Source: Gammaproteobacteria bacterium
GTDB lineage: Bacteria > Pseudomonadota > Gammaproteobacteria > SZUA-229
NCBI GenBank assembly: GCA_026195895.1
Contig: JAPHRO010000030.1
Coordinates: forward strand, 23,910-87,909
Reading direction: 5' to 3'
Length of the DNA: 64,000 nt
Shown: piece by piece, positions 1 to 64,000 of the stretch
How positions within the stretch are numbered: the stretch's first letter is position 1
Layout: every line of letters begins with the position of its first letter
Position numbers and translations under genes: made by a program
Notes under the pieces: generated by a model
Database searches by the model: none
Seen by the model: only the letters and a program-made list of their open reading frames with translations
What the model was told of the DNA's origin: nothing

Positions 1-570
1 AAAAGCTTCCCGTACCTGGTCGATATCGTTATAGGCCAGGGTCATGGTGTATTCCGCCAGAGCGGCGGGTACGCCGGGTGAGCTGGGAACGCCCAGTGTC
101 AGTGCGCCTGAGCCGGCTTTAACCAGCAGTGAATCAGAGTGGCCATGATAGCAGCCCTCGAATTTCACAATGGTATCGCGACCGGTGAAACCGCGCGCCA
201 GGCGGATGGCGCTCATGGTAGCTTCGGTGCCTGAGCTAACCATGCGAACCAGTTCGATCGAAGGCAGGAGCTGACAGATTTTTTCGGCCATTGCGGTTTC
301 TATAACCGTCGGTGCGCCAAAGCTCAGGCCCTTGTCGGCGGTATCTTTAACCGCCTGAATAACCTCTGGATGGGCGTGGCCCAGAATCATCGGGCCCCAG
401 GAGCCGACATAATCGACATAGCGTTTACCATCGGTATCCCAGGTATAGGCACCCGCCGCCTTATCAATAAATATCGGATCGCCACCCACGCCCTTGAATG
501 CGCGTACCGGTGAATTGACACCGCCGGGAATAAAAGTCTGGGCCTGTTTAAACTGTTCAGCTTGTGACAT
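1..570 (-). CDS. hemL: Glutamate-1-semialdehyde 2,1-aminomutase, N-terminal ~190 aa; the gene runs off the window start
   Basis: Reverse-strand translation from the ATG at 568-570 reads [30 protein letters not shown]...[10 protein letters not shown]...[20 protein letters not shown]..., collinear with E. coli HemL (class III PLP aminotransferase). It is absent from the ORF track because no stop lies within the window. The listed 387..578 ORF is a different frame. Confidence 0.9.
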
Positions 571-735
571 GGGGACATCCTGATGAATTATTTGGAGGCG
601 TGATTTTACATTATTTTTCTCTGCTTGGCAGGTCAGGGGTACGGTTATGGCAGCAAAGACGGTTTAAAATAGATATAGTGATTTGTAGTGGCCAGCAGCC
701 AGGACTGGCAGGCCGCTTTCGATAAGGACTGAAAA

Positions 736-1299
736 ATGAAACCAGAAAAACGCTGTGACTGGGTGACAGATAATGAACTGTACCGGCAATACCATGATCA
801 GGAATGGGGTGTACCCAGTTATGACGACCAGCATCTGTTTGAGATGTTAATTCTGGAAGGCGCCCAGGCCGGTTTAAACTGGATCACTATTTTAAAAAAA
901 AGGGAAGGCTATCGAAAAGCTTTTGATAATTTCGATGCGCAAAAAATGTCTCGCTATAGCCAGAATAAAATTGACAGGCTGTTGCAGAATCCAGCGATTG
1001 TGCGCAATAAATTAAAAGTCAATGCGGCAGTTAATAATGCTAAAGCCTGTCTGCGGGTGGTGGAGGAATTTGGCAGTTTTTCGGATTATATCTGGCAGTT
1101 TGTAAATGGGAAGCCCATTAATAACAGGTGGAAAAAAATTGCGGATGTGCCAGTAACCACCGCCGAGTCAGATGCCATGAGTAAAGATTTAAAAAAACGG
1201 GGATTTAAATTTGTCGGATCAACAATCTGTTACGCATACATGCAGGCAGTGGGAATGGTGAATGATCATACGATGGATTGTTTCAGGTATAAGAAATAA
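736..1299 (+). CDS. tag: DNA-3-methyladenine glycosylase I
   Basis: 187 aa; YHDQEWGVP, FEML(I)LEG(A)QAGL(N)WIT(I)LKKRE and KKRGFKFVGSTICY..MQA.G.VNDH match E. coli Tag along the full length. Confidence 0.95.
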   Translation: MKPEKRCDWVTDNELYRQYHDQEWGVPSYDDQHLFEMLILEGAQAGLNWITILKKREGYRKAFDNFDAQKMSRYSQNKIDRLLQNPAIVRNKLKVNAAVNNAKACLRVVEEFGSFSDYIWQFVNGKPINNRWKKIADVPVTTAESDAMSKDLKKRGFKFVGSTICYAYMQAVGMVNDHTMDCFRYKK

Positions 1300-1355
1300 T
1301 GAAAAATATTTTCAGAGTATGCCTTTGATTGTGCAAATAAAAAACATTGATTCAG

Positions 1356-1547
1356 CTACTCATTTTCATGGAAGGCCTCAATGATTAGTTCATCATCGGC
1401 GGATATGGATATTTTAAAAACAATAGGTCTGCAGCATACCTGGCAGTCTTCGATGTATTCCTGTTGTGCTATTGATCCATCTACCAGAATAGCAATCGGT
1501 TCGCCACAATAAGGGCAGTTCAACTTGTGTTCGACCAGATTTTGCAT
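1356..1547 (-). CDS. Small cysteine-rich CPxCG-type zinc-ribbon protein
   Basis: 63 aa; CPYCGEPI....CQVCCRPI gives two Cys pairs typical of the CPXCG small-protein family. Convergent with tag. Confidence 0.5.
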   Translation of the reverse strand: MQNLVEHKLNCPYCGEPIAILVDGSIAQQEYIEDCQVCCRPIVFKISISADDELIIEAFHENE

Positions 1548-1815
1548 CTATTTTTCTGCCAGATTGTTGATGACGGATATATTAATAATGGTTTCGTCAG
1601 TTTGCTGTTGGGTAATAATTAAGGACGGCGCAAAGCATGCGAATGATTGTGATTAATACTGCTTTGTTCTTTCCTTATACTGGATAAAACTATATTATTT
1701 GAAGTATAGTTTTTTTGAATCCATTATGCGTAGAATTATTCGACTTTTTGAAGGGATAAAGTCGTTTTTGATAATTTTTTGCTTGCAGCGTAAACAGGGA
1801 TTATAACTTTTAGGT

Positions 1816-2115
1816 ATGAACTCAATTTTAGCCAAATATAGATTACATAGCTTGCTTGTCATCAGTATGTTGTTGCTGATGATGCAGTTTGTAACGGCTG
1901 CCCATTCTATTGATCATATCTTTCATGAGCATTCGATTGAATGTGATTTATACCTTGCCTCAGAACATAATAGTTCTGGCTTGCTTAGTGATTTTATCGT
2001 TTTGTCTCCGGCTTTCCAGTCTGGTAGCGAAATAGATTTTTATATATATGCTGATATATCAGTCGATAAAATACAACCCTCAAGTCGTGACCCGCCTGCT
2101 CATCACTTTGTGTAA
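1816..2115 (+). CDS. Small secreted hypothetical protein (His-containing)
   Basis: 99 aa; N-terminal hydrophobic signal-like segment (LLVISMLLLMMQFVTAAHS); HxxxH, HEH patterns; sits directly upstream of the His-rich OM protein and the Znu-like genes. Confidence 0.35.
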   Translation: MNSILAKYRLHSLLVISMLLLMMQFVTAAHSIDHIFHEHSIECDLYLASEHNSSGLLSDFIVLSPAFQSGSEIDFYIYADISVDKIQPSSRDPPAHHFV

Positions 2116-2179
2116 TTAAAATTATTTATTTTAGTTAACAAACGTTTTTTTAACGTTTTGCTAGTGATGAAATTTAACA

Positions 2180-3460
2180 ATGAATTCTAGATATGTTTTC
2201 CCATGCCTGTTCGCAGGCATGGCTATGTCAGGTAATGTCTTATCTGAAACTTTTGATCAACAGGGTATTCAGCAACTGGAGCAGAGAGTCGCACAACTGG
2301 AGGCAGGCGCGTTACCCAATGCGGACAATGCCTTTAATCCAGCGATCAGTATTATTCTTGATGGGCGTTATGCAAATTTTGATGATAACTCTGAAGGCTA
2401 TCATTTACCCGGGTTTCAGTTAGGGGGTGAAGCTGGAGTGGGAGAGACAGGTTTTTCGCTCGGTCATACGGAGATAACTGCCAGTTCCAATATTGATAAT
2501 TACTTTTTCGGCAAAATGACTTTAGCCATTGCCGAGCACGAGGGTGAAACCGAAATTGAACTGGAAGAAGCTTTTTTACAGACGCTGGGTTTGGGGTCTG
2601 GTGTAACACTTACCCTTGGGCGTTTTTTTTCTGATTTTGGTTATCTTAATAAACAACATCCCCATGCCTGGGATTTTGCAGATGCGCCATTGGTGTATCG
2701 CGCGATGATGGGGAATCATTTAATTGATGACGGCGTGCAGTTTTTATATCTGGCGGATAGTGACATGTTCCTGCAGTTTGGCGCTGAAGCATTCCGCGGC
2801 AGCCGGTTTCCCGCAGGTGGCGAGCAGGACAATATTGGTGCCTGGACAGCTTTTGTCGAATTTGGTGACGACATTGATGACAGTAATAGCTGGCAGGCAG
2901 GCATCAGTCATTGGCGGGCAGATAATATTCATCGGGAAGGCGGGCATGGCCATGATCATGGCGGTGGCACTGCGGAAACTCCCGTGTTCATTGGTGAAAG
3001 TAACATGAGTGCGCTGGATCTGGTTTATAAATGGGCGCCCAATGGAAACCCGGTGAACAAAAATTTTAAATTACAGTTTGAATATATTCTGCGTGATGAA
3101 CAGGGTGATGTTGAGCTTGAAGGTTCTGATCCATTGGAAAGCACATCGTATGATGGAGAGCAAACAGGTTGGTATTTACAGGGTGTTTACCAGTTTGCCC
3201 GTCAGTGGCGAACCGGTTTACGCTATGACGCATTGAGTTCTGATAATCGGGCATCTGATGAGAGTGTGTTAGAAGCGGCAGGTTTGCACGATGAAGGGCA
3301 TGATCCCAGACGCATTTCTGCGATGCTTGAGTGGGTGCCTACGGAATTTAGTCGAATTCGATTGCAGTTTAATCGTGACGAATCGACCCTTGTTGCTAAT
3401 AACCAATGGTTTGTGCAGTACACGGTGAGCATGGGTTCTCATGGCGCACATCAATTTTAG
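2180..3460 (+). CDS. Putative outer-membrane beta-barrel protein with His-rich loop (porin-like)
   Basis: 426 aa; signal peptide; N-terminal coiled-coil-like QQLEQRVAQLEAG; alternating hydrophobic beta-strand pattern; C-terminal aromatic residue (…HQF) typical of OMP barrels; HREGGHGHDHGGG His cluster. Co-oriented and 6 bp upstream of a TroA/ZnuA-like binding protein. Confidence 0.5.
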   Translation: MNSRYVFPCLFAGMAMSGNVLSETFDQQGIQQLEQRVAQLEAGALPNADNAFNPAISIILDGRYANFDDNSEGYHLPGFQLGGEAGVGETGFSLGHTEITASSNIDNYFFGKMTLAIAEHEGETEIELEEAFLQTLGLGSGVTLTLGRFFSDFGYLNKQHPHAWDFADAPLVYRAMMGNHLIDDGVQFLYLADSDMFLQFGAEAFRGSRFPAGGEQDNIGAWTAFVEFGDDIDDSNSWQAGISHWRADNIHREGGHGHDHGGGTAETPVFIGESNMSALDLVYKWAPNGNPVNKNFKLQFEYILRDEQGDVELEGSDPLESTSYDGEQTGWYLQGVYQFARQWRTGLRYDALSSDNRASDESVLEAAGLHDEGHDPRRISAMLEWVPTEFSRIRLQFNRDESTLVANNQWFVQYTVSMGSHGAHQF

Positions 3461-3466
3461 TAAAGG

Positions 3467-4381
3467 ATGACTGTAATGCATAAAGTAATAAAATTTATAT
3501 TTGTTATGGCCATGTTCGCATACGCGAACATGGTAAACGCCCAGCTTAATGTATTTACATGTGAGCCGGAGTGGGCTTCACTGGCAAAAGAACTGGGCGG
3601 GGAAAAAATAAAAGTTTTTTCTGCCACCACTGGATTGCAGGACCCACATCATATCCAGGCGCGGCCCAGTTTATTAGCCAGGGCCCGACGCGCAGATTTA
3701 CTGGTCTGCACGGGTGCGGAACTGGAAATTGGCTGGTTGCCTATTCTGTTACGAAAAACGGCTAATGCTGAAATACAGCCAGGAAAACCTGGCAATCTGA
3801 TGGTAACAGAATATTTGTCACTCAAAGATAAGCCCGACCGGCTGGATCGTCGTGAAGGTGATATGCATGCGGAAGGCAATCCCCATGTGCAAACCAGTCC
3901 CTACAATATTTCAAAAATTGCACTTATTTTATTAAAACGATTGCAACAAATTGATGCGGGCAATGCGGCTGTGTACCAAAATAATTATGACGATTTTATA
4001 CAACGCTGGCAGCGAGCCATAGCAAGATGGGAAGAAGAGGCATCGGTCTTGCGCGGAAAATCCCTGATTGTATATCACAGGAACTGGGGGTATATGACCG
4101 ACTGGTTAGGTTTAAATGTTGTTGCTGTAATCGAGCCCAGACCCGGGATACCACCCAGTAGTGCCTATTTGTCAAAAATTATAAAACAGATGGAAGTGTC
4201 GCCAGCCAAAATGATTATTCATGCAGCACATCAACCGGCTAAAGCGAGCGACTGGTTATCGAGTAAACTCGCTATTAAAAAAGTTCAATTGCCGTTTACT
4301 GTGGGCGGCAGTAAAACAGCGCATGATTTGTTTTCCCTGTTTGATGAAACTATTCAACTGCTGGTGTCGGGATTGCAATAA
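3467..4381 (+). CDS. Metal (Zn/Mn-type) ABC transporter substrate-binding protein, TroA/ZnuA family
   Basis: 304 aa; signal peptide; DPHHIQARPS and EGNPHVQTSP motifs correspond to the two metal-ligand DPH / NPH motifs of cluster A-I binding proteins. Confidence 0.8.
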   Translation: MTVMHKVIKFIFVMAMFAYANMVNAQLNVFTCEPEWASLAKELGGEKIKVFSATTGLQDPHHIQARPSLLARARRADLLVCTGAELEIGWLPILLRKTANAEIQPGKPGNLMVTEYLSLKDKPDRLDRREGDMHAEGNPHVQTSPYNISKIALILLKRLQQIDAGNAAVYQNNYDDFIQRWQRAIARWEEEASVLRGKSLIVYHRNWGYMTDWLGLNVVAVIEPRPGIPPSSAYLSKIIKQMEVSPAKMIIHAAHQPAKASDWLSSKLAIKKVQLPFTVGGSKTAHDLFSLFDETIQLLVSGLQ

Positions 4382-5151
4382 TGATGGATGGTCTTGAACT
4401 AAGTATCCTGGGACCTGCTTTTATTGCGGGGCTGTTGGTGTTGATTACCCACGTGCCTCTGGGGCAAAAAGTGTTAGCACGAGGTATTATTTTTATTGAT
4501 CTGGCGATAGCTCAAATAGCGGGCTTGGGCGTGATAGCTGCCTATAGTATGGGCTGGGAAGAACAGACGTACATGGTGCAATTATCTGCCGCTTTGTTTG
4601 CTATAGCCGGTGCATTATTTTTAAGCTGGACAGAAAAATTCTGGGATAATTATCAGGAAGCAATTATTGGGGTGGTATTTGTACTCAGTGCCTGCATAAG
4701 CATTTTGTTATTGGTTGATAATCCGCATGGTGGAGAGCATTTAAAAGAACTATTAGTGGGCCAGGTGCTATGGGTTAATGTTCACCAGCTTATTTATGCC
4801 GCCACTGTTACCGGCTGCATTGTTGCATTCTGGTTGTTTTTGAAAAATAAATTATCCGGAATTTGGTTCTATATATTGTTTTCCATTGCAGTAACCACTT
4901 CGGTGCAACTGGTTGGCGTATATCTGGTGTTTTCCAGTCTTATAATGCCTGCTTTGTTTGTTTCAATAGCTGGCAGGGAAAAGAAACTGACCGATGCCTA
5001 TGTCATTGGCATAGTCGGCTATGCCCTGGGTTTATTGTTGTCGGCCTGGCTGGATTTACCTAGTGGACCCATGATTGTTGTGCTACTGGCTTTTTCCGGA
5101 GTCTTGTATGTTGCGGTAAACCGATATGTCTCTGGCCTCAAGCAGGTCTGA
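4381..5151 (+). CDS. Metal ABC transporter permease (ZnuB-like)
   Basis: 256 aa; 7-8 predicted TM segments; size and hydrophobicity profile of ZnuB/MntB-type permeases; start codon overlaps the binding-protein stop (ATGATGG). Confidence 0.75.
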   Translation: MMDGLELSILGPAFIAGLLVLITHVPLGQKVLARGIIFIDLAIAQIAGLGVIAAYSMGWEEQTYMVQLSAALFAIAGALFLSWTEKFWDNYQEAIIGVVFVLSACISILLLVDNPHGGEHLKELLVGQVLWVNVHQLIYAATVTGCIVAFWLFLKNKLSGIWFYILFSIAVTTSVQLVGVYLVFSSLIMPALFVSIAGREKKLTDAYVIGIVGYALGLLLSAWLDLPSGPMIVVLLAFSGVLYVAVNRYVSGLKQV

Positions 5152-5212
5152 CTGATGTTCCAGTGCATAAGCTATACTTGTGTATGCTACTGGATGATAA
5201 AGGTCTATTGAT

Positions 5213-5623
5213 ATGCAAAAATGTCGTGAGTGCCAGCACCGAGTGAGTGAACAGGCTTTTAGCTGCCCACAATGTGGTGCGCCTTATCCAGCCAAAGAAA
5301 AATGGGATGGCTGGGGATTTGAATATAAATCAGCAGCAGCATTCCTGGGTTGGCCTTTGCTACATATATCGTTTAAATTTCGTCCGAATAAGATGCCGGT
5401 GCCAGCAAAGGGTATTATTTCCATTGGCCAGTTTGGCATGGGTGTCATAAATATTTCGCAATTTGGTATAGGCGTGTTTAGTTTAAGCCAGTTTACGATT
5501 GCCGGATTTGCCGTCGCCCAGTTTGGAGTTGCTTATTCGCTGGTGGCGCAATTTGGAATATATGTTGAGCAGGGTTATGGACAGATGGTTGTGCAACTTG
5601 GCGAGCTTTTTTCCGGGGTATAA
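5213..5623 (+). CDS. Zinc-ribbon protein with five tandem QFGxGV hydrophobic repeats
   Basis: 136 aa; N-terminal C-x2-C-x13-C-x2-C (CRECQ…CPQCG); C-terminal half ISIGQFGMGV / INISQFGIGV / FSLSQFTIAG / FAVAQFGVAY / SLVAQFGIYV. Confidence 0.5.
   Translation: MQKCRECQHRVSEQAFSCPQCGAPYPAKEKWDGWGFEYKSAAAFLGWPLLHISFKFRPNKMPVPAKGIISIGQFGMGVINISQFGIGVFSLSQFTIAGFAVAQFGVAYSLVAQFGIYVEQGYGQMVVQLGELFSGV
5414..5590 (+). repeat. Five tandem 33-nt coding repeats (cagtttggNNtNggNgtN…)
   Basis: DNA units cagtttggcatgggtgtc / caatttggtataggcgtg / cagtttacgattgccgga / cagtttggagttgcttat / caatttggaatatatgtt, spaced 33 nt apart inside the 5213..5623 CDS. Confidence 0.5.
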
Positions 5624-5636
5624 AAACTAATATGTT

Positions 5637-6125
5637 TTAATTTGACTGTTGCCTGGTCAGGCTAATAACAACGGTGAAATAGGCAGCTATCACCCCCAGT
5701 ATCAAAGCTGAAACATCCAGCATATCAAAATGGCCATAGATAAAATAATTGGCGATAGCGTGATTAAACCAGTCGGGTAGTATGTCAATAATAGAGTCCG
5801 TCATTGATGGTTGCTGACCAATTTCAAATAGCAACTCTACCACCAGCCAGAAAATACAAATCAGACGCAGAGTTATAATATTTGCAGAAATAACCGCAGT
5901 GCTTAAAAGAATAAAAGCATAAATATGCAGAAAAGAGGGTATTGAGTAAATGATGCTGTTCGAAAAGACCTGCGGCATGAGATTTGTTTCCGGCAGGTAA
6001 TTGAGGAAAAGTGGTTGTTGGTGTAATCGAGTTGTGAGATATAACAACACACCTGTTAATAGCGCCGAAAGTGCTGCTACTAACAGGAGTGTCCTGTTCT
6101 TATTTGTCCATTTATATTGAATCAT
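5637..6125 (-). CDS. Small integral membrane protein, unknown function
   Basis: About 160 aa from MIQYKW…; four hydrophobic helices. The ORF-track start at 6188 overlaps the upstream gene, so the internal Met at 6125 is preferred. Immediately downstream of the PKD-repeat protein on the same strand. Confidence 0.45.
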   Translation of the reverse strand: MIQYKWTNKNRTLLLVAALSALLTGVLLYLTTRLHQQPLFLNYLPETNLMPQVFSNSIIYSIPSFLHIYAFILLSTAVISANIITLRLICIFWLVVELLFEIGQQPSMTDSIIDILPDWFNHAIANYFIYGHFDMLDVSALILGVIAAYFTVVISLTRQQSN

Positions 6126-6151
6126 TTTTCTGGCTGATGATTTGATTTCTA

Positions 6152-7834
6152 TTAAGGGCAATCTCCTGGGTTTGCGCCGCAACGGCAACCGCTAAGGGTT
6201 TCAATTTGAACTTCGGCCATAACGGTACCCGTAAAGGCGGCATCAATTCGGTAATACATGTTATCCGCAATATTACGCACCACGAAGGATGGTGAGTTAA
6301 TATCGCTAATCGGATTTGCATGGCTTCGACTAAATTCTTCCCAAACCGCAGGAAGAAGTATCGTGAATTCGGCCTGATCCGGGAAATTGGTGCCATCAGG
6401 AATTATGGCCTGATAAACCACCGAATCGGGAATGGGGCCACCTCCTGCTGTCGCGCTTATTTCATCACTGCCGGCTGCATCAATCTGAATATAAGTTGCC
6501 ACTTCACCCATGTCTGGTGCAAATGGCAAAGCGGTTACCAGCGACAGTGGCGTTGAGCAGGCGCCTGGTAAGCTGGTGGTGGATATACGAACAATATCCG
6601 GATAGCTATCATCAGTGCCATCATTGACCACTAGCCGAACCAGATAATTGCCATCACGATCCGGCGTGAGCTGAGTAGTTTGTGTGTCTAATGATGACAG
6701 GGCAGCCGTGCTTCCCGTCGGTTGTTTAATCAACGTCCAGACATAAGTGAGGGTTTGCATTTCGGGATCGCTGCTGCCATTGCCGTTTAAGTTGACAGTG
6801 ACCCCGGTGTTGACACTTTGATCGACGCCGCCATCGGCAATGGGTAGCTGATTATTGCTGGCGATGACGACCACGCGATCTTCGTAGATATCGTCCAGCG
6901 ATCGACTGCTGTCACGAAAGCCGTCGTTGACGCGCAGTCGAATCAGATAAGCGCCTGCGACATCGGCAATGAAAGAAGGCTGCATGCCTGTTTTATCGGT
7001 TAGCTGTGTGGAACTGCCCGTGGGTCGATAAAGCATGCGCCAGTTATAGGACAGGGGGTTGCCATAGGCGCTGTAACTGTTTTGGCCATTGAGTTGCACC
7101 TGGCTACCGATATTAACGAACTGGTCGGTGCCGGCTACGGCAACCGGTAGTGAAAAGTCGCTATTTTTTGATCGGATAATCACAGTATTGCTCGCACTAT
7201 CGACGGCACCATCATTGACGACCAGGTCGAGCATGTAATCAGTATCGCTATCAGCAACAAATGTGGTTGTGGCTGATGTTGTGCTGGAAAGTGTGGCTGA
7301 AGCAGAGCCTGGCTGGAAACTCCAGTTATACGACAGTGAGTTATCGTCGGCATCGGTCGCAGTGCCATTGAGTTGCACGGTGTCACCGACGCTCACTTCC
7401 TGGTAGGCGCCCGCTTCGGCAACCGGTCTGGCATTGCCGGTATAGGCGGTGATTCTGGTGGTGATCGATTCCTGGTTGGCGCCCGTTGAAGTTTTCAGGG
7501 TAGCAACATATTCGCCGTCTACATCCGCTATAAAACTGCTCATCATGGTGAAATCAGTCAGGACACTGCTGCTATCTGCAGGTTTGGAGGTTAATTGCCA
7601 GATAAAATCCAGATAGGCGGTATCGGGTGCGGCTTCGGTGAAATCGCTACAGCGTCCATCCAGAATGACTCGCGAGCCGGTGCGCACGTGCTGGCTTTTT
7701 CCGATGCACGATAGGGTGGTTTGTGTATAGCTATTGCTACCGGTGCCAATAATACTAAGCAGTCCAACGGCAACTACAACACCCAGTGCAGAAAATTGAA
7801 TTAAAAATTTGTAGATACTGGATCGATTTTTCAT
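6152..7834 (-). CDS. Secreted protein with four PKD/Ig-like repeat domains
   Basis: 560 aa; signal peptide (FSALGVVVAVGLLSIIGTGS); repeated ~90-aa modules each ending L(V/R)VNDG..D(S): LDLVVNDGAVDSAS, LRVNDGFRDSS, LVVNDGTDDS, plus a first degenerate copy; C-terminal Cys-rich tail CRCGANPGDCP. Confidence 0.65.
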   Translation of the reverse strand: MKNRSSIYKFLIQFSALGVVVAVGLLSIIGTGSNSYTQTTLSCIGKSQHVRTGSRVILDGRCSDFTEAAPDTAYLDFIWQLTSKPADSSSVLTDFTMMSSFIADVDGEYVATLKTSTGANQESITTRITAYTGNARPVAEAGAYQEVSVGDTVQLNGTATDADDNSLSYNWSFQPGSASATLSSTTSATTTFVADSDTDYMLDLVVNDGAVDSASNTVIIRSKNSDFSLPVAVAGTDQFVNIGSQVQLNGQNSYSAYGNPLSYNWRMLYRPTGSSTQLTDKTGMQPSFIADVAGAYLIRLRVNDGFRDSSRSLDDIYEDRVVVIASNNQLPIADGGVDQSVNTGVTVNLNGNGSSDPEMQTLTYVWTLIKQPTGSTAALSSLDTQTTQLTPDRDGNYLVRLVVNDGTDDSYPDIVRISTTSLPGACSTPLSLVTALPFAPDMGEVATYIQIDAAGSDEISATAGGGPIPDSVVYQAIIPDGTNFPDQAEFTILLPAVWEEFSRSHANPISDINSPSFVVRNIADNMYYRIDAAFTGTVMAEVQIETLSGCRCGANPGDCP

Positions 7835-7960
7835 ATTCCATCCCCTTGCTAATCCTGGTGCGCAATAAATATTTCCTGAAAGGTTAATTAAATTTTAAAA
7901 TGTTGTCTGTCAGGGGTATTGATCTGAGTCAGTTGATTACTAATATGAACAATTGGCTTT

Positions 7961-8593
7961 TTAGAGATTAGTTTTATTATCCAGTAGCTGGCTTATGCGT
8001 TGACTGGCTGCGCGGATATCGGCTGCGTCGAATATGTCCGAAATCACCGCCAGCATATCTGCGCCGGCAGCGACTAACTGGGGCGCATTTGCATGGGTAA
8101 TGCCGCCAATAGTGCAAATCGGGATATTTAGTGTTTTTGCCTGATGAATAAGACTTAGATCGGCTGTTGCCGCTTCAGGCTTGGTGGGTGAGGGGAAAAA
8201 ACTACCAAAAGCAATATAGTTGGCGCCTTCGATTTTGGCCTGCTGGGCCAGTTCGAGTTTATTGTAACAGGACACGCCGATGATTTTTTCAGGGCCTAAT
8301 TTCTGTCTCGCCTGATCAATAGATTCATCGTTGCTGCCAATGTGAACGCCGTCGGCATTGACTTCAAACGCCAGTTCAATATCGTCATTAATAATCAGCA
8401 AGGCCTGATGTTGATCACACAGTTTTTTTAGCTGCAGGGCCTGCTCGAAACGTTTATTAGTGTCACTGGTTTTATCACGATATTGAATAATACGCGCGCC
8501 ACCTGACAGTGTTTGTTCGACAATTTCAATAAAATTTTCCTGAATAAGAAGGTTGGCGCTGGTAATTGCATATAAGCCATGTAGTTGCTTCAT
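7961..8593 (-). CDS. thiE: Thiamine-phosphate synthase
   Basis: 210 aa; LYAIT…, ILINDD.ELA….DGVH.G, IGVSCYN…, IAFGSFF.S.TKP family pattern. Confidence 0.9.
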   Translation of the reverse strand: MKQLHGLYAITSANLLIQENFIEIVEQTLSGGARIIQYRDKTSDTNKRFEQALQLKKLCDQHQALLIINDDIELAFEVNADGVHIGSNDESIDQARQKLGPEKIIGVSCYNKLELAQQAKIEGANYIAFGSFFPSPTKPEAATADLSLIHQAKTLNIPICTIGGITHANAPQLVAAGADMLAVISDIFDAADIRAASQRISQLLDNKTNL

Positions 8594-8600
8594 GGTCGAG

Positions 8601-9392
8601 TTATTTATTCCAGTAAAAACGGTTGGGAATTAATTGTCCACTGCCCGGAGAGTGTGCGTCTTTCAATGATTGCAGGGTATAGTTTTGCGCGCGCCGGATA
8701 GCCTGGCTGATGTCATGGCCCTGAGCAAGCAGGCCCGCAATAGCTGAGGTCAGGGTGCAGCCCGAGCCATGGTATTCATGCTCCAGGCGTTCGGATGAGA
8801 AACTGTTCAGGCAGCGGAAATTGCCAAATAGATGATGCTGTACATCTTTGGTATCTGCATGGCTGCCAGTCACCAGTACATATTCAGTACCCATGTCTAA
8901 TAATTGCATGGCAGCGGCACTGTCGGTGTCCGCTTCTGCGGTAAGCTTATGCAGTTCATGGGTATTCGGTGTTACCAGATAACAGAGAGGAAGCAGCAGA
9001 GATTGAATGGCTTCGATCAAATTCTGTTGTGATAAGCTGGCGCCACCGCCGGCTGCCAGCACCGGATCGAAAATAACCGGGATGTCTGGATAACTGGTTA
9101 AAATACTGTGAATAGCTTCTGCGGTTTCAGCACTCCCCAGCATCCCCAGCTTAATGGCGGCAACGGGCATATCTTCCAGCACGGCACGGGCCTGTTGAAT
9201 AATAATTTCAGCCTTTACCGGTGCGAAATCTTTTACATTATTCGTATCTTGCACCGTTAATGCGGTCACTACTGGCGCTGCATGGCTGCTTTGTGCCGCA
9301 ATGGCTTCAATGTCAGCCTGAATGCCGGCGCCGCCGGTTGGATCGAGTCCGGAAAAACACAGCACAACGGGCTTGTTGGTTTGATTTGTCAT
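8601..9392 (-). CDS. thiD: Hydroxymethylpyrimidine/phosphomethylpyrimidine kinase
   Basis: 263 aa; GLDPTGGAGIQADIE N-terminus, …VTPN..E…, GTGCTL.SAIA ribokinase-like ThiD motifs; 8 bp upstream of thiE. Confidence 0.9.
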   Translation of the reverse strand: MTNQTNKPVVLCFSGLDPTGGAGIQADIEAIAAQSSHAAPVVTALTVQDTNNVKDFAPVKAEIIIQQARAVLEDMPVAAIKLGMLGSAETAEAIHSILTSYPDIPVIFDPVLAAGGGASLSQQNLIEAIQSLLLPLCYLVTPNTHELHKLTAEADTDSAAAMQLLDMGTEYVLVTGSHADTKDVQHHLFGNFRCLNSFSSERLEHEYHGSGCTLTSAIAGLLAQGHDISQAIRRAQNYTLQSLKDAHSPGSGQLIPNRFYWNK

Positions 9393-9395
9393 CGG

Positions 9396-9959
9396 CTACA
9401 ACGTGCCCGCCTGTTGCGCAATAAAACAGGTTTTAGCGGAGAGTTCGAACGAGCAGGTCCATTTGTAAGCCAGATTGATGGATTCGGCGGCGGCGTATAC
9501 GCCATGGCCACGCACTACCGCGACCTTGTGGCTGGCCAGTGCATCCGATATCGCATCGGCGGCCAGTTCCAGGTATTGATCATAGGGGATGGAGATAACC
9601 GGGATACGATCAAAATAATACTGGCCTTCAAAATCCTGCGGCATAAAGTCCTCGCCCTGCATGGTCATGGCCACACTGTAAGCGCCGTGACTGTGTAGAA
9701 TGGCATTGGCTGTGGGGTTTTTCTGGTACACCAGCGCGTGCAGTTTGGCATCCAGCGACGCACCTTCGCCCAGTTCTCCATTAACCGAACAGGAGCAGGC
9801 AACCAGGTTTTTAGCTTCAAGCAGGTCGGCGCAGGCCCCGGTTGGTGTCACCCAGAACTGGTCACCGTCGCGCACGGAAGCGTTGCCGGAATGGGAGTCG
9901 TTGTAGCCGTACTGTCTGAGCCAGTGATAATGGCGAATAAGATCCTGTTTAATGTCCAT
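9396..9959 (-). CDS. Class II aldolase/adducin-family protein
   Basis: 187 aa; SGNASVRDGDQFWVTPTG… and H.HG..S.AM… motifs of class II (metal-dependent) aldolase/epimerase family; stop is 3 bp from the thiD start. Confidence 0.75.
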   Translation of the reverse strand: MDIKQDLIRHYHWLRQYGYNDSHSGNASVRDGDQFWVTPTGACADLLEAKNLVACSCSVNGELGEGASLDAKLHALVYQKNPTANAILHSHGAYSVAMTMQGEDFMPQDFEGQYYFDRIPVISIPYDQYLELAADAISDALASHKVAVVRGHGVYAAAESINLAYKWTCSFELSAKTCFIAQQAGTL

Positions 9960-9996
9960 AGTGGAATTTTACTCCGGAATGGAGCGGGCATCCAGA

Positions 9997-10836
9997 TTAG
10001 CTAATATGACGACAGATATCGGCCAGTTCCATAATGCGGGCACGTATGTATTGCGCCGCCTTGTCGTTGGGTGAGGTTTTAAGGTATGCCTGAAAATCGT
10101 TGAGCGCGGCCTGGTAACATTCCAGTTCATTGTAAATGGCGCCGCGGGCTTTCAGCGCATCGGATTTATCCGAATCCAGACTGACAATATAATCTGCCAT
10201 GGGCAGGGCTTTTGCCCAGTTTTCATTTTGCATGTACAGGTTTCTTAAATTACGCAGTACCCGCACGATAATATCCTTATTGCTGCTGGTGGCCAATAAT
10301 CCGTAAAAGTGGGATTTTTTTAATTTGTCACCATAAAATTCCTGCAGGCGATCTTCCAGATCATCTTCGCTCAGTGAGATGCCGCCAAAATAGGGATCAA
10401 GCACAATCGCGCCGTCATCAATTTCCAGCTTAACCAGAAAGTGCCCGGGAAAGGCGACGCCGGCTAATGGCAGCCCCAGTTCTTTGCCCAGTTCGATATA
10501 TAAAATGGATAAACTAATGGGGATGCCCAGTTTGCGTTCCAGTACATCGTTGAGGAAGCTGTTTTTGGGGTCGTAATAATGCTCTGAATTGCCCTCGTAA
10601 CCCAGTTCGTCAAATAGCGTCCTGTTGAGCTGGGTCAGGGTATCGCCGGCATTTGGATTTTCTGGCAGGCGATTGCGAATCTCGTCGGCCAGTGAATGGA
10701 TGCGATCCAGGTAGCTGTTTACATCCAGGTCGGGGTATTCCATGCGTGCGACCATGAGTGCACCTTCTGCGAGATCGATATTTTCGTCTGGCTGGCGAAG
10801 AAATTGTTCGAATTCTTTTTTAATGCTGTTTTCCAT
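9997..10836 (-). CDS. Transglutaminase-like/TPR protein of the SirB1/YchA (UPF0162) family
   Basis: 279 aa; length and N-terminal transglutaminase-like core followed by C-terminal TPR-like helices (…ALNDFQAYLKTSPND…). Confidence 0.6.
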   Translation of the reverse strand: MENSIKKEFEQFLRQPDENIDLAEGALMVARMEYPDLDVNSYLDRIHSLADEIRNRLPENPNAGDTLTQLNRTLFDELGYEGNSEHYYDPKNSFLNDVLERKLGIPISLSILYIELGKELGLPLAGVAFPGHFLVKLEIDDGAIVLDPYFGGISLSEDDLEDRLQEFYGDKLKKSHFYGLLATSSNKDIIVRVLRNLRNLYMQNENWAKALPMADYIVSLDSDKSDALKARGAIYNELECYQAALNDFQAYLKTSPNDKAAQYIRARIMELADICRHIS

Positions 10837-10995
10837 TATTGTATGGCGGTAGTGTGATAGCTGAAGTCTGGGTCAGGCAATGGCTTTTAGCAAGTCGGTC
10901 TGTCGATATGATTGACTGACTGACCGTGGTGGTTGATTAGGGCCTGATTTTTCTTTGTGCCTGGATAGCGTCATTGTCAGTATCTGGCTAGGACT

Positions 10996-11349
10996 TTATT
11001 TGCACTGGCGATAACGTAAGCGCGTACCATGCTCCAGCGATAAATTGATTTCTGCGGCTTCCAGTTCGGCTGGAAAATAAGCCCCCGAAATTTGTGCCCC
11101 GTGAATACTGGCGCCTTCAAGATTGGCTTTAGAGAAGTCTATGCCGCGTAAATTAGCCATGCGGAAATAACTGTTGCTAAGGTCCAGTCCGTCGGCGTCT
11201 AATCCATTCAGATGGACGCCTCGAAAATCAGCACCGGTTAAATCACAGGTTTCACCCGCGGCTTTGCGCTGGTTGAATTCTTCTACCTTGCCTTCGCGTA
11301 GTAAGCGGTAGAGTTCATCGTTCTTAATTTCAGGTGCTGATTGCGCCAT
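10996..11349 (-). CDS. Pentapeptide-repeat protein
   Basis: 117 aa; consecutive A(D/N)(L/F)xx quintets: CDLTGADFRGVHLNGLDADGLDLSNSYFRMANLRGIDFSKANLEGASIHGAQISGAYF. Confidence 0.75.
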   Translation of the reverse strand: MAQSAPEIKNDELYRLLREGKVEEFNQRKAAGETCDLTGADFRGVHLNGLDADGLDLSNSYFRMANLRGIDFSKANLEGASIHGAQISGAYFPAELEAAEINLSLEHGTRLRYRQCK

Positions 11350-11398
11350 GACTTTACTCCGTGTTAGTTATCTAAAAGTATAGCCTAAGGGATGTTTT

Positions 11399-11815
11399 TT
11401 ACTCACCGTAGACAGTGACGGTAATGCGCCGGGTGTGGGGGTGGGTTCGGTGTTCCCACAGATAAATCCCCTGCCAGGTGCCGAGCAGGGCGCTGCCATT
11501 GTTGATCGGTATGCTCAGGCTGCTGTCGGTTAATACCGTGCGAACATGTGCGGACATATCATCGGGGCCTTCATCTCGGTGCTCATACATCGGATCACCA
11601 TCCGGGGTGATTTTTTCCATAAAATATTCAAGATCACTGCGCACGCTAGGGTCTGCATTTTCACAGAGAATAAGCGAGGCACTGGTGTGCTGGACAAAAA
11701 TATTCACCAGGCCAACGCGAATGTCACACTGCCGAATAATGTCTTCAATCTGGCGGGTGATGTTCGATGTGCCTCGGCCCAGGGTAGACAGGTTAAACGT
11801 ATGTTGATGAACCAT
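11399..11815 (-). CDS. yjbQ: YjbQ-family (UPF0047) secondary thiamine-phosphate synthase-like protein
   Basis: 138 aa; HTSASL.L.ENADP.V..D and ..G.W.GIYL.EHR…R.I.VT… YjbQ-family hallmarks. Confidence 0.8.
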   Translation of the reverse strand: MVHQHTFNLSTLGRGTSNITRQIEDIIRQCDIRVGLVNIFVQHTSASLILCENADPSVRSDLEYFMEKITPDGDPMYEHRDEGPDDMSAHVRTVLTDSSLSIPINNGSALLGTWQGIYLWEHRTHPHTRRITVTVYGE

Positions 11816-12579
11816 TATGCGCTACTGTGAATTTGTTCAAGCATGTCGAGATTAACATAGCTGAAACCATGATTGTCGCCAGCTAGCGTTTTAAAACCCT
11901 GATCTGGCTCACCCATGTTATCCAGTACGATGGCCGCGCCATCGAAATTATCCTGTTCAGTATAGCCATTTACGGTAATGATGGTTTTCAGCCTGGCGCC
12001 CTGGGATGACAGAATGCCATTTCTCGAATCTTCGAAAGCCAGGCAGGCGTCTGCCGGCAAGTTCATTTTTTCCAGTGCCCAGGTGTAGATGTCCGCGGCC
12101 GGTTTTTTAGCCGGCACAATATCGCCAGCGGCAATGACTTCGAACCATTCAGTCGAACCCGGCGCCAGTGCGTGTTCCAGCAGGGCGGTAACATTGGCTG
12201 GTGTGGTGGTAGTCGCCACCGCGAGGCGCATGTTTTTATCACGCGCCTCCGTTATGAGTCGTTTTACGCCGGGCCGCAGCGGGATGGCGCCGGTGGCCAG
12301 TAGCTCGGTGTAATGACGGGTTTTGGCTGCATGTAATTCCCTGATGAGCTCAGGCGTTGTTTCATTCTGTGGATATGCAGTATTGAATTTCTCCAGGTAA
12401 TACGCCATGCGTTCCTTGCCACCGGTAACTGCCAGTAGCTTGCCGTAGAGTTCTTCATCCCAGTACCAGTCCAGATCATATTCTTCAAATGCCTGATTAA
12501 AAGCGACGCGGTGGCCATCGCGTTCGGTATCTGCCAGGGTGCCATCGACATCAAAAATTAGTGCTTCCAGTTTACTCAT
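11815..12579 (-). CDS. HAD-superfamily hydrolase, CbbY-like
   Basis: 254 aa; N-terminal LIFDVDGTLADTE (DxDGT motif I); overall CbbY/phosphatase subfamily IA architecture. Confidence 0.8.
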   Translation of the reverse strand: MSKLEALIFDVDGTLADTERDGHRVAFNQAFEEYDLDWYWDEELYGKLLAVTGGKERMAYYLEKFNTAYPQNETTPELIRELHAAKTRHYTELLATGAIPLRPGVKRLITEARDKNMRLAVATTTTPANVTALLEHALAPGSTEWFEVIAAGDIVPAKKPAADIYTWALEKMNLPADACLAFEDSRNGILSSQGARLKTIITVNGYTEQDNFDGAAIVLDNMGEPDQGFKTLAGDNHGFSYVNLDMLEQIHSSA

Positions 12580-12635
12580 TAATCTTTTTCCGGTTTGGGA
12601 AGGGAGGGCTATTCTATAAAAATGTTGATTTGTTT

Positions 12636-12666
12636 GAAATAGATCAGATGAAATAGATCAGATGAA
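12636..12666. repeat. Tandem direct repeat (gaaatagatcagat x2)
   Basis: Exact 14-mer duplicated head-to-tail at 12636-12649 and 12650-12663 in the intergenic region between the HAD hydrolase and the FAD oxidoreductase. Confidence 0.5.
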
Positions 12667-12865
12667 TGGCCAGCGTCATCGCTACCAGGATTATCAGGAA
12701 TGACAATATGCTGGAATATATTTCGCTAATAGGCCTGTCTGTATCTTCAATTAAGGCTAAAGATGTGCAATCGAAAGAATCTTTGTTTGATGATTATCTG
12801 GTCAGGCCTGTTAAACCGCCGGTGCTGGCAAACGCAGTTGACGGTTTTTTAATTACCAGACGATC

Positions 12866-13975
12866 CTATTTCAAAAATTTATTTACTACGGCAATGACTT
12901 GTCGGGCTGTGGCTCGATGTGCCGTTAATTTGCCACCATAAAGCGTAAAAACCACAGGCTTGAGTCTGTCGTAATGGATAATGGTATTTCGTGGCCTTGA
13001 GAAAATATTCCCCGTCTGTTTTGGTAGTACACGTAAACCAGCAAAAGCATCGCTAACCTGTGATCTTGTTACAGGCTGGTTGAAATAATGGTTATACACA
13101 TCGATAAGATATGAAATATCAGTTTCTGGTGGTTCAACCATGTCGGGAGAATGATTGAAAAAATGTTCAGTTGTGCCAATCATCGTTTGTCCCTGCCAGG
13201 GCATAACAAATACTGCACGCCCGTCAGTTGGCGACTCCAGATAATACATGCCCTGTTGTAACTGGTTGGCAACGACAATATGCGTGCCTAATACCAGGTC
13301 TACGTCACGGATGGTTTGTGCCGGCGTGATTTTTTGTAAAATCTGATTTGCCCAGGGGCCTGCTGCGTTGATAATTAACCGGCTGTTAATGGTTTTATGT
13401 TGCTGGTTTTTTAGATAAGAAATGGTGCAGTAATCCTTAGAACATTCGGCGGATGTAAATAAAGCGCTGGTCTCAATGTGTGTGCCCAGGTGTTGTGCCT
13501 GAGTGATGACTTTTTCTGTTAGCTGCTGATCATTTGTCTGCGCATCATAATACTGAAATACCGTTTTTAAATTGCCGGTTTTTATATTGTCCAGTGTTTG
13601 CCATTGATGCCTGGGAATAATTTTAAATCCCTTGCCACTGAACAGGGAATAGATGACGAGTCCAAGCCAGATGCGCCAGCTTGAGCGGCGGCTTTCGGTA
13701 TAAACGGGAATATAAAATGGCACCAGCTTTACCAGCTCTGGTGCACTGGCTAATAAATGTTTTCGTTCCTGTAAGCACTCGCGCACCAGTTTGAATTGAC
13801 CGGATTCAAGATACCTCAGGCCACCATGTATAAGTTTACTGGATTTGCTCGAAGTGCCGAGACCCGGCTTTTCATATTGTTCCAGTACCAGTACTTTATA
13901 ACCCTGTTGTGCAGCTTCACGGGCACAGGCGGCACCGTGTATGCCGCCGCCAATTATGATCAGGTCATAGATCAT
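12866..13975 (-). CDS. FAD-dependent oxidoreductase (glycerol-3-phosphate dehydrogenase/DAO family)
   Basis: 369 aa; N-terminal dinucleotide fold DLIIIGGGIHGAACAREAA..G.KVLVLE. Confidence 0.75.
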   Translation of the reverse strand: MIYDLIIIGGGIHGAACAREAAQQGYKVLVLEQYEKPGLGTSSKSSKLIHGGLRYLESGQFKLVRECLQERKHLLASAPELVKLVPFYIPVYTESRRSSWRIWLGLVIYSLFSGKGFKIIPRHQWQTLDNIKTGNLKTVFQYYDAQTNDQQLTEKVITQAQHLGTHIETSALFTSAECSKDYCTISYLKNQQHKTINSRLIINAAGPWANQILQKITPAQTIRDVDLVLGTHIVVANQLQQGMYYLESPTDGRAVFVMPWQGQTMIGTTEHFFNHSPDMVEPPETDISYLIDVYNHYFNQPVTRSQVSDAFAGLRVLPKQTGNIFSRPRNTIIHYDRLKPVVFTLYGGKLTAHRATARQVIAVVNKFLK

Positions 13976-14723
13976 GTTGACATGTATTGAGCGCCAGAAC
14001 CGGGTGCTCCAGCATGCTACATATGTCGCGAGTTTCTATGAGTGGGATATTGTGGCTGGCGTAATGAATGGCCAGTTCAGGGTCGGTTACATCATAAATC
14101 ATCCAGTGCCATTCACCCTGCCAGGGCGCTTCGTTGGTGGGTATTTTTCGGTGATTTATAATCAGGTATTCTGGTTTTAGCTGATTTGCTTTACTGAAAG
14201 TTTCATCATCGTAATTATTCAGCACCCAGCCCGCCTGAAAATCGCTATGGTCCTTAACATAATTTATCGCAGCAGCATCGAAAGAAATAATGACGCATTG
14301 CTGGTGAATGATTTCCAGTTGTTTAAGTAGTGCCGGCATTATGTTTTTGATGCCGAATTGCTGCAGGCTTTCTTCCTTGATTTCGATGAATGCAGTTACT
14401 TTCGGATAGTGCTGCAACAGCCGAACGACTTCCTCAAGTGTGGGTATGCGTTGATTAAAAAACGCCAGCGAAAAACGATTCGGTTCGTGGGCGCGAATCT
14501 TTTTTAATTCCTTTTGAGTCATCTCAAAAACATTGCCGCTGACGCCGGTGGTGCGCTCGAGTTCGGTGTCATGGAACACAACAAATTTCCCGTCGGCGGT
14601 GCATTGCACGTCAAATTCGACATAGCAGCCGCCACATTGAAATGCGGTTTCTATGCCAATCAGGGTGTTTTCCGGATACTGATCCATGAATCCGCGATGT
14701 GCGACCAGGTGGGGTATGGCCAT
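13965..14723 (-). CDS. Glycerophosphodiester phosphodiesterase family protein
   Basis: 252 aa; VAHRG….PENTL..I..A…G…VE.DV…DG..VV.HD GDPD catalytic motifs. Confidence 0.8.
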   Translation of the reverse strand: MAIPHLVAHRGFMDQYPENTLIGIETAFQCGGCYVEFDVQCTADGKFVVFHDTELERTTGVSGNVFEMTQKELKKIRAHEPNRFSLAFFNQRIPTLEEVVRLLQHYPKVTAFIEIKEESLQQFGIKNIMPALLKQLEIIHQQCVIISFDAAAINYVKDHSDFQAGWVLNNYDDETFSKANQLKPEYLIINHRKIPTNEAPWQGEWHWMIYDVTDPELAIHYASHNIPLIETRDICSMLEHPVLALNTCQHDL

Positions 14724-14770
14724 ATTGGCAAATCTCTTGTTATTACTTAAAGCTTATTGTAGTCGGAATC

Positions 14771-16171
14771 TCAGAGACTGTGGATTTCATGGCAAAATTT
14801 CTGGTAACGGGCAACAAGTTCTGGCTGGCTTCGGGGAAGAAATATTTGCTCAGTCTGTGGCTTGTGCCAGTCGCTGGGGCAGCCTGCTGCAAGCCATGCC
14901 GCACCTTTAGCGGTGGCTTCGGTTTCCGTCATTCGTGCAATGGGCAGTTTGCTCAGGTCAGCCAGTTTCTGGCACAGCTCATCCAGTTGAGACAGGCCGC
15001 CAGAAATTTTTAGTTGCTGCAGATTGATATGTTGCTGCATTTGTTCGAGATTGGTTTGTAACAGGAAAACAATGCTTTCGATGACGCCGACAAATCGAGC
15101 TTCGATGGATGCCGATTGATCGTCGATAAAATACGCAGGGCAGCCGCTTTTCCACCACGGTGATCCCAGACCGCCAATAGTGTTGATAAATATGGGTGGC
15201 GACTGTTCTTTATCTAACCAGTCGGGTAACTGCTGAAATAGATTGCTAACGGGATATTTTTGCTCGGCCCAGCTAAGGGCCGCCCCCGCACCGTTGACCG
15301 TGCCTTCAAGTAGATAAGTACAGCTTGTGTCTGTTGTCAGGCCAATGCCGCAGAGCAAATCGGTGTTGGTTATTATGTTGTCGCAGGGGGCAAGCACAAA
15401 GGCGCCGGTACCAATATTGATAATGGCGTGACCCTGTTGTACGACACCCTGCGCATGTAAGGCGGCGCTCTGGTCACCACTGACGGCAGTAACCGGGATG
15501 GGGTGAAAATTGAGTTTGCCATAATGATAAAGCATGGGTTTGCATTCAGGAAAAATAGCGTGGGGTAGATCAAACAGATGGAATAATTTTTCCGACCATT
15601 GCAATGCTGCCAGATCAAACAGCAGGGTTCTGTTGGCATTGCTATGATCAATCAAATGCGGGTTTCCTGAAATCAGATGATAGAGTAAAAAACTGACCAG
15701 CGTGCCCATCTGTAGTTGCTGATCTAGCAGCGCCTGTTGAACCTGCGGATTATGCTGGATTAGCCAGCGGCATTTGCCCGCTGCATAGTGGGGCGACAGT
15801 GGCAGGCCGGTAATGGCTTTGATCTGTTTTTCCTGCGGTTTAAATTGTTGCAGGTCGTCCAGGCTGCGACGGTCCTGCCAGCTAATAGCTGGACTCAATG
15901 CTTCGCCGGTTGTTGAATTCCATGCCAGTACGGTTGATCTTTGCGTGGTAATGCAGCACTGGTGGGTATCAGATAATCGGCTTTTATCCAGTTGGCCAAG
16001 GGCGGTGATAATCGAAGTTAATATTTCTTCCGGATCCTGTTCGATATGCGTATGGTTGAGTTGCTGCAGCTTAATCTCAACTTTGGCTTTATCGACTATT
16101 TCACCATTTGATGAAAACAGCATCGCACGTGATGCATGGGTGCCCTGATCAATGACAAGAATATATGGCAT
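14771..16171 (-). CDS. FGGY-family carbohydrate kinase (glycerol/xylulose kinase-like)
   Basis: 466 aa; N-terminal ILVIDQGTHASRAMLF (FGGY motif 1); length appropriate. Confidence 0.75.
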   Translation of the reverse strand: MPYILVIDQGTHASRAMLFSSNGEIVDKAKVEIKLQQLNHTHIEQDPEEILTSIITALGQLDKSRLSDTHQCCITTQRSTVLAWNSTTGEALSPAISWQDRRSLDDLQQFKPQEKQIKAITGLPLSPHYAAGKCRWLIQHNPQVQQALLDQQLQMGTLVSFLLYHLISGNPHLIDHSNANRTLLFDLAALQWSEKLFHLFDLPHAIFPECKPMLYHYGKLNFHPIPVTAVSGDQSAALHAQGVVQQGHAIINIGTGAFVLAPCDNIITNTDLLCGIGLTTDTSCTYLLEGTVNGAGAALSWAEQKYPVSNLFQQLPDWLDKEQSPPIFINTIGGLGSPWWKSGCPAYFIDDQSASIEARFVGVIESIVFLLQTNLEQMQQHINLQQLKISGGLSQLDELCQKLADLSKLPIARMTETEATAKGAAWLAAGCPSDWHKPQTEQIFLPRSQPELVARYQKFCHEIHSL

Positions 16172-16302
16172 AGGATGAGTGATGGCTGCTAAATATCTAC
16201 AGTATAGTCAGTGAGTCAGTTAAAACGACAACAGATTGCTTAATCATCGGCTGAATATAATGTCATAATGCTGCAGCATGTCTCACTTGTTTACTGAAGC
16301 GA

Positions 16303-18147
16303 ATGTCTGTACCTGAACATCAACTCATATCCGATGAATCATCATTGGAAAAATTGCAGCAGGAGACGCTGCAACAATATAGCTGGTCGTATGTGATCAA
16401 GCTGGCGCGCCGCCATAAAAAACTCCTTATTCATGCGCACATCATTGCCATACTGGCGGCTCTAGTCAGCGTGCCCGTGCCGCTGCTGATGCCCTTGCTG
16501 GTCGATGAAGTGCTGTTGCAGCAGCCGGGGGTCATGGTTGGCGTGGTGGATCAGATGTTTCCCGAGAGCTGGCAGGGCCCGGTGCTGTACATACTGGTGA
16601 TTATGCTGGTTACCATGATACTGCGTTTTATCGGGCTGGCATTTGCGGTCTGGCAAACCCGTGAATTTACCCAGGTCGCCAAAGACATTACCTATCGCAT
16701 CCGCAGTAGTCTGTTAAAGCGTTTGCAGTATATTTCGATGGCTGAATACGAAACCCTGGGCAGTGGCGCCGTGGCTTCGCATCTGGTAACTGATGTGGAA
16801 GCGATCGATGTATTTATCGGATCGGCACTGAGTAAATTTGTCGTTGCGCTATTGACCATTGTTGGTGTGGCGGTGATTTTATTGTGGATGCACTGGCAGC
16901 TCGCCCTGTTCATTCTGGTGATGAATCCGATGGTGATTTATTTCACTACGGTGCTGGGTAAAAAAGTTAAACAGCTAAAGAAAAACGAAAACTTTGCATT
17001 TGAACTGTTTCAGCAGTCACTCGGTGAAACGCTGGATGCCATCCAGCAGATCCGGGCGAGTAATCGAGAGCGTCATTATATTCTGCAGGTGATCGATAAA
17101 GCGCGCGGGGTCAAACAGCGGTCATCCAGTTTTAGCTGGAAGAGTGATGCCGCGAACCGCTTGTCTTTCTTTGTGTTTCTGATGGGCTTTGAAGTGTTTC
17201 GCGGCGTTAGCATGTTGATGGTGGTGTTCTCCAGTTTAAGCATCGGTCAGATGTTTGCCGTGTATGCCTATCTCTGGTTCATGATGTCGCCGGTGCAGGA
17301 GGTGCTGGGTATCCAGTACAGTTATTATTCTGCCAATGCCGCGCTGTCCCGTTTGAATCGATTGCTGGGTTTACAGCAGGAACCGCAGTATCCGCACAAG
17401 GCGAATCCCTTTGCCGGCAAGCACACGGTGGGACTGCGTTTGCAGGATATAGATTTCGCCTATGGTGATGGTGAGCCGGTACTGGAAAATGTGTCACTTG
17501 AAATACGTCCCGGGGAAAAAATTGCTCTGGTAGGCGCCAGTGGTGGGGGTAAATCGACCCTGGTGCAGGTGATACTGGGTTTGTATCCCCCCCACCGAGG
17601 GCAGTTGTATTTTGATGGGGTGGCAGTGACCGATATAGGGCTGGATGTGGTGCGTGAGCATGTGGCAACGGTGCTGCAGCATCCCGCATTATTCAATGAC
17701 ACTATTCGAAGCAATCTTGATCTGGGGCAGCAGATTGATGATGCAAAATTATGGCAGGCCCTCGAAATAGCCCAGCTAAAGGATGTGGTCGAGGAAATGC
17801 CGGCGCAACTGGATAGCATTGTGGGCCGGAATGGTATTCGGCTTTCCGGCGGTCAGCGTCAGCGACTGGCGATAGCCAGAATGATCCTGATGGATCCTAA
17901 GGTGGTTATCCTGGATGAAGCAACTTCGGCGCTGGATACTGAGACAGAATATCGCCTGCATCAGGCCTTGCAGGGCTTTTTACAAAACCGGACAACTTTG
18001 ATCATTGCCCATCGGCTGAGTGCGGTTAAACAGGCGGATCGGGCCTATGTGTTTGATAATGGAAGAATTATTGATGAAGGACATCACGATGAGCTGGTTA
18101 ATCGAGATGGCCTGTATCAGCAGTTATATGGCAAGCGACAGAGATAA
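16303..18147 (+). CDS. ABC transporter, fused permease/ATP-binding (MsbA-like exporter)
   Basis: 614 aa; six TM helices N-terminal; Walker A GASGGGKST, signature LSGGQRQR, Walker B ILDEATSALD. Confidence 0.9.
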   Translation: MSVPEHQLISDESSLEKLQQETLQQYSWSYVIKLARRHKKLLIHAHIIAILAALVSVPVPLLMPLLVDEVLLQQPGVMVGVVDQMFPESWQGPVLYILVIMLVTMILRFIGLAFAVWQTREFTQVAKDITYRIRSSLLKRLQYISMAEYETLGSGAVASHLVTDVEAIDVFIGSALSKFVVALLTIVGVAVILLWMHWQLALFILVMNPMVIYFTTVLGKKVKQLKKNENFAFELFQQSLGETLDAIQQIRASNRERHYILQVIDKARGVKQRSSSFSWKSDAANRLSFFVFLMGFEVFRGVSMLMVVFSSLSIGQMFAVYAYLWFMMSPVQEVLGIQYSYYSANAALSRLNRLLGLQQEPQYPHKANPFAGKHTVGLRLQDIDFAYGDGEPVLENVSLEIRPGEKIALVGASGGGKSTLVQVILGLYPPHRGQLYFDGVAVTDIGLDVVREHVATVLQHPALFNDTIRSNLDLGQQIDDAKLWQALEIAQLKDVVEEMPAQLDSIVGRNGIRLSGGQRQRLAIARMILMDPKVVILDEATSALDTETEYRLHQALQGFLQNRTTLIIAHRLSAVKQADRAYVFDNGRIIDEGHHDELVNRDGLYQQLYGKRQR

Positions 18148-18162
18148 GTTTGAAATCTCGAC

Positions 18163-18174
18163 ATATGGCCATAT
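18163..18174. promoter_or_regulatory. Perfect 12-bp palindrome ATATGGCCATAT upstream of thioredoxin
   Basis: Seen 67 bp upstream of the thioredoxin GTG start; possible operator. No further support. Confidence 0.2.
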
Positions 18175-18240
18175 ATAAGGAAATACTAAAGTGTTATACT
18201 GTTTCGCTAATATATAGTCAGTCCCCAGCAGGAGAATATT

Positions 18241-18621
18241 GTGGCCACCATCGAGCTTAATGAACAGAATCTAGAATCCACGGTTAATGACAACGATATC
18301 GTCATTATCGATTTCTGGGCACCCTGGTGTGGACCCTGTAAGTCATTTGGTCCTATTTATGAAGAAGTGTCCGAGAAGCACGCTGATGTTGTCTTTGGCA
18401 AAGTAAATACGGAAGACGAGCAGGCAATTGCGGCGCATTTTCAAATTCGTTCGATTCCAACGCTGATGATCTTCCGCGAACAGATTATTATTTTCGCCGA
18501 AGCAGGCATGTTGCCGGCAACCGGCCTTGAAGAAGTCATTGAGCGGGTAAAAACCCTGGATATGGACAAGGTTAAAGAGGACATAGCCACGGCACAGGCA
18601 GAAGCCGAAGCTAACTCCTAG
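18241..18621 (+). CDS. Thioredoxin with ~20-aa C-terminal extension
   Basis: 126 aa; WAPWCGPCK active site; GTG start; extra acidic/Ala-rich tail (…DIATAQAEAEANS). Confidence 0.85.
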   Translation: MATIELNEQNLESTVNDNDIVIIDFWAPWCGPCKSFGPIYEEVSEKHADVVFGKVNTEDEQAIAAHFQIRSIPTLMIFREQIIIFAEAGMLPATGLEEVIERVKTLDMDKVKEDIATAQAEAEANS

Positions 18622-18661
18622 TTTATTTGCCGGATAGTCGGGGCGGGGCCGTCCTGACTGT

Positions 18662-19111
18662 TTACATGCTTTGTCCGATTGGAGAAGGCTTCCAGTCTGC
18701 AATCCATTGCTCTACTTTCTGTAGATGTTTGCTGGATAATCTGCTTTTCAACTGTTTTCTCTTGTCCGCTATAGCTTCCGCCAGTCGGATGTTGTTGCGC
18801 GATGCGATGCTCAGCCATTTGTAAGCCAGCAGGTCATTTTTCTCGACGCCTTTCCCGGAAAAATACATATTGCCCAGCATGTGCTGGGCTGAGCTCCAGT
18901 TGCTTTCAGCCAGCGCCTTAAACAGTGCTGCCGCTTTTTCTGCAGATTTCTGTTTTCCATTTCGCCCAAGTAGATAATTGAGAGCTTCCTGATAAACCAG
19001 TAGAGGTTGATAGCTGGTACCAACTAGAGAGTTGCCGGGATCAGCATGTACTGTGGCGGCCAGTGAATTGCCCAGTAATAAAACCAGGCCGAATACTGTG
19101 TTTTTGAGCAT
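18662..19111 (-). CDS. Sel1-repeat periplasmic protein
   Basis: 149 aa; signal peptide; Sel1-like repeats (…AQHMLGNMYFSGKGVEKNDLLAYKWL…). Confidence 0.7.
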   Translation of the reverse strand: MLKNTVFGLVLLLGNSLAATVHADPGNSLVGTSYQPLLVYQEALNYLLGRNGKQKSAEKAAALFKALAESNWSSAQHMLGNMYFSGKGVEKNDLLAYKWLSIASRNNIRLAEAIADKRKQLKSRLSSKHLQKVEQWIADWKPSPIGQSM

Positions 19112-19664
19112 GTCCAGGGCTCCTGCGAAACTGTGTTTTCATATTAAATTCCATGTTCAGGGGCAATGCCGGTTAACGGCTTGCATCATCCATGCTTATA
19201 TTTTTATTTTTAGTACGCCTGTTTTGTGCTGTTTTTTAAGATTGCATGATGAACAGGTGGAAATTAACTATAGCAGCAAATGTTCCAGATTCCATGATAT
19301 CTATAAAATTAGTTATTTAAATGAAAAATATATAAATATACGGATGTAAATAATAAATAGTGTAAATAATTGCGACGGGATTTAAGTTTTTTATGGCTGT
19401 GTGAGTTTGTTTATTTATTGAAAAAACAATGATTTATGTTTTATTTTTGGGTTTATTTGAGATTTTTAACTTAATTATGAAATTGTGTTTTTTTATTAAA
19501 AATATCAATATTTAGCATGCCCACAGGGCGGCAATGGTTAGTCGGAAAACTTGCTAAGACAGGAAGCCTGCAGGGCGTCGTCAGCATGTTGAAATCGAAT
19601 ACCCGGGTTACCCCCACCGTCCCTGGTGGTTTGTAACGATGAGGCTACAGGGTCTGCTGCGGGT

Positions 19665-20996
19665 TTATTTCAGTTTTTTAAGCCGCTTCAAAACATCTTT
19701 CTCCCAGTCGGCAGAAAATTGGCCGCGCACCTTGTCTTTACCGGTTTCAATGGCCAGCAGCGCATCTGATCGGCTCTGTACCTGTTTCAGTTCTGCCTGT
19801 ACCCGCTTGAGCTCATCCTGCATTTTTTTCAGATTGTTTTTCATTGCTGTGACAGGGTCAGTGCGGATCGGTTTTTTAGCTACCGGCGACTTTTTGCGGG
19901 TAACTTTCTTTTTAGCCGTGGCTTTTTTCTGTGGAGCGGCCTTTTTCGCGGGGGCTGCCGTTTTCTTTGTGGCGGCCGCTTTTTTCCTGGTTACCGGCGC
20001 TTTCTTTTCTGGAGTTTTCCTGGTCGCGGGTTTGATGGCTTTTTTCTTTGCTGGTTTTTTGGCAGCTGTTTTTTTAGCGGGTGCTTTTTTCGGGGCAGGT
20101 TCTTTTGCAGCAGTGGGAGCTGTTTCTGCCGTTGAAACTGCTGGCTTATCTTTTTTAGCAGGCTCTTTAGTCGGTTCTTGTGCTGGGGCAGGTGCAGGTT
20201 TTTCAGCGGCTACCGGTTTTTCCTCGATCGGAGTAGAAACCGGCACAGGCGCAGGGGCAGGTTTCACCACTACAGGCGCAGGGGCGGGTTCCACCACCAC
20301 CGGCGCGGGTGCCGGTGTTTTCACAACTAATGGTGCAGGCTGGCTTCTACTGGCTGATTTCAGTGCTGTCAGGATGTCTTTAAATATGTCCCTGATGTCG
20401 CCTTTGCCGTCTACTGACGCCAGTTTCTTCTGGTCGCGATAAAAATCGACCACGGGTTGTGTCTGTGATTCATACACGCGTAGACGTTTACCAATAGTGT
20501 CTTCGTTGTCATCGGAACGGTGGTGTAGTTTGCTGCCGCATTTATCGCATTCATTTTCCATTACCGGTGGATTGGTAAAGGTGTTGTAGACTTCGCCACA
20601 GCTTTCGCAGGACAGGCGGCCAGTGAGGCGTTGCATCAGAATATCGAAATCAACGTCAATTAACAGTGCCGTATCGATGGGCTGTCCAAGGTTTTTTAAT
20701 AAATTGTCCAGCGCTTCTGCCTGTTGCGTATTGCGGGGGAAACCGTCCAGAATAAAGCCATTTCGGGCATCGGGGTTGTTCAGGCGCTCACGAATCATGC
20801 CCAGTACAATTTCATTAGGGACTAACTGGCCAGCATCCATAATGGCTTTAGCCTGTCTGCCCAGAGGTGTCTGGGCAACGACGGCTGCTCGAAGCAGGTC
20901 ACCGGTGGAAATTTGAGGTACATTGTATTTGTCGACCAGTTGTTTGGCCTGTGTGCCTTTACCAGAGCCTGGTGCTCCCAACAGTACGATTCTCAT
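19665..20996 (-). CDS. adk: Adenylate kinase (Zn-lid type) fused in frame to a Pro/Ala-rich linker, a histone-H1-like Lys/Ala-rich region and a C-terminal coiled coil
   Basis: 443 aa single ORF. Residues 1-215 are a complete Adk (GAPGSGKGTQ P-loop, four-Cys lid CESCG…CDKCG). Residues ~216-270 are PAPAPVVV repeats; ~270-380 are AKK/KKA-rich; ~380-443 are a heptad-like MKNNLKKMQDELKRVQAELKQVQ coiled coil. No stop between the domains. Confidence 0.9.
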   Translation of the reverse strand: MRIVLLGAPGSGKGTQAKQLVDKYNVPQISTGDLLRAAVVAQTPLGRQAKAIMDAGQLVPNEIVLGMIRERLNNPDARNGFILDGFPRNTQQAEALDNLLKNLGQPIDTALLIDVDFDILMQRLTGRLSCESCGEVYNTFTNPPVMENECDKCGSKLHHRSDDNEDTIGKRLRVYESQTQPVVDFYRDQKKLASVDGKGDIRDIFKDILTALKSASRSQPAPLVVKTPAPAPVVVEPAPAPVVVKPAPAPVPVSTPIEEKPVAAEKPAPAPAQEPTKEPAKKDKPAVSTAETAPTAAKEPAPKKAPAKKTAAKKPAKKKAIKPATRKTPEKKAPVTRKKAAATKKTAAPAKKAAPQKKATAKKKVTRKKSPVAKKPIRTDPVTAMKNNLKKMQDELKRVQAELKQVQSRSDALLAIETGKDKVRGQFSADWEKDVLKRLKKLK

Positions 20997-21090
20997 GGCA
21001 GTGGATCCCCCAATGGTCCTGTGCTTATCTGAAATGATTCTGGATTGTAATCAATGCGGGGACAATGTCGAGTATTCTGTGCAGAGTTAT

Positions 21091-21099
21091 TGATATAAT
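21091..21099 (+). promoter_or_regulatory. Extended -10 promoter element TGATATAAT
   Basis: Exact TGnTATAAT on the + strand, ~140 bp upstream of the ppa remnant and ~420 bp upstream of mrdA; the -35 is weak. Confidence 0.3.
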
Positions 21100-21232
21100 C
21101 CCGGAAAAGTCACTCCGGACAAATCTGCAGCTTGTCTTCGTGCAATACAGGTCTTTGAATCTTCAGGTTATTATGAATTCAATGTATGCGTTTTGTGTCG
21201 TACGGGTCACTGATTAACCGGGGAGTTTCTGT

Positions 21233-21436
21233 TTGTTGAGCAAATTGTATGACGATAACCAGCAGCCGGCTGGCCTGTATGACGGACTGCTGGGGCAGAT
21301 CACGCATTTTTTTGAACAATACAAAGCGCTGGAATCGGGGAAATGGGTCAAGGTGGAAAACTGGCTTGGGGCGGAACAGACTCACCAGGAAATTCTTATC
21401 AGCATTGAGCGATATAATCGTATGGGAATGAAATAG
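21233..21436 (+). pseudogene. ppa: Inorganic pyrophosphatase, 3'-terminal remnant (last ~60 codons only)
   Basis: The encoded …QITHFFEQYKALESGKWVKVENWLGAEQTHQEIL… aligns with the E. coli Ppa C-terminus (…[34 protein letters not shown]…). The frame is closed by a stop at 21215, and no upstream frame encodes the N-terminal ~115 residues; the adk start lies only 237 bp away. Confidence 0.6.
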
Positions 21437-21512
21437 CGACGTGTATCTGGGGTTAGTAAAAAATTCATGGGCATAATTCACAGCACTTTGTGTGAGCTGT
21501 ATTTCTATTCGG

Positions 21513-23375
21513 ATGTATAGTCGCACCGTCATCAAAGACCACAATCAGGAGGCGCTGCTATTCAGGCGACGTGCCCTGGTCGCCGCAATATTCAGTTTGC
21601 TCCTGCTGGGGCTGCTGTTACTGCGGCTGGTGGATTTGCAGTATTTTGAGCACAAGCATTTTAAAACCCTGTCGGAAAATAACCGCGTCAGGCTGATGGC
21701 GATTGCACCGAACCGGGGGCTGATTTATGACCGGAACGGCGTGGTGCTCGCCGAGAACCGTCCGTCTTATCGACTGGAAATTATTCCCGAGCAGATAAAA
21801 GACATGGATGCGACCCTGGACGGGCTGGCACAGTTGATTACGCTAGATGATTCCACGCTTAAACGCTTTAAAAAAACCGTGCGCCGCAGCCGGAAATTCG
21901 AAGGTGTGCCACTGCGTACTAAATTATCCGATGAAGAAGTCGCGCGACTGGCTGTTAATCGTCACCGCTTCCCGGGGGTAGAGATAACCGCCCGCCTGAG
22001 TCGCTATTATCCGCTGGAGAAACGCGCTGTCCACGTTGTCGGTTATGTGGGTCGCATTGACGAAGAAGAGCTAAAGCGAGTTGATGTGGCCAACTATTCT
22101 GGCACCAGCCATATTGGCAAGGTGGGGCTTGAACGCTATTACGAAGATGAATTACATGGTGCTGTTGGCTACCAGAATGTTGAAGTCAACGTTGAGGGTC
22201 GAATACTGCGTGTGCTGGAGAAAACACCACCGATCCCCGGTAATAACCTGGTGTTGTCGCTGGATGCCGAGCTGCAGGCAGTTGCTGAAGATGCGATGGG
22301 CGAATATACCGGTGCGGTGGTGGTGATTGAACCGGAAACGGGGGACGTGCTGGCAATGGCCAGTATGCCGACGTATGATCCTAATCTGTTTGTTCACGGC
22401 ATCAGTGTTAAAAATTATAAGGCCTTACGGGAATCAGTCGATCGACCATTGTTTAATCGTGCGTTGATGGGGCAGTATCCACCGGGTTCAACCATTAAGC
22501 CATTTGTCGGACTGGCCGGGCTGGAAAGCAAAGTTATCGGGCATAAGGAAGAAATTTTTTGTGAGGGTTATTACCTGCTGCCCAATGAAGAGCGAAAATA
22601 TCGAGACTGGAAAAAAGAAGGTCATGGCCATACTGATCTGAATGTTGCCCTGGAACAGTCCTGTGATGTTTACTATTACGAGCTGGCTTACCGTCTGGGC
22701 ATCGATCGCATCCATGCATTTATGCAGAAATTTGGATTTGGCCAGAAAACCGGTCTGGATACCATCGGTGAGCGCTCTGGTCTGTTGCCATCCAGGGAAT
22801 GGAAAAAGCGTAGCCGGAATAAAATCTGGTTTCCCGGTGAAACGCTCATAACAGGCATCGGTCAGGGTTATATGCTGACCACGCCATTACAGTTGGCTGC
22901 GGCCACTTCTACTTTGGGCATGCGTGGGGTTTCCATGCAGCCTCATTTATTGAATGAAATACAGTATCCTGATAGCCAGCAGACGGTGCAGATTGAAGTA
23001 AAAAGTCGGCAACAGATTAATCTGCAGCGTCCAGCCAACTGGCGTCATGTTATCAAGGGCATGATTAGCGTCATGCACAGCCTCAGGGGTACAGCCCGGC
23101 TTTCGGGGCTGGGGCTAGAATTTCAAATGGCTGGGAAAACCGGTACAGCACAGGTTTTTGGTATTGCCCAGGATGAGGAGTATGACGAAGAAACCGTCGC
23201 CCGGAAATTACGCGATCATGCATTATTTGTGGGTTTTGCCCCCCAGGATAAGCCCCAAATAGCCGTGGCCGTGATTGCTGAAAATGGCGGTCATGGCAGC
23301 AGCGTAGCGGCGCCAATCGCGCGTAAAGTGATTGATGCCTGGATGGAAAAAGAGAAGGCCAATGGTCGGAAATAA
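21513..23375 (+). CDS. mrdA: Peptidoglycan D,D-transpeptidase MrdA (PBP2)
   Basis: Collinear with E. coli PBP2 from ...EALLFRRRALVAA...; STIKP (SxxK), SxN and KTGT motifs present. Start chosen at MYSRTV (the ORF track begins at 21492). Confidence 0.9.
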   Translation: MYSRTVIKDHNQEALLFRRRALVAAIFSLLLLGLLLLRLVDLQYFEHKHFKTLSENNRVRLMAIAPNRGLIYDRNGVVLAENRPSYRLEIIPEQIKDMDATLDGLAQLITLDDSTLKRFKKTVRRSRKFEGVPLRTKLSDEEVARLAVNRHRFPGVEITARLSRYYPLEKRAVHVVGYVGRIDEEELKRVDVANYSGTSHIGKVGLERYYEDELHGAVGYQNVEVNVEGRILRVLEKTPPIPGNNLVLSLDAELQAVAEDAMGEYTGAVVVIEPETGDVLAMASMPTYDPNLFVHGISVKNYKALRESVDRPLFNRALMGQYPPGSTIKPFVGLAGLESKVIGHKEEIFCEGYYLLPNEERKYRDWKKEGHGHTDLNVALEQSCDVYYYELAYRLGIDRIHAFMQKFGFGQKTGLDTIGERSGLLPSREWKKRSRNKIWFPGETLITGIGQGYMLTTPLQLAAATSTLGMRGVSMQPHLLNEIQYPDSQQTVQIEVKSRQQINLQRPANWRHVIKGMISVMHSLRGTARLSGLGLEFQMAGKTGTAQVFGIAQDEEYDEETVARKLRDHALFVGFAPQDKPQIAVAVIAENGGHGSSVAAPIARKVIDAWMEKEKANGRK

Positions 23376-24495
23376 TCAGTTTAGACAGAATCAGGGCGGT
23401 GAAAGCCTGACAGCACGGATCGTGCAATTGTTGCACATGGATCCATTACTGCTGATGGGGATATTTCTGCTCACCGCGACCGGCATGGGCGTGCTATACA
23501 GTGCCGGCGATCAGTCGATTGCATTAATCAACCGGCAAACAACCCGTCTGGTACTGGCGTTTGCGGTCTTGCTCATCCTTGCTCAAATCCCCCCGTCTAC
23601 CTATCGCTTCTGGTCGCCCTGGATATACGGTATCGGGGTGATTTTACTGGTGCTGGTGCTGGTGGCGGGTGATGTAGGTAAGGGTGCGCAGCGCTGGCTG
23701 GATCTCGGTTTTGTGCGATTTCAGCCATCTGAAATGATGAAGCTGGCAACACCGATGATGGTTGCCTGGTTTTTCTCGGAACGGCCTTTGCCGCCAAGCT
23801 ATAAATCGTTATTAGTTGCGGCCACGCTGCTCATTGTGCCGACCCTGTTAATTGCCAGGCAGCCGGATTTGGGAACCTCATTGCTAATTTTTGCAGCGGG
23901 TTTTTTTGTTATTTTTCTTGCCGGTTTAAGCTGGCGGCTGATTGTTGTGTTAGGCATAGCAGGGGCATCGTTATTGCCGGTGCTCTGGCACTTCATGCAC
24001 GAATATCAGCGCAATCGGGTGCTGACTTTTCTGGATCCGGAACGTGATCCACTGGGGGCCGGCTACCATATTATCCAGTCTAAAATCGCCATCGGTTCCG
24101 GCGGTATTTATGGCCGAGGCTGGATGAATGGCAGCCAGTCGCACCTTGATTTTCTACCTGAGCAGTCTACGGATTTTATCTTTGCGGTTTTCGCAGAAGA
24201 ATTTGGGCTGTTGGGCGGCATAGTGTTATTAAGTCTGTACGGTTTTATTATTATACGAGGACTGATAATCGCCGCGCAGGCACAGGATACTTATGGCAGA
24301 TTACTCGGAGGGAGTTTGAGTCTGACCTTCTTTGTCTATTTGTTTGTTAATGTGGGCATGGTCTCAGGCATTTTGCCGGTGGTTGGGGTACCATTACCCC
24401 TGATAAGCTATGGCGGTACATCGATGGTGACTCTGATGGCTGGATTTGGCATCCTGATGTCAATAAACTCACACCGACGATTGTGGTCAAAATGA
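23362..24495 (+). CDS. mrdB: Rod-shape-determining protein RodA (SEDS family)
   Basis: Collinear with E. coli RodA (…GAQRWLDLG.VRFQPSE…KIAIGSGG…GKGW…). Start chosen at MVGNNQ, overlapping the mrdA 3' end. Confidence 0.9.
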   Translation: MVGNNQFRQNQGGESLTARIVQLLHMDPLLLMGIFLLTATGMGVLYSAGDQSIALINRQTTRLVLAFAVLLILAQIPPSTYRFWSPWIYGIGVILLVLVLVAGDVGKGAQRWLDLGFVRFQPSEMMKLATPMMVAWFFSERPLPPSYKSLLVAATLLIVPTLLIARQPDLGTSLLIFAAGFFVIFLAGLSWRLIVVLGIAGASLLPVLWHFMHEYQRNRVLTFLDPERDPLGAGYHIIQSKIAIGSGGIYGRGWMNGSQSHLDFLPEQSTDFIFAVFAEEFGLLGGIVLLSLYGFIIIRGLIIAAQAQDTYGRLLGGSLSLTFFVYLFVNVGMVSGILPVVGVPLPLISYGGTSMVTLMAGFGILMSINSHRRLWSK

Positions 24496-24545
24496 TGAAA
24501 ATAACGGGAAATGATACTCAAAGCACGATGAGATTTTGCATAAAT

Positions 24546-25556
24546 ATGAAACGATTACACACATTGTTACTGACTTCTTTTTTGCTTTTACCTGCGGTCA
24601 GTAATGCTAATTACAGCAAGCGTCCGGATGTGAAGGAATTTATTGCTGATATGGTCAGTCAACATGGCTTTGATGAGCAACAACTGAGTCTCTGGATGCA
24701 GGATGTGCAACAACAGAAAAGCGCATTAGAAGCGATTGCGCGCCCGGCTGAAGCAAAACCCTGGAAAGATTATCGGCCTATATTCATCACATCAAAACGT
24801 ATTAACAGAGGCGTTGAGTTCTGGGCAACACATGCTGAAACTTTGCAGCGTGCAGAACAGAAATATGGCGTACCCGCGGAAATTATTGTTGCCATCATCG
24901 GCGTGGAAACTTTTTATGGTAAACGTGCAGGTAATTATCCGGTGCTGGATGCATTAACCACGCTGGGTTTTGACTACCCGCTGGAAAACACAACCCAGGA
25001 AAGAAGAGACAGGAGAGAACGGTTTTTTCGTAAGGAATTGAAAGAATATCTGTTAATGACCCGGGAAGAAAAAGTAGATCCGCGAACATTAAAAGGTTCC
25101 TATGCCGGTGCTATGGGTATGCCGCAATTTATTTCCAGTAGCTTTCGTGCTTATGCCATTGATTTCGATGGTGATGGCAAACGTGATTTATGGAATAGCA
25201 CAGCCGATGCTATCGGTAGTGTGGCAAATTATTTTAGTCGTCATGGCTGGAAAGGTGGTCAGCCGATAGTGAGTCGAGCCTCGGTTGCCAAACCAGCCGA
25301 TGGGCTGGGCAGTAAAAATATGCGCCCGCATAAGGCAATTGGTGACTATAAGCAATTGGGTGTGACACCAGTAAAAGCATTCAATGACAGTCAAATGGCA
25401 ACCTTACTAAAGCTTGAGGGTAGTCGAGGCAATGAGTATTGGCTGGGATTGGAGAATTTCTATGTCATCACCCGATATAATCATAGTCCGTTATATGCTA
25501 TGGCTGTATATCAACTGGGTCAGGCTGTAGCCAGCAAATATCGCTCGAGAGATTGA
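24546..25556 (+). CDS. mltB: Lytic murein transglycosylase B (soluble SltB-like; signal peptide, no lipobox)
   Basis: Strong collinearity with E. coli MltB (…MVSQHGFDEQQL…, GVETFYG…, GAMGMPQF…, YVITRYNHS.LYAMAV.QLGQAV). Start chosen at MKRLHT. Confidence 0.85.
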   Translation: MKRLHTLLLTSFLLLPAVSNANYSKRPDVKEFIADMVSQHGFDEQQLSLWMQDVQQQKSALEAIARPAEAKPWKDYRPIFITSKRINRGVEFWATHAETLQRAEQKYGVPAEIIVAIIGVETFYGKRAGNYPVLDALTTLGFDYPLENTTQERRDRRERFFRKELKEYLLMTREEKVDPRTLKGSYAGAMGMPQFISSSFRAYAIDFDGDGKRDLWNSTADAIGSVANYFSRHGWKGGQPIVSRASVAKPADGLGSKNMRPHKAIGDYKQLGVTPVKAFNDSQMATLLKLEGSRGNEYWLGLENFYVITRYNHSPLYAMAVYQLGQAVASKYRSRD

Positions 25557-26338
25557 TGCGCACCAGTATTGTATTTTTTATTAGTGTTTTTTTTATTAAT
25601 TCATGCGCCACGCATGATAGTGCGCCATCGGATTTCTATAAATCAGCCGATGAAATAAAAAATGCGGTGCCGGTGAATGAACCCCTGAGTCGGTACGGCA
25701 ATCCCGAATCCTATACCGTGATGGGCAAAACCTATCAGGTCATGAAAAACAGCAATGGATTTACCCAGCAGGGCGAGGCCTCCTGGTATGGCACCAAGTT
25801 TCATGGTCAGAAAACATCCAGTGGCGAACCTTACAATATGTACGCGATGACGGCCGCACATAAATCATTACCGTTGCCTACTTATGTCGAGGTAACCCAT
25901 AGGAAAAATGGCCGCAAAGTCATTGTCAAAGTGAATGATCGCGGCCCTTTTCATGACGGCAGAATTATTGATCTGTCCTATGCAGCAGCCAGGAAGCTGG
26001 GTATTTCTGGAGCAGGTACCGGGCCAGTTGAAATCAGAGCGATCAATACCAGCGCACTAGATTTAAATACCAGTTCGGTAGTTTTGCCCGAGACAGCTAA
26101 TGATGGAAAAATTCATGTGCAGGTGGCGGCAATGGGCAGTGAAAATGCCGCCGAAGAGGTTGCGGTAAATTTGCGTGATAATAGTTTCAATAGCGTGCGG
26201 GTACATGTTGTTGAGTCTGACGGTAAAAAACTTTACCGGGTTCGCATCGGTCCAATACCCAGTGTCGATCTCGCCTATCAGGTGCTGAAAAATTTAAATG
26301 ATATCGGTCACAATGCAGCCCGTGTTGTGACTGATTAA
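25553..26338 (+). CDS. rlpA: Septal ring lytic transglycosylase RlpA (DPBB + SPOR domains)
   Basis: 261 aa; GEASWYG..FHG..T..GE.Y….MTAAH..LP…V.VT…NG…V.VNDRGPF DPBB core; C-terminal SPOR-like domain (…YRVRIGP…). Confidence 0.85.
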   Translation: MMRTSIVFFISVFFINSCATHDSAPSDFYKSADEIKNAVPVNEPLSRYGNPESYTVMGKTYQVMKNSNGFTQQGEASWYGTKFHGQKTSSGEPYNMYAMTAAHKSLPLPTYVEVTHRKNGRKVIVKVNDRGPFHDGRIIDLSYAAARKLGISGAGTGPVEIRAINTSALDLNTSSVVLPETANDGKIHVQVAAMGSENAAEEVAVNLRDNSFNSVRVHVVESDGKKLYRVRIGPIPSVDLAYQVLKNLNDIGHNAARVVTD

Positions 26339-26371
26339 ATATATCCAACTTAAACATATAGTGAGTGGAGA

Positions 26372-27532
26372 ATGTCAGCTTTTATGAAAATGACCAAATT
26401 AGTTAAGTCCGTATTTATTGTCACAAGTTTACTGTTTTTTGTTTCCGTCCATGCTGCTCTTGCACCTGTTCCATCTCCGCCAAAAATAGCTGCAAAAAGT
26501 TTTCTGCTTATTGATGCTGATAGTGGCAGAGTGCTGGCAGAAAAAAATATTGATAAAAAAATAGAACCCGCCAGTATTACCAAATTAATGACCGCGTATG
26601 TTGTTTATAAGGAACTGGAAGCTGGTCGACTTAGCCTGGAAGAAAAAGTCACGATTAGTAAAAAAGCCTGGCGTATGAAAGGTTCAAAAATGTTTCTCGA
26701 AGTGGGCAAGCAGGTCACTATTGAGGATTTACTTAAAGGTTTGATTATCCAGTCCGGTAATGATGCAAGTGTTGCGCTAGCAGAGCATATAGCAGGTAGT
26801 GAATCCGCATTTGCAGACTTGATGAATCAGTATGGCCAGTCTTTGGGTATGCTTGGTACCAATTTCGTTAACAGCACCGGCTGGCCCGATAAGAAACATT
26901 TGACTACGGCAAAAGATATAGCGACTTTAGCGAAAGTGGTGATTAATGAATTTCCTGAGCATTACAAGTTGTATGCGGTTAAGGAATATAGTTTCAATGG
27001 CATTAAGCAATACAATCGCAATAAATTATTATGGCGAGATAAAACCGTTGATGGCATAAAAACCGGCCATACTGAATCGGCAGGCTATTGCCTGGTGTCA
27101 TCCGCATTACGTAACGATATGCGTCTCATCGCCGTTGTGCTGGGTACTCGTAGCGAAAAAGCACGCGCCAATGTCAGCCAGTCGCTGTTGAGCTATGGTT
27201 TCCGCTTTTATGAAAGCAATAAACTGTATTCGGCGGGTGAAGGGCTGAACAAAACGCGTATCTGGAAAGGCGATAGTGAAAATTTAAATCTTGGTTTGCA
27301 GGAAGATTTACACGTTACTATTCCAAGAGGACAGTACAAGCATCTGGATGCGGTGATGGATGTTAATAAAGACATCGAAGCGCCAGTTCAGAAAGGTCAG
27401 CAGTTAGGTACCGTACGAGTAACATTGCACGGCGAGGAGATTATTAGCCGGCCATTAGTTGCGTTGCAGTCAGTTGGAGAAGGTAGCATCTGGCAGCGTA
27501 CCAAAGATCAAATTATTCAGTTGTTCCAGTAA
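26372..27532 (+). CDS. dacA: D-alanyl-D-alanine carboxypeptidase (PBP5/6 family)
   Basis: 386 aa; signal peptide; SITKLMT (SxxK), SGN and KTG motifs; C-terminal domain present. Confidence 0.9.
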   Translation: MSAFMKMTKLVKSVFIVTSLLFFVSVHAALAPVPSPPKIAAKSFLLIDADSGRVLAEKNIDKKIEPASITKLMTAYVVYKELEAGRLSLEEKVTISKKAWRMKGSKMFLEVGKQVTIEDLLKGLIIQSGNDASVALAEHIAGSESAFADLMNQYGQSLGMLGTNFVNSTGWPDKKHLTTAKDIATLAKVVINEFPEHYKLYAVKEYSFNGIKQYNRNKLLWRDKTVDGIKTGHTESAGYCLVSSALRNDMRLIAVVLGTRSEKARANVSQSLLSYGFRFYESNKLYSAGEGLNKTRIWKGDSENLNLGLQEDLHVTIPRGQYKHLDAVMDVNKDIEAPVQKGQQLGTVRVTLHGEEIISRPLVALQSVGEGSIWQRTKDQIIQLFQ

Positions 27533-27566
27533 TTGCTGGCAATTTTTCTGCGAGTGTAGATCGCCA

Positions 27567-28430
27567 ATGTCGACAGTGTATTTAAATGGCCAGTTTATGC
27601 CCATTGAGCAAGCAAAGGTGTCCGTGCTTGATCGTGGTTTTTTGTTTGGTGATGGCGTCTATGAAGTTATCCCTGCTTATGGCAACCACTTGCTGCGACT
27701 CAATGAACACCTGCGTAGACTGCAAAACAGTCTTGATGCCGTGCGTATTAACAATCCCCTGAGTCAGCAGCAATGGACAGAAATATTGCAGACCCTGTTG
27801 GCTAAAAATGAGGGTCAGGATCAGTCTGTCTATTTGCAGGTCTCGCGGGGAGCGGCACCGGTAAGGGATCATGCCTTTGCAGCGGATTTAGTCGCGACGG
27901 TTTTTGTCATGGCAAATCCCATGAAAGCCGTTTCAAGGGAAAAACTGGAGCCGGGCGTATCTGCTATTACACTGGACGATATTCGCTGGAAGGCGTGCAA
28001 TATAAAAGCAACAGCCTTGCTGGCTAACGTATTGTTACGCCAGCAGGCCGCTATCGAAGGTGCGGCAGAAGCCATTCTGATTCGTGATGGTAGGGCGACC
28101 GAAGGCGCCGCAAGTAACGTCTTTATTGTGCAGGATGGCGTAATTGTGACGCCACCGACCAGTCCTATGTTGTTGCCCGGCATAACCCGCGATTTAATTC
28201 TGGAGCTTGCCCATCAAAATGATATGCCCTGTGCCGAACGAGATATAAGCGAAGCCGATCTGCGCGCTGCCAGTGAAATATGGCTGACCAGTTCAACCAA
28301 GGAAATATTGCCGGTTATCAGCCTGGATGAACAGCCGGTTGGAAACGGTCGTTATGGCCCCATATGGGGAAGTATGATTGATATCTACCAGGCATATAAA
28401 GCTAAACTGCGGGCAGGCGAAATCCAGTGA
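27567..28430 (+). CDS. Class IV (D-amino-acid / branched-chain / ADC lyase) PLP aminotransferase
   Basis: ~288 aa from MSTVYLNGQF…; fold-type IV pattern (…VLDRGFLFGDGVYEVI…, …E….T.S…V..V..LD…); inserted between dacA and ybeD. Confidence 0.75.
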   Translation: MSTVYLNGQFMPIEQAKVSVLDRGFLFGDGVYEVIPAYGNHLLRLNEHLRRLQNSLDAVRINNPLSQQQWTEILQTLLAKNEGQDQSVYLQVSRGAAPVRDHAFAADLVATVFVMANPMKAVSREKLEPGVSAITLDDIRWKACNIKATALLANVLLRQQAAIEGAAEAILIRDGRATEGAASNVFIVQDGVIVTPPTSPMLLPGITRDLILELAHQNDMPCAERDISEADLRAASEIWLTSSTKEILPVISLDEQPVGNGRYGPIWGSMIDIYQAYKAKLRAGEIQ

Positions 28431-28702
28431 GCACGCAGCATGAAGAAGAAACTCTGTTTGAGTTTCCCTGTCAGTTTCCGATCAAGGCGATGGGAAAATC
28501 TGGTCCTGATCTGGAAGGGGCGGTGCTGGAAATTATTAATCGTCATGTCGATGATCTGTCCGAGGGCGCGATTAAGTTGAACGCCAGTAAAGGCGGCAAA
28601 TACACCAGTATTACTATCACTATCACCGCACAAAGCAAGGCTCACCTGGATGGTATTTATATGGAATTGACCCGTTGTGAGCACGTCCTGTATTCCATTT
28701 AA
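28427..28702 (+). CDS. ybeD: UPF0250/DUF493 protein YbeD
   Basis: 91 aa; LFEFPCQFPIKAMGK…YTSITITI… matches YbeD; conserved position upstream of lipB. Confidence 0.85.
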   Translation: MSTQHEEETLFEFPCQFPIKAMGKSGPDLEGAVLEIINRHVDDLSEGAIKLNASKGGKYTSITITITAQSKAHLDGIYMELTRCEHVLYSI

Positions 28703-28705
28703 ATT

Positions 28706-29344
28706 ATGTCTGTAATCGTTCGTCATCTTGGCTTACAGGATTACCTGCATAGCTGGCAACAGATGCAGCAATTCAATCAGCAGCGTGATGAATCCACTAC
28801 TGACGAAATCTGGTTGTTGCAACATCCTCCGGTTTACACACTGGGCCTGAATGGTAAAAAAGAACATGTGCTGAATATCGGCGATATTCCTCTGGTGGAA
28901 ACCGATCGTGGCGGGCAGGTGACGTATCATGGTCCGGGCCAGCTAATAGCCTATTTTTTATTTGATATTCGGCGTAACAGGTTGGGTGTCAGGCAAATGG
29001 TCAGCCATCTCGAACAGGCGGTAATAGATTTACTGGCTGAAGAAGGTATTGTCGCAGCAGCAAAAAAAACAGCCCCCGGGGTTTATGTTGAAGATAAGAA
29101 AATTGCCGCACTAGGATTAAGGATAAAGCAGGGTGGGAGTTACCACGGTCTTAGCCTTAATGTCGATATGGATTTGTCACCTTTCAAAAATATTAATCCC
29201 TGTGGCTATGAGGGTATGGAAGTTACCAGTCTGGAGCAACTGGGTTTAGGTTATACTATGCCCCAGATCGAAGCCAGACTATTGCAGGCCCTGTGTCAGC
29301 AATTTGATCTGGTGGACTTTCAGGAAATTCACGAGTCAGAATAA
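28706..29344 (+). CDS. lipB: Octanoyltransferase LipB
   Basis: 212 aa; W…HPPVYTLG…, [12 protein letters not shown]…, catalytic Cys region (…PCGY..) in place. Confidence 0.9.
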
Positions 29345-29348
29345 CATC

Positions 29349-30293
29349 ATGAAACAGAAACTGGTTGCGGGTGAAAAACAGCGGGGTGCGGATAAAGTTT
29401 CCCGCATTCCTGTAAAAATAGCCAAAACAGAAAAGCCATTACGTAAGCCAGACTGGATACGTGCTAAATCACCTGCCCATCCAGAAGTAAAACGGCTTAA
29501 AAAAATCTTACGTGACAAAAAATTGTTCACAGTATGTGAAGAAGCGACCTGCCCAAACCTGGGTGAATGTTTTGGACATGGTACCGCTACCTTTATGATC
29601 ATGGGAGAAATCTGTACGCGGCGTTGTCCCTTCTGCGATGTTGGTCATGGCAAGCCACTGGCGCTTGATCAGGACGAACCAGAAAATTTATCTGAAACCA
29701 TTCAGGCGATGGGCTTGAAGTATGTTGTGATTACTTCAGTGGATCGCGATGATTTACGCGACGGCGGTGCACAGCATTTTGCCGAATGTATTAAACAAAC
29801 GCGAGAACTGAATCCGGAAATTAAAATTGAAATTCTGGTGCCAGATTTTCGTGGTCGAGTAGCCACAGCCCTGGAAATTTTAGCGACGACGCCACCCGAT
29901 GTATTTAATCATAACCTGGAAACAGTGCCGCGCTTATACAAACAGGCAAGGCCTGGTGCAGATTACCAGGGGTCGCTCGATCTGTTACAGGACTATAAAA
30001 AATCCTGTCCTGATGTGCCGACAAAATCGGGTCTGATGCTGGGCTTAGGTGAACAGAAAGATGAAGTCATTGAAGTGATGCAGGACTTGCGAGAGCATGG
30101 CGTTAATATGTTAACCCTTGGACAATACCTGCAGCCCAGTGTGCATCATTTACCAGTAATACGTTATTTAACGCCGGCTGAATTCGATGAGTTGAAATCA
30201 GTGGCTGAAGATATGGGATTCACCCAGATCGCCTCCGGACCTATGGTGCGTTCTTCTTATCATGCTGATTTACAGGCAGCGGGAAAATTTTAA
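29349..30293 (+). CDS. lipA: Lipoyl synthase LipA
   Basis: Radical-SAM [10 protein letters not shown] and N-terminal CPNLGECF cluster; start at ATG 29349 just after the lipB stop (the ORF track begins at 29304). Confidence 0.9.
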
Positions 30294-30297
30294 TACA

Positions 30298-31185
30298 CTA
30301 ATTCCATATCTGGATGCAATCGCGGCCAGCCATTTTTGCATTTAATAAGGCATTGTCGGCAAGCTCAATGGCATTATGTACGCTTATATCGCCGTGCATG
30401 GATGCTACGCCGATAGATATGCTGACATCGATATTGCTGCTGTTAAACCTGATATCAATGGTTTTGATACCTTTTCTTAATCGATCAAGAATTTCTACCG
30501 CTTCTTCAACTCCTGTTTCAGGCAGCAGGAACAGGAACTCTTCACCGCCATATCTAAAAATAATATCGTACTTTCTGATTTGATCAACAAAATACTCCAT
30601 GGACGTTTTCAGTACCTGATCACCAGCCAGATGGCCATGTTGATCATTAATATTTTTAAAATGGTCAAAATCAATAATAGCAATCACACATGAGTTGCCG
30701 GTTCGAGATATCCGATCATGTTCCTGGGTCAGTCGATAAGACATGGCATACCGATTCCAGACGCCGGTTAAATGATCCACGGCACATATTTTACTAACTA
30801 ACGTAAACTGGAGGTCCTGTACAGTTGTGCGAAAGTCATAGGCAATATTAATAAAGTCATCATAGACTTCGCTGGTTATATCCTGGCCATCATGTTTTAG
30901 TTTTAGCAGATAGCGGGCTCTTTCATGGACGGAAATGTGCAATTTCTCTACTTCCTCAAATAAAGCAAGATCCAGCAACTGGTCATCTTCTACGGCATAG
31001 TACCATTGACCAAAACGACAGAGATGATGAGCGTCTTCAGCCATATCTTCTGGTGAAGGCGTTCCGCCACAAATAAGTATTCTATGAAATGTTTTTAGCC
31101 AGCCACTATGGTGGGTCAGTGCTACGCCCAGTTCTTTGAGAGTTTTTAATACATTGGAGGGAAGTTGTGGCTCGTCAATTAGCAT
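30298..31185 (-). CDS. Diguanylate cyclase (GGDEF) with N-terminal sensory domain
   Basis: 295 aa; RYGGEEF active-site motif; DHLTGVWNR… A-site region. Confidence 0.85.
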   Translation of the reverse strand: MLIDEPQLPSNVLKTLKELGVALTHHSGWLKTFHRILICGGTPSPEDMAEDAHHLCRFGQWYYAVEDDQLLDLALFEEVEKLHISVHERARYLLKLKHDGQDITSEVYDDFINIAYDFRTTVQDLQFTLVSKICAVDHLTGVWNRYAMSYRLTQEHDRISRTGNSCVIAIIDFDHFKNINDQHGHLAGDQVLKTSMEYFVDQIRKYDIIFRYGGEEFLFLLPETGVEEAVEILDRLRKGIKTIDIRFNSSNIDVSISIGVASMHGDISVHNAIELADNALLNAKMAGRDCIQIWN

Positions 31186-31361
31186 TATGTCGCCTGAAGC
31201 AAGTGAAAAGGGTGTTATTTGTATTCAAGTATAGAGTAACAAATTGCTAATGCACATTAAGTGCTCGCTAATCGAGTAATTATCCGATGGCCGGGAGCGC
31301 AGCAAATTATCGGTGTCGACAGGTAGATTATAGGATTCAGGTTGTTGAGTTTTCGTGTCTA

Positions 31362-31937
31362 TTAATTTTTAATATCAGTCGATTTTGGGGGGAAATTTTC
31401 TAAAATAGTTTTTACAGCATTGTTTATTTTTGCTGTTTGTTTTTCAGGTGTGGAGGCGGGATTAATCGTGTCTTTGGCGGTTGCTCGCCAGAACAGTTTT
31501 TTAGTCCTTGCATCAATGAAATCCAGTATTAAGGTGCCTTCCTGGTAATGATAAGTATTAATGCCACCGGTGCTATAGCCGAAGCTGGCTTCCGGGTATC
31601 TATAACCATAACCTCGGTAGACGGTGTATGGCGCGTAGGTATATCCCCAGGTGCTAATGTCAACTTTGTCTTCTTTACCTACATGAGTGGCAATTTCAAA
31701 GTCTGGCTGAGAGCTGTTTTTAGTTAGTCCTTTGCTGGCCAGGTCTGCATCTATGGCATTGATGAAGCGTGCCTTGTTGAGTTCATCAATGTCAGCATCC
31801 CTGGGAAATGGCAGCCAGTTATAGGTCCTGATGGTAGAGAAGTTTTTGTTGGTATCATAGTCATAGTGAACTGATAAAGTAGAGCATGCACTGGTGATAG
31901 AGATCGAAATGATAAGCACAACAAATTTAAAATAGGC
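31362..31937 (-). CDS. DUF4136-like lipoprotein
   Basis: Start chosen at MAYFKF…ITSAC (lipobox-like); …GTLILDFIDARTKKLFWRATAKD… resembles the DUF4136 lipoprotein family. Confidence 0.5.
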   Translation of the reverse strand, partial: AYFKFVVLIISISITSACSTLSVHYDYDTNKNFSTIRTYNWLPFPRDADIDELNKARFINAIDADLASKGLTKNSSQPDFEIATHVGKEDKVDISTWGYTYAPYTVYRGYGYRYPEASFGYSTGGINTYHYQEGTLILDFIDARTKKLFWRATAKDTINPASTPEKQTAKINNAVKTILENFPPKSTDIKN

Positions 31938-32018
31938 CATTGCGAGTCCTGCAATTTTTTGATGAAAAGACCGATCCATTTCATTCTACATCTCAGATAA
32001 ATTTATCACCACCATATT

Positions 32019-32630
32019 TTACTGGTTCTGTTGTTTAATGCCGGGCATAGAAATATAACCTGGCAGAGCTTCAATCTGCCGGAACCAGCGTTGGATGGCC
32101 AGGTATTTATCTGTATTTACCTGTGCCTGATCTGCCAGCGCGATATAGGGATAACAGGCCAGGTCAGCAATGCTCACCTGTGAGCCGGCAATCCACGCTT
32201 GCTTATGTAACTGATTGTCGATTATTTCCAGCGTTTTTGTTGCAAGTGTCTGGCATTCCGCAAGGTTGCCGGGGCGACCAAATTTCAGAATGCCACGCGC
32301 TCCGGCCAGACCCGAAAATAATTCTTCGCCAGCCACGCTTAACCATTGCATGACGGAGGCGAGATTATCGGCGATATCAGGCAACCATAATTTATCAGCA
32401 TACTTTTTTGCCAGATAAACGAGTATAGCCTGGCTGTCCCACACAATTAATGATTGATCAATTAATACCGGTATTTCGCCTCTTGGATTGAGTGATAGAA
32501 AACTATTGCTTTTGTGCTCATTCTTTTTTAAATCAACCGGTATGGATTCATACTCTAATTTAAGAATATTAAGGAATAAACGAATTTTGTAACAGTTGCC
32601 TGATTCGTGCATATCGTAAAGTTTAATCAT
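32019..32630 (-). CDS. Glutathione S-transferase
   Basis: 203 aa; N-terminal thioredoxin-like GST domain (…SGNCYKIRLFL…IPVL..) plus C-terminal helical domain. Confidence 0.75.
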   Translation of the reverse strand: MIKLYDMHESGNCYKIRLFLNILKLEYESIPVDLKKNEHKSNSFLSLNPRGEIPVLIDQSLIVWDSQAILVYLAKKYADKLWLPDIADNLASVMQWLSVAGEELFSGLAGARGILKFGRPGNLAECQTLATKTLEIIDNQLHKQAWIAGSQVSIADLACYPYIALADQAQVNTDKYLAIQRWFRQIEALPGYISMPGIKQQNQ

Positions 32631-33139
32631 CAGGCTGTTTCCTGTTTAATTAAATGAGGAATATTTCGGCTACAGTTACTGAAAATCTGATTGATATCAA
32701 CCTTAACAACTAGATGGCAATCCGGCCAGAAAGATGTGAATTTTTCCAGCGGCTGTTCAATGATATTTGCGTTGCCGTTAATTCGTAGACGTTGTTGAGT
32801 TTCAAAATTGATAAATAACATGCCGAGTTTATTTGATGTCAGAATATTGCCAATGCTTTGCATCATGTGATTGCCAATTATTTCTGGATAGTAAAGAGTT
32901 GTGTCAGATTCGATATAAACCAGTCCGTTTTGGTAATTGTTGCCACTACCCTTAAAACTACACTGAATATCATTTTTGCCATCACTGGTAGCAATGAAAA
33001 AAAATTCGCTTGAATGGATCAGGTTCTTATCGATAGAATTCAGTTTGCTATGAATGCCTGTACTTACCTTTCTGGCAATATTCTTATTAGCGAAGGCGTC
33101 CTGTGCATAAAGCTGTTGTTCAGTAAATAGTGTATTCAT
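32630..33139 (-). CDS. Pyridoxamine 5'-phosphate oxidase-like FMN-binding split-barrel protein
   Basis: 169 aa; pattern FFFIATSDG…G.PNFQ-like…LVYIES… typical of the PNPOx-like family; overlaps the GST start by 1 nt (operon). Confidence 0.5.
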   Translation of the reverse strand: MNTLFTEQQLYAQDAFANKNIARKVSTGIHSKLNSIDKNLIHSSEFFFIATSDGKNDIQCSFKGSGNNYQNGLVYIESDTTLYYPEIIGNHMMQSIGNILTSNKLGMLFINFETQQRLRINGNANIIEQPLEKFTSFWPDCHLVVKVDINQIFSNCSRNIPHLIKQETA

Positions 33140-33208
33140 AAGATCTCCGTCAATGCCATGGCGATAACAATGTTGTTGCCTAAGGCGGGTGAGAATTTAC
33201 ATAAGGCT

Positions 33209-33625
33209 CTATTCTATCTGTTGACGTATTGTGCGCATGGTTCTGACCAGGTCGGTAAAGTTTTTCTTACCCAGCAAATCATTCATTTGCTGAAATAATT
33301 GCTGGCCTGTTTGTTCCAGTTGTAGCCGCATAGCTTCGGCTTTAGAGGTTGGCCACACGGTGGAGCCTCGTTTATCAGTAATATCAGCATCGCGACGTAA
33401 CAGATCTTTATGAATCAGACTATCGACAAAGCGAGTAACTGTAGACGGTGCCAGTTCAAGTTCGTCGGCGAGCTTCTTCATTGAAATGCCGGGCTGGCTG
33501 AGCACCATGCGTACCAGGTAGGCATGTGCTGGCGACAGGCCGGTAGGTTTGAAGGCTTCATCCCATATTCGGTTGATGCTGCGGGCCAGGGCATTGCTAT
33601 TAAAATAGATGCATTTTTCAAACAT
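33209..33625 (-). CDS. MarR-family transcriptional regulator
   Basis: 138 aa; winged-HTH GLSPAHAYLVRMVL..PGISMKKLADELELAPSTVTRFVDSLI.KDLLRR. Confidence 0.85.
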   Translation of the reverse strand: MFEKCIYFNSNALARSINRIWDEAFKPTGLSPAHAYLVRMVLSQPGISMKKLADELELAPSTVTRFVDSLIHKDLLRRDADITDKRGSTVWPTSKAEAMRLQLEQTGQQLFQQMNDLLGKKNFTDLVRTMRTIRQQIE

Positions 33626-33653
33626 GTGTCTAGTTAAATATAAATTAGTTGTA

Positions 33654-33675
33654 CATACAAGTACTATTTTGTATG
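33654..33675. promoter_or_regulatory. Inverted repeat CATACAA-n8-TTGTATG in the MarR/DUF1015 divergent intergenic region
   Basis: 7-bp arms with an 8-bp spacer, 28 bp from the MarR start; candidate MarR operator. A TATAAT sits at 33728-33733 facing DUF1015. Confidence 0.3.
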
Positions 33676-33776
33676 GTTATTGCACGTAGTCTGTTTCCGG
33701 GTTCATTTATTTAATCGGGCAGGGCTGTATAATAGCGCCGAGAAAAATATTCCATTTAACAACACTGGATACCAAC

Positions 33777-35000
33777 ATGCCTTTGATTCGCCCCTTTGCC
33801 GGACTCCGCCCTGTTGCTGAACATGCTGACGATGTAGTTGCGCCACCTTATGATGTCCTGAATAGCGCCGAAGCGCGTGAACGGGCAGCAGGCAAGCCGA
33901 TGAGTTTTCTGCATATTTCTAAAGCCGAGATTGATTTGCCAGAAGATACCGATCCCTATGATCCAGCCGTCTATGCCAAGGCAGCAGAAAATTTACAGAA
34001 ACTGATTGATAGCGGCGTTTTGATGCGTGAATCTGCGCCGCGTTACTATGTCTACCGGTTAACCATGGGGGACCATGTACAGACCGGTCTGGTAGCGGCT
34101 TCATCGGTAAAACACTACGATAGCAATCGTATTCGCAAACATGAATTTACCCGCCCGGCGAAAGAAGATGACCGGGTGCGTCAAATCGAGGCACTGAATG
34201 CGCAAACCGGGCCAGTATTGCTGGCATATAAATCAGTAGCTGAAATCGATGCTTTGCTGGATAAAGTTGCAGAAGGTACGCCGGTTTATGACTTAACCGC
34301 CGATGATGGTATTGGTCATACCTTCTGGGTGGTGGAAGACGAAGATATCACTAATAAACTAAGTGCCGGTTTCGATGCCATGGATGCCATTTATATTGCC
34401 GATGGTCATCACCGTTCTGCCTCCGCCTCACGGGTGGCTAAATCAATTGGTGGCTCAGATGATCAGATGAGTCATTATTTTCTGTCAGTTATTTTTCCGC
34501 ATAATCAAATGAAAATATTTGATTACAATCGCGTGGTAACGGATCTGAATGGATTATCAAAAGATGAGCTGTTGAACAAAATTGCTGAAAACTTCACCTG
34601 TGTTAAGGAAGATGCGCCAGTGAAGCCCGCGCATGCTGCGCAATTTGGTATGTACCTGGATGGCGAATGGTATCGTCTCGATATCAACAAGGATTTAATT
34701 CCAGCAGATCCGGTGGCCAAACTGGATGTGAGTTTACTGGCGAATAATTTACTCGAACCATTGCTGGGTATTTCCGATCCCCGTACCGATCCCCGCATTG
34801 ATTTTGTTGGGGGCATTCGTGGACTGGACGGCCTGGAAAAACGTGTGAATAGTGGTGAAATGGCGGTCGCTTTTTCCATGTATGCCACCAGTATGGAAGA
34901 CTTGATGGCAGTCGCCGACGCAAATGAAGTCATGCCACCGAAATCAACCTGGTTTGAACCCAAGCTGGCGGATGGCTTAATATCGCATGTGCTGGATTAA
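33777..35000 (+). CDS. DUF1015-family protein
   Basis: 407 aa; N-terminal …PFAGLRP….VVAPPYDV… signature of DUF1015. Confidence 0.7.
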   Translation: MPLIRPFAGLRPVAEHADDVVAPPYDVLNSAEARERAAGKPMSFLHISKAEIDLPEDTDPYDPAVYAKAAENLQKLIDSGVLMRESAPRYYVYRLTMGDHVQTGLVAASSVKHYDSNRIRKHEFTRPAKEDDRVRQIEALNAQTGPVLLAYKSVAEIDALLDKVAEGTPVYDLTADDGIGHTFWVVEDEDITNKLSAGFDAMDAIYIADGHHRSASASRVAKSIGGSDDQMSHYFLSVIFPHNQMKIFDYNRVVTDLNGLSKDELLNKIAENFTCVKEDAPVKPAHAAQFGMYLDGEWYRLDINKDLIPADPVAKLDVSLLANNLLEPLLGISDPRTDPRIDFVGGIRGLDGLEKRVNSGEMAVAFSMYATSMEDLMAVADANEVMPPKSTWFEPKLADGLISHVLD

Positions 35001-35049
35001 GCATGGTTTCGGCTTTAATTTAGTAACAAAAAAATAAGTAACAAAGAAA

Positions 35050-35076
35050 AGGTCAGCAAGTGCTGACCTTTTTTGT
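35050..35076. terminator. Rho-independent terminator (bidirectional candidate)
   Basis: GGTCAGC-aagt-GCTGACC stem followed by TTTTTTGT; preceded by AAAAG on the other side. 50 bp after the DUF1015 stop and ~90 bp after the convergent 35164..35961 gene. Confidence 0.6.
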
Positions 35077-35163
35077 GAGTAGATGTTTGTCAGTAAAATA
35101 CAAGCCACTTTTGTTAATGGTGTTCATTCCCGTAAATATTAATGCAGAAGTGAATAATGACAT

Positions 35164-35961
35164 CTAGCCTGCAATAGCAGTCTGGTGAGTGCCAATTGTA
35201 TTAAACCTATGCTCATTATTCGTTGTAAAAGCAACATCATTTTTATTGATCGTGATAAATCCTGTAAGTTCTTCTATTTCCAGTTCTTCGGCCTGTGAAT
35301 CTATCTGCACAAGAAGCCGCTGTAAGGCAAGACCCATATCAGTTTGTCGTTCTGGATCAAGTCCGAGTTTTTTCCAGCTAATTTTGGCATGATTCTCGCC
35401 AGCTTTGCCTATGCAGTAAAAATGCCTGACTAGTATTTCATTGAGTCTGGCTTTGCCTGTTTTATTTTTAAGAAAGGTTATGATTTCCCGGTCAGACATA
35501 TTTTTTTTCAGCGGTAACAAATCAGCCAAATCGTTGGGAAGAAAAGACCGCATGGTTTCGCCATTGATTCTGCCATGTAAAATATCTTCATCGATTATCT
35601 GCTTATAATCAGGCGTTGGGCTGGCGCCAGTGCGCTTTGATAACTGGATAAGGGCCATTGCCTCGCTTCTATGGCCGCTTATGCCAAATCCGGATAGATA
35701 ATGATCCAGAATGTCATGCACAAAAACCGAAGTATTTATTCGTTGTCCGGTTTCTCGTGTGCTGGCGATTATTTGTGGGTCGCCAATTGAGGCATCTACT
35801 TTCCAGCCCCTGGCGCCAAAACCATCATCCCAGGATTTTTTATAAGTAACGGCCAGTCGAATTCTATTTGATTCAATGTGTAGATATTTTGCCGGATACT
35901 GCAATACATCGTGATATGCGTCTGTAAAAGATTTCCGCACAGCCATCTCTCCAGTAGTCAA
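35164..35961 (-). CDS. Hypothetical protein (last gene of MerR-led operon); weak HD-like H…HD…H pattern
   Basis: 265 aa; no signal peptide or TM; VFVHDILDHYLSGFGISGH could be a degenerate HD-type metal site. No confident family match. Confidence 0.45.
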   Translation of the reverse strand: MTTGEMAVRKSFTDAYHDVLQYPAKYLHIESNRIRLAVTYKKSWDDGFGARGWKVDASIGDPQIIASTRETGQRINTSVFVHDILDHYLSGFGISGHRSEAMALIQLSKRTGASPTPDYKQIIDEDILHGRINGETMRSFLPNDLADLLPLKKNMSDREIITFLKNKTGKARLNEILVRHFYCIGKAGENHAKISWKKLGLDPERQTDMGLALQRLLVQIDSQAEELEIEELTGFITINKNDVAFTTNNEHRFNTIGTHQTAIAG

Positions 35962-35990
35962 ATATCTAACGACCTGTCAATTTATAGTAT

Positions 35991-36455
35991 TTATTCCCAG
36001 ATCAGATTAAGCACTTCTATTTTGCCAAGATTCCGGTTGATTGGACAGTCAGGGCAGCCCTGACTTGAGGGCTCATTCTGACAGCCTGCACATTTCTTTA
36101 CCTGCCTGTCTGCTGCTTTTAATTCAGCTTTGAGCAGCTTTAAATTGTTCATCTGGTCTTCGATATTTTTTATCGCGCTTTCGATGATATTAGATACTTT
36201 TTCACTGCCTTCATCGCCGGTTGAACAGGTATTTCTGGTGGTTCCAATTAATCGAATTACGTCAAGAGAAAATCCATTTTCAGCCAGATGCATAATGGCT
36301 TTCAAACGCGCAATATGTTGAGTGGAATATAAACGTGTAGCACCACCCGTTCTATAAGGCTCTATCAGTCCTTCTTCCTCATAGTAGCGAATGGTGCGGA
36401 CAGTAGTTGTTAACAAATCGGCCACATCACCAATTTTCAAGTAGTCGTTTGGCAT
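35991..36455 (-). CDS. MerR-family transcriptional regulator with C-terminal four-Cys cluster
   Basis: 154 aa; N-terminal HTH IGDVADLLTTTVRTIRYYEEEGLI; dimerisation coiled coil; C-terminal CAGC-x8-CPDC. Confidence 0.85.
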   Translation of the reverse strand: MPNDYLKIGDVADLLTTTVRTIRYYEEEGLIEPYRTGGATRLYSTQHIARLKAIMHLAENGFSLDVIRLIGTTRNTCSTGDEGSEKVSNIIESAIKNIEDQMNNLKLLKAELKAADRQVKKCAGCQNEPSSQGCPDCPINRNLGKIEVLNLIWE

Positions 36456-36683
36456 CTATAAACCTACTAATTGCGCTTCAAATCCTTCTGCCTTAACTTT
36501 ATTTAACAAAGTCAGGGCGTTAGTAATTTCTGCATCGTATGCTACGAAAAGCATATGCTCTTTATCGGTGTTGAATTTTGGAGTAATTACACCATCTACA
36601 TGGCTAAGTTTATTCATTAAGTTATCTTTTGCTTCAGTATTTGTTTTATCGTTTAAATGGATAAGTACATCTGAGTATTTCAT
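36456..36683 (-). CDS. Small hypothetical protein (75 aa), first gene of MerR-led operon
   Basis: Good SD (AGGAG-n6-ATG); predicted beta-alpha-beta-beta-alpha-beta-like composition; no Cys. Stop abuts the MerR start (36455/36456). Confidence 0.5.
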   Translation of the reverse strand: MKYSDVLIHLNDKTNTEAKDNLMNKLSHVDGVITPKFNTDKEHMLFVAYDAEITNALTLLNKVKAEGFEAQLVGL

Positions 36684-36689
36684 GGTTTA

Positions 36690-36750
36690 CTCCTGTATCT
36701 CACGTTAGCGTAAGGTCACTATCTCACGTAAACGTTAGATAGTCAAGTTG
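36690..36750 (-). promoter_or_regulatory. Promoter/operator region of the small-protein/MerR operon with direct repeats ATCTCACGT (x2) and ACGTTAG (x2)
   Basis: On the minus strand: TTGACT-atctaacgtttacgtgagatagtgacc…AGGAG-taaacc-ATG. The repeats at 36697-36705 and 36721-36729 are 24 bp apart and lie between the putative -35 and the start. Confidence 0.35.
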
Positions 36751-36988
36751 TATGGGTCGTATTTAATGTATTGCTTACAGGAAAGGGGCAGGAGATAGCG
36801 ATTAATTAATTGCGAGGCTGTTATAGCGGTGGTTTTATCTGCTCGCCGAAAACAGTTGTTTAGTCTCTAAGGTTGGAGATAAAAAACAGTGCATGGTGGT
36901 GATGAGGCTTATGATTTATTGAAATTCATAAGCCTGATATTTCTATCCGGTTTTTCTGGCGGCTATGCGCCGGGAAAGACCGGCATTA

Positions 36989-38296
36989 TTATAAATATCG
37001 CGCTATCAGGCCACGCTCCGCCATGGCTTCGGGTAAATGCAGGCGCACCTGATAGCCGCCACCCAGGGCGGCATCCATTTTGTTGCCCTTGAGATCTTCC
37101 ATGTGATCCAGAACGATATCTACGTTGCCAGATGGCATTATCAATTCCAGCTTATCGCCGACACCAAATTTATTTTTCACGTCGATTTCTGCCATGCCGG
37201 TTGCTTTATCATATGAAGTAATTTCGCCGACAAACTGTTGTTGATGGCTCAATGAATTGCCCTGCATATAATTTTGATATTCATGGGTGTGATGGCGTTG
37301 GTAGAAGCCATCGGTGTAACCACGGTTAGCAAGGTTTTCCAGTACGCCAATTAATTCCGGATTAAATTCTTTTTTATTCAGAGCGTCGTTTATAGCCTGT
37401 TTATAACTCTGTGCGGTACGCGCTACGTAATAATGGGATTTGGTACGGCCTTCTATTTTTAAACTGTCCACGCCAATTTCTACCAGCCGTTTAACATGTT
37501 CTACCGCCCGCAAATCTTTTGAATTCATAATGTAGGTGCCGTGCTCATCTTCTTCCATTGGCATCAGTTCCCCGGGACGACCGGCTTCTTCGATAAATAC
37601 TGGTTGATCTGCTTTGGGATTTCGTTCATCGCCCATATCGGATTTGCCTGGTTTATAAACGCCTTCCGCATTTTCTTCGGCAGGTGTTGTTTTGTAATTC
37701 CAGCGACAGGCATTGGTGCAGGTTCCCTGGTTGGGATCGCGATGATTGAAATACCCAGACAATAAACAGCGGCCCGAATAGGCAATACACAGGGCGCCAT
37801 GGACGAAAACTTCCAGTTCCATATCGGGACATTGCTGGCGAATTTCTTCAATTTCATCGAGCGACAATTCGCGGGATAAAATAATGCGTTCGATCCCCAC
37901 GGATTGCCAGAATTTTACCGTGGCATAGTTTACGGTATTTGCCTGAACAGAAAGATGCACGGCCATATCTGGCCAGGTTTCACGAACCATCATAATCAGG
38001 CCTGGATCCGCCATGATGAGTGCGTCGGGCCCCATTTCGATAACGGGTCGCATGTCATCAATAAACGTTTTAATTTTACTGTTGTGGGGCATCAGGTTGG
38101 AAGTGAGATAAAACTTTTTCCCCAGCTTATGCGCTTCAGCAATGCCAATAGCAAGATTCTCCTCGAGAAAATCATTATTGCGCACTCGTAAACTATAACG
38201 CGGCTGCCCTGCGTAAACGGCGTCAGCACCATAGGCAAATGCGTAGCGCATATTTCTTAAAGTACCGGCTGGCGATAATAATTCTACTTTTTTCAT
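36989..38296 (-). CDS. Peptidase U32-family protein (YegQ/TrhP-like length class)
   Basis: 435 aa; MKKVELLSPAG…, …E.HGALCIAYSGRCLLS.Y…RD.N.G.C…CRW conserved U32 Cys cluster; the C-terminal extension places it with the ~450-aa YegQ group rather than UbiU/UbiV. Confidence 0.8.
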   Translation of the reverse strand: MKKVELLSPAGTLRNMRYAFAYGADAVYAGQPRYSLRVRNNDFLEENLAIGIAEAHKLGKKFYLTSNLMPHNSKIKTFIDDMRPVIEMGPDALIMADPGLIMMVRETWPDMAVHLSVQANTVNYATVKFWQSVGIERIILSRELSLDEIEEIRQQCPDMELEVFVHGALCIAYSGRCLLSGYFNHRDPNQGTCTNACRWNYKTTPAEENAEGVYKPGKSDMGDERNPKADQPVFIEEAGRPGELMPMEEDEHGTYIMNSKDLRAVEHVKRLVEIGVDSLKIEGRTKSHYYVARTAQSYKQAINDALNKKEFNPELIGVLENLANRGYTDGFYQRHHTHEYQNYMQGNSLSHQQQFVGEITSYDKATGMAEIDVKNKFGVGDKLELIMPSGNVDIVLDHMEDLKGNKMDAALGGGYQVRLHLPEAMAERGLIARYL

Positions 38297-38382
38297 GGGT
38301 ATTCTGTTCTAGTTCAGGGGGGGTAATTGCTTATTTTAACTGATTGCTGTCATGTGTGATATGGAGGCGTTAAACTGTTTTT

Positions 38383-39483
38383 ATGGTCGAATTACTTGCA
38401 AATATCTGGTCGGTTTATCTGGATACTGCCTTCTGGTTGCTGGTGGGCTTGATTGCAGCGGGCCTGGTCAAAGCCTATATACCGGAAGATGCCATGCAGC
38501 GCTGGCTGGGTGGTCGCGGTTTCTCCGCAGTAGGTCGTGCGGCCCTGTTCGGCGCACCTTTGCCTTTGTGCTCCTGCGGCGTGTTGCCTGCAGCACTGGG
38601 TATTCGCAGAAGCGGCGCCTCAAAGGAAGCGACGGTTTCTTTTTTGATTTCTACGCCTGAAACCAGCGTCGATTCCGTCGCGGTGACTTATGCCTTGATG
38701 GGGCCGGTGATGGCGGTGTACCGACCATTGGCTGCGCTACTGAGTGCGATAGTGACGGGCATGATGACAGTATATGTGGATGACGAAAGGGAGGCTGTAA
38801 GTGAGCCTGCAGAACCCTTATCTTGCTGCAATAAGGAAAAAACCGTCGAGTCGGCAACCGCTTGTTGCAGCAATAGCTCGACCCCGACCAATGGCACCGA
38901 TATCTGTTGCGGCACTTCGGCAAAAATCGCCACTAATCGTTTCAGGCAGGCACTGCAATTTGCCGGTAGCGAATTGCTGGACGATATTTCTAAATGGCTG
39001 TTTATTGGCATTGTAGCGGCAGGTGTAATGACCACGATCATACCCCCTGGCTGGCTCGAGCAATGGGGGCAGGGTGTATTGGCAATGCTGGTGATGGCTC
39101 TGATTGGAATACCTATGTATATCTGTGCGGTCGCTTCCACGCCGGTTGCTGCTGGCTTATTAGTCGCCGGTGTATCGCCGGGAACGGTGCTGGTGTTTTT
39201 ACTGGTGGGTCCGGCAACCAATATTGCGAGCCTCATTTTAATCAGCAGGGAACTGGGTCAAAAAGTCACTGCGGTATATCTGGCGGGTATTACTGTTAGC
39301 AGTATTGTTATGGGACTGATTCTTGACGGCCTGATCAGCAATATGGGATTTACAGTCATTGCTGAGATAGGTGATAGCCAACGCATGTTACCCGACTGGC
39401 TGGCTTTATCCAGTGCAATAATATTGTTGATACTTGCCGTGCCTTTTTTAAGAAATCGAGTGATACCATTTCTAAGATATTGA
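38383..39483 (+). CDS. DUF318 (ArsP/YraQ-like) permease with Cys-rich central loop
   Basis: 366 aa; two 4-TM halves; PLCSCGVLP (the CSC motif found in ArsP-type permeases); cytoplasmic loop CCNKEK….ACCSNSS….DICCG with three CC pairs. Confidence 0.7.
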   Translation: MVELLANIWSVYLDTAFWLLVGLIAAGLVKAYIPEDAMQRWLGGRGFSAVGRAALFGAPLPLCSCGVLPAALGIRRSGASKEATVSFLISTPETSVDSVAVTYALMGPVMAVYRPLAALLSAIVTGMMTVYVDDEREAVSEPAEPLSCCNKEKTVESATACCSNSSTPTNGTDICCGTSAKIATNRFRQALQFAGSELLDDISKWLFIGIVAAGVMTTIIPPGWLEQWGQGVLAMLVMALIGIPMYICAVASTPVAAGLLVAGVSPGTVLVFLLVGPATNIASLILISRELGQKVTAVYLAGITVSSIVMGLILDGLISNMGFTVIAEIGDSQRMLPDWLALSSAIILLILAVPFLRNRVIPFLRY

Positions 39484-39575
39484 AAAAAATAGAAATTTAT
39501 TTGGTTCTTGCTTTACAAGGCTAATCTTTCTGACTATAAAAAACAGCAATAATTATTATTCGAGCAGGGCCTGGT

Positions 39576-39950
39576 ATGTCTTTATTTAAAAAGAGTTTGT
39601 TTGTTTTAGTGGCTGGCAGCGTGTTGGTGGGGAATCTGGCTTTGGCCGAGGGCGTGTTTCAGGAAAGAAAACGTGCCGGACATGAGCTGACTGCGGCGGA
39701 GCAAAGACAGTTAACGATAGAGTTTTACGAAAAATTTGGACATCAGAAGTCATCACCGATCAAAAAATCCAATAATCCATGGCAGGCTAAAAAGCAGCGT
39801 AGCATGACGCAATCGCCAGCTATTAGCTGGGGTGAGTGTCGGGATTATGCGCTGCAAAAACGTAATAGCTGTTATAAACAGGGAAAGGATGCTTACAATT
39901 GTGAGCGTTTTTATGAGGCGCGGACACAGAAATGCAATCAGGATTTTTAG
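39576..39950 (+). CDS. Small secreted 4-Cys protein (paralogue of 54217..54597)
   Basis: 124 aa; signal peptide. C-terminal domain NNPWQAKKQ…CRDYALQKRNSCYKQGKDAYNCERFYEARTQKCNQDF aligns with NNPWASKKAKQ…CQQFALKQRNQCYAVGNDGSICELYYKARVGHCAEYF of the second copy. All four Cys are conserved. Confidence 0.6.
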   Translation: MSLFKKSLFVLVAGSVLVGNLALAEGVFQERKRAGHELTAAEQRQLTIEFYEKFGHQKSSPIKKSNNPWQAKKQRSMTQSPAISWGECRDYALQKRNSCYKQGKDAYNCERFYEARTQKCNQDF

Positions 39951-39981
39951 CCGCCGTGACGATGTGAATAGTCAAAATACT

Positions 39982-40359
39982 TTAGCTTAATAATTTATAA
40001 GACAGTATGGCGCCGGCAATATAGCAGGGAAGTATAAACAGAATAGCAAAAATTTTACTGTACCGGTCCATGTCCCTGTTTTCCTGTTCTGAGAGATCCG
40101 GGTAATTTGATGCTTTTATATACCTGAGTGCGTATTGATCCCAGGCGATCGCATAAACCAGGAAGGGCAGTACCATCCAGCTCAGTAGACCAGCCAGTTC
40201 CGGCTTCCAGTGAGCCGTTATGAAAACGATACCAATAGCACCGGAAAAGACTTCACCCAGGATATAGGCAATGCTTCGCTTATCAAGATAATCTTTGATA
40301 ATAGATATGAAGATAACAGCTGTCAGTACGACTAAATACGCAATCGCCCACCACGGCAT
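39982..40359 (-). CDS. Small integral membrane protein (4 TM), unknown
   Basis: 125 aa; four hydrophobic helices. Confidence 0.45.
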   Translation of the reverse strand: MPWWAIAYLVVLTAVIFISIIKDYLDKRSIAYILGEVFSGAIGIVFITAHWKPELAGLLSWMVLPFLVYAIAWDQYALRYIKASNYPDLSEQENRDMDRYSKIFAILFILPCYIAGAILSYKLLS

Positions 40360-40428
40360 AGCTTTCCCTCACTAATTTATAATTTTTATTTATTAATTAT
40401 AGACAATAAACAAAATTTATTTTTGGCT

Positions 40429-41043
40429 TTACAAAGCCTGTTTAACTAAATAGTGCGATAGTTCCAGTGCGTGATTCTGTTCATCCGTCAGGTCATTATC
40501 ATCTTCCTGATCAAGATGATGCGTGGGTCTGGAATGGTCTTTTTGCAACAGAGTTTCCAGTACGGCGGACAAGGCATGTATACGTTCCTGCGCAATAACC
40601 AGTTCCAGCATCCGGCAAAAAGGTTTGAGCAGATCAATATATTCAATGCTGTGTACCAGGGGGAGTTGTAGCTCTTCGGTCTCACTGGTTTTATAGGCCA
40701 GTGGCTGATTATCTAAAATCGGTAAATTTTTTATTTTTATAACATCCAGTTCATTTCGGCTTTGTTTTATACAGATCAGCAGGTGCTTCAGGTGGGATTC
40801 GATTTCTTTACGTTCGGCATAACTGGTACGTTGTATAAACTGGTCTCGATTGGCGGTGATGGTGAGAAACTGGATAGCGAGATTGTCGAGGCTATTGATT
40901 AATGATTTGGAGCTATATTCGTGCTCGGGTCCAAATCGTAGTGAGGTATCGAATCCCGTCTGCTGCAAACTGATCAACAGGGAGTTATTGGCTGTTTTTA
41001 TATCAACAAGTAATGCATTGATCACCGCTATAGATTTAATCAT
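40429..41043 (-). CDS. Hypothetical cytoplasmic protein, unknown
   Basis: 204 aa; no TM; acidic C-terminus (…HHLDQEDDNDLTDEQNH…). Confidence 0.45.
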   Translation of the reverse strand: MIKSIAVINALLVDIKTANNSLLISLQQTGFDTSLRFGPEHEYSSKSLINSLDNLAIQFLTITANRDQFIQRTSYAERKEIESHLKHLLICIKQSRNELDVIKIKNLPILDNQPLAYKTSETEELQLPLVHSIEYIDLLKPFCRMLELVIAQERIHALSAVLETLLQKDHSRPTHHLDQEDDNDLTDEQNHALELSHYLVKQAL

Positions 41044-41082
41044 GCTGTTTTATACGCTGTGTTTTTAGATGCTTAATCAGGC

Positions 41083-41115
41083 CTGTTGAATTACGAGAGC
41101 TTATGAATTCAACAG
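41083..41115. promoter_or_regulatory. Perfect 10-bp inverted repeat CTGTTGAATT-n13-AATTCAACAG
   Basis: 40 bp upstream of the 40429..41043 gene start; no adjacent U-run, so more likely an operator than a terminator. Confidence 0.4.
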
Positions 41116-41192
41116 TAAATACCATCAGTCCGGCGTCAGTTAATTCAGGATTTAAGCCGTGTGGCTGGAGAATATCTGCTTCAAATTGGCGC

Positions 41193-41326
41193 TGTGGATA
41201 TTTTATTGTTCTATCTTCCCTGAACCATTTTTTATTAGGTTTCCACTATATATGGGGGTTTGGGTAAGGTCAAGCACAACAAACTGTGTATGTCTTTGTG
41301 GGCATGTATGGGAAAAGCTGTGGATA
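41193..41326. promoter_or_regulatory. Two DnaA-box-like 9-mers (TGTGGATAT at 41193-41201; exact TGTGGATAA at 41318-41326) in a 320-bp AT-rich intergenic region
   Basis: The exact reverse complement of TTATCCACA plus a one-mismatch copy in the same orientation ~125 bp apart, with T-rich runs between. Confidence 0.3.
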
Positions 41327-41362
41327 AAGTTACATAATACCACTGAAATCAAGCGGATATTA

Positions 41363-41785
41363 TTAATAGCTCGGGGGCTTATTAAGTATATAAATTACAT
41401 AGCCCGCGGCAATAAATTGGGAAAAATGCCCAATATTCTGTACCAGTTTCAGCAGGCGCAATGCGCGCTGGCTTTCTGGGGAATGCTGCCCTGAATGACT
41501 GGCGATGCCCTTTAGCAGGTGCATATTCGCAAATACATAGGTTGCGGCGAGAATAGCCAGGAGCAGGGCAGCCTGCTGGTTTTTGATCAATGCAGCAATC
41601 AGGCCGCCAAGTAAACACAGGGTACTATTTAAACGGTAAAAGCGTCGATAAATGAGTAGCTGTTGTTGCTGCTCGAGTTGTTGTGCGATAAGCGGTTTGT
41701 AAAGGATCGTCAGCAGTAGAAAACTACCCATTGTGCTGCCTGCAAATGCAGCGCTTACCAGTGTTAAAAAATCATAAAGATGCAT
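41363..41785 (-). CDS. Small integral membrane protein, unknown
   Basis: 140 aa; 3-4 hydrophobic helices; QQ-rich loop. Confidence 0.4.
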   Translation of the reverse strand: MHLYDFLTLVSAAFAGSTMGSFLLLTILYKPLIAQQLEQQQQLLIYRRFYRLNSTLCLLGGLIAALIKNQQAALLLAILAATYVFANMHLLKGIASHSGQHSPESQRALRLLKLVQNIGHFSQFIAAGYVIYILNKPPSY

Positions 41786-41924
41786 CTGGCGATTGTAGCA
41801 TTATTCTTTACCCGCAATGACGGCAGGGAAGCTGTGGGGAATTTTAAGTTGGTAATGCTGACGAATCGGTAAAGATAAATCATGGCTGCATGAATATTCA
41901 TGCAGCCATGCAAAACTTTCGGGA

Positions 41925-43190
41925 TTAATAATTTTCCAGCTTACGCATACTGGCCGGTAGCATTTTGAAATCTACCAGTGAACTGACGAAGGCTTTAACA
42001 AAGGTCGCTTCATCTTCGTGGATTAATTTATAGTACTGGATTTTCATGGTCAGAGCGCTGCCGAATATGATCGAGACCAGTGCCAGCATGGAGCCAACGG
42101 CAAGTGTAGAAACTCCCGTAATCCCCTGGCCAATAGTGCACCCAAGCGCAAGTACACCGCCAATGCCCATCAGGATGCCGCCAATAATATGGGTGGCAAA
42201 GTCCCTGAAACTGGCGAACCATTCAATGCGGAAATTTTTTGAAACCAGTGACCAGAACAGGGCGCCGGTTATAACACCAAATAAAGCCGCCAGGCCAAAG
42301 GTCAGATTCAGGCTGTTAAAGCCATTTAACGCGTAACGCAGAGATTCGCCAATGGGATTAATAAAGGTGTATGACTGAACCGCGATGCCATCCGGTGATT
42401 TGGATTCTTCGAGCATGCTCCAGTTGTCAACATTGGCATAAGATACCCAGCTATAGGTTTCACCATCTACTTCTATGGTTGCCATGCCACCACTGATGTA
42501 CCAGGCACCCAGGACACACAGGCCAATGACGCTGCCTGAAATAATATTGTCTTTGGTGCTGCGGAAATCTGCTGAGCGAAACACGATAATAAGCAGGGCT
42601 ACGCCAATGACCAGTCCCAGGATCAAACGTAGTGAAGCTACCTCAGTAGCCAGGATACCCGCCAGTAAGGAGCCCAGATCCTGTTGTCCTATCAGGCTTA
42701 TAGTGGTTGCATTGGTCCAGCCATAGAACACTTCGGAGTAAATGGTTTTATCTGTGCCTGGAAAAGGGTTGACCATGAAATAGGCGCAAACCGCAATAAC
42801 GGCAAACAGCACGATAGATTTGAGATTGCCGCCACCAATACGGATCAGGGTTTTGTTACCACAGCCGCTGCCCAGTGTCATACCGACGCCAAACATGACG
42901 CCGCCCAGGATGTATTCCAGCCAGGCAAAGCTGCTACCACGATAGGGTGGACGTGAAACATCAACCGAGAGCAGATTCATGGATTCAACGATGGTGACGC
43001 CAATCATGGCCACCGCGATGGCTAAAAACCAGGCGCGAATACGGCCAGAATCACCCATGTTTACCAGGTCTGATACAGCGCCCATGGTGCAGAAGTTTGT
43101 CTTTGTGGCGACAGCTCCCATGATAAAGGCAATGGCAAATGCCAGCCAGATAATAGTTGAATGGGCTGAAGCAAAGCTTTCAAATGACAT
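41925..43190 (-). CDS. YeeE/YedE-family sulfur-compound (thiosulfate-type) transporter
   Basis: Start chosen at MSFESF… (43190). Paired conserved motifs FCTMGAVSD and LGCTIGQGITGVS (one per repeat half) are characteristic of the YeeE/YedE family; ~10 TM helices. Confidence 0.75.
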   Translation of the reverse strand: MSFESFASAHSTIIWLAFAIAFIMGAVATKTNFCTMGAVSDLVNMGDSGRIRAWFLAIAVAMIGVTIVESMNLLSVDVSRPPYRGSSFAWLEYILGGVMFGVGMTLGSGCGNKTLIRIGGGNLKSIVLFAVIAVCAYFMVNPFPGTDKTIYSEVFYGWTNATTISLIGQQDLGSLLAGILATEVASLRLILGLVIGVALLIIVFRSADFRSTKDNIISGSVIGLCVLGAWYISGGMATIEVDGETYSWVSYANVDNWSMLEESKSPDGIAVQSYTFINPIGESLRYALNGFNSLNLTFGLAALFGVITGALFWSLVSKNFRIEWFASFRDFATHIIGGILMGIGGVLALGCTIGQGITGVSTLAVGSMLALVSIIFGSALTMKIQYYKLIHEDEATFVKAFVSSLVDFKMLPASMRKLENY

Positions 43191-43529
43191 CTCAGCGTCC
43201 TCGTCAGTGTTGATTGTGTAACCCGGCAGAAAATCTCTGATCAGGGGGTGATGATTATAAGGTATATGAACAGCATTTAGCATTTGCTAAATATCGCCAT
43301 TATTTCCCTGGTTTTTATAATAGAGACAGCTACGCTAATGAAAACATTTCTGAATGGAAATGCAGGTTATATCTAAATATCCGATCTAAGCGTCGGCTTT
43401 ATTGGTCTGAGGAATAATACCCGCAGATTTCAGAAAAGCAACGAGCATAATAAAACGCTAATATTGAAGTTTGTGTGGCCTGTGTTGATTAAACAGGCAC
43501 CATGCAACAAGGCCGGTGGTCAAAGCCTG

Positions 43530-45236
43530 TTATTTGTACAGTGGTTCCAGTTCGCTTGTGGTTGAGGATTTTCGATCATCTATAGCCGATAGTGTTTGCC
43601 GACTGGCGCGCCATAAATTAGCGCTGTTCCAGTCGGCTGGGCTGTTTGAATAAAGGGCTGCACTAAGATTATTTATTTCTGTTTTTAAAGGCTCACCCGC
43701 TTTGTCTGCCAGTTCGCCCAGGCTAGTCGGCGGCTGGTCAGCAAAGACAGTTTTACCCCATTGCAGGAAGGCATCTTTACAGGCACCGGCATTACCCGAA
43801 TCACAGGCCTGTTTTAAAATTTTATCGATTTGTTGCAGCGAGTCTGTATGCCTGGTCGAGGGTTGTTTTTTCTGTTTTGATTTTTTTTGTGAACTGAAAA
43901 ACCAGAACAGGCCGGTTAGTAACCAGCCCATAGCCAGTGCCAGGCTTAGCCAGATCCAGAATGAAGACGTCGCCTGGCTGCTCGTTCTGGATTCCGGTTC
44001 TGTCAGCGGTATAAGTTCTGGTGCTGGCTGGACGGGTTCAGCAGGTGTCGCCTGCGTGGCCTGAGGTTTGCCGCTGGCGACAACGACCAGATGCTTTGCA
44101 GGTAATTTAGCGATTTCCATTTTATCGGTCTGGCTATTCCACCAGGGGATTTCTATTGCAGGCAAAACAAACTCGCCGGCACGGGCGGGAATCAGGGCGA
44201 TGTTCTGTTCATATTTGCTGGTTATGCCGGTAGACGACTTAACATCGCCGGTGACTGGCTGGTCCGGGTACTGTTTTAATCCGGCAATGGCAGGCATGGT
44301 GATTTCGGGTAACTGTGAAAAACTGACGCCGTCCGCCAGCACGGTGATATTACGTGTAATCGGTTCTCCGACTTTATATTCCGTCTTATTGTCTGGCCAG
44401 TGTTCCAGCAACTGGATGCTATTTGCTACCAGCCAGTGCTGAGCCTTAAACTGTTTGGGGACGGGTAATACTTCCAGATCGATAGCTCTGGATAGCGCGC
44501 GTTTCGTTTGCGCGTTGCTGCGGAATGGATCGTAATAGTTTGAATTGCTACCAATATTTACCCTGGCCGCAGCAAGGCTCGGTTCGATATGCAGCTTTCC
44601 TGATTGTTGCGGGAAAATAGCGAAGCGAATTTCGGCGACCTGATAAGTTATGTTGCCGCGACGCGTGTTAAAAAGTTTTCCTTCATCAAGTTGTTCGACA
44701 ATAATATCAACACCGCTGGTTTTTAATTCATTGAATTGCGGAGTTGAAGCAAAACGACGATTGCTCAGTAATCGGCGGGTAACAATTATCTGGGCGTTTA
44801 CATAGGCCTGGTTGCTGCTGACTTCCAGTTCAGAAATAAAATCACCGGACGCTGTTGCTGCATTTTGATCCAGCGGTTTGATGGTTAACTGAATTTGTGG
44901 ACTCAGGTCTTTACCGAAATGAATTGATGGTATGGTAAAGACGCCGGCTTTTAATGGCATCAATGTCACTGTCCAGGTGGCTGTTTTTTTATAGTTACCA
45001 TTGATGATGCTGATGTTGCTGCTTTTACTTTCGCCGAGATTACTAAAGTTATTTTCCAGTGGTGAAAAATCCGGATCGTCATCAACAGAGCCAGTGGCTT
45101 CAAAAATCAATTGAAAGGTTTCATTGGCGTAAAGCGTGCTTCTGTCTGTTTGCACCGTGATATTCGCCGCCAGGCTGTTGGCGGCGAATACAAAAAACAA
45201 TACAAATATGTAAGTTAATTTATTTAAAACGTGCAT
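43530..45236 (-). CDS. BatD-like protein (Bat/MoxR-vWA operon)
   Basis: 568 aa; signal peptide; large periplasmic region; a single TM near aa 440 (FWIWLSLALAMGWLLTGLFWFF); last gene of the MoxR-vWA operon. Confidence 0.65.
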   Translation of the reverse strand: MHVLNKLTYIFVLFFVFAANSLAANITVQTDRSTLYANETFQLIFEATGSVDDDPDFSPLENNFSNLGESKSSNISIINGNYKKTATWTVTLMPLKAGVFTIPSIHFGKDLSPQIQLTIKPLDQNAATASGDFISELEVSSNQAYVNAQIIVTRRLLSNRRFASTPQFNELKTSGVDIIVEQLDEGKLFNTRRGNITYQVAEIRFAIFPQQSGKLHIEPSLAAARVNIGSNSNYYDPFRSNAQTKRALSRAIDLEVLPVPKQFKAQHWLVANSIQLLEHWPDNKTEYKVGEPITRNITVLADGVSFSQLPEITMPAIAGLKQYPDQPVTGDVKSSTGITSKYEQNIALIPARAGEFVLPAIEIPWWNSQTDKMEIAKLPAKHLVVVASGKPQATQATPAEPVQPAPELIPLTEPESRTSSQATSSFWIWLSLALAMGWLLTGLFWFFSSQKKSKQKKQPSTRHTDSLQQIDKILKQACDSGNAGACKDAFLQWGKTVFADQPPTSLGELADKAGEPLKTEINNLSAALYSNSPADWNSANLWRASRQTLSAIDDRKSSTTSELEPLYK

Positions 45237-45242
45237 TGCGAT

Positions 45243-46991
45243 TTACCAGGGTTGGTTGGCATCAGACTGGTGGCCCTGTCTATTATATTGATAAAGAAAT
45301 TTATTTCGTAGCAAGCCGCCAGGATCATTGGGGATTTTTTTGAGCCACTGTTGTTGTTCCTGTTTGCTCAGGTCCTGTTGCGATGATTCTGTGCTTGCTT
45401 GCTGTTCTTCTTCAGGCTGCGTTTTCTGTTGTTGTTCTTCAGTCTGGTTTTGCTGTTGCTGCGAAGATTCATTTTCAGCTTGCTGTTCTTCTGTTGACTG
45501 ATTTTCTGCCGACTGTTGATCTTTTTTTTGCTGCTGCTGGGATGAATCCTGTTGCTCGGATTTATCCTGCGACTGCTGTTCAGAGTTTTTCTGATCTTTG
45601 CTCTGTTCGTTGTTTTGCTGATTGTTTTGCTGTTTTTCCTGTTGCTGTTTTTCCAGCAGCTCTCTGTTGAATTTTGCGTCTTCATGGTTGTTATCAAGTT
45701 GCAGCGCCTGGTTATACGCATCAATGGCTTCGCCTGCTCGGCCCATCCTGGCCAGCGCATTGCCGCGATTGTAATGAGCGTCTGCAGTGTCTATGTCCGT
45801 TAACTGTTCGATGCTTTGTTCAAACTCACCGGCTTTATAAAAAGCACTGGCTTTCCATTCTGGCTGCTTGAATAGTTCGGCGGCTTCGGCGTTATTGCCA
45901 GCGGCAAATTGCTCACTGGCACGTTGATTATCGTTGCGCCACAGTTCATCCCAGCTCAACGCATCGGCAGGTTGTGGGAAGGGTATCAATAAAATAAAAG
46001 CCAGTGATAAATAACCTTTGCGAAAAGCAAACGCGGCCAGCGGCATTAGCAATAATAATAGCCAGGGCCCCTGTTCGCGCCAGACGTCGGTTTTCATTTC
46101 TGTTTCGGTTGAATCTTTTTTAGTGTGGCTGGCTACCAGTAAACCGAGGATGTGTTTGATATCTTTATCGGAAGCCGTGAGACGACTAAATCGCCCGTCG
46201 CCACTGCTGGCGATAGCTTTCAGTTTGGCTGCATCAAGTTTAGGAATAACGATCGCGCCACTGGCATTTTTTACAAAGCCACCGTTGCCTGAGGGAATAG
46301 GTGCACCATCCGGCGTGCCAATAGCGAGGATTGATAAACGATGCCCCTGGCTGGTGAGTTCATCAATAGTTGAGTCGGCGTCGTCTACATCGTCGGTAAT
46401 TAACAGTATATCGCCTTTACTGATGCCGGCATTTTTCAGTAATTCGCTGGCCCTGTTTAAAGCCTTGCTGATATTGCTACCCTGGGCGGGCATCAGCTCG
46501 GTGCTTAAACTGGGTACCAGTGAATTAATGGTAGCGGCGTCATCGGTTAACGGGCTTATGGTAAAGGCTTCGCCGGCATAGCCAATCAGTGCCGTCTGGC
46601 CTTCTTTTCTGAATTTTAAAATATCGGAAATTTTGTGCCGCGCGCGTGCTAATCGACTGGGTTTAATATCCGTGGCATCCATTGATAATGATAAGTCCAG
46701 AGCAATCACCAGCGCCGACTGTTTTTTGAAGACTGGTTGCGGGCGTTTTTCCCAGGCCGGCCCGGCAAGAGCAATAACAGCGAGTATACCGCCGATAAAA
46801 AATAACATAACCGGCAGTCGGCTATTTTTTCCGGGTTTGCCAATGAGCAGATGGGGAAGCAGGGCAGGATCGATGACTGATTGCCAGCTTCGGCTGAACA
46901 GTTTTTTGCGGAGCAGCAGCCAGGTCAACAATAGTAAAGGCAGCAGTGCCAGTAGCCAGCTCGGACGAATGAAATGAAACTGTTCAATCAT
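45243..46991 (-). CDS. Fused vWA-domain + TPR protein (BatB/BatC-like) with ~100-aa Q/E-rich low-complexity tail
   Basis: 582 aa; N-terminal TM helices; vWA MIDAS (DLSLSM); TPR region (…YNRGNALARMGRAGEAIDAYNQALQLD…); QQNNQQNNEQSKDQKNSEQQSQ… low complexity. Confidence 0.7.
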   Translation of the reverse strand: MIEQFHFIRPSWLLALLPLLLLTWLLLRKKLFSRSWQSVIDPALLPHLLIGKPGKNSRLPVMLFFIGGILAVIALAGPAWEKRPQPVFKKQSALVIALDLSLSMDATDIKPSRLARARHKISDILKFRKEGQTALIGYAGEAFTISPLTDDAATINSLVPSLSTELMPAQGSNISKALNRASELLKNAGISKGDILLITDDVDDADSTIDELTSQGHRLSILAIGTPDGAPIPSGNGGFVKNASGAIVIPKLDAAKLKAIASSGDGRFSRLTASDKDIKHILGLLVASHTKKDSTETEMKTDVWREQGPWLLLLLMPLAAFAFRKGYLSLAFILLIPFPQPADALSWDELWRNDNQRASEQFAAGNNAEAAELFKQPEWKASAFYKAGEFEQSIEQLTDIDTADAHYNRGNALARMGRAGEAIDAYNQALQLDNNHEDAKFNRELLEKQQQEKQQNNQQNNEQSKDQKNSEQQSQDKSEQQDSSQQQQKKDQQSAENQSTEEQQAENESSQQQQNQTEEQQQKTQPEEEQQASTESSQQDLSKQEQQQWLKKIPNDPGGLLRNKFLYQYNRQGHQSDANQPW

Positions 46992-47974
46992 CGACTCAGT
47001 CCTGTTGCTTTGAGTACACTAATGAAAAATACAATGACCAGAGCAAAGCCCAGTGGCCAGAAATATAACGCCATAATCGGACGAAAGCTCTGGCTTTCCT
47101 GCTCAACCGGTTCCAGTTCATCAAGCAGGCTGTAAATTTTATTCAATTCTTCTGTATCTCGCGCACGGAAATATTTACCGCCGGTTTGTTCAGCAATGGC
47201 GGTTAATGTTTTTTCGTCGATTTCCCGGTTTTTTACCTGACGATTAAAAAAGAAGCCGCCCCGTTCAACCATCTCCGCACCGATGCCAATGGTATAAATT
47301 TTCAGTCCCTGTTCGGCCGCAATTTCTGCCGCTTTAATCGGTTCAACTTCACCAGCCGTGTTTCTGCCATCGGTGAGTAATATCAATACCCGGCTGTTCA
47401 CTTCGAGATTCTGCAATCTTTTTATACCCAGACCAATGGCGTCACCGATAGCCGTGGCTTTGCCCGCGATGCCGATGAGTGATTCCTGCAATAAAGTATT
47501 CACCGTGGTGATATCGAATGTTAAGGGTGTCTGTAAATAAGCGCGTTCACCAAACAGGATGAGTCCCAGGCGATCGCCTTCACGGCGCTTGATAAATTCA
47601 CCGGCCACCAGTTTTACTGCCTGCAAACGATTGATGGTTTGATTGCCGATGGCAAAATCTTCTTCGGCCATACTGCCAGATAAATCAACCGCCAACATTA
47701 AATCACGGCCGGAGACAGGAATATCGAGCCGATCGCCTAACCATTGTGGTCGACTTGCCGCCAGTACCAGCAATATCCACGCGATGCTGGCCAGCATCAA
47801 TAGCCAGCGATTCAGCTTGCGGGTTTTATCCAGGCTGGTGTCGGCGGCAAAATCCTCAATAAAAGGCACGCGCAGGGCAGCATCCTGTACAGTATTGGCC
47901 GCGGGTAGAATAAAGCGCAGTATCAGGGGCAGCGGTAAACAGAGTAATGCCCAGGGCCAGTCGAACTGAATCAT
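46988..47974 (-). CDS. vWA-domain protein BatA-like
   Basis: 328 aa; N-terminal TM helices; MIDAS DLSGSM; overlaps neighbours by 4 nt (ATGA). Confidence 0.8.
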   Translation of the reverse strand: MIQFDWPWALLCLPLPLILRFILPAANTVQDAALRVPFIEDFAADTSLDKTRKLNRWLLMLASIAWILLVLAASRPQWLGDRLDIPVSGRDLMLAVDLSGSMAEEDFAIGNQTINRLQAVKLVAGEFIKRREGDRLGLILFGERAYLQTPLTFDITTVNTLLQESLIGIAGKATAIGDAIGLGIKRLQNLEVNSRVLILLTDGRNTAGEVEPIKAAEIAAEQGLKIYTIGIGAEMVERGGFFFNRQVKNREIDEKTLTAIAEQTGGKYFRARDTEELNKIYSLLDELEPVEQESQSFRPIMALYFWPLGFALVIVFFISVLKATGLSR

Positions 47975-48483
47975 GTCGATGCCCCCTGAGCGTTTTTGGG
48001 TAAGGCGGCGATCCAGTTGTTACAGCTAGCCAACAATTGCTGTGTGTCGATATGAATTTGTTTCTGGTAGGGCGCAGTTAATAAAATATCGCCCAGTTGT
48101 TCAGAGAAATAATCTGCTTCGGTCAGCGAATTTAATTGTGCTATCCAGTGACTGCCGATAGTGCTGGCGCTTTGTTCCCGCGGCAGATAGCTGATACAAA
48201 CTCGACGCAGCAATACGGAGAGTTGCTGCACAAGTAACAGTTCATTTTTATGTTGCACAAAAGCTTGCTGAATCTGGTTGAATTCATTGAGGGCTGTTTT
48301 TTTCAGCGGTTTCTGTTTGAGTTTGCGCAGTAACCCGGGCACTAAAATAATCAGCGCAATAATCAGCACTGCCAGCAACCACCAGCCGGGTGCGGGTGGC
48401 CACCAGCTCACCGGGTCGGGTAAATGGATGTCGCGTAGCGGTAGTTCGCTCAGCTTGCCGGGATTCATTTGCGCGGGATTCAT
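47971..48483 (-). CDS. DUF4381-like membrane protein
   Basis: 170 aa; LPDPVSWWPPAPGWWLL motif and a single TM, as in DUF4381 members of MoxR operons. Confidence 0.55.
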   Translation of the reverse strand: MNPAQMNPGKLSELPLRDIHLPDPVSWWPPAPGWWLLAVLIIALIILVPGLLRKLKQKPLKKTALNEFNQIQQAFVQHKNELLLVQQLSVLLRRVCISYLPREQSASTIGSHWIAQLNSLTEADYFSEQLGDILLTAPYQKQIHIDTQQLLASCNNWIAALPKNAQGAST

Positions 48484-49418
48484 TTTTTCAGTCCAAGCCC
48501 CGCCTGCAAGCTGGCAACTAAATTATCATCGGTAGCAAGACTCAAATAAAACATATTCAGTTTGTGACAGGTGTCGCGCAAATATTGCTGGTGCTGAACA
48601 AAGCGTTGTTGATAGTTCTCGCGAACACTGGCTCGACGCGTATTCAATCCCATTTCGTTGCTACCGTCGGAGACGCGATAAAATCCCGCCGGTGGTAATT
48701 CAGTTTCCAGCGGATCGTGAATGGACAATAGCACCACGTCATTGTGTCGAGCCATCATGGATAAATGTGAATAGGCAGCTTCATCCAGATGGCGAAAGTC
48801 AGAAATTAAAAAAATCAAACTGCCGGGTCGTGCCACACGTCGCAATCGATTCATCGCCTGTGCGCCGCTGCTTTCATTGGGCGAGCTGTGTTTAAAGTCC
48901 TGCCATGCCGCATGTTCAGCCAGTTTTTTAATAAAGTGCAGGGTGCCGGCCTTGCCCCGTTGTGGTCGCAATTCTTCGTGGCTGTGTTCCGAGAAAATCA
49001 GGCCGCCCAGTCGGTCTCCGTGTTGGGCGGCACTCCAGGCCAGCAGTGCCGCCGCTTTGGCCGCGACCACGGACTTGAACGAATTCCGGGTACCAAAAAA
49101 CATTGGTTGTCGGTAATCCACCCACAGCAACACCGGTCGCTCGCGTTCTTCACGAAACAGTTTGGTATGGGGTTTGCCGGTGCGAGCAGTCACGCGCCAG
49201 TCCATGGAGCGAATATCGTCACCGGGCTGATAGGGGCGCACTTCATCGAATTCCATGCCACGACCCTTGAAGGCAGATAAATAATTACCGCTGAACTGGG
49301 CGCCAATTTTGCCTGATTTCAACGGTAATTTGCGCGCTTCCCGATTCAGCCCAATGAGAGTGGACTGGCGAATACGGACGATATCGTCGGCTTCAGTTTG
49401 TTGTTTAACAGCAGACAT
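48480..49418 (-). CDS. DUF58-family protein
   Basis: 312 aa; canonical position after MoxR; …F.G.G.EF…R.Y..GD..R.IDW… pattern. Confidence 0.8.
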   Translation of the reverse strand: MSAVKQQTEADDIVRIRQSTLIGLNREARKLPLKSGKIGAQFSGNYLSAFKGRGMEFDEVRPYQPGDDIRSMDWRVTARTGKPHTKLFREERERPVLLWVDYRQPMFFGTRNSFKSVVAAKAAALLAWSAAQHGDRLGGLIFSEHSHEELRPQRGKAGTLHFIKKLAEHAAWQDFKHSSPNESSGAQAMNRLRRVARPGSLIFLISDFRHLDEAAYSHLSMMARHNDVVLLSIHDPLETELPPAGFYRVSDGSNEMGLNTRRASVRENYQQRFVQHQQYLRDTCHKLNMFYLSLATDDNLVASLQAGLGLKK

Positions 49419-50369
49419 TTATGGCACAGCAACTCGTGCAATCAGTTCATCAATAAATTTATCGGTGGTGATGCCTTCAGCCTCGGCTTCAAAGCTGAGA
49501 ATAATACGGTGGCGCATCACATCATGGGCCATGGTCTGGATATCTTCCGGGGTGACAAAGTCTCGCCCAGCCAGCCAGGCGTGGGCGCGGGCACAGCGAT
49601 CCAGTGCCATGCTGGCGCGTGGGCTGGCGCCATATTGCAGCCACTCGGCCAGGTCTGCACCATAGGCGCCCGGATTGCGGCTGCTGAGTACCAGGTGTAA
49701 TAAATAGTCTTCCAGGTTCTCCGCCATGTGGATATCCAGCACTTCCTTGCGCGCCGCAAACAGATCGGCCTGGGAAATCTGGGTCGCCGGTTTTGCCGGT
49801 TCACGTAAATCTTCGCGGGCTTCCTTGCGCGTTAGATGGAGAATTTCTTTTTCGGATGCCGCATCCGGGTAATCAATGAACACGTGCATCAGAAAACGAT
49901 CCAGCTGGGCTTCCGGCAAAGGATAGGTGCCCTCCTGCTCGATCGGATTTTGTGTGGCCATGACCAGGAACAGGTCGGGCAATTTATACGTAACTGAGCC
50001 CACTGTGATCTGCCGTTCTGCCATGGCTTCCAGCAGTGCCGATTGCACCTTGGCCGGGGCGCGGTTAATTTCATCCGACAGGATCAGGTTATGAAACAGC
50101 GGGCCCTGCTGGAATTTGAATGAGCCGTCCTGTGGGCGATAAATTTCAGTACCGGTTAAATCAGCGGGCAGCAAATCCGGGGTGAACTGGACGCGATGAA
50201 AATCACCTTCGATACCTTCGCTGAGTACTTTGATCGCGCGTGTCTTCGCCAGGCCCGGCGCCCCTTCCACCAGTAAATGGCCGTCTGCCAGCAGGGCGAT
50301 GAGCAAACGATCCACCAGTATTGACTGGCCTATAATCTGCTGGCTGACATAGTCTCGAAGTTGTTGCAT
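49419..50369 (-). CDS. MoxR-family AAA+ ATPase
   Basis: Walker A GAPGLAKT, Walker B LILSDEINRA; start chosen at MQQLRD… (the ORF-track start at 50567 adds ~66 unlikely residues). Confidence 0.9.
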   Translation of the reverse strand: MQQLRDYVSQQIIGQSILVDRLLIALLADGHLLVEGAPGLAKTRAIKVLSEGIEGDFHRVQFTPDLLPADLTGTEIYRPQDGSFKFQQGPLFHNLILSDEINRAPAKVQSALLEAMAERQITVGSVTYKLPDLFLVMATQNPIEQEGTYPLPEAQLDRFLMHVFIDYPDAASEKEILHLTRKEAREDLREPAKPATQISQADLFAARKEVLDIHMAENLEDYLLHLVLSSRNPGAYGADLAEWLQYGASPRASMALDRCARAHAWLAGRDFVTPEDIQTMAHDVMRHRIILSFEAEAEGITTDKFIDELIARVAVP

Positions 50370-50621
50370 GGCCTGTTGATGTGACAAAGTTATTCCCCCC
50401 TGATGTACCTGAAAATGCCCGAGTATTCTAATGATTCCACCGGCAGGCGCCAAGCGTGTATCATTGCGTTTTACAGACAGTGAAAAAATCAGATAGTTTA
50501 AACCTGAAAAATCGCAGTTGACCCTGGGTGCATAAAACCAAGATATGATCAGAAAAGTATTTTTCAATATTATTGTATTTAGCCATTGGATGAGTGTCCT
50601 GTGCAGCGGATTGCGTATTAA

Positions 50622-51131
50622 ATGAAACAGCTCATCATAGGTGGTGCCCGCTCAGGTAAAAGCCGTTATGCCGAACAACTGGCGGGTGAAACGGGCAAGC
50701 GGGTGATTTATATCGCCACCGCCGAGGCCGGTGATGCTGAAATGCAGGCGCGCATCGAACAACATCGGCAGCAACGTGACAATAACTGGCAGCTTGTCGA
50801 AGAACCAGTGTTTCTCGCCGATGTCCTGAAACAAAATGACGCCGGCGAGGTATGTATGCTGGTCGATTGTCTGACCTTGTGGTTAAGCAATTTGTTATGC
50901 AGTGTTGATGAAAATGTGTTTCAGTTACAACGACTCAAGCTGCTGGAAGTTCTGCCTTATCTGAAAGCCGATGTTTTGCTGGTGAGCAATGAAGTTGGTC
51001 AGGGCATAGTGCCTATGGGTGAGCTGAATCGTCGCTTTATTGATGAGTCGGGACGTTTGCATCAGGAACTGGCAGATACCTGCGACAAGGTAAGCTGGAT
51101 CATGGCGGGTTTGCCGCAGCGATTAAAATAA
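50622..51131 (+). CDS. cobU: Adenosylcobinamide kinase / adenosylcobinamide-phosphate guanylyltransferase
   Basis: 169 aa; P-loop GGARSGKS; …YIAT…, …VLVDCLT.W..N… CobU/CobP family. Confidence 0.9.
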   Translation: MKQLIIGGARSGKSRYAEQLAGETGKRVIYIATAEAGDAEMQARIEQHRQQRDNNWQLVEEPVFLADVLKQNDAGEVCMLVDCLTLWLSNLLCSVDENVFQLQRLKLLEVLPYLKADVLLVSNEVGQGIVPMGELNRRFIDESGRLHQELADTCDKVSWIMAGLPQRLK

Positions 51132-51157
51132 CCGACGTTAAAAAAGTCTTTACAGGA

Positions 51158-52216
51158 ATGAACTTGAGTATCGATTGGCTAGAAAAAGACACGGCGATTA
51201 TCAATAAAGACTGGTTGAGCTACGCACGGGATCGACAAAACAGTCTCACCAAGCCACCGGGTTCAATGGGATTACTGGAAAATATTGCTATTCGCATTTC
51301 TGCACTACACGGTTGTGCAAAGCCCTCACTAGAGCAGGTGCAGATCGTTGTATTTGCTGCCGACCATGGCATTGCTGAAGAAAATGTGTCGGCTTTTCCC
51401 CAGGCAGTGACGGTAGAAATGGTAAAAAATTTTTCCCGTGGCGGTGCCGCGATCAGTGTGCTGGCAAAACAGTTGCACGCGGACCTGGAAGTCGTCAACG
51501 TGGGTACGGTGAGCGAGCATGAATCCCTGCTCGGCGTAATTGATCAGCGTATCGCCGCCGGCACGGCTAATTTCAGTAAACAGGCTGCCATGTCGCAAAG
51601 TCAGCTGGCCGAAGCTCTGAACGCCGGTAGAGATGCTGCGATACGTGCACGGCGGGCCAGTGCAGATTTATTTATCGGCGGTGACATGGGGATCGCCAAT
51701 ACCACCTCGGCATCCGCCATTGCCTGCGCACTATTAAATGAGTCGCCGGAAAAACTTGCCGGGCCGGGCACCGGACTGGACGAACATGGCGTGAGTCACA
51801 AGGTGCAGGTTATTGCGGATAGTTTGCGCCTGCATCAGACTAATTTAAGCCGTCCACTCGATGTGTTGCAGCATCTGGGTGGGTTTGAAATCGCCGCCCT
51901 TACCGGCGCCTATATAGCCAGTGCGCAGAGTGGCATGGCCATACTGGTGGATGGTTTTATTGCCAGTGTAGCGGCGCTGGTGGCGATAAAAATAAAGCCT
52001 GGCGTAAAAGAGTGGATGTTCTTCTCTCACGCTTCGGCTGAACCCGGCCACAAAACGATTATGCAGGCAATCAATGCGCGACCGATGCTGGACTTGAACA
52101 TGCGCCTGGGCGAGGGTAGCGGTGCCGCCGTTGCGGTACCCATCATGCGCATGGCCTGTGCACTACATACTGGCATGGCGACGTTTGAGCAGGCGGGTGT
52201 GTCTAATAAAGATTAG
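51158..52216 (+). CDS. cobT: Nicotinate-nucleotide--dimethylbenzimidazole phosphoribosyltransferase
   Basis: 352 aa; …KP.GS.G.LE…, …AADHGI…, …GGDMGIANTT…, E…GEGSGAA CobT motifs. Confidence 0.9.
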   Translation: MNLSIDWLEKDTAIINKDWLSYARDRQNSLTKPPGSMGLLENIAIRISALHGCAKPSLEQVQIVVFAADHGIAEENVSAFPQAVTVEMVKNFSRGGAAISVLAKQLHADLEVVNVGTVSEHESLLGVIDQRIAAGTANFSKQAAMSQSQLAEALNAGRDAAIRARRASADLFIGGDMGIANTTSASAIACALLNESPEKLAGPGTGLDEHGVSHKVQVIADSLRLHQTNLSRPLDVLQHLGGFEIAALTGAYIASAQSGMAILVDGFIASVAALVAIKIKPGVKEWMFFSHASAEPGHKTIMQAINARPMLDLNMRLGEGSGAAVAVPIMRMACALHTGMATFEQAGVSNKD

Positions 52217-52223
52217 TTTTTTA

Positions 52224-52847
52224 ATGTCAGAAAATATCACCACGATTTATTTATTACGCCACGGTGAAACCGCTGCCGGTTCATGTTTTTTAGGCGCAAC
52301 GGATGCGCCATTGACTGTCTATGGCTGGCAGCAAATGACTGAAGCCTGTGAGCATAAAATAGATTATGCGTGGCTGGTATCATCACCCTTAAAACGCTGT
52401 GCAGATTTTGCCAGGCAGTTGTCCAATAAAAATAACCTTCCGTTGTTGATTGAAAATGATCTACGGGAAATACATTTTGGTGACTGGGAAGCTAAAACCA
52501 GTGATGAGCTCTGGCAAACGGATCGGGAAAGATTGTCGGCCTTCTGGGATGATCCGGTCAATAATTCACCGCCGGGTGGTGAATCTCTATCGCAGCTTTA
52601 TACTCGGGTTATCAATTCAATGACCGATTTAATAAAAAAATATCCGGGTCAGAAAATATTGTTGATCGCGCACGGTGGTTCCATTCGTTGTGCACTGGCG
52701 TGGGCGCTGAAAATGCCAGTTGCCAATATCAATAGCATCAGTCTGGCGCATGGGTCACTGAGTTGTATTAAAGTCAGCCAGGATAAACAGCAGCTTTATC
52801 CGGAGGTTGAATTTATCAACGCGCCATCAAATTGCGTTCATGGATAA
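52224..52847 (+). CDS. cobC: Alpha-ribazole phosphatase (histidine phosphatase family)
   Basis: Start at ATG 52224 (MSENITTIYLLRHGET: RHG catalytic motif); …IAHGG… second His; follows cobT by 8 bp. Confidence 0.8.
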   Translation: MSENITTIYLLRHGETAAGSCFLGATDAPLTVYGWQQMTEACEHKIDYAWLVSSPLKRCADFARQLSNKNNLPLLIENDLREIHFGDWEAKTSDELWQTDRERLSAFWDDPVNNSPPGGESLSQLYTRVINSMTDLIKKYPGQKILLIAHGGSIRCALAWALKMPVANINSISLAHGSLSCIKVSQDKQQLYPEVEFINAPSNCVHG

Positions 52848-53254
52848 TAGGTTTTTATCCGCTCGCAGTTACGCACATCAAAATGTAACCAGGATACGCC
52901 AAGTTCGATGCTGCCAATCAGTTCAAAGGCGGCATCATCGGGATGAGCCAGAATATCCTGGCGCACCTGTTCGGCTGTTTTGTGTTTAAACAGACAGTCG
53001 GCGGCACGGCCAAAGGAATGCTGGCTGAAATGGCTGTAGTAGGGGCTGTCGCTGGTGCGCAATCCGCTCCATTCTCTTGCTTTGCCCCAGTGGTAATTAT
53101 TGACCGTCATCGAACCGTAGCGCTCGCGTAATCGATCGAGGCTAATCAGCAATCGCTCATCCAGTAATTCCCAGGCTTTTTCGCCGCGGGAATAAAAAAC
53201 CTCAGGGGGCACCAGTTCATGAATTGCAAAGTGTGTACATTTGTATATGGTCAT
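52838..53254 (-). CDS. Peptidase M15-family (D-Ala-D-Ala carboxypeptidase/endolysin-like) small protein
   Basis: 138 aa; H-x6-D (SQHSFGRAADC) and a downstream H (WLHFDV), the Zn ligand arrangement of the M15/VanY/Hedgehog fold; no signal peptide. Confidence 0.6.
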   Translation of the reverse strand: MTIYKCTHFAIHELVPPEVFYSRGEKAWELLDERLLISLDRLRERYGSMTVNNYHWGKAREWSGLRTSDSPYYSHFSQHSFGRAADCLFKHKTAEQVRQDILAHPDDAAFELIGSIELGVSWLHFDVRNCERIKTYYP

Positions 53255-53284
53255 GGCTAATCCTTTAGTAAATTTTATATAGTT

Positions 53285-53770
53285 ATGATCGAAATTATAC
53301 AGGCCGACTTACATAATCAAAGCCATGCCAGTGCGTTGCTGGAATTATTGAATGGCTACGCCATGGATCCAATGGGCGGCGGTGAGCCATTATCAGAATA
53401 TACCCGGCAAAATTTGATCACCGCACTGCAGCAACGGGAAGATGCCGTAGTGGTTCTGGCTTTTGTCGATAATAGGCCAGCCGGGCTGATAATTTGTTTT
53501 GAAGGTTTCTCCACTTTTGCCTGCAGGCCGTTGCTGAATATTCATGACGTAACTGTTGCGAATGAATTTAGGGGCATGGGTTTGTCGACGCGAATGCTGG
53601 AAAAAGTGGCCGCCATCGCGATACAGCAAGGCTGCTGTAAGCTCACCCTGGAAGTGCTGGAAAATAATACGATTGCTCAGGCGAGTTATATTAAATCCGG
53701 TTTCCGGGCGTATCAGCTTGATCCATCGATGGGCCGGGCGCTATTCTGGGAAAAGAAACTCACACCATAA
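53285..53770 (+). CDS. GNAT-family N-acetyltransferase
   Basis: 161 aa; motif A RGMGLSTRML; …KLTLEVLE.N..A…Y.K.GF. Confidence 0.8.
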   Translation: MIEIIQADLHNQSHASALLELLNGYAMDPMGGGEPLSEYTRQNLITALQQREDAVVVLAFVDNRPAGLIICFEGFSTFACRPLLNIHDVTVANEFRGMGLSTRMLEKVAAIAIQQGCCKLTLEVLENNTIAQASYIKSGFRAYQLDPSMGRALFWEKKLTP

Positions 53771-54216
53771 AATCTCGATGAATTAACCAAACAGGCGCAA
53801 TGCAGCAGCTGGTGACCACCAGTTGCCGCGTGCTACGCGCAGGTATCGAGCGGGTGGTGCTCTCGGCACTGGCTGCAATGGCCCGGGCTGGCGTTAGCTA
53901 TTCTGCTGCTGATGGAGCTGCATAAGCTGATCGGGCCAAATTGCGACAATCCAGCAATATAAGTAAATCAGAATAGTTTGATATTCTTCCGGCTTTATTC
54001 TAAAATCCCACCCATATTGTTCAGATACTATCTGGATGAGATCAGATTTAGGTGCCATGGGGCCTGTCCATACTGTCGCCGACTTAAGTCTACAAATGAT
54101 AAAAGCACTGCCAGTACCGCTGGTCTCGAGAGCATTTCCTTCGTAACTACCAGGAATCAAAACGGATTCAGGAATGGGAAATGCGTAGCTTTTAATCAAT
54201 TTTGTAAGGAATATTC

Positions 54217-54597
54217 ATGCACTTTACCAAAATATTAAGCACTGCGATTTCTACTATCCTGTTAATTTCTGTTATGTCGGGCGCTAATGCAGCGGGTACC
54301 GCGCAAAAACGCGTATTGAGCGATCAGGAAAAGCAAAGAATTGCCGCTGAGTTCAATCAGCATTTTCGTGCTACGGACTCAGGTTCGTACCAGAAATTGA
54401 ACAATAATCCCTGGGCGAGCAAAAAAGCGAAACAGAAAAGACATGCTGAAAAAATGCTCAGGTTGAGCGGCTCAATGGATAGCTGTCAGCAATTTGCGTT
54501 GAAGCAGCGTAACCAGTGTTATGCCGTAGGGAATGATGGTTCTATCTGCGAGTTGTACTACAAAGCCCGCGTCGGTCATTGCGCTGAGTATTTTTGA
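54217..54597 (+). CDS. Small secreted 4-Cys protein (paralogue of 39576..39950)
   Basis: 126 aa; signal peptide; shares NNPW.(A/S)KK…C..ALKQRN.CY..G.D…CE.(F/Y)Y.AR…C…F with the 39576 copy. Confidence 0.6.
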   Translation: MHFTKILSTAISTILLISVMSGANAAGTAQKRVLSDQEKQRIAAEFNQHFRATDSGSYQKLNNNPWASKKAKQKRHAEKMLRLSGSMDSCQQFALKQRNQCYAVGNDGSICELYYKARVGHCAEYF

Positions 54598-54606
54598 TTC
54601 AGCAGC

Positions 54607-54645
54607 AAAAAAACCGACATCAGTGCGGCGCTCGCCGCGCCTGAT
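54607..54645 (-). terminator. Candidate rho-independent terminator for the cytochrome c4 gene
   Basis: Imperfect GC-rich hairpin (atcagtgcggcg-ct-cgccgcgcctgat) followed on the minus strand by a 7-U run (aaaaaaa at 54607-54613 on the + strand). Confidence 0.4.
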
Positions 54646-54672
54646 CAATACCAGCAGTTTCTCTACTGGCTA

Positions 54673-55308
54673 TTAAAGCCGCGACAGGTAGTCAGCAACG
54701 GCATCCAGATCAGTATCCGACAGGGCCTTTACCTGCTCAACCATCGCCGGGTTGCTGTTTTTCCGGAAACCATCGCGAATCCATTTTAACTGGCGCAACA
54801 GGTAGGCATGATGCTGTCCTTTTAAGCGTGGGAAATATGCGTCATTGTTCCCCTGGGCATTGTCACCATGGCATTGCATGCAACGCTGGCGATAGATTGT
54901 TTTACCCAGTTCCAGTTGCTGGCTATTACCCATACCAGGAGTAGGGTCCTGATCCATGGAAGCGATGTATGCTGTAACATCGGCTATAGCCTGTACCCCG
55001 CCGATGGATTCAGGATCGGTGAATGGATACATGGTGGGGTTTACCCGGTTCATGGCGCGAATATCGGCCAACTGTTTTATCAGGACCTTGCGGTGCTGTC
55101 CGGCAATGACGGGAAAGCTGCCATCTTTTTTGCCCCAGCCATTTTTCATATGACAGGCGGCACATAAAGGATAGATTTTTTTGCCGTTTTCGATATTGGG
55201 TGTAAGCTCCAGTGACTGGTGAATTTCATCAGGAGTTGATAAGGCACAAAGCGGTACCAGGCCGGTTAGTATTAAAATAAAGCCCGTTAGTAAATGTCGT
55301 CTATTCAT
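54673..55308 (-). CDS. Dihaem cytochrome c4-like protein
   Basis: 211 aa; signal peptide; two CxxCH haem sites (CAACH, CMQCH), each followed by a Met-containing distal region. Confidence 0.85.
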   Translation of the reverse strand: MNRRHLLTGFILILTGLVPLCALSTPDEIHQSLELTPNIENGKKIYPLCAACHMKNGWGKKDGSFPVIAGQHRKVLIKQLADIRAMNRVNPTMYPFTDPESIGGVQAIADVTAYIASMDQDPTPGMGNSQQLELGKTIYRQRCMQCHGDNAQGNNDAYFPRLKGQHHAYLLRQLKWIRDGFRKNSNPAMVEQVKALSDTDLDAVADYLSRL

Positions 55309-55363
55309 GCGCGTAGCATAGCATTGCTGGACGGTGTTTTTTTATAAACCAGATCAATTTATT

Positions 55364-56119
55364 ATGAATTTAAAAACAGTTTTAATTTGCCTGGCTATTT
55401 TTGCACTTGGTTCCCCGGTACAGGCAAAAGAAGTTAGAACCATAGAGACCGACGATGTTGATCTTGATGTGCGTATATTCCCTGCCAAAGGTAATGTTTT
55501 GCTGCTCGGCTTCCCCTGTGATGAAGGCAGAAGTATTGCGGAAGAAAAAACTGCGGCGGCATTGGCCGAAGATGGGGTGGAAGTCTGGATGCCGGATATG
55601 CTGTCGGCCTTCATGTTGCCCAAGGTGCGCAGTAGTCTGGCCAATATTTCGACAGATGCGCTGCTGGCCCTGATTGATGAAGCAACCAGTACCGGTAAAC
55701 GGGTTTACCTGATTGCCAGTGGCCCCGACACCGAGCTGGTCTTACGCGGTGCCAGTCAATGGGAACAGGGCCATAAAAATACTGCTCTGGCAGGCGCGAT
55801 ACTCATGTTCCCTCGTTTGTTCAAAGCAGAACCTGAGCCGGGGAAAATACCGGAATATGTCGATGCGGTAGGTAAAACCCGATTGCCTATCATGTTACTG
55901 GAAGGTGAGCGCACGCCCAATCGCTGGGGCATCAATACCCTGAGTGAAGAATTACAAAAAAGCGGCAGCACGGTGAAAGCGGAAGTGATCCCGATGGTGC
56001 GCGGTTATTTTTTTAAACGACAGGATGCTAACTGGTCAGAAGACGTGGTGACCTCGCAAATGGCGGGACTGATCAAAGTAAGTTTATTTTATCTTGAGGA
56101 AAAAGAAATCAATGATTAA
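55364..56119 (+). CDS. Secreted alpha/beta-fold-like protein, stand-alone copy of the N-domain of 57207..58487
   Basis: Start at MNLKTV… (signal peptide). …AGVEVWMPDMLSAFMLPKVRSS… and …TGKRVYLIASGPDTELVLRGASQW… parallel …AGVEVWMVDLAESLYLPRGPST… and …TGKTIALIGRSYSAIPVLRGVRDW… in the fused gene. No canonical GxSxG nucleophile motif. Confidence 0.55.
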   Translation: MNLKTVLICLAIFALGSPVQAKEVRTIETDDVDLDVRIFPAKGNVLLLGFPCDEGRSIAEEKTAAALAEDGVEVWMPDMLSAFMLPKVRSSLANISTDALLALIDEATSTGKRVYLIASGPDTELVLRGASQWEQGHKNTALAGAILMFPRLFKAEPEPGKIPEYVDAVGKTRLPIMLLEGERTPNRWGINTLSEELQKSGSTVKAEVIPMVRGYFFKRQDANWSEDVVTSQMAGLIKVSLFYLEEKEIND

Positions 56120-56615
56120 ACGTTTATTCGTTTTCGCTATGCTAGTTAGTGTGACTGGGTTATTGCAGGCAAGCAATCTGAAACCTTACACGGCCAAAGG
56201 CCCGACGCCCCCGTTAGTATTGCAGGATTTGCAGGGCAATCTCCATGACCTGAAAGATTATAAAGGCCAGGTGGTGCTGGTTCAGTTCTGGGCGACTTAT
56301 TGTACGCCCTGCCGGAAGGAAATGCCGTCAATGAACAAGATGATGAAAAAAATGGGCAATGTACCATTTAAAATTCTTGCCGTTGATATGGGCGAAACCA
56401 GAGCGGAAGTGACGCAGTTTGTTAATGAAGTAAAACCCGAGTTTACTATCCTGATGGATGAGTCAGGTAAAAGCATTGCTGACTGGCGTGTATTTGCCGC
56501 GCCTTCAAATTTTATTCTCGATCCCGAAGGTAATATTCGTTATACCCTGTTTGGTGGTGTGGAATGGGATTCCGATGAGCTGGTGGATAAATTAAAAGCC
56601 CTGGCGACCAGGTGA
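56094..56615 (+). CDS. TlpA/DsbE-family periplasmic thiol:disulfide oxidoreductase
   Basis: 173 aa; signal peptide; WATYCTPC active site; thioredoxin fold with cis-Pro region. Overlaps the 3' end of the preceding gene (likely start at MIKRLF, 56112). Confidence 0.8.
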   Translation: MRKKKSMIKRLFVFAMLVSVTGLLQASNLKPYTAKGPTPPLVLQDLQGNLHDLKDYKGQVVLVQFWATYCTPCRKEMPSMNKMMKKMGNVPFKILAVDMGETRAEVTQFVNEVKPEFTILMDESGKSIADWRVFAAPSNFILDPEGNIRYTLFGGVEWDSDELVDKLKALATR

Positions 56616-56690
56616 TTTTTGCAAAACAGATTGAAGTTAAGCTGATCGGTTTTTAATGTGGAAGTTTTATCTCGTTGTTGAGAGAAGTGA

Positions 56691-57134
56691 ATGGCTGTTT
56701 TAGACGATTCAATACTTGCTTTGATTGCGCGATTTGTTGTTGATGATATTGATCATCTCAGTATATCGGATGAGAAGTTTTTACAGCAGCAGGTCGCCGA
56801 AATAAAAAACCAGATTGGTGATGTGCCGGATGATCAGCGCCAGCGATTAGTGCTGGCCTGGATTCAGGAACATGCCGAGCGCTATCGTGAAGAATGGAAA
56901 AGAAAATCTTTTTCTGAACTGCCGTTGAGTCAGCGCTGTTCTGATTGCCCCATTATTCACAATAGCCATATATCCCATTGCATGATCCACAAAAAATGGA
57001 CCCGTTTGTTGCACGATTATATTAATGGTAATCTTGATTCCGAAAAATATATCAACGAGACTCTGCATCTGCTGGACGCACATAAAAACAAATTAAAAAT
57101 ATCTCAGATTTCCAACCAGTTAAATTCAAAATAA
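56691..57134 (+). CDS. Hypothetical cytoplasmic protein with C-x2-C…H…H-C cluster
   Basis: 147 aa; QRCSDCPIIHNSHISHCMIHKKW; sits between the two TlpA-type modules. Confidence 0.4.
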   Translation: MAVLDDSILALIARFVVDDIDHLSISDEKFLQQQVAEIKNQIGDVPDDQRQRLVLAWIQEHAERYREEWKRKSFSELPLSQRCSDCPIIHNSHISHCMIHKKWTRLLHDYINGNLDSEKYINETLHLLDAHKNKLKISQISNQLNSK

Positions 57135-57206
57135 ACCGGTTTTATTCCTTGCGAAGGATTTGCTCCACTAAACCATTTTGAACATGATGTGGAGGCTTAG
57201 GTTACA

Positions 57207-58487
57207 TTGACTACTATGCGTTTTTTACTGTTACTGATGAGTTTCTGGCTGGCTGCGGCTCAGGCTGCGACCCAGGAATCTGCAGATGAATTATCGATAG
57301 CGGTTGATGATCAGGAATTAAATGTAACTCGGTTTGGCGCCACAGGTGCTCGGCTGGTAATCTGGATTATGCCCGGCTTCGGCGAGCCGGATCGAATGAT
57401 TACCAGCGCACAGCAACTGGCGCAGGCCGGGGTCGAAGTCTGGATGGTCGATCTGGCAGAAAGTTTATACCTGCCCAGAGGGCCATCAACCATGCGTAGT
57501 ATTGATGGTCGCTATGTTGCTGCGTTGATCGAAGCCGCCCACAAACAAACGGGCAAAACCATTGCGTTGATCGGCCGCAGTTATTCCGCTATTCCTGTGC
57601 TACGTGGTGTGCGTGACTGGCAGCAGAGTCAGCAACGGGCGGGAGCAACTAAGGCCTATGTATCAGGTGTGCTGCTGTTTTCGCCTGAATTGTACGCAAC
57701 CATACCGGCGCTGGGCCTGGATCCGATATTTGAACCCATTGCTCAGGCGACCAATGTTCCGATCATGTTATTCCAGGCAGGTAAACGCGGTAATCGCTGG
57801 CAACTGGATAATTTATTATCCCGCTTGCGTTCAGGTGGTGCCCAGGTGTTTGTGAAAATCATGCCTGGTGTGACCGGATTGTATTATCACGAAGACAGTG
57901 CGCCGGAAACACTGGCCATGCTGCAGCAGATGCCTAATCAGATAATTAACAGTCTGCGCCTGCTGGAAAATATACCCACGCCGCTGGTTGCTTTGCCCTT
58001 GCCGAAGCAGGCCAAAGCAAAAGGCCGCGGGCTGGATAATGCATTAAAACCTTTCCAGGGTAATCCAGAGCCGCCGCCGATTGCGTTAATCAATGCCCAG
58101 GGTAAAAAGCTAATCCGTAAAGATTATCGCGGCAAGGTTACGGTGATGAATTTCTGGGCTAGCTGGTGTCGGCCCTGTGTTGAGGAAATCCCTTCGTTAA
58201 ATAATTTGCGTAAAGCAATGGCCGGTCGGCCGTTCGAATTAATTTCGGTAAACTATGCAGAAGATACCGAACAAATCACCGACTTTCTAAAAATGGTAAA
58301 AGTTGAATTTCCTGTACTACTGGATACCGATGGCTCCGAATCAGCAAAATGGAATGTACTGGTATTTCCTTCTACCTTTGTCATTGGTCCCGATGGGCGT
58401 ATAGTTTACGGATTAAACGGCGCGATTCACTGGGATAGTCCCGAAATCGTCACACAATTAAAAGCGTTGTTGCCGAAATCAAAATAA
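57207..58487 (+). CDS. Fusion protein: secreted alpha/beta-fold-like domain + TlpA/DsbE thioredoxin domain
   Basis: 426 aa; signal peptide; N-domain paralogous to 55364..56119; C-domain NFWASWCRPCVEEIPSLN…SVNY…FPVLLD…FPSTFVIGPDGRI… (classical CcmG/DsbE-like WCxxC). Confidence 0.7.
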   Translation: MTTMRFLLLLMSFWLAAAQAATQESADELSIAVDDQELNVTRFGATGARLVIWIMPGFGEPDRMITSAQQLAQAGVEVWMVDLAESLYLPRGPSTMRSIDGRYVAALIEAAHKQTGKTIALIGRSYSAIPVLRGVRDWQQSQQRAGATKAYVSGVLLFSPELYATIPALGLDPIFEPIAQATNVPIMLFQAGKRGNRWQLDNLLSRLRSGGAQVFVKIMPGVTGLYYHEDSAPETLAMLQQMPNQIINSLRLLENIPTPLVALPLPKQAKAKGRGLDNALKPFQGNPEPPPIALINAQGKKLIRKDYRGKVTVMNFWASWCRPCVEEIPSLNNLRKAMAGRPFELISVNYAEDTEQITDFLKMVKVEFPVLLDTDGSESAKWNVLVFPSTFVIGPDGRIVYGLNGAIHWDSPEIVTQLKALLPKSK

Positions 58488-58514
58488 CGCCGGCTTGCTG
58501 AAGGAGGGATTGTC

Positions 58515-58826
58515 ATGCAACAGGCGAAATTTCAGATTGGTCAGATCATCGAACATAAACTGTTTGGCTATCGTGGTGTGATCTTCGAAGTTGATCCGGT
58601 GTTTTCCCTGAGTGATGAATGGTATGAACAGGTCGCCAGATCCCGGCCGCCGAAAGACGCGCCATGGTACCAGGTGCTGGTCGATAAGGAATTACACACT
58701 ACTTACGTTGCAGAACAAAACCTGATCAGCACAGAAGAATTAACTGCTATTCATCATCCGGCGCTTAAAAGTTATTTCAGTGATTTCAAAGATGGTGTTT
58801 ATGTCACTCGTCAGCTTAGTATGTAG
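58515..58826 (+). CDS. hspQ: Heat-shock protein HspQ (hemimethylated-DNA-binding YccV-like domain)
   Basis: 103 aa; KFQIGQIIEHKLFGYRGVI..VD… YccV-like signature. Confidence 0.8.
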   Translation: MQQAKFQIGQIIEHKLFGYRGVIFEVDPVFSLSDEWYEQVARSRPPKDAPWYQVLVDKELHTTYVAEQNLISTEELTAIHHPALKSYFSDFKDGVYVTRQLSM

Positions 58827-59073
58827 GCTGGTTTATTCATTATAAAAATCTTGTGCTAGCATGCGGATTCAATATAAAAATGGAACAGACTCAGGGAAAT
58901 AAGATTAGTCATTCAAACAGGGAAACAATCGACCTCAAAGCTGGTTTCACTCTATGGTAGTTCTGTCATACAATCAAATGACCGAAGCAGCAATAACTAT
59001 GCTACTCAATTCGACCATCAGGTATTTTTCTGAATGATTGTAAGTAATTTAGCCAATCACATTGGGGAAGATA

Positions 59074-60792
59074 ATGGTGACAAAAGATCAACTTCAGAAA
59101 AAAATTACCCCATTAGACGGCATGGATTACGGGGCCTATCAATCTTTGATTGGAACTTATGATTTTGATCGGTTTTCATTAATTATCGAGCAGATCCCAA
59201 AAGATCCTTACGCTCCTCCCCATACTGGAATTTATCGGATTCAATTTCCCCTGACTGATACGGCAATTGAAGCTGATATGATCGATTCAGGAATTGAGAA
59301 AATTGCCTGTCGTGATTTTTATGCCCGTCAATTTTTTTATAATAGTACTAAAATCGCAGGTCAAAGGCGGGGACCTGGTTATAGCGGTATCATAACTATC
59401 AATGAACCGGGGCAGACAATCCTGGAGAGAAGCTCGGTTGTCATTAATGAAAATAGTCTGGAAATCCGTTGCTTTGTTGGACTTCCAGCATCCAAAAGAA
59501 ATATCAAAGCCAGGCTGGCCGTTAAAATGTTGCTTGAAGAGCTACCGGAAATTGTCAGTTTGTCATTGCATCGGGGTCATACGGATAGTGATGATTTACT
59601 GTCTCACATACATACTGCCGTAGATGCAGAGTTTTTGCGGCAAAAACTGCCTGATATGGGCCTGGTGGCTTTTATAGCCGACGGTGCCATCCTGCCCAGG
59701 GAAAGCGGCATCAGTGACTGCACCATGAACAAAGACTCGGTCATACCATTTGAAACCCCTGAAAGTCTGAAAACTGAAATTGATCTGCCTTATGCTGGAA
59801 AAATAACCGGTATGGGAATCCCGCAAGGCATCACTCTGCTTGCCGGTGGTGGCTATCATGGTAAATCGACCCTGCTGCAGGCAATCGAGATGGGTGTGTA
59901 TAACCATATAGCCAGTGATGGTAGAGAACAGTGTGTATCGTTAACAGAGACTGTGAAAGTCAGATCCTATAGCGGCAGACATGTGGTTAAGACAGATATT
60001 TCCCCCTTTATCAGGAATCTCCCGTTTCGCGAAGATACCAGTGCTTTTTCAACCGAAAATGCCAGTGGCAGTACCTCCCAGGCGGCAAATATTATTGAGG
60101 CCATGGAGGTGGGTGCAAAAGTAATTCTGATGGATGAGGATACCTGTGCCACTAATTTTATGATTCGTGACATGTATATGCAGAAGCTGGTAAAAAAATC
60201 AGATGAACCGATTACTTCATATATAGATAAAGTTCGTCAGCTATATCTTGAAAAAAAGATATCGACAATTCTCGCATTGGGTGGAGTGGGAGATTATTTT
60301 GAAGTGGCAGATCATGTCATCCAGATGATTAAATATCATCCGCAAGATGTTTCTGCACAGGCAAAGGATATCATTCACAACTATCCAACAAAAAGAGTAA
60401 AAGAGGATATTGAATACCCCATTCAACCCAAAGCACGTATTCCAGTCGCTGAAAGTGTTGACCCGATGAGTGAGTATGGAAAATGGCGTCTTTATACGAC
60501 GGAGGTTAATACCCTGCATTTCGGCCAAAATAAAATCGATCTAACTGATCTTGAGCAGTTGATTGAGCTGTCACAGACAAAGGCGATTGGTTTTTCTATG
60601 CTTTATGCCAGGCAGTATATGGATGGGAAAAGAACTCTGAAGCAAGTCATTGATTTAGTTATGGCTGATCTTGAGGAAAATGGACTCGATATTCTCAATG
60701 AAAAGATTTCCGGACATTTTGCGCAGTTCCGCTCTTTTGAACTGGCATTTTCTTTGAACCGAATGCGCTCTTTTAACGTTAACCAGATATAG
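59074..60792 (+). CDS. ABC-class ATPase domain protein (PF09818-like 'predicted ATPase of the ABC class')
   Basis: ~572 aa; P-loop GGGYHGKSTLLQAIEMG in the middle of the protein; Walker B-like ILMDEDTCATNF; overall size and layout of the ABC_ATPase family; no transporter partner adjacent. Confidence 0.65.
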   Translation: MVTKDQLQKKITPLDGMDYGAYQSLIGTYDFDRFSLIIEQIPKDPYAPPHTGIYRIQFPLTDTAIEADMIDSGIEKIACRDFYARQFFYNSTKIAGQRRGPGYSGIITINEPGQTILERSSVVINENSLEIRCFVGLPASKRNIKARLAVKMLLEELPEIVSLSLHRGHTDSDDLLSHIHTAVDAEFLRQKLPDMGLVAFIADGAILPRESGISDCTMNKDSVIPFETPESLKTEIDLPYAGKITGMGIPQGITLLAGGGYHGKSTLLQAIEMGVYNHIASDGREQCVSLTETVKVRSYSGRHVVKTDISPFIRNLPFREDTSAFSTENASGSTSQAANIIEAMEVGAKVILMDEDTCATNFMIRDMYMQKLVKKSDEPITSYIDKVRQLYLEKKISTILALGGVGDYFEVADHVIQMIKYHPQDVSAQAKDIIHNYPTKRVKEDIEYPIQPKARIPVAESVDPMSEYGKWRLYTTEVNTLHFGQNKIDLTDLEQLIELSQTKAIGFSMLYARQYMDGKRTLKQVIDLVMADLEENGLDILNEKISGHFAQFRSFELAFSLNRMRSFNVNQI

Positions 60793-61141
60793 TGTTTAAA
60801 TTACCCGGTAGACATTCGTTTCTCACTACGCAACATTTTTCCGGCAATTGATGTGTTACTAAAGGTTTAGTTCTGGCCTTAATCGAAACTGAATTTTAAA
60901 ATATTCAAGTTCAGACAAAGGGGGAAGAAGGAAAAACCGGGTCAGAGTGAGCCGCCCCCAATAAATCGGACACTCAAAAACAGGAGTAATTGTGAAGTAC
61001 AGACCAGGGATTTCTAAATTATATTCCGAAGCATCAATCAGGAGTAAATTTAATAGTCGAATTATTGCTGAAACATTGTTATTAATAGCATTGCCCTGAA
61101 TATTTTCTGGGCGTTGACACAAATAATGGAGGTAAGTTGTC

Positions 61142-61726
61142 ATGGCTATTCCCTGGGCATTAAAACCAAGCAGCAAAAATGTAGTCGCCGATTATCATCA
61201 GTGGGTTAAAACCCATTACAAACTACACAACCGCAATCCATGTTTATGTAACTGGTTTCCATTGCGCATCCTGGTTGAATTTGCTGCTGAACATGGTGTA
61301 CGTCTGAAATTAATTTACTGGCCAGGCTCTGCTTCAACCACAGGCGGTCGCAGAGCATGGAATACTAAAAAAGAATTAGTCCATGATTCCCACGGCGGAA
61401 AATTCAATTCTAAAATAGCCTATCGACGAAAAGTAGAAAGCACAGTAACCGCGCGTATGATTGGTACGCTGAATACGTCAGCTATTTTGAAGGCTGAAGC
61501 CCGTGTGGGCGATTTGTTGTTACGAGATCTTACAGCCAGTTTTTGGCATATTGAATTAATCACCGATATAACGGGTAATGTGATTACTACCGAGGCGGGT
61601 AGTACGCCAGCGGTGGTGCCGAAGAACCATAAAGAGGTTTACGGGGACACGCTGACTGATGGTCGAAAACTTTACGAAAATAAACCCAGACGATGGGATT
61701 TTACCAGTATATGCAGTGGTGCGTGA
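61142..61726 (+). CDS. Hypothetical protein; candidate T6SS-associated Cys/His (papain-like) effector
   Basis: 194 aa; no signal peptide; N-terminal Cys pair (NPCLCNW), distal His/Asp (FWHIELITD); one gene away from tagH. Good SD (GGAGG) upstream. Confidence 0.35.
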   Translation: MAIPWALKPSSKNVVADYHQWVKTHYKLHNRNPCLCNWFPLRILVEFAAEHGVRLKLIYWPGSASTTGGRRAWNTKKELVHDSHGGKFNSKIAYRRKVESTVTARMIGTLNTSAILKAEARVGDLLLRDLTASFWHIELITDITGNVITTEAGSTPAVVPKNHKEVYGDTLTDGRKLYENKPRRWDFTSICSGA

Positions 61727-62107
61727 AGCCTGACAACTTTGGACCGATGGTGTTCCTGTTGATAATGCCGGACTGGTTGTCGGTGCGGGGCATGTTGTTG
61801 TTCTGGTCGGTATTCGAGCAAGTGCGACAGCGGACGAAACTTTTGATCTTAAAATTTATGATCACTGGCCACCGAATGTGGGTAACATGAGCTGGCGTCC
61901 GGGGAGTCACCTGTCAGCAATTGTTTCAGGTGTTGCCGGTAATCCAGATCGAAACATCTGTTTTCTGGTGAAAAGCTGATATTTGTCAGACGCGGTACTC
62001 GGTGTATTAATATTTAGCGGGCCTTGCGCGCCTGTTTTATCTAAACATGCCAAAAGCGTTGATAAAATACAAGGGTGCTTGTTTTTGGCTAATGCGTTAT
62101 TTTGATT

Positions 62108-63592
62108 TTATTTTGTGCTGTTTTTTGCCGCTTTCAGCTTGGCTACCTGTTGTTCATAGGCACGGCTAAACTCATCACCAAACAGGGTATGAAAATCATC
62201 TTCGACACTGGCAATGATTGCTTTGTAATGGGTGTTGAAGGCTTCCCAGTATTTCGCTTTTTTGCCACCTAGTGAAAAATCTTCGAGTGAAAAACTTTTT
62301 CCTTTTTCCCGCTGTTCGAAGTCCTGTTCCAGTATGATGGGATCGAACCGTTTCAAAACGGTGTGTAGCGCAGTTTGCATGCCGGCCATGACTGCAATCA
62401 TATGGGCTTCCAGGTCGTTAAAGCCTTCATCAACGGCCTGGATAGCAGGCATATAGCTTGATGATCCTGTAGAGAACATGTGATTAAGGGCATCCATTCC
62501 TGTAGGAGAAAACTTGATTGGATTGTTTTCCCGAGCCTGGATGGTTGTTAAGGACATGCGGAATTCGCTTTTAATACTGGCGCGCGCGCGCAGTACCGCG
62601 ACCAGTCCTTCTACTGATGCGCGTACCAGTTGTCCGGCCTGAAGGGCCAGGGCCGCTTCTTCTTCTGGTGTTAGAGAAAGATGTTCCAGCCCCATGCCCT
62701 TAAGCAAATTTTCCATTGCCCTGGTATTGCTACTCGTCAGTACTGATGCGGGTGTAGTTGATCGTGCCGACGGTGCGGGTCTGGCTGATGCCTTGTCGGG
62801 CGTTTCTACCTCTGCTGGTGGTGGAGTTTGACTGGGTGCACCGTACTGCCAGTTATTCGGGATAATAGGGCTGGCGCCATTCTCCGGCGGAGATTGTGGG
62901 GCCGGCGGGCTGACAGGCGGGGGCTCGAACTGTTGCTGCAATGGTGAGGCGTTATCGCCGCCGGTACTCGACAGAATATGTTGGTCATCCCCCGGTGTCG
63001 GTGTATCGAAAGGCGATGATGGGTTTAATTCACCAAGACCAAGATCATCGATGCTGCCAGGATCACTGGTTTTTTTTGGGGTGGTGGAATGGGCTGAGCC
63101 ATTCAACACCGCAAGTGGATCAAGCAGTTTTTCTCCGCCTACGTGAAAGGATGATGTTTCATTCAGGTGGCCAAGATCATCTGTTGATACGGGGTCGTCT
63201 GGCAAAGTTGAGCTGCCGTTGGGATTGCCTGCATGTTCAAATGGGGAGCTATCTGGATTGCCTAATGGCAGTGATGCGTCTGCCTGGATAGTAACAGAGA
63301 TATCGTAGGGTCCTATCCGTATACTATCGCCATGGCTAAGTTTAATTTGGTTGCCTTTACCTAATGCTTCAGTTGCATCATTAATAAATACACCATTGGT
63401 ACTGAGATCAGTCAGGAAATAGTCGCCATTGCTACTACTAATCTGGGCGTGTTTGCCTGAGGCGAGTCGCTCTGGGTCGACAAGTACCCAGGTATTTTCA
63501 GATGAACGACCAATCGTTCCTTCTGTATGAAAGGCTGCGCTAATCTCCTGACCTGGGTTAGGTTTATTTAAGATCGTTAGTATTAAGCTCAT
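62108..63592 (-). CDS. tagH: Type VI secretion system-associated FHA-domain protein TagH
   Basis: 494 aa; N-terminal FHA (…IGRSSENTWVLVD…ISSSNGDYFLTDLSTNGVFIN…); long Pro-rich linker; conserved TagH-type C-terminal domain (…LGGKKAKYWEAFNTHYKAI…FGDEFSRAYEQQ…). Confidence 0.65.
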   Translation of the reverse strand: MSLILTILNKPNPGQEISAAFHTEGTIGRSSENTWVLVDPERLASGKHAQISSSNGDYFLTDLSTNGVFINDATEALGKGNQIKLSHGDSIRIGPYDISVTIQADASLPLGNPDSSPFEHAGNPNGSSTLPDDPVSTDDLGHLNETSSFHVGGEKLLDPLAVLNGSAHSTTPKKTSDPGSIDDLGLGELNPSSPFDTPTPGDDQHILSSTGGDNASPLQQQFEPPPVSPPAPQSPPENGASPIIPNNWQYGAPSQTPPPAEVETPDKASARPAPSARSTTPASVLTSSNTRAMENLLKGMGLEHLSLTPEEEAALALQAGQLVRASVEGLVAVLRARASIKSEFRMSLTTIQARENNPIKFSPTGMDALNHMFSTGSSSYMPAIQAVDEGFNDLEAHMIAVMAGMQTALHTVLKRFDPIILEQDFEQREKGKSFSLEDFSLGGKKAKYWEAFNTHYKAIIASVEDDFHTLFGDEFSRAYEQQVAKLKAAKNSTK

Positions 63593-63982
63593 TTAAGCGG
63601 GCCTTAATCTATTCCGTCAGTAGATTTCACTGTGTGCTGTATGCCTGTTCTGAATGTATCAAACTAATACCCATCGATGATTTTGCTACTATACATCTGC
63701 TATGGAGTGGCGATATTAATATATCTTATGTTTATGATTATGGAGCGAAGTTCAGGTGTTGTCCAATACGTCGGATTAGCCTCATTGCAATAGCGGGGAT
63801 AGTTGAATTATGGTGGCAAAGTATGAAAATTGGGTGGTCGGGCAATACGCATCTCCGGCTGCTGTCGATTTGAAAGAAGTGGTTGATTTGTATAGAACCT
63901 CAGGATTCCAGAAGCCATGTTTCACATTGATATATGTGCCAGTTTTGAAGTGCGTATAGAAATTGCCAGGAGACGGCCAGAA

Positions 63983-64000
63983 ATGGCGGAAAGTGTGGAA
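63983..64000 (+). CDS. Start of a divergent ORF (MAESVE…), possibly T6SS sheath subunit tssB; truncated by the window end
   Basis: ATG with a strong SD (AGGAGA-n9-ATG) 390 bp from the tagH start on the opposite strand. Only 6 codons are visible. Confidence 0.2.

Follow-up and report, generated by a model that had tools for sequence, protein, structure and literature searches.

A conserved MerR-type operon with a four-cysteine regulator and tandem palindromic operators in sulfur-oxidising bacteria

Results

Gene organization and transcription signals

The DNA analysed here is a single stretch of 64,000 nucleotides (the window), to which all coordinates refer, and the parts of the operon described below lie on its minus strand. 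Three co-oriented and tightly spaced genes, encoding a 75 aa protein (p75, 36456..36683), a MerR-family regulator of 154 aa (35991..36455), and a protein of about 260 aa (p260, 35164..35946), make up a single operon that has a promoter and a terminator of its own, per sequence reading and promoter and terminator scans. The TAG stop codon of p75 directly abuts the ATG of the MerR gene at 36455. The last ORF, when read from a TTG start (35961-35164), encodes 265 aa and leaves a gap of 29 nt after the MerR gene; when read from the ATG at 35946, it encodes 260 aa and leaves a gap of 44 nt. The ATG is the likelier start because the homologues of p260 are 255-265 aa long, mostly 257-259 aa.

A -35 hexamer, TTGACT, was found upstream of p75 at 36741..36746 both in the sequence and by the promoter scan, and TTGAC(A/T) is kept at this position in 10 aligned promoters. 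The Shine-Dalgarno sequence AGGAG (36690..36694) lies 6 nt before the p75 ATG and is also kept in the promoter alignment. At the other end of the unit, 92 nt past the p260 stop, sequence reading and the terminator scan place a terminator-like hairpin (35047..35072) whose stem is 11 bp long and whose tail is rich in T, with a convergent DUF1015 gene opposite. An earlier, sequence-only reading of this DNA had described the three genes as one operon, and the abutting genes, single promoter, and single terminator bear this out; its statements on the -35 hexamer, the Shine-Dalgarno sequence, and the 36456/36455 junction were all verified. No GC anomaly or genomic island was detected at the unit, whose GC content of 0.41-0.42 compares with 0.40-0.46 in its surroundings.

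The three proteins

The MerR protein has the N-terminal winged helix-turn-helix of its family, matching PF13411 (E 4e-19, 68.9 bits, cut-off 21.6) and PF00376 (45.2 bits, cut-off 28.2), and scores slightly below the cut-off for PF09278 (23.8 bits, cut-off 25.4). Its closest solved relative is CadR (E 1.7e-10), with the match covering residues 6-119 and including the dimerisation helix. The protein falls below every NCBIfam subtype cut-off, scoring 31-59 bits against cut-offs of 117-168: CueR (58.6 vs 147.4), CadR-PbrR (57.7 vs 151.45), MerR (57.1 vs 150.85), ZntR (54.3 vs 167.95), and SoxR (31.5 vs 116.9). It has Cys77 and a C122-x2-C125-x8-C134-x2-C137 loop that follows the putative dimerisation helix, with the motif CxGC-x3-P-x4-CxxC. 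The four loop cysteines, a TGD(E/A)xS motif, and a C-terminal LxW(E/D) are invariant in both of the MerR clades discussed below; Cys77, which aligns with the N-terminal alpha5 cysteine of ZntR, CadR, and MerR, is confined to the close clade and absent from the distant one. The protein had been described as a MerR regulator with an unusual C-terminal CxxC-x8-CxxC, and the PF13411 match, the position of the cysteines, and the subtype scores all agree with that description. When searched against PDB sequences, the sensor half yielded a weak profile match to the DC1-type zinc finger 1v5n (E 0.0035), which hints that the four cysteines may simply hold structural zinc. The unit was also considered as an anti-phage defence system and rejected as such, the sole match being a generic helix-turn-helix similarity of the MerR protein to mad1.

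The first protein, p75, is an HMA-fold protein, with the ferredoxin-like beta-alpha-beta-beta-alpha-beta arrangement of CopZ, Atox1, and MerP. His9 and His43 are invariant. It contains no cysteine, and no conserved cysteine appears in the family alignments, so the GMxCxxC motif is missing; p75 is a copper-chaperone-shaped protein whose metal-binding cysteines have been lost. Searches against Pfam (including PF00403) and NCBIfam assigned it to no family, retrieving only CopZ at E 0.031 and 14.4 bits (cut-off 95), and PDB sequences returned noise.

The 344 homologues of p260 include none with a Pfam family or a name. An exhaustive alignment-profile search retrieved 121 cluster representatives among 1.84 billion, making this a small orphan family, and stayed within the family with no bridge to another. 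Pfam, NCBIfam, and PADLOC gave nothing usable for p260 or p75, the PDB sequence search with p260 returned only noise, and no p260 gene was found on 72,556 plasmids. The AF2 model of p260 (pLDDT 85.3, pTM 0.80) has no structural neighbour in the PDB. Across 70 sequences, W48, H77, D81, H82, E95, R105, and T106 are invariant and D78, H92, E120, and D121 nearly so, and p260 is probably a metal-dependent His/Asp/Glu enzyme. The degenerate HD-like motif proposed from the sequence did not hold up, as an HD fold is supported neither by profile search nor by PDB structure search, and an HD-domain phosphohydrolase was rejected on the same grounds. The view of the functional unit as uncharacterised, with p75 and the 265 aa protein outside known families, stands: neither matches any Pfam or NCBIfam family, and the MerR protein matches only the generic one.

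Two tandem operators in the promoter

Direct repeats had been noted in the promoter, and both copies of ATCTCACGT and of ACGTTAG are indeed present; they are, rather than direct repeats, the half-sites of two tandem 20-bp palindromes of the form ATCTnACGT-N2-ACGTnAGAT. Operator O1 (ATCTAACGTTTACGTGAGAT, 36721..36740) has no mismatches to this form, begins right after the -35 box, and occupies the -35/-10 spacer, as in MerR-type promoters. Operator O2 (ACCTTACGCTAACGTGAGAT, 36697..36716) has two mismatches and lies between the -10 element and the ribosome-binding site, its centre 24 bp from that of O1. A repeat search retrieved the same elements as a 19-nt direct repeat with 24-nt spacing (36696-36714 and 36720-36738, 84% identity) and, at O1, as an inverted repeat of 12+12 nt (36718-36729 and 36732-36743, 92%). 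The pattern ATCTNACGTNNACGTNAGAT has two matches in the 64-kb window, at 36721-36740 (0 mismatches) and 36697-36716 (2 mismatches), against an expectation of 0.17, and two matches occurred in 0 of 100 shuffles; the repeats are therefore non-random.

The same operator was found upstream of the operon in 67 of the 68 related loci that have enough upstream DNA. Two sites are present in 41 of these 68, at fixed offsets of -59/-34 or -56/-32 from the p75 ATG, and the counterpart of O2 in one locus (L011) is a perfect palindrome. No further regulon sites were found in the window and essentially none in 476 kb of flanks of related loci, where a scan allowing up to 3 mismatches retrieved only three other matches, each with the full 3 mismatches; one of the three is common to two loci (L056 and L057).

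Two candidate -10 elements were identified at 36716..36723, namely GATAGT (36723-36718, with a 17-bp spacer) and TAGTGA (36721-36716, with a 19-bp spacer). The promoter scan picks the former (TTGACT-N17-GATAGT), which is equally compatible with the sequence. The 19-bp reading yields TACTAT, TATTGT, or TATTAT as the -10 element in homologous promoters, and the centre of O1 fits a 19-bp spacer in the close clade. The distant clade has an 18-bp spacer and a TAGATT -10 box that shares bases with the palindrome. MerR-family promoters have their dyad within a spacer of 19-20 bp (PMC11672702), and the dyad is inside the spacer here too, with the spacer length ambiguous between 19 and 17 bp in the window and 18 bp in the distant clade. 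The 17-bp spacer, the overlap with the -10 box in the distant clade, and the location of O2 downstream of the -10 element would fit a plain repressor. That this is an autoregulated MerR operon with two operators is very likely; that it is activated by DNA distortion rather than controlled by plain repression has, in our estimate, an even chance.

Conservation, a sister form, and hosts

The trio is a genuine unit that recurs in dozens of sulfur oxidisers; the scan for related loci used the close MerR clade alone as query. The earlier reading had named a lack of co-occurrence elsewhere as refuting it; the three genes do co-occur, in the order p75-MerR-p260, in 31 other loci, mostly of sulfur-oxidising Gammaproteobacteria, while the flanking genes vary from locus to locus. 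The hosts include Thiomargarita, Parabeggiatoa, Thiotrichaceae, Sedimenticola, Thiogranum, Thiohalophilus, and Chromatiaceae. Halochromatium roseum DSM 18859, with two copies, and Lamprobacter modestohalophilus DSM 25653 are carriers available in culture. In a sister form of the operon, a TusA sulfur-carrier gene is present and no p260 gene follows the MerR gene, in the arrangement p75-TusA-MerR (23 loci) or TusA-MerR (5 loci); one locus contains all four genes. The core pair of p75 and four-cysteine MerR is thus kept with either p260 (31 loci) or a TusA-type carrier (28 loci) as the third gene, and rarely with both. The p260 form is the older one, the trio being found on either side of the deep split between the two MerR clades, whose MerR proteins are about 35% identical. 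The TusA-like gene of the sister loci matches PF01206 (E 2.9e-15), with an active-site Cys14, in the CPxP-type loop, that is invariant in 30 sequences; its product scores 45.7 bits against an equivalog cut-off of 78 for E. coli TusA and is therefore a member of the family and not an orthologue.

Where the MerR gene is absent, the neighbours of p260 are DsrE2, an AhpC/TSA peroxiredoxin, thioredoxin-like and CMD/AhpD-like proteins, DoxX, and TetR or LysR regulators. DsrE2 lies beside p260 in 4 loci (NF047629, 218 bits, cut-off 210), and in one locus (L039) a peroxiredoxin occupies the position of p75. The neighbours in the window had earlier been taken to suggest a metal or redox stimulus. Of these, what had been called a U32 radical-type enzyme is TrhP, a tRNA hydroxylase with a housekeeping role, and the Cys-rich permease, 1.7 kb from the unit, is an SO_0444-type Cu/Zn exporter. 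Neither of them, nor the 4-Cys secreted protein, is found near the unit in about 110 related loci, and we therefore reject the inference of a signal from the window neighbours. A redox or sulfur theme survives on other grounds, namely the TusA of the sister form, the neighbours of p260 elsewhere, and the hosts.

Discussion

We propose that the unit is a self-contained, self-regulated MerR-type stress module that most likely answers to reactive sulfur or thiol-redox stress and not to a heavy metal, a reading to which we assign a probability of roughly 0.45 and whose inducer is suggested by context. A MerR dimer would sit on O1, within the -35/-10 spacer, and on O2 immediately after it, keeping the promoter silent. 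The dimer on O1 would be switched when the four loop cysteines are chemically altered, be it by persulfidation, polysulfide bridging, oxidation, or the binding or release of a metal or cluster, and RNA polymerase would then fire through the promoter underwinding that is usual for the MerR family. The output would be more MerR, more of the HMA-shaped p75, and p260, which may remove or process the stressor. Since p75 is translationally coupled to the MerR protein, it is probably the regulator's protein partner or ligand carrier. The stress would be a cytoplasmic one in sulfur oxidisers. TusA and DsrE proteins carry sulfur in the cytoplasm (PMC4175335, PMC11094781).

The persulfide sensors that are already known evolved out of metal-sensor families and use cysteine pairs (PMC8643695, PMC5823870). 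CstR of the CsoR family and SqrR/BigR of the ArsR family are Cys-based sensors built, as the regulator here would be, on metal-sensor scaffolds, and sulfur carriers of the TusA, DsrE, or rhodanese type are encoded in their operons (PMC8643695, PMC5823870, PMC7315123). The resemblance is one of functional analogy only, as the fold here is that of MerR, not of CsoR or ArsR, and the mode of DNA binding is different; in CstR and SqrR/BigR, a reactive Cys pair forms di- to tetrasulfide links. Of the genes usually found for sulfide detoxification, sulfide:quinone oxidoreductase, persulfide dioxygenase, and rhodanese are all missing from the operon, whereas the CstR and SqrR/BigR operons encode one or other of the first two. 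With the TusA/DsrE2 sulfur relay the unit shares the TusA-like protein of the sister form, the DsrE2 gene beside p260, and the same host range (PMC4175335, PMC11094781); neither gene is present in the window, however, and TusA/DsrE2 has no known link to a MerR regulator, an HMA-like protein, or p260. We would like to note a further, more specific version that is speculative and, taken as a whole, unlikely, in which the MerR family would have here its first sensor of reactive sulfur, whether persulfide or polysulfide, derived from a CueR/CopZ-like copper module much as CstR came from CsoR and SqrR/BigR from ArsR. Sulfane sulfur, which the TusA-like protein might deliver or p75 might gate, would modify the four-cysteine loop, and the switch would turn on p260 as a metalloenzyme of unseen fold that handles a sulfur or thiol-derived stressor in the cytoplasm of large and purple sulfur bacteria. 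Literature searches on MerR with TusA and persulfide, on MerR with sulfane sulfur, and on pCMU01 with MerR retrieved nothing relevant.

The sulfur reading has to contend with the metal-system features of the proteins themselves, and a sensor of a thiophilic or borderline metal (Zn, Cd, Cu(I), Co, or similar) is accordingly a serious rival, although we think it unlikely. The Cys77/four-cysteine loop would then bind metal as in ZntR, CadR, or CueR, p75 would be a His-based metallochaperone, and p260 a metal-binding or metal-dependent detoxifier. The closest solved relative is CadR, and the best NCBIfam matches are CueR, CadR, MerR, and ZntR, although the scores are far under all metal-subtype cut-offs. 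The unit shares with the CueR/CopZ and ZntR/CadR/MerR modules a winged-helix N-terminus, what is probably a long dimerisation helix followed by a Cys-bearing loop, a palindromic operator between -35 and -10, a small HMA-fold protein alongside, and a regulator inside the operon that it controls. The loop is at the exact position of the metal-binding loop of CueR, ZntR, and MerR, and CPINRNL resembles CPIIENL of CueR; the loop here, however, is CxxC-x8-CxxC, with four cysteines instead of two or three. Cys77 is shared with metal sensors in the close clade but missing from the distant one, and the invariant His, Asp, and Glu residues of p260 would suit a metal. What is absent from the unit in about 110 loci is any metal transporter, reductase, or Cys-bearing chaperone, p75 having lost the CxxC that defines metal-binding HMA domains; the two tandem operators, and a third gene that is either an orphan or TusA, likewise set it apart from the known modules. 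The SO_0444 Cu/Zn exporter nearby in the window is not conserved with the unit, and the partners that recur are sulfur carriers and thiol-redox proteins. The only model-organism relative that we found, on plasmid pCMU01 of M. extorquens CM4, does lie within a cobalt, cobalamin, and chloromethane cluster and not a sulfur cluster, which counts in favour of a metal.

A number of the hosts, indeed many, live in gradients where they encounter O2 as well as sulfide, which would suit a SoxR-like sensor in which each monomer carries a [2Fe-2S] or [4Fe-4S] cluster on its four loop cysteines and the oxidation or nitrosylation of that cluster turns the promoter on. Redox-type neighbours of p260 elsewhere, an apparently single target promoter as for SoxR, and four invariant cysteines per monomer after the dimerisation helix, which is SoxR's arrangement (PMC11672702), are consistent with this. 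The spacing CxGC-x3-P-x4-CxxC is nevertheless unlike the CIGCGCLSxxC of SoxR (PMC11672702), the SoxR model scores far below its cut-off, and the partner genes are here co-transcribed with the regulator. No feature of the sequence requires a cluster, and CxxC-x8-CxxC is more typical of zinc knuckles, as in the weak 1v5n match, so that we judge the Fe-S alternative improbable. That same zinc-finger match favours a different account, in which the four cysteines hold purely structural zinc, a small molecule or protein partner (p75, TusA, or p260) binds elsewhere as the signal, and the MerR protein only represses at O1 and O2. Some MerR-family members (GlnR, TnrA, and HspR) are repressors, and the 17- and 18-bp spacer readings, the operator downstream of or overlapping the -10 element, and the translational coupling of p75 and MerR would all fit. 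Against it, the strictly invariant loop and the TGD(E/A)xS at the start of the long helix look sensory and are in the family's usual place, and in the close clade the centring of the O1 dyad suits a 19-bp spacer; we hold this account to be doubtful, on a level with the Fe-S sensor. Finally, the repeats might act as an attenuator or terminator-like RNA or DNA hairpin, since each site is palindromic and O2 could be partly transcribed. At the unspecified operator positions 5 and 16, however, the bases can pair in 23 of 81 distinct sites, no more often than by chance, and this argues for a protein site rather than a hairpin. O1 is moreover upstream of any plausible transcription start, O2 of the window departs from a perfect palindrome while its conserved arm agrees with the operator half-site, and no Rfam match was found in the window, making a hairpin highly improbable.

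MerR regulators are textbook switches and much-used biosensor parts, and the promoter described here is clean, short, and portable. The family would gain a new input chemistry from a subfamily that combines a new four-cysteine sensor loop with a Cys-less HMA partner of its own and two operators; if the unit is a routine metal sensor, its interest is modest. If the signal is reactive sulfur, as we favour, the unit would fill a gap at the one major metal-sensor scaffold for which we found no persulfide sensor in the literature, and would provide a handle on how the cytoplasmic sulfur relay is policed in sulfur-storing bacteria such as Thiomargarita, Beggiatoa relatives, and Chromatiaceae. With its good conservation, confident model, invariant His, Asp, and Glu residues, and lack of a PDB neighbour, p260 is in addition a candidate for a new enzyme fold.

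Operon anatomy

Three consecutive ORFs lie on the minus strand of the window, encoding p75 (36683-36456, 75 aa), a MerR regulator (36455-35991, 154 aa) and, as the last ORF, p260 (35961-35164 when read from a TTG codon, or from an ATG at 35946, giving 260 aa). The TAG stop of p75 directly abuts the ATG of the MerR gene, and the two are translationally coupled. Because homologues of p260 are 255-265 aa long (mostly 257-259) and their alignment begins at about residue 6, the ATG at 35946 is the likelier start. Upstream of p75 on the same strand are a -35 hexamer, TTGACT (36746-36741), and a ribosome-binding site, AGGAG (36694-36690), and downstream of p260 a minus-strand hairpin with an 11-bp stem and a T-rich tail (35072-35047) faces a convergent DUF1015 gene, all of which bears out the three-gene operon proposed in the sequence-only reading. 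The GC content of the trio region does not differ from that of its surroundings. No literature on the p75-MerR-p260 unit was found.

Conservation and arrangements of the unit

Two anchored scans, one of species-representative genomes anchored on p260 (52 loci) and one of metagenomes anchored on the sensor half of MerR (48 loci), together with context look-ups yielded 110 related loci. The trio is conserved as a gene unit: p75-MerR-p260 occurs in 31 loci and MerR-p260, with p75 missing or the contig cut, in 12. The remaining arrangements include p75-TusA-MerR (23 loci), TusA-MerR (5), p75-TusA-MerR-p260 (a single locus, L022) and p260 without MerR (34). The genes flanking the unit vary between loci, which means that the module travels as one piece. 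A rough neighbour-joining tree of MerR shows the trio in both deep clades and puts the TusA form mostly in one derived clade that is sister to the window's lineage. This sister form, p75-TusA-MerR (28 loci, L056-L059 and L064-L110), lacks p260 and carries the same double operator. A DUF4440 gene follows MerR in 7 of the loci without p260.

Cultured carriers of the trio are the purple sulfur bacteria Halochromatium roseum DSM 18859, with two copies of the distant-clade trio on different scaffolds (L048 and L050), and Lamprobacter modestohalophilus DSM 25653, also with a distant-clade trio (L045). The unit is a solid candidate for experiments. Three trio contigs of 2.5-4.6 kb binned as Flavobacteriales, Desulfobacterales and Bacteroidota (L011, L015 and L022) are likely mis-binned, since their proteins are 57-71% identical to gammaproteobacterial ones.

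A double operator at the promoter

The promoter had previously been described as carrying direct repeats. A repeat search did return a direct repeat of 19 nt, its copies spaced by 24 nt, together with an inverted repeat of 12+12 nt, but both are better read as two tandem palindromes, as two copies of the 20-bp sequence ATCTnACGT-N2-ACGTnAGAT account for them. On the minus strand, predicted operator O1 (36721-36740, no mismatches) starts right behind the -35 hexamer and occupies the spacer, and predicted operator O2 (36697-36716, two mismatches) is placed after the -10 region and before the ribosome-binding site. The 64-kb window holds no match besides these two, where 0.17 are expected. The layout TTGAC(A/T), O1, 3-5 nt, O2, AGGAG is seen in ten aligned homologous promoters. 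Upstream DNA of 110 bp or more was available at 68 related loci. One or more sites precede the operon in 67 of these, and in 41 a pair of sites keeps a set distance from the p75 ATG, -59/-34 for the trio form and -56/-32 for the TusA form. Elsewhere, 476 kb of flanks held only three further matches, each with the maximum of 3 mismatches, and L056 and L057 have one of these in common; the conserved double operator is restricted to the promoter of the unit. The two free arm positions of the palindrome are complementary in 23 of 81 distinct sites, which is chance level and argues for protein-binding sites rather than a hairpin. MerR very probably binds O1 and O2 and regulates its own operon. In the gap between MerR and p260 (35964-35980, minus strand), TTGACA comes before a single operator half-site (CGTTAGAT); neither is kept in relatives, whose gap is 10-20 nt.

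A dyad inside the spacer is a hallmark of MerR-family promoters, whose spacers are 19-20 bp (PMC11672702). A 19-bp reading gives the -10 element TAGTGA in the window and TACTAT, TATTGT or TATTAT in relatives, and a 17-bp reading, with GATAGT, is equally possible; the distant-clade palindrome, displaced by 3 bp, overlaps a TAGATT box at an 18-bp spacing. Given these spacer readings of 17, 18 and 19 bp, activation by DNA distortion and simple repression are both possible, and we would give even odds that the switch activates by underwinding.

The p75 and p260 proteins

p75 matches no Pfam family and belongs to a small family of 169 proteins, which measure 73-82 aa and in almost every case 74-75. 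Its AF2 model (pLDDT 89.5) has a beta-alpha-beta-beta-alpha-beta topology, by which it is an HMA-shaped protein with the defining metal site lost: p75 alignments show no family-wide conserved Cys, and His9 and His43, invariant or nearly so, should, from the fold topology, lie next to each other at the sheet end where the CxxC loop is usually found. p75 is probably a partner or carrier. In one related locus (L039), a peroxiredoxin stands in place of p75.

p260 is an orphan. None of its 344 homologues has a Pfam domain or a name, a Pfam search with 30 members gave no match even at E 10, and an exhaustive search of 1.84 billion representatives with a p260 profile found 121 proteins, all inside the p260 family. 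AF2 gives a confident model (pLDDT 85.3, pTM 0.80). Across 70 sequences W48, H77, D81, H82, E95, R105 and T106 are invariant, and D78, H92, E120, D121 and the loops WDDGFGARGWK and IIASTRETG nearly so. Such conservation suggests that p260 is an enzyme with a metal site of His, Asp and Glu, and it would act as the effector; the HD-like domain once suspected was not recovered, and p260 is not an HD domain. Residue 85 (window ~35692-35694), a conserved position beside the invariant DH pair, is Ser throughout the close clade and Cys throughout the distant clade (HxLCGL). Locus L040 encodes a second, divergent paralogue (5783-6451, 25% identity) directly after the first, in which H77, D81, H82 and E95 are kept and D78, H92, E120 and D121 are lost.

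The MerR regulator and its candidate signal

The N-terminus of MerR matches PF13411 (E 4e-19). The two MerR clades are only about 35% identical to each other, and invariant across both are four cysteines (Cys122, Cys125, Cys134 and Cys137), the loop Gly and Pro, TGD(E/A)xS where the long helix begins and LxW(E/D) at the C-terminus; Cys77 is retained in the close clade only. M. extorquens CM4 offers a cultured and tractable relative of the sensor: on its plasmid pCMU01, a 219-aa MerR ORF that the plasmid gene table does not list (L111 4776-5435; NC_011758.1 ~367687-368346) sits between metF and cbiB in a chloromethane and cobalamin cluster. Its sensor half is 32% identical to that of the trio MerR and carries TGDExS...CxxC-x8-CxxC...LxW(D/E); p75 and p260 are absent from this locus and the operator is different. 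We read the unit as a MerR-type operon that regulates itself and combines a new sensor loop with an HMA partner lacking Cys and a double operator; its third gene encodes either the orphan p260 or TusA.

The four-Cys loop would be the sensor, and we tentatively favour reactive sulfur or thiol-redox stress as its signal (probability about 0.45). The TusA-like gene of the sister form matches PF01206 (E 2.9e-15) and retains its active-site Cys. Where p260 occurs without MerR, it is adjoined by a TetR regulator in 9 loci and by DsrE2 (NF047629, 218 bits vs a cut-off of 210) with a divergent LysR regulator in 4, other neighbours being AhpC/TSA, a thioredoxin-like protein, CMD/AhpD-like proteins and DoxX. 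The great majority of the hosts oxidise sulfur (Thiomargarita, Parabeggiatoa, Thiotrichaceae, Sedimenticola, Thiogranum, Thiohalophilus and Chromatiaceae). A small number of bins assigned to other phyla consist of short contigs and may have been mis-binned. In the cytoplasm, TusA and DsrE proteins act as sulfur carriers (PMC4175335, PMC11094781), and CstR and SqrR/BigR, known sensors of persulfide, rely on Cys and branched off metal-sensor families (PMC8643695, PMC5823870, PMC7315123).

With CadR as the closest solved relative of MerR, a metal is the next signal to consider and a less likely one, and Fe-S-based redox is less likely still; the NCBIfam subtype models for CueR, CadR/PbrR, MerR, ZntR and SoxR all scored far under cut-off for the trio MerR. 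Just as improbable as the Fe-S signal is a ligand sensed elsewhere, with the four cysteines holding a structural zinc. The sole match of a sensor-half profile was a weak one to a DC1-type zinc finger. The four cysteines come after the long helix, where the MerR family binds effectors. The sequence-only reading had taken the window's neighbours to point to a metal or redox stimulus, but these neighbours give no evidence on the signal: TrhP, the exporter and the four-Cys secreted protein do not recur near the unit in related loci.

The supposed U32 radical-type enzyme is the housekeeping TrhP, a prephenate-dependent tRNA U34 hydroxylase (36989-38296, minus strand; NF011996, 770 bits vs a cut-off of 534), encoded directly upstream of the trio promoter. 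No canonical terminator was found in the interval between the two, so some read-through from trhP into the trio is possible. Divergent from trhP across an 86-bp gap is an SO_0444-family Cu/Zn efflux permease (38383-39483, plus strand; NF033936, 436 bits vs a cut-off of 300; Pfam ArsP_1) that contains a Cys-rich insert, CCNKEK...ACCSNSS...ICCG, and is linked to the trio in no other related locus. The 124-aa protein that follows (39576-39950, plus strand) has a signal-peptide-like N-terminus and four Cys near its C-terminus, and matches no Pfam or NCBIfam family. On the other side of the trio is a minus-strand cluster of MarR, PNPOx-like and GST genes (32019-33625). A MarR and PNPOx pair also adjoins the p75-TusA-MerR operon in four loci (L058, L059, L085 and L104), an adjacency that may reflect shared neighbourhood ancestry or a loose functional link.

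Follow-up and report, generated by a model that had tools for sequence, protein, structure and literature searches.

The window, i.e., the whole stretch of 64,000 nucleotides that was analyzed, contains two paralogous genes for members of a rare family of small secreted proteins. The reading that explains them best, held with slightly better than even confidence, is that both encode Sec-exported, disulfide-stapled hairpin proteins with structural cysteines, most likely a non-enzymatic binding or scaffold module of the periplasm. Export of both precursors would occur through the Sec machinery, with removal of the signal peptide by signal peptidase I, and the products would be soluble, small (about 100 aa when mature), and basic, with a pI of about 9.4. 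In the oxidizing periplasm, the C-terminal 40 residues should fold into an antiparallel two-helix hairpin that would be stapled by two inter-helix disulfides, C88-C120 and C99-C109 in copy A and C90-C122 and C101-C111 in copy B. As structural rungs, these cysteines would not form a metal site and probably would not act as a redox center in catalysis. A binding or scaffold role of a chaperone-like kind is suggested by default, because catalytic and metal motifs are absent. The two copies would be regulated differently, copy A through a strong, conserved promoter followed by a short leader, and copy B through a structured RNA leader of ∼200 nt.

Copy A, a member of the A-type clade, is located at positions 39576..39950 on the plus strand and encodes a precursor of 124 aa with an identical database entry (NCBI tag OQL06_08060, “hypothetical protein”). 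Copy B, of the B-type clade, at 54217..54597 on the same strand, encodes a precursor of 126 aa and is likewise identified in the database (OQL06_08145). Both genes start with ATG and end with TAG and TGA, respectively. A sequence-only reading of this DNA had proposed these two open reading frames and an alignment of all four cysteines, and a proper pairwise comparison reproduced the similarity: BLASTP gave 58.9 bits and an E value of 3e-17, with 37 identities in 127 positions (29%) over approximately the full length and with Cys 88, 99, 109, and 120 of copy A in register with Cys 90, 101, 111, and 122 of copy B. The motif string written out in that reading captured the similarity but was slightly out of register; the correct form is C-x3-AL-(QK/KQ)-RN-x-CY, and NNPWQAKKQR in copy A corresponds to NNPWASKKAK in copy B. 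No copies beyond A and B were found when the window was searched with tblastn. Judged from the alignment, A and B are true paralogues that originated in an old duplication. The dN/dS ratios of ortholog pairs with unsaturated dS were between 0.04 and 0.26, which indicates purifying selection on the genes of the family.

An exhaustive profile search covering 1.84 billion proteins assigned 21 clusters to the family, and the source was a metagenome-assembled genome (MAG) of an uncultured gammaproteobacterium in 13 of 13 loci with a named source. The family is rare, and the finds are limited to uncultured Gammaproteobacteria. It is divided into two old clades, A and B, both of which occur in the MAG HER19_SLT_250_bin_4_1 with one gene each (loci L007 and L010). 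Copy A has 17 close relatives with 47 to 67% identity, and copy B is 41 to 43% identical to the proteins of loci L010 to L016 versus about 30 to 33% to A-type proteins. All counts of loci given below come from searches with alignment A1 and are biased toward members that kept the NNPW or WGECRD motif.

The family had not been recognized in the sequence-only reading, and the database searches agree with this. No Pfam or NCBIfam match reached the cut-off for either protein, and the sub-threshold matches were inconsistent; a sequence search of the PDB with the full-length family profile gave 0 matches at an E value of ≤10, and one with the hairpin profile gave a single, irrelevant match. Among 27 members, the repeated weak Pfam matches were limited to DUF6413 (PF19951), on the hairpin of 7 members with a best E value of 0.0023, and to DUF3811/YjbD (PF11656), on the N-terminal half of 3 members with a best E value of 4.7e-4. 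Membership in DUF6413 was rejected, since the best member scored 19.1 bits and copy A 12.7 bits against a gathering cut-off of 28.1, and the six-Cys relatives did not match at all. The mentions of DUF6413 that were found in the literature concern fungal plant pathogens only. Membership in DUF3811/YjbD was also dismissed (16.1 bits for copy A against a gathering cut-off of 23.5 bits), as was kinship to YjbD of Escherichia coli, to which hhalign assigned a probability of 3% for the family profile.

That the two products are secreted mini-proteins is borne out by prediction. Residues 1 to 24 of copy A (MSLFKKSLFVLVAGSVLVGNLALA; 39576..39647, plus strand) form a Sec signal peptide in which a basic n-region precedes a hydrophobic core and an AxA site, with predicted cleavage between ALA and EG; positions A24 and G26 show little or no variation in the family alignment. 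The predicted signal peptide of copy B (plus strand) comprises residues 1 to 25, with cleavage expected between ANA and AG. A Sec-type signal peptide with the same layout was present in all of the approximately 60 family genes examined. The mature proteins would have pI values of 9.4 (A) and 9.5 (B) and contain few His and Met residues.

The C-terminal four-Cys domain proved to be the conserved core of the family, as had been proposed. In copy A, the twin-CX10C alpha-hairpin comprises residues 85 to 124 (39828..39947, plus strand) with Cys 88, 99, 109, and 120, and in copy B it is encoded at about 54475..54594 (plus strand) with Cys 90, 101, 111, and 122. The spacing C-x10-C-x9-C-x10-C was kept without insertions or deletions in 36 of 36 complete members, and C88, R96, C99, C109, Y113, and C120 were invariant in 27 diverse members. 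AlphaFold2 predicted an antiparallel alpha-hairpin with helices at residues 85 to 101 and 106 to 123 of copy A. For the hairpin, pLDDT values were about 96 when the domain was modeled alone and 91 to 95 when it was part of the full model; the full-length model as a whole reached a pTM of only 0.53, so that its packing of the N-terminal helices onto the hairpin is of low confidence. The other invariant residues, A92, R96, Y113, and R116, are positioned at the predicted helix-helix interface, which indicates that they are conserved for structural reasons.

Cysteines were paired as C88-C120 and C99-C109 in the copy A model, so that the numbers of facing residues sum to 208 in both cases. Three relatives on a side branch, P0038 to P0040, carry six cysteines in the form of C-x3-C...C-x3-C rungs plus an outer pair, and their third Cys pair replaces A92 and R116, again in register (92 + 116 = 208). 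The hairpin model, the sums of 208, and the in-register third pair together favor structural disulfides over a single metal site. Cysteines of the same helix are 11 residues or about 16 Å apart in the predicted hairpin, which does not fit a single site formed by all four of them; a shared Cys4 metal site finds no place in a helix predicted with such confidence, and no conserved His/Met cluster, CxxC motif, or CPC motif was present in the family alignments. The proposal of two structural disulfides or a metal site is better supported in its first half, with the model and the third pair pointing to it, and fails in its second half on the geometry of one four-Cys site.

The NNPW motif of copy A (residues 66 to 69; 39771..39782, plus strand) is followed by a basic helix (AKKQR), and N67, P68, W69, and K72 were invariant among 20 close members, but the most distant relatives, P0033 and P0038 to P0040, possess only the hairpin and no NNPW motif. 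In the proposed view, the rigid and conserved part is the stapled hairpin, to which individual clades have added the N-terminal helix, the NNPW turn, and the basic helix. The C-terminal Phe that had been noted is present in copies A and B and does not hold for the family, in which the final residue may be Tyr, Leu (in one whole subclade), or a position from which the aromatic residue is missing. An interpretation of this residue as an outer membrane protein or DegS-type signal was discarded because of this variation.

With respect to function, the proteins may alternatively be stress chaperones or signaling adaptors of the Spy/CpxP/ZraP type, whose targets would be a sensor kinase or unfolded proteins of the envelope. 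Spy-type proteins are also small, basic, all-helical, and exported to the periplasm by the Sec pathway with an L(S/T)xxEQ-type helix start, and the L-(S/T)-x-x-E-Q-x-Q motif in the N-terminal helix of the present proteins is reminiscent of the LTXXQ motif in that family. Conditional expression, to which the elaborate leader in front of copy B points, would fit as well. However, none of the 27 members matched the LTXXQ or Metal_resist model of Pfam at an E value of ≤1, no chain of the searched PDB set, which presumably contains the structures of Spy, CpxP, and ZraP, matched at an E value of ≤10, and the conserved core of the present family is a four-Cys hairpin. Spy/CpxP/ZraP proteins, which act as cradle-shaped dimers, are not known to have cysteines. 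A Spy-type function is rather unlikely.

The design of the predicted hairpin also resembles that of the mitochondrial CHCH (twin-CX9C) proteins Cox17, Mia40/CHCHD4, and COA6. CHCH proteins are described as antiparallel helix-turn-helix structures with two cysteines per helix and inter-helix disulfides (PMC12114033). COA6 (Cx9C-xn-Cx10C) reduces SCO1 and COX2, which is the job of thiol reductases in bacteria (PMC6946597); CHCH-type hairpins can thus be redox-active, and purely structural disulfides are not guaranteed. Both groups consist of small soluble proteins in topologically equivalent compartments, and the core predicted here is likewise a helix-turn-helix, with cysteines about three helical turns apart and two predicted inter-helix disulfides. 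In contrast, both helices carry CX10C instead of the canonical CX9C, a cleavable Sec signal peptide replaces the Mia40-dependent import, functional motifs of the CPC or CC type are absent, and no profile of the CHCH clan in Pfam matched any of the 27 members at an E value of ≤1. Since every locus with a named source comes from a MAG of an uncultured gammaproteobacterium, any resemblance should be convergent and not ancestral.

If these disulfides were to cycle, the proteins would be redox-active analogues of CHCH proteins, serving in periplasmic thiol-disulfide exchange or as accessories in copper handling or cytochrome oxidase maturation. The twin-CX10C hairpin with its likeness to the COA6 domain (PMC6946597) is consistent with this, and so are the genes next to the two copies, provided that these neighborhoods are meaningful. 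For copy A, the gene in question (38383..39483, plus strand), 92 bp upstream, encodes a Cu/Zn efflux permease of the SO_0444 family (ArsP_1/DUF318), which matched NCBIfam NF033936 at 435.8 bits (cut-off, 300) and ArsP_1 of Pfam. A U32 protein and a MerR regulator are also nearby, all as described before. The permease gene adjoins the A-type gene in most A-type loci and is, as judged from the comparison of loci, the ancestral upstream neighbor, lost repeatedly: it was absent, replaced, or fragmented, with the A-type gene retained, in at least 11 of the approximately 27 A-type loci (L001, L004 to L006, L018, L021, L022, L028, L033, L034, and L043). This speaks against the significance that had been attributed to the association of copy A with the permease.

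Copy A also possesses a predicted sigma-70-type promoter, identified by its match to the consensus and by conservation, 35 nt upstream of the ATG (TTTACA-N17-TATAAA; 39512..39540, plus strand). In 24 of 28 A-type loci, among them loci devoid of the permease, TTTACA-N16/17-TATAA(A/G) occurred 23 to 46 nt upstream of the ATG. An obligatory operon coupling of copy A with the permease gene was rejected on the basis of the repeated losses and the conserved promoter of its own, and the ancestral adjacency could still reflect a facultative functional link. A constant convergent neighbor of the A-type genes is p204 (40429..41043, minus strand), encoding a protein of 204 aa and found in every A-type locus with a sufficiently long contig; it had no match in Pfam, NCBIfam, PHROG, or PDB, and its weak match to JetB of PADLOC (E = 0.0037) is probably due to chance.

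Copy B, in the window as well as in locus L002, adjoins genes for a diheme cytochrome c and TlpA-like thioredoxin-fold proteins, and the earlier description of these neighbors is accurate. The meaning attached to them does not survive comparison: the cytochrome c4/TlpA neighborhood is common to only one relative, which is 71% identical, and about 30 other B-type loci are situated between housekeeping genes (IMPase, NUDIX, HAD, epimerase, and PpnN), so that a conserved linkage was rejected. No obligatory metal or redox partner was present in the neighborhoods of 58 loci. The metal/redox neighbors of the family look largely coincidental, and a functional assignment by guilt-by-association from these mostly unconserved neighbors has to be corrected.

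A redox-active analogue of the CHCH proteins is unlikely in view of the housekeeping context of the other B-type loci, the loss or decay of the permease gene while the A-type gene and its own promoter stayed, the lack of sequence kinship to any CHCH-clan model of Pfam or any chain of the PDB set, and a third Cys pair in distant relatives that looks like additional stapling and not like a catalytic site. A more specific version of the same idea, Sec-exported CHCH counterparts that arose independently for periplasmic thiol-redox reactions or copper/cytochrome maturation, with one paralogue under the control of a riboswitch-like leader sensing a related signal, is considered even less probable.

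Disulfide ladders across an alpha-hairpin are also found in the twin-CX3C hairpins of the small Tim proteins and the plant alpha-hairpinins, to which the C-x3-C rungs of P0038 to P0040 are comparable and from which the main family differs in the Cys spacing, in the organisms and export route, and by the lack of homology. A cationic, stapled helical hairpin may act outside the cell as an effector, toxin, or signal comparable to alpha-hairpinins or the helical-hairpin toxins of scorpions. The cationic character and the predicted stapled alpha-hairpin would agree with such an activity, as would an evolution faster than that of the neighbors (42 to 67% identity versus about 80% for TrhP) and weak sub-threshold matches to bacteriocin and immunity models. 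On the other side, there was no dedicated exporter, immunity gene, or toxin-system neighbor in 58 loci, PADLOC gave no match for A or B, the best PHROG match (E = 0.033, copy B) was insignificant, the family was absent from viral contigs when a phage association was checked, the genes occupy stable chromosomal positions among housekeeping genes, and dN/dS is well below 1, which makes this activity highly improbable. Least probable is a metal-binding mini-protein that holds Cu(I), Zn(II), or another thiophilic metal with four reduced thiols for periplasmic buffering, to which the four invariant cysteines, the ancestral Cu/Zn permease with its Cys-rich loop, and the nearby MerR-family regulator might point, but which is contradicted by the distance between cysteines of one helix that makes one site impossible, the disulfide-like rung spacing with a third rung in relatives, the lack of conserved His or Met, and the retention of the gene without the permease. 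Cys pairs of Sec-exported proteins are normally oxidized in the oxidizing periplasm.

If the predicted fold and disulfides of the preferred explanation, a non-enzymatic stapled hairpin, are right, the family would be a bacterial periplasmic version of a stapled helical hairpin whose best-known examples reside in the intermembrane space of mitochondria. This would be a convergent design in topologically equivalent compartments, reached by another export route and without homology. It would add a compact (about 40 residues) and probably very stable scaffold to the small secreted proteins of bacteria.

Copy B has a putative promoter at 53978..54006 (plus strand; TTGATA-N17-TAAAAT), which matched the promoter scan at 10 of 12 positions. 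With permissive pattern settings, every one of the 28 B-type loci showed TTGnnn and, after 16 to 18 nt, a −10 hexamer, in most cases (TGC)TAAAnT, at a distance of 180 to 280 nt (mostly 180 to 235 nt) upstream of the ATG. The region between this promoter and the start codon (54013..54216, plus strand) was identified by a covariance model and structural alignment as a structured 5′ leader. Its predicted elements, all on the plus strand, are hairpin S3 (54044..54091), the invariant box 1 (CAAATGATAAAAG; 54093..54105), hairpin S4 (54111..54123), and the long-range helix S5, formed by box 2 (GCATTTCC; 54132..54139) with box 3 (GGAAATGC; 54177..54184) and enclosing hairpin S6 (54154..54169), followed by the Shine-Dalgarno sequence AAGGAA (54206..54211). 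Across the loci, the invariant boxes read CAAATGAT(Y)AAAG, CATTTCC, and GGAAATG.

The covariance model R2, which was trained on 21 other leaders with the window excluded, found the leader of the window at 54091..54185 with 34.2 bits and an E value of 6.8e-6. In the structural alignment, which was fitted to the structure of the model, 93.2% of the cells were paired, compared to 32 to 45% in slid controls. Changes on both sides occurred in 21 of 35 pairs, and 0 of 500 shuffles reached the observed value. The leader is on the strand of the gene, flanked by a conserved promoter and the start codon, and the only class of genes found 3′ of it encodes the small secreted proteins of this family. By its kind, it is on this evidence a predicted structured cis-regulatory 5′ leader, which implies post-transcriptional control of copy B.

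Rfam gave no match at gathering score in the window and nothing relevant at an E value of ≤10 on 53950..54260, nor anything at the leader coordinates of loci L046, L015, and L012. The B-type leader of ∼200 nt is thus a predicted, previously undescribed structured RNA. It shares with riboswitch-like leaders several helices with compensatory changes and three invariant boxes and differs from them by the lack of an Rfam family. With this covariation, these boxes, and no Rfam family, the leader is a candidate for a new class of cis-regulatory RNA and may be more useful than the proteins.

A second leader-like match at 6043..6163 or 6048..6116 (minus strand) is devoid of helix S5 and falls on the initial codons of an open reading frame for a membrane protein; it was judged to be a chance match. 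A helix between box 1 and the tail preceding the Shine-Dalgarno sequence was not accepted as a general feature, since it is strong in no leaders other than those of the window and L002. As a hint from the leader sequences, box 2 could pair alternatively with either box 1 or box 3, and an upstream open reading frame, short and variable, may begin in box 1.

The sequence-only reading had proposed two paralogous small secreted proteins, and both open reading frames were confirmed, copy A at 39576..39950 (+, 124 aa, NCBI OQL06_08060) and copy B at 54217..54597 (+, 126 aa, NCBI OQL06_08145). NCBI lists both exact sequences as hypothetical proteins, encoded on a 104.5-kb contig of a Gammaproteobacteria MAG. 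BLASTP aligned the two proteins over the whole length with 58.9 bits (E=3e-17, 29% identity, three small gaps) and reproduced the claimed alignment of four Cys residues, at positions 88/99/109/120 in A and 90/101/111/122 in B. A and B are paralogous. The motif string proposed for them captured this similarity in a slightly incorrect register, and the terminal Phe regarded as a shared trait is absent as a family-wide feature. A third copy was not found in the window by tblastn. The dN/dS values of ortholog pairs with unsaturated dS were 0.04 to 0.26, and the genes of the A/B family are under purifying selection.

The sequence-only reading had not recognized the family, and no library assigned these proteins to a known one. 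Pfam and NCBIfam yielded sub-threshold matches only, PADLOC none, PHROGs a single insignificant match for copy B (E=0.033), and profile searches of all PDB sequences no relatives. Two recurring weak Pfam matches were rejected, DUF6413, which never reached the cut-off and for which the sole two papers found concern fungal plant pathogens, and DUF3811/YjbD, for which hhalign against E. coli YjbD gave a probability of 3%. Word-indexed searches returned 17 clusters with A as the query and 3 with B, and when 1.84 billion representative proteins were searched exhaustively with an HMMER profile, only 21 clusters passed E<=0.001; none of them had any Pfam domain or was named informatively. A scan of species-representative genomes found 13 loci, all in uncultured Gammaproteobacteria MAGs, with isolate names that suggest sand, mud, and groundwater as sample sources; 44 further loci came from metagenomes and none from the viral scan. 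The family is real, unannotated, and narrowly distributed. It comprises an A-type clade with copy A, the related loci L001 and L003 to L009, and many of L018 to L056, and a B-type clade with copy B, L002, L010 to L016, and many others, recognizable by QKLNNNPW and the insertion of an ML-x-LS segment. One MAG possesses both clades with one gene each (L007 and L010), which indicates that the duplication is old.

All of the about 60 family genes examined start with ATG and encode a classic Sec signal peptide with a basic n-region, a hydrophobic core, and an AxA-type site; a lipobox was not present in any of them. The mature A and B proteins are about 100 residues long with a pI of 9.4 to 9.5, and His and Met are scarce. 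They begin with a conserved (G)VF right past the cleavage site, followed by a helix L(S/T)xxEQxQ(I/L)xxEFxxxF and the invariant NNPW, which leads into a basic helix. AlphaFold2 with a 20-sequence alignment predicted four helices past the signal peptide (40-54, 68-77, 85-101, and 106-123), with a pLDDT of 91 to 95 over the last two helices and a pTM of only 0.53 for the full model. When the C-terminal 48 residues were modelled alone, a helix-turn-helix resulted (mean pLDDT 89.9, about 96 in the helices). This hairpin carries the motif C-x10-C-x9-C-x10-C in 36 of 36 complete members, with zero indels. In an antiparallel hairpin, the numbers of facing residues give a constant sum, and for the Cys residues of A, 88+120 and 99+109 both equal 208. 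In the most distant relatives, P0038, P0039, and P0040, Cys takes the place of both A92 and R116; this third pair also adds up to 208, which independently supports the register and a disulfide ladder. The structural prediction is well supported, and the earlier structural reading appears to be right, the hairpin model and the third in-register pair favoring its first option, two structural disulfides, over a metal site.

These data would agree with the following reading, toward which we lean. The precursors would be exported by Sec and their signal peptides cleaved, the C-terminal hairpin would fold oxidatively into a disulfide ladder with two rungs, the connectivity being that of the model, and the resulting periplasmic mini-protein would be rigid, basic, and soluble and would act by binding instead of catalysis or metal chelation. 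A stress chaperone similar to Spy or CpxP is an unlikely alternative function for such an exported protein. Redox activity of the hairpin, serving copper or cytochrome maturation as in COA6, is rather improbable. COA6 has a Cx9C-xn-Cx10C version of the CHCH domain and reduces SCO1 and COX2 (PMC6946597), and the mitochondrial CHCH (twin-CX9C) domain (PMC12114033) is the nearest likeness in design to the A/B hairpin. However, spacing, export route, and lineage differ, sequence or profile similarity to CHCH was not found, and every testable feature of membership except the general architecture was missing, so that the A/B hairpin should work like CHCH by convergence and not belong to it; the fold searches had no power to discriminate a hairpin of 40 residues. 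C88, R96, C99, C109, Y113, and C120 are invariant across 27 diverse members, as are A92, L93, E110, and R116 in the closer ones, and since most of these residues are located at the predicted helix-helix interface, their conservation looks structural rather than that of an exposed active site. An exported toxin or signal has a very low probability. A thiolate metal binder is scarcely credible, because about 16 Å separates the two Cys residues of either helix in the hairpin model, making one shared metal site geometrically implausible. Some other function takes the remaining probability.

P0038 to P0040, obtained by the profile search, form a distant side branch of secreted, hairpin-only proteins with six Cys residues (C-x3-C-x6-C-x9-C-x6-C-x3-C). 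They lack the (G)VF, the L(S/T)xxEQxQ helix, and NNPW with the basic helix, and P0040 possesses a second hairpin repeat in tandem that is degenerate or partial. This branch suggests that the hairpin can move and duplicate as a module and that the superfamily is wider than sampled.

The sequence-only reading had also placed each of the two genes beside a metal/redox gene. The open reading frames in the window and in 58 related loci were called and clustered, and representative neighbors were annotated. The ancestral order of the A-type loci is (SerB), TrhP (-), an SO_0444-family Cu/Zn efflux permease (+), the A-type gene (+), (a 125-aa membrane protein, -), a 204-aa protein without a family match (-), a 140-aa membrane protein (-), and a TsuA/YedE-like sulfur transporter (-). 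The gene once read as U32 is TrhP, the tRNA U34 hydroxylase (770 bits), and the "DUF318 permease" at 38383..39483 (+), intact in the window with the Cys-rich loop CCNKEK...CCSNSS...CCG, matches NCBIfam NF033936 (436 bits; cut-off 300). TrhP is about 80% identical among the A-type genomes, which are therefore close relatives, so that the shared synteny is weak evidence; the small A-type protein is the fastest-evolving one of the block with 42% to 67% identity. L021, L033, L034, and L043 lack the permease and have TrhP directly upstream, L004 to L006 and L018 have waaA/Kdo-kinase genes in its place, and in L001, L022, and L028 it is split or a remnant, which suggests that the permease is dispensable in this lineage. 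In all these loci, the A-type gene and the 204-aa neighbor were kept. This soluble protein (40429..41043, -) is the most constant neighbor and, like the membrane proteins of 125 aa (39982..40359, -) and 140 aa (41363..41785, -) 3' of the A-type genes, conserved but without family assignment. The convergent stop codons at A-type loci may be as little as about 4 nt apart, for instance in L007.

A promoter TTTACA-N16/17-TATAA(A/G) ends 23 to 46 nt 5' of the ATG in 24 of 28 A-type genes, also where the permease is absent; that of copy A (39512..39540, +, TTTACA-N17-TATAAA) is strongly conserved and matches the consensus. Transcription of copy A is thus probably independent of the upstream permease and yields a short leader.

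About 30 B-type loci have another context in common, IMPase (-), NUDIX (-), HAD (+), the B-type gene (+), (a small ORF), an epimerase (+), (a cupin), HNH (-), and PpnN (-). The neighborhood with cytochrome c4 and TlpA occurs in the window and L002 only, the L002 protein being 71% identical. The metal/redox adjacency is consequently lineage-specific for B and facultative for A, and the functional hint drawn from it is mostly unsupported. Three proteins near copy B (55334..56119, 56094..56615, and 57207..58487, all +) are in the same order in L002. One of them, a 261-aa protein without any Pfam or NCBIfam match, clusters by BLAST with the two adjoining TlpA-like thioredoxin-fold proteins, and together they may form a TlpA-related array of three beside the dihaem cytochrome c.

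The most testable novelty of the locus is, in our view, the leader RNA of the B-type genes. With permissive pattern settings, a promoter TTGnnn-N17-(TGC)TAAAnT was present 180 to 280 nt (mostly 180 to 235 nt) upstream in 28 of 28 B-type loci, for copy B at 53978..54006 (+, TTGATA-17-TAAAAT). The leader of about 200 nt (54013..54216, core 54091..54185, +) is also present at about 28 related loci, e.g., L046:275-527 and L015:5516-5768. Its helices S3 to S6 covary. It contains hairpin S3, which varies in sequence between lineages with the stem kept, the invariant box 1, CAAATGAT(Y)AAAG, followed by hairpin S4, and the long-range helix S5, in which the invariant CATTTCC pairs with GGAAATG, compensated as GCATTTCC/GGAAATGC in the window, L002, and L044, and which encloses the variable hairpin S6. 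The covariance model R1, trained on 13 leaders, recovered 12 outside the training set (E between 1.6e-13 and 3.3e-6). In the resulting alignment of 25 leaders, which had been fitted to R1, 93.2% of the cells were standard pairs versus 32% to 45% with slid partners, 21 of 35 pairs had changed on both sides, and all 11 pairs of S3 covaried. The covariation score was 0.259 versus at most 0.054, and none of 500 shuffles reached the observed values. The smaller model R2, built from 21 leaders with that of the window left out, found the latter at 54091..54185 (34.2 bits, E=6.8e-6). Rfam gave no match for the leader even at permissive thresholds. The leader is a candidate for a new cis-regulatory RNA.

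The ATG inside box 1 may start a candidate leader peptide. It opens a uORF (MIKA...) of 4 to 33 codons across the loci, in the window at 54095..54145 (+) with the sequence MIKALPVPLVSRAFPS, but its length and frame vary while the same nucleotides are conserved, which argues for the RNA as the main level of constraint. A TTG-initiated 101-aa ORF (53894..54199, -) overlaps the promoter and leader of copy B; since the sequence here is conserved at the RNA level, this ORF is unlikely to be a gene.

Both covariance models gave weak support for a second leader-like site, at 6043..6163 (-) with 25.7 bits (E=0.016) and at 6048..6116 (-) with 20.7 bits (E=0.008). It resembles the leader in box 1 (AAAUGGACAAA) and in hairpin S4 but has no S5, coincides with the opening codons (MIQYKWTNKNRTLLL...) of an ORF for a membrane protein, and is probably a chance match. 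At the 3' end of the B-type gene in L015 (L015:6137-6236, +), the Rfam model of the gammaproteobacterial sRNA STnc100 scored below threshold (27.7 bits versus a gathering threshold of 47, E=0.026), and this match may represent just the terminator.

Follow-up and report, generated by a model that had tools for sequence, protein, structure and literature searches.

A 64,000-nucleotide stretch of gammaproteobacterial DNA (the window) carries two paralogous versions of what may be a periplasmic TlpA/ResA-type thiol-disulfide reductase with an obligate partner of the alpha/beta-hydrolase (ABH) fold, the pair sharing a composite site, a reading to which we give an even chance. Under this reading the CxxC reductase would work only with its dedicated ABH-fold domain, onto whose former substrate-binding face the CxxC face of the thioredoxin would pack, and so the ABH pocket would provide substrate recognition and the CxxC pair the chemistry. 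One version is encoded by two overlapping genes (the split form) and the other by a single gene (the fused form); their features and those of their neighbours are collected in Table 1.

Table 1. Features of the two reductase modules and adjoining genes (window positions)
Feature	Positions	Strand	Remarks
Small 4-Cys secreted protein	54217-54597		32%-identical paralogue at 39576-39950
Dihaem c4-type cytochrome	54673-55308	-	211 aa, signal peptide, CAACH + CMQCH
c4-ABH divergent intergenic region	55309-55363	.	55 bp
Split-type ABH-fold gene (predicted pseudo-hydrolase)	55364-56119	+	251 aa, signal peptide ...PVQA/KE; identical to database protein P0001
Invariant Cys52 of split ABH protein	codon 55517-55519	+	loop after strand beta3; the protein's single invariant Cys
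Split-type TlpA/ResA-like periplasmic thioredoxin gene	56112-56615	+	167 aa, signal peptide; identical to P0391
Split TlpA active site C64-T-P-C67	56301-56312	+	motif WATYCTPC
Cys/His protein	56691-57134		147 aa
Fused part 1: signal peptide + ABH-fold domain (predicted pseudo-hydrolase)	57216-57968	+	residues about 4-254 of ORF 57207-58487; no cysteine
Fused part 2: ordered Pro-rich linker	57969-58073	+	residues about 255-289, TPTP...GLD..LKPF
Fused part 3: TlpA/ResA-like thioredoxin domain	58074-58487	+	residues 290-426, Glu327, cis-Pro388
Fused active site C321-R-P-C324	58167-58178	+	motif WASWCRPC

All the genes described in the initial annotation, with the two domains once as overlapping genes and once as one polypeptide, are present, and its coordinates held except for two starts: the split TlpA gene had been begun at TTG 56094, where ATG 56112 is the most likely start, and the fused gene at 57207, where the probable start is ATG 57216 (423 aa, P0121). 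With ATG 56112 as its start, the split TlpA gene shares an 8-nt ATGATTAA overlap with the stop of the upstream ABH gene, visible directly in the DNA sequence, and the overlapping genes are predicted to be translationally coupled. A weak hairpin and a T-run are found at the stop codon of the split TlpA gene (56600-56612). Signal peptides, judged by inspection, stand at the N-termini of all three module proteins (MNLKTVLICLAIFALGSPVQA, MIKRLFVFAMLVSVTGLLQA and MRFLLLLMSFWLAAAQA), pointing to the extracytoplasmic location expected of the TlpA/ResA/CcmG superfamily.

The N-domains of the two window copies are 31% identical over 227 aa (E 4e-27), bearing out their proposed paralogy, and the C-domains are 42% identical over 142 aa (E 1e-42). 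Across loci, fused and split N-domains share 22-39% identity. Judged from these values, the window copies represent two old, widely distributed subfamilies rather than a recent duplication, and no other locus among more than 80 holds both together. The Solemya velum symbiont has the two copies on a single scaffold, separated by about 800 kb (L024, L071), and in the Spart_110 MAG each copy has a scaffold of its own (L034, L086). The expression "tandemly duplicated" used for them earlier was thus an overstatement, as they are deep paralogues that are unlinked elsewhere.

The N-domain has the canonical eight-stranded alpha/beta/alpha fold of the alpha/beta-hydrolase superfamily. Searched against Pfam and NCBIfam, it gave no match at E <= 0.1 beyond noise, a PDB profile search returned nothing below E 0.04, and a Pfam scan of 32 members found Abhydrolase_6 in 3 of them (best E 0.0055), and so the combination of domains is indeed an unnamed one. 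Minimal dienelactone-hydrolase-like ABH proteins (e.g., PDB 2o2g) share only 14% identity with the N-domain, which differs from these and from non-catalytic ABH proteins in that it lacks both nucleophile and His, is periplasmic and is bound to a thioredoxin. The nucleophile (Ser, Cys or Asp) of the Sm-X-Nu-X-Sm elbow after strand beta5 is not conserved at column 125, a position assigned from the secondary structure of the model rather than by superposition: fused sequences have Ser (43%), Gly (28%), Ala (11%) or Asp (9%), and split sequences have Gly (100%). No N-domain column holds a conserved His that could serve as the catalytic one after strand beta8, His at any position of residues 218-235 reaching at most 6% in fused and 10% in split sequences. 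The loop after strand beta7 carries a semi-conserved Asn-Arg-Trp with no clear acid (N196, R197 and W198 in 62, 68 and 83% of fused and 91, 97 and 97% of split sequences), position 190 is Gln in the fused and Glu in the split form, and column 56 is Cys, Ser or Pro depending on subfamily. The Ser/His/Asp machinery thus appears to have been lost, which would make the domain a pseudo-hydrolase.

Both C-domains score above the Pfam thresholds for AhpC-TSA/Redoxin/Thioredoxin_8 (for split TlpA, AhpC-TSA 1.2e-22 and Redoxin 2.6e-17) and have the thioredoxin fold with the insertion specific to the TlpA/ResA/CcmG superfamily, and their motifs (Table 1) confirm the TlpA-type CxxC sites reported before. 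Each carries WC-x-P-C, a Glu three residues past the second Cys (equivalent to ResA Glu80) and an invariant cis-Pro, with W317, C321, P323, C324, E327 and P388 invariant across 211 fused and 49 split sequences; CxPC together with the ResA-type Glu would mark them as low-potential reductases. Their closest relatives are ResA, TlpA, StoA and 3kcm, and they also resemble CycY and DsbE. Neither C-domain reaches the NCBIfam equivalog cut-offs of the ResA, TlpA, DsbE/CcmG (TIGR00385 and NF011941 were considered) or StoA models: the split and fused domains score 104 and 84 bits for ResA (NF002854, cut-off 170), 79 and 73 for TlpA (NF047696, 230), 64 and 60 for DsbE (TIGR00385, 123) and 62 and 69 for StoA (NF041202, 210).

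The pairing of the two domains is obligate, and the TlpA thioredoxin has the ABH domain as its dedicated partner. The N-domain family comprises 415 representatives (E <= 1e-3) among 1.84 billion proteins, and the lengths of the 150 best N-domain proteins are bimodal, 67 having at most 345 aa and 81 having 380-480 aa. In GTDB species representatives, the N-domain is fused to TlpA at 27 loci, and at 49 others a stand-alone N-domain gene is followed by a TlpA gene at -26 to +19 nt; together with a distant stand-alone member (P0295, at L090), which has an overlapping TlpA gene downstream, these are all the N-domain genes with an available downstream flank. The identities of the two domains co-vary across loci (r = 0.94 overall, 0.92 within fused and 0.82 within split), as is partly expected from shared species phylogeny alone. 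Thus, of the "dedicated substrate or partner" suggested initially, the partner stands and the substrate does not, since cysteine is entirely absent from 201 of the 211 fused N-domains, which therefore cannot be disulfide substrates.

The structure prediction proposed in the initial annotation gave a confident model of the fused protein (426 aa, pTM 0.91, pLDDT 94.6), in which the linker is ordered throughout (pLDDT 81-96). Within the linker, L280 is invariant and D277, P259 and P289 are conserved in at least 90% of sequences, and its LKPF motif has a counterpart in LKPY at the mature N-terminus of split TlpA. Mean-field DCA of the 211 fused sequences placed 20 of the top 100 inter-domain couplings between the "top-face" loops of the ABH domain and the CxxC helix or cis-Pro loop (6.4 expected, p = 4e-6), and 18 of 100 once split pairs were added (p = 5.5e-5), at a low depth (Meff about 184-225) where phylogenetic structure can inflate couplings. 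Together, the pTM and this low-depth covariation suggest that the CxxC is oriented towards the ABH pocket.

With no cysteine in the ABH domain of the fused form, the target of its CxxC would have to be something else that is bound in or near the pocket. Split N-domains have exactly one invariant cysteine (49 of 49), which in the window protein is Cys52, located in the former active-site loop (residues 51-60, modelled with low confidence, pLDDT 66) and flanked by conserved Arg/Lys (R161, R193, R197, R223, K228 and R229 in fused-protein numbering). Given this invariance, Cys52 is most likely a redox-active thiol, which would be kept reduced or resolved by the partner TlpA. Electrons for the reduction would be delivered by a membrane transporter of the DsbD/CcdA type, as with other TlpA-like proteins. 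Several points speak against the composite reductase: access of a DsbD-type donor would be hard to explain if the CxxC face were permanently buried on the ABH domain, no DsbD/CcdA gene recurs near the module loci, a purely reductive scheme leaves the role of the adjacent cytochrome c4 unexplained, and neither the fused modules nor the split ones of Betaproteobacteria need a c4 next to them.

This cytochrome is a conserved third member of the split module only. In 42 other split loci an orthologue (38-98% identity) is the gene immediately upstream and is transcribed divergently; with the window included, this cytochrome is present at 43 of the 57 loci counted as split, and it is the only recurrent neighbour of the module loci. 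The earlier assignment proved correct: the gene matches Pfam Cytochrom_C (1.7e-18), its best PDB matches are cytochromes c4 (E 2.8e-19 to 2.6e-16), and two CXXCH class-I domains with predicted Met sixth ligands are those of a cytochrome c4. Among 41 orthologues, NPTM and a second Met motif are conserved, and the only conserved cysteines are the four that bind haem. The split module would be co-regulated with c4, and would probably serve it.

How it would do so could also be read differently. There is some possibility, though we judge it low, that split TlpA is a CcmG/ResA-like apocytochrome thioreductase that reduces both CXXCH pairs of c4 before haem attachment, with the ABH protein as holdase or adaptor of the apoprotein and the fused paralogue serving another c-type cytochrome. 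Such a role would suit the c4 gene as sole recurrent neighbour across short shared intergenic regions, the haem-binding cysteines as its only conserved ones, the resemblance of the TlpA parts to ResA, CycY and DsbE, and the dihaem cytochromes found within 1.1 kb of two fused loci (L002 and L035). However, no cytochrome gene adjoins the other 25 of the 27 fused loci or the split loci of Betaproteobacteria, the DsbE scores fall far under the cut-off, the module genes lie outside ccm/ccs operons (no ccm, ccs, res, sco or sox context recurs around them), and the invariant single Cys and Arg-rich loops of the split ABH protein would go unexplained. Moreover, housekeeping Ccm systems are the normal maturation route for all c-type cytochromes.

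Most carriers are Gamma- and Betaproteobacteria that oxidise sulfur, among them symbionts of animals and lineages of the SUP05 type; the sulfur oxidisers represented are Sedimenticola, Thioalkalivibrio, Solemya symbionts, Thiotrichaceae, Ca. Thioglobus, Achromatium, Sulfuricella, Sulfurimicrobium and Sulfuriflexus. This skew, the tight linkage to c4, the invariant Cys among conserved Arg/Lys and the absence of a DsbD-like donor gene from the neighbourhood would agree with a cofactor-less site in which the ABH pocket with its Cys and the CxxC bind a thiol or reduced sulfur compound, oxidise it and hand the electrons via c4 to the respiratory chain. We nevertheless consider this unlikely, for the site has no flavin, metal or Cys-ligated haem to couple two-electron thiol oxidation to one-electron haems, c4 retains both Met-ligand motifs, the TlpA part retains its CxPC and ResA-type Glu, the fused subfamily has neither the Cys nor c4, and the skew could be phylogenetic rather than functional. 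It is just as doubtful that the pair is a new cofactor-less enzyme of sulfur oxidisers in which the hydrolase-derived pocket and the CxxC jointly process a reduced-sulfur or thiol compound, for example a persulfide, polysulfide or thiosulfonate adduct, the split form being wired via c4 to the respiratory chain; were sulfur processing its role, it would link thiol/disulfide chemistry to haem-based electron transport by a new route. Finally, we hold it very unlikely that the two domains are independent neighbours, with an ABH protein still active through non-canonical residues, a general reductase, and a pairing due to operon drift and chance duplication: unusual catalytic residues are tolerated in the ABH superfamily and the Cys/Ser/Pro alternation at column 56 could mark a relocated nucleophile, but neither His nor nucleophile is conserved, the stop and start codons overlap, TlpA is fused or coupled at every N-domain gene with an available flank (27 + 49 and L090), and the domains show confident packing and inter-domain covariation.

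Compared with known systems, the composite reductase differs from the TlpA/ResA/CcmG (DsbE)/StoA reductases in being always tied to an ABH domain, which no characterised member has. Neisseria PilB is a Trx-MsrA-MsrB protein and pneumococcal Etrx1/2 work with MsrAB2, the same pair being fused or split depending on the genome (PMC3914529). The module shares this occurrence in both forms, and in it too a TlpA-like reductase stands next to its presumed client, in one protein or in a neighbouring gene; the PilB/MsrAB client, however, has catalytic cysteines that are recycled by the thioredoxin, whereas the fused ABH domain has neither Cys nor recognisable catalytic residues. The analogy thus appears to fail for the fused form, and the split form, with its invariant Cys, may be the only subfamily in which it holds. 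As Depuydt and colleagues reportedly described in 2009, DsbG and DsbC protect single-cysteine periplasmic proteins. Such rescue or recycling of a lone thiol would fit a split ABH protein that has a single invariant Cys and its own CxxC partner, although DsbG is a dimeric generalist that serves many clients and has no genetic coupling to any, whereas the split pair is one-to-one and, by its gene overlap, translationally coupled. In sulfur-oxidising bacteria the periplasmic thioredoxins SoxS and SoxW (with SoxV) work side by side with c-type cytochromes; their likeness to the module is by analogy only, as they have no ABH partner and no sox genes recur near the module.

In the oxidising cell envelope, TlpA-like reductases act as specificity modules, and to our knowledge each characterised one serves a defined client, be it apocytochromes, Sco/CoxB, Msr or spore cortex enzymes. 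In the clade described here, specificity appears to be conferred by a dedicated hydrolase-fold domain that is catalytically dead, for which the fused/split (Rosetta-stone) pair in dozens of genomes is evidence, and one branch of the family is locked to a private cytochrome c4. If the client were identified, periplasmic redox biology would gain a new branch, and a missing step in the envelope metabolism of sulfur oxidisers or in microaerobic respiration might come to light. The N-domain deserves a family model of its own, as such genes are now annotated only as "TlpA family" or "hypothetical".

The two small 4-Cys secreted proteins are paralogues as first described (Table 1), and the Cys/His protein matched no Pfam or NCBIfam family. 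The redox "island" proposed around the modules did not hold up, as the 4-Cys, Cys/His and HspQ proteins have no homologue near the module at any other locus; of the co-occurrences suggested for relatives, that with c4 was found (at split loci only) and that with the small 4-Cys protein was not. The region between the c4 and ABH genes is presumably their shared control region. Its motif GCGCGTAGCATAGCA...CCAGATCAA is common to the window, L061, L072, L080 and L088. An FNR/CRP-type half-site only is present in the window, and the full box (TTGAT-N4-ATCAA, at most 1 mismatch) occurs in 11 of 41 related c4-ABH intergenic regions, compared to 0.7 expected.

The region at 54217-58487 comprises the six genes listed in the table, followed by genes for HspQ and an ABC-class ATPase, and the module proteins are publicly annotated only as 'hypothetical protein' or as 'TlpA family protein disulfide reductase'. 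Since the likely starts of the split ABH (alpha/beta-hydrolase-fold) gene, the split TlpA gene and the fused gene were set by identical database proteins (P0001, P0391 and P0121, respectively), the two split genes can be seen to overlap by 8 nt, ATGATTAA. The paralogy that the initial annotation had proposed for the split and fused modules was borne out, with an identity of 31% across 227 residues for the N-domains (E 4e-27) and of 42% across 142 residues for the thioredoxin parts (E 1e-42), which carry the motifs WATYCTPC and WASWCRPC. Both thioredoxin parts are members of the TlpA/ResA/CcmG superfamily yet score under every curated equivalog cut-off; their nearest relatives are ResA, TlpA, StoA and 3kcm, and they keep WC-x-P-C, the cis-Pro and a Glu that corresponds to ResA Glu80, features that read as hallmarks of low-potential extracytoplasmic reductases.

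Features of the region and of its surroundings (window positions)
Position	Strand	Length	Feature
39576-39950	+	124 aa	second small secreted protein with four C-terminal Cys
41925-43283	-	452 aa	Sulf_transp (YeeE/YedE-like sulfur-compound transporter) protein, E 7e-56
43530-50567	-		BatA-D/MoxR-like operon
54217-54597	+	126 aa	secreted protein, four C-terminal Cys, no family
54673-55308	-	211 aa	dihaem c-type cytochrome
55309-55363		55 bp	c4/ABH intergenic region
55364-56119	+	251 aa	secreted protein (split ABH), no Pfam/NCBIfam match
56112-56615	+	167 aa	TlpA/ResA-like thioredoxin (split TlpA)
56600-56612			weak GC hairpin and T-run
56691-57134	+	147 aa	Cys/His-cluster protein, no family
57216-58487	+	423 aa	fused protein, C-terminal 140 residues TlpA/ResA-like
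62108-63592	-		type VI secretion FHA-domain protein, T6SS_FHA_C 1e-56

The N-domain, which the initial annotation had called alpha/beta-like, matched no known family in searches of Pfam, NCBIfam and the PDB with single sequences and profiles, and its ABH fold came to light from structure only: the AlphaFold2 model of the fused protein, built from an alignment of 113 fused homologues, reached a mean pLDDT of 94.6 and a pTM of 0.91, and that of the stand-alone ABH protein a pLDDT of 82.7. When catalytic positions were assigned by strand order in the models, the nucleophile-elbow residue was Gly in all 49 split sequences and Ser (43%), Gly (28%), Ala (11%) or Asp (9%) among 211 fused ones. A conserved His is absent from every column of the N-domain alignment, the loop that follows beta7 shows a partly conserved Asn-Arg-Trp where a clear acid would stand, and the residues conserved family-wide are mostly Gly, Pro and Trp, together with E77 and D82. 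By these positions the hydrolase machinery of the ABH domain appears lost, and 'pseudo-hydrolase' is therefore its best description.

The family is small and largely confined to one physiology. Searching 1.84 billion representative proteins with a profile built from both N-domain types retrieved only 415 relatives at E <= 1e-3, with a bimodal length distribution (among the best 150, 67 of at most 345 aa and 81 of 380-480 aa). When each GTDB species was scanned through a single genome, 80 module loci emerged, almost all from sulfur-oxidising lineages: gammaproteobacterial Sedimenticola, Thiohalophilus, Sulfuriflexus, Thioalkalivibrio, Solemya symbionts, Thiotrichaceae, Cocleimonas, Ca. Thioglobus, Achromatium, Sulfurivirga, Chromatiales and Granulosicoccaceae, and betaproteobacterial Sulfuricella and Sulfurimicrobium. 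Scored by ORF calling and purpose-built HMMs, 27 loci carried the fusion and 57, contig-end fragments included, a stand-alone ABH gene; in 49 of the latter a TlpA gene comes next downstream, spaced by -26 to +19 nt, and in most of these pairs the stop and start codons overlap. With the split TlpA as query, a homology search found close orthologues only. Over the loci, identities of the N-domain and of the TlpA part co-vary (r = 0.94, to which shared species phylogeny contributes), in agreement with what would be expected of co-divergence. Four long fused ORFs (L020, L035, L037 and L052) were examined for extra domains; on inspection by eye they look like ORFs called too long in GC-rich genomes, their signal peptides lying inside the called ORF. 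Among the long fused proteins checked by eye, only the homologue P0310 (705 aa) appears to carry a real extra region, a Sel1-like repeat region C-terminal to its pseudo-hydrolase and TlpA domains, and this triple fusion suggests that the module may act as a protein-protein adaptor in at least one lineage.

The two copies in the window represent old subfamilies. N-domains are 22-39% identical between the fused and split groups, compared with 33-98% within the split group, which forms one cluster, and 24-76% within the fused group, which forms several. In no locus besides the window were both types found within +/-6 kb; the Solemya velum symbiont has them ~800 kb apart on one scaffold, and one MAG on different scaffolds. 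Their adjacency in the window is therefore exceptional. Of the tandem duplication suggested by the initial annotation, the paralogy thus stands, and a recent tandem origin is ruled out by the divergence of the copies and their unlinked positions in other genomes. In the fused protein, the linker between the final ABH helix and a conserved LKPF motif spans ~26 residues, close to the length of the split TlpA signal peptide, which precedes an LKPY motif; these lengths are compatible with a possible fusion through read-through of an overlapping gene pair.

The subfamilies also differ in their cysteines. Split N-domains contain exactly one Cys, always in the same column (49/49), which in the window protein is Cys52 of an (A/P)-C-D-E-G motif, three residues past strand beta3; the loop after beta3 is the oxyanion-hole loop in active hydrolases. 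Since this single Cys is invariant, the split ABH protein may well contribute a thiol of its own. Several basic residues around what was once the active site are also conserved in split proteins, namely R161, R193, R197, R223, K228 and R229 (fused numbering). By contrast with the split type, 201 of 211 fused N-domains lack any cysteine, so that the idea of the alpha/beta domain as the substrate of the thioredoxin, raised earlier, fails in the fused form: a cysteine-free domain is no disulfide substrate. In more distant stand-alone members the invariant-Cys column is often Ser, in a P-S-E-H-G motif, defining a third architecture with about 30 listed representatives, of which some 20 are full-length. 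In one such locus (L090, 1528-2843) the ABH gene, encoding P0295, is likewise followed by an overlapping TlpA gene, without a cytochrome c4 upstream; in another (L089) the contig holds only the signal peptide of the downstream gene.

The linker is ordered in the fused model (pLDDT 81-96), which, with the pTM of 0.91 for the whole 426-residue two-domain protein, means that the relative placement of the domains is confidently predicted. Covariation was assessed by a home-made mean-field DCA on hmmalign-ed sequences, with position sets fixed in advance (the 'top-face' loops that follow ABH strands beta3 to beta8, and the CxxC helix and cis-Pro loop of the thioredoxin). The top intradomain couplings pair adjacent-strand positions in the model (e.g., 52-119, 40-51 and 394-400) and look like true contacts, which indicates that the approach is at least partly effective. 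Among the top 100 inter-domain couplings, 20 link both sets in the fused-only alignment compared to 6.4 expected (p = 4e-6), and 18 when split pairs are added (p = 5.5e-5), at a low depth (Meff 184-225) where phylogenetic structure can inflate signals; examples are 199-385, 129-387, 235-390, 195-328 and 223-331. These couplings are suggestive, supporting without establishing a CxxC face apposed to the former hydrolase pocket.

Clustering of all neighbouring ORFs yielded a single recurrent neighbour, the dihaem cytochrome, whose gene lies immediately upstream of that for the split ABH protein and is transcribed divergently from it. By sequence it is a normal cytochrome c4, with PDB cytochromes c4 at E 2.8e-19, two CXXCH motifs and conserved Met-ligand motifs, and its orthologues accompany the module at a further 42 distinct loci, each of them split. 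The initial annotation had read 54217-58487 as one thiol-redox island; the co-occurrence of c4 held for the split type, and the small 4-Cys and 147-aa proteins fell away, as tblastn against all loci with these, the 4-Cys paralogue, HspQ, the ABC-ATPase and cobalamin genes placed none beside the module elsewhere, the 4-Cys pair matching only the window organism's own contig. A conserved 54.2-58.5 kb island is hence ruled out, and its genes are juxtaposed: by comparison of loci, the stretch resolves into a conserved three-gene unit (c4, ABH and TlpA), a fused paralogue that is independent of this unit, and genes unrelated to either. Within the short c4/ABH intergenic regions, an FNR/CRP-type box (TTGAT-N4-ATCAA, <=1 mismatch) occurs in 11 of 41 cases, against 0.7 expected from shuffles, and is perfect in five loci (L038, L063, L064, L065 and L068) from Thiotrichaceae, Cocleimonas and Methylophaga relatives. 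The window holds an ATCAA half-site only, 7 nt ahead of the ABH start codon, and a GCGCGTAGCATAGCA motif common to its closest relatives (L061, L072, L080 and L088). These boxes hint at an oxygen-responsive co-regulation of c4 and ABH in some lineages.

In the best-supported reading, whose four elements together are held with moderate confidence, the module would act in the periplasm as a thiol-disulfide reductase that owes its specificity to an obligate partner, the ABH pseudo-hydrolase, with which it makes up a composite site. For the fused protein, the CxxC would act on a ligand or client held in an ABH pocket that has no cysteine; for the split pair, the invariant Cys of the ABH protein would be a redox-active group serviced by TlpA, and the unit would be co-regulated with its private cytochrome c4. 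The analysis shows the paralogy, the folds, the loss of the triad, the pairing, the cysteine pattern, the link to c4 and the taxonomic range. We infer DsbD/CcdA as the electron source, and likewise which way electrons flow, the client and the composite site. An unlikely alternative casts the module as a dedicated thioreductase for apocytochrome c4, with the ABH domain as a holdase. In its favour, the only cysteines of c4 are the four that bind haem; against it, a dihaem cytochrome lies within 3 kb of the fused gene at only 2 of 27 fused loci, and split loci lacking a c4 orthologue, mainly betaproteobacterial (L022, L025, L027, L029 and L076), exist. Slightly less probable still is an oxidative sulfur or thiol enzyme handing electrons to c4, a role favoured by the sulfur-oxidising carriers and opposed by the reductase-like thioredoxin features. 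That the genes are independent neighbours and the hydrolase active though non-canonical is the least probable, with the recurrent gene pairing and the lack of a conserved nucleophile or His against it.

The reductase-plus-partner reading resembles in its logic PilB and Etrx/MsrAB, in which reductase and partner are fused or split; the partner here differs in its fold and, in the fused form, in lacking catalytic cysteines. The lone invariant Cys of the split ABH protein may recall the DsbG-type protection of single-Cys proteins. Literature searches found no description of the ABH/TlpA combination, and we regard it as solid that the module is real, conserved and unstudied.

Several further features were observed in the window and loci. 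The hairpin and T-run listed in the table lie exactly on the split TlpA stop codon, a possible weak terminator between the split operon and the 147-aa and fused genes that follow it; apart from it, nothing in the promoter/terminator scan exceeded shuffle expectation. The 147-aa protein, encoded between the split and fused modules, has a C-x2-C...H-x-S-H-C-x2-H cluster and no signal peptide, without a Pfam or NCBIfam match or a homologue among the fetched loci. The two small secreted paralogues are 32% identical and have their C-terminal four-Cys pattern in common, with no family match for either; the Sulf_transp gene lies 2 kb from the second of them. In Sedimenticola selenatireducens (L002, 4568-5362 and 5588-6901), the fused gene is preceded by genes for a NapC/NirT-type tetrahaem cytochrome, a VF530-domain protein, another faint Abhydrolase_1 protein and a dihaem cytochrome that is unrelated to the window c4 by tblastn. 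The BatA-D/MoxR-like operon encodes an AAA_3 MoxR ATPase, DUF58 and DUF4381 proteins, BatD and two VWA proteins, one of which carries TPR, and the type VI secretion protein is encoded near the window end.
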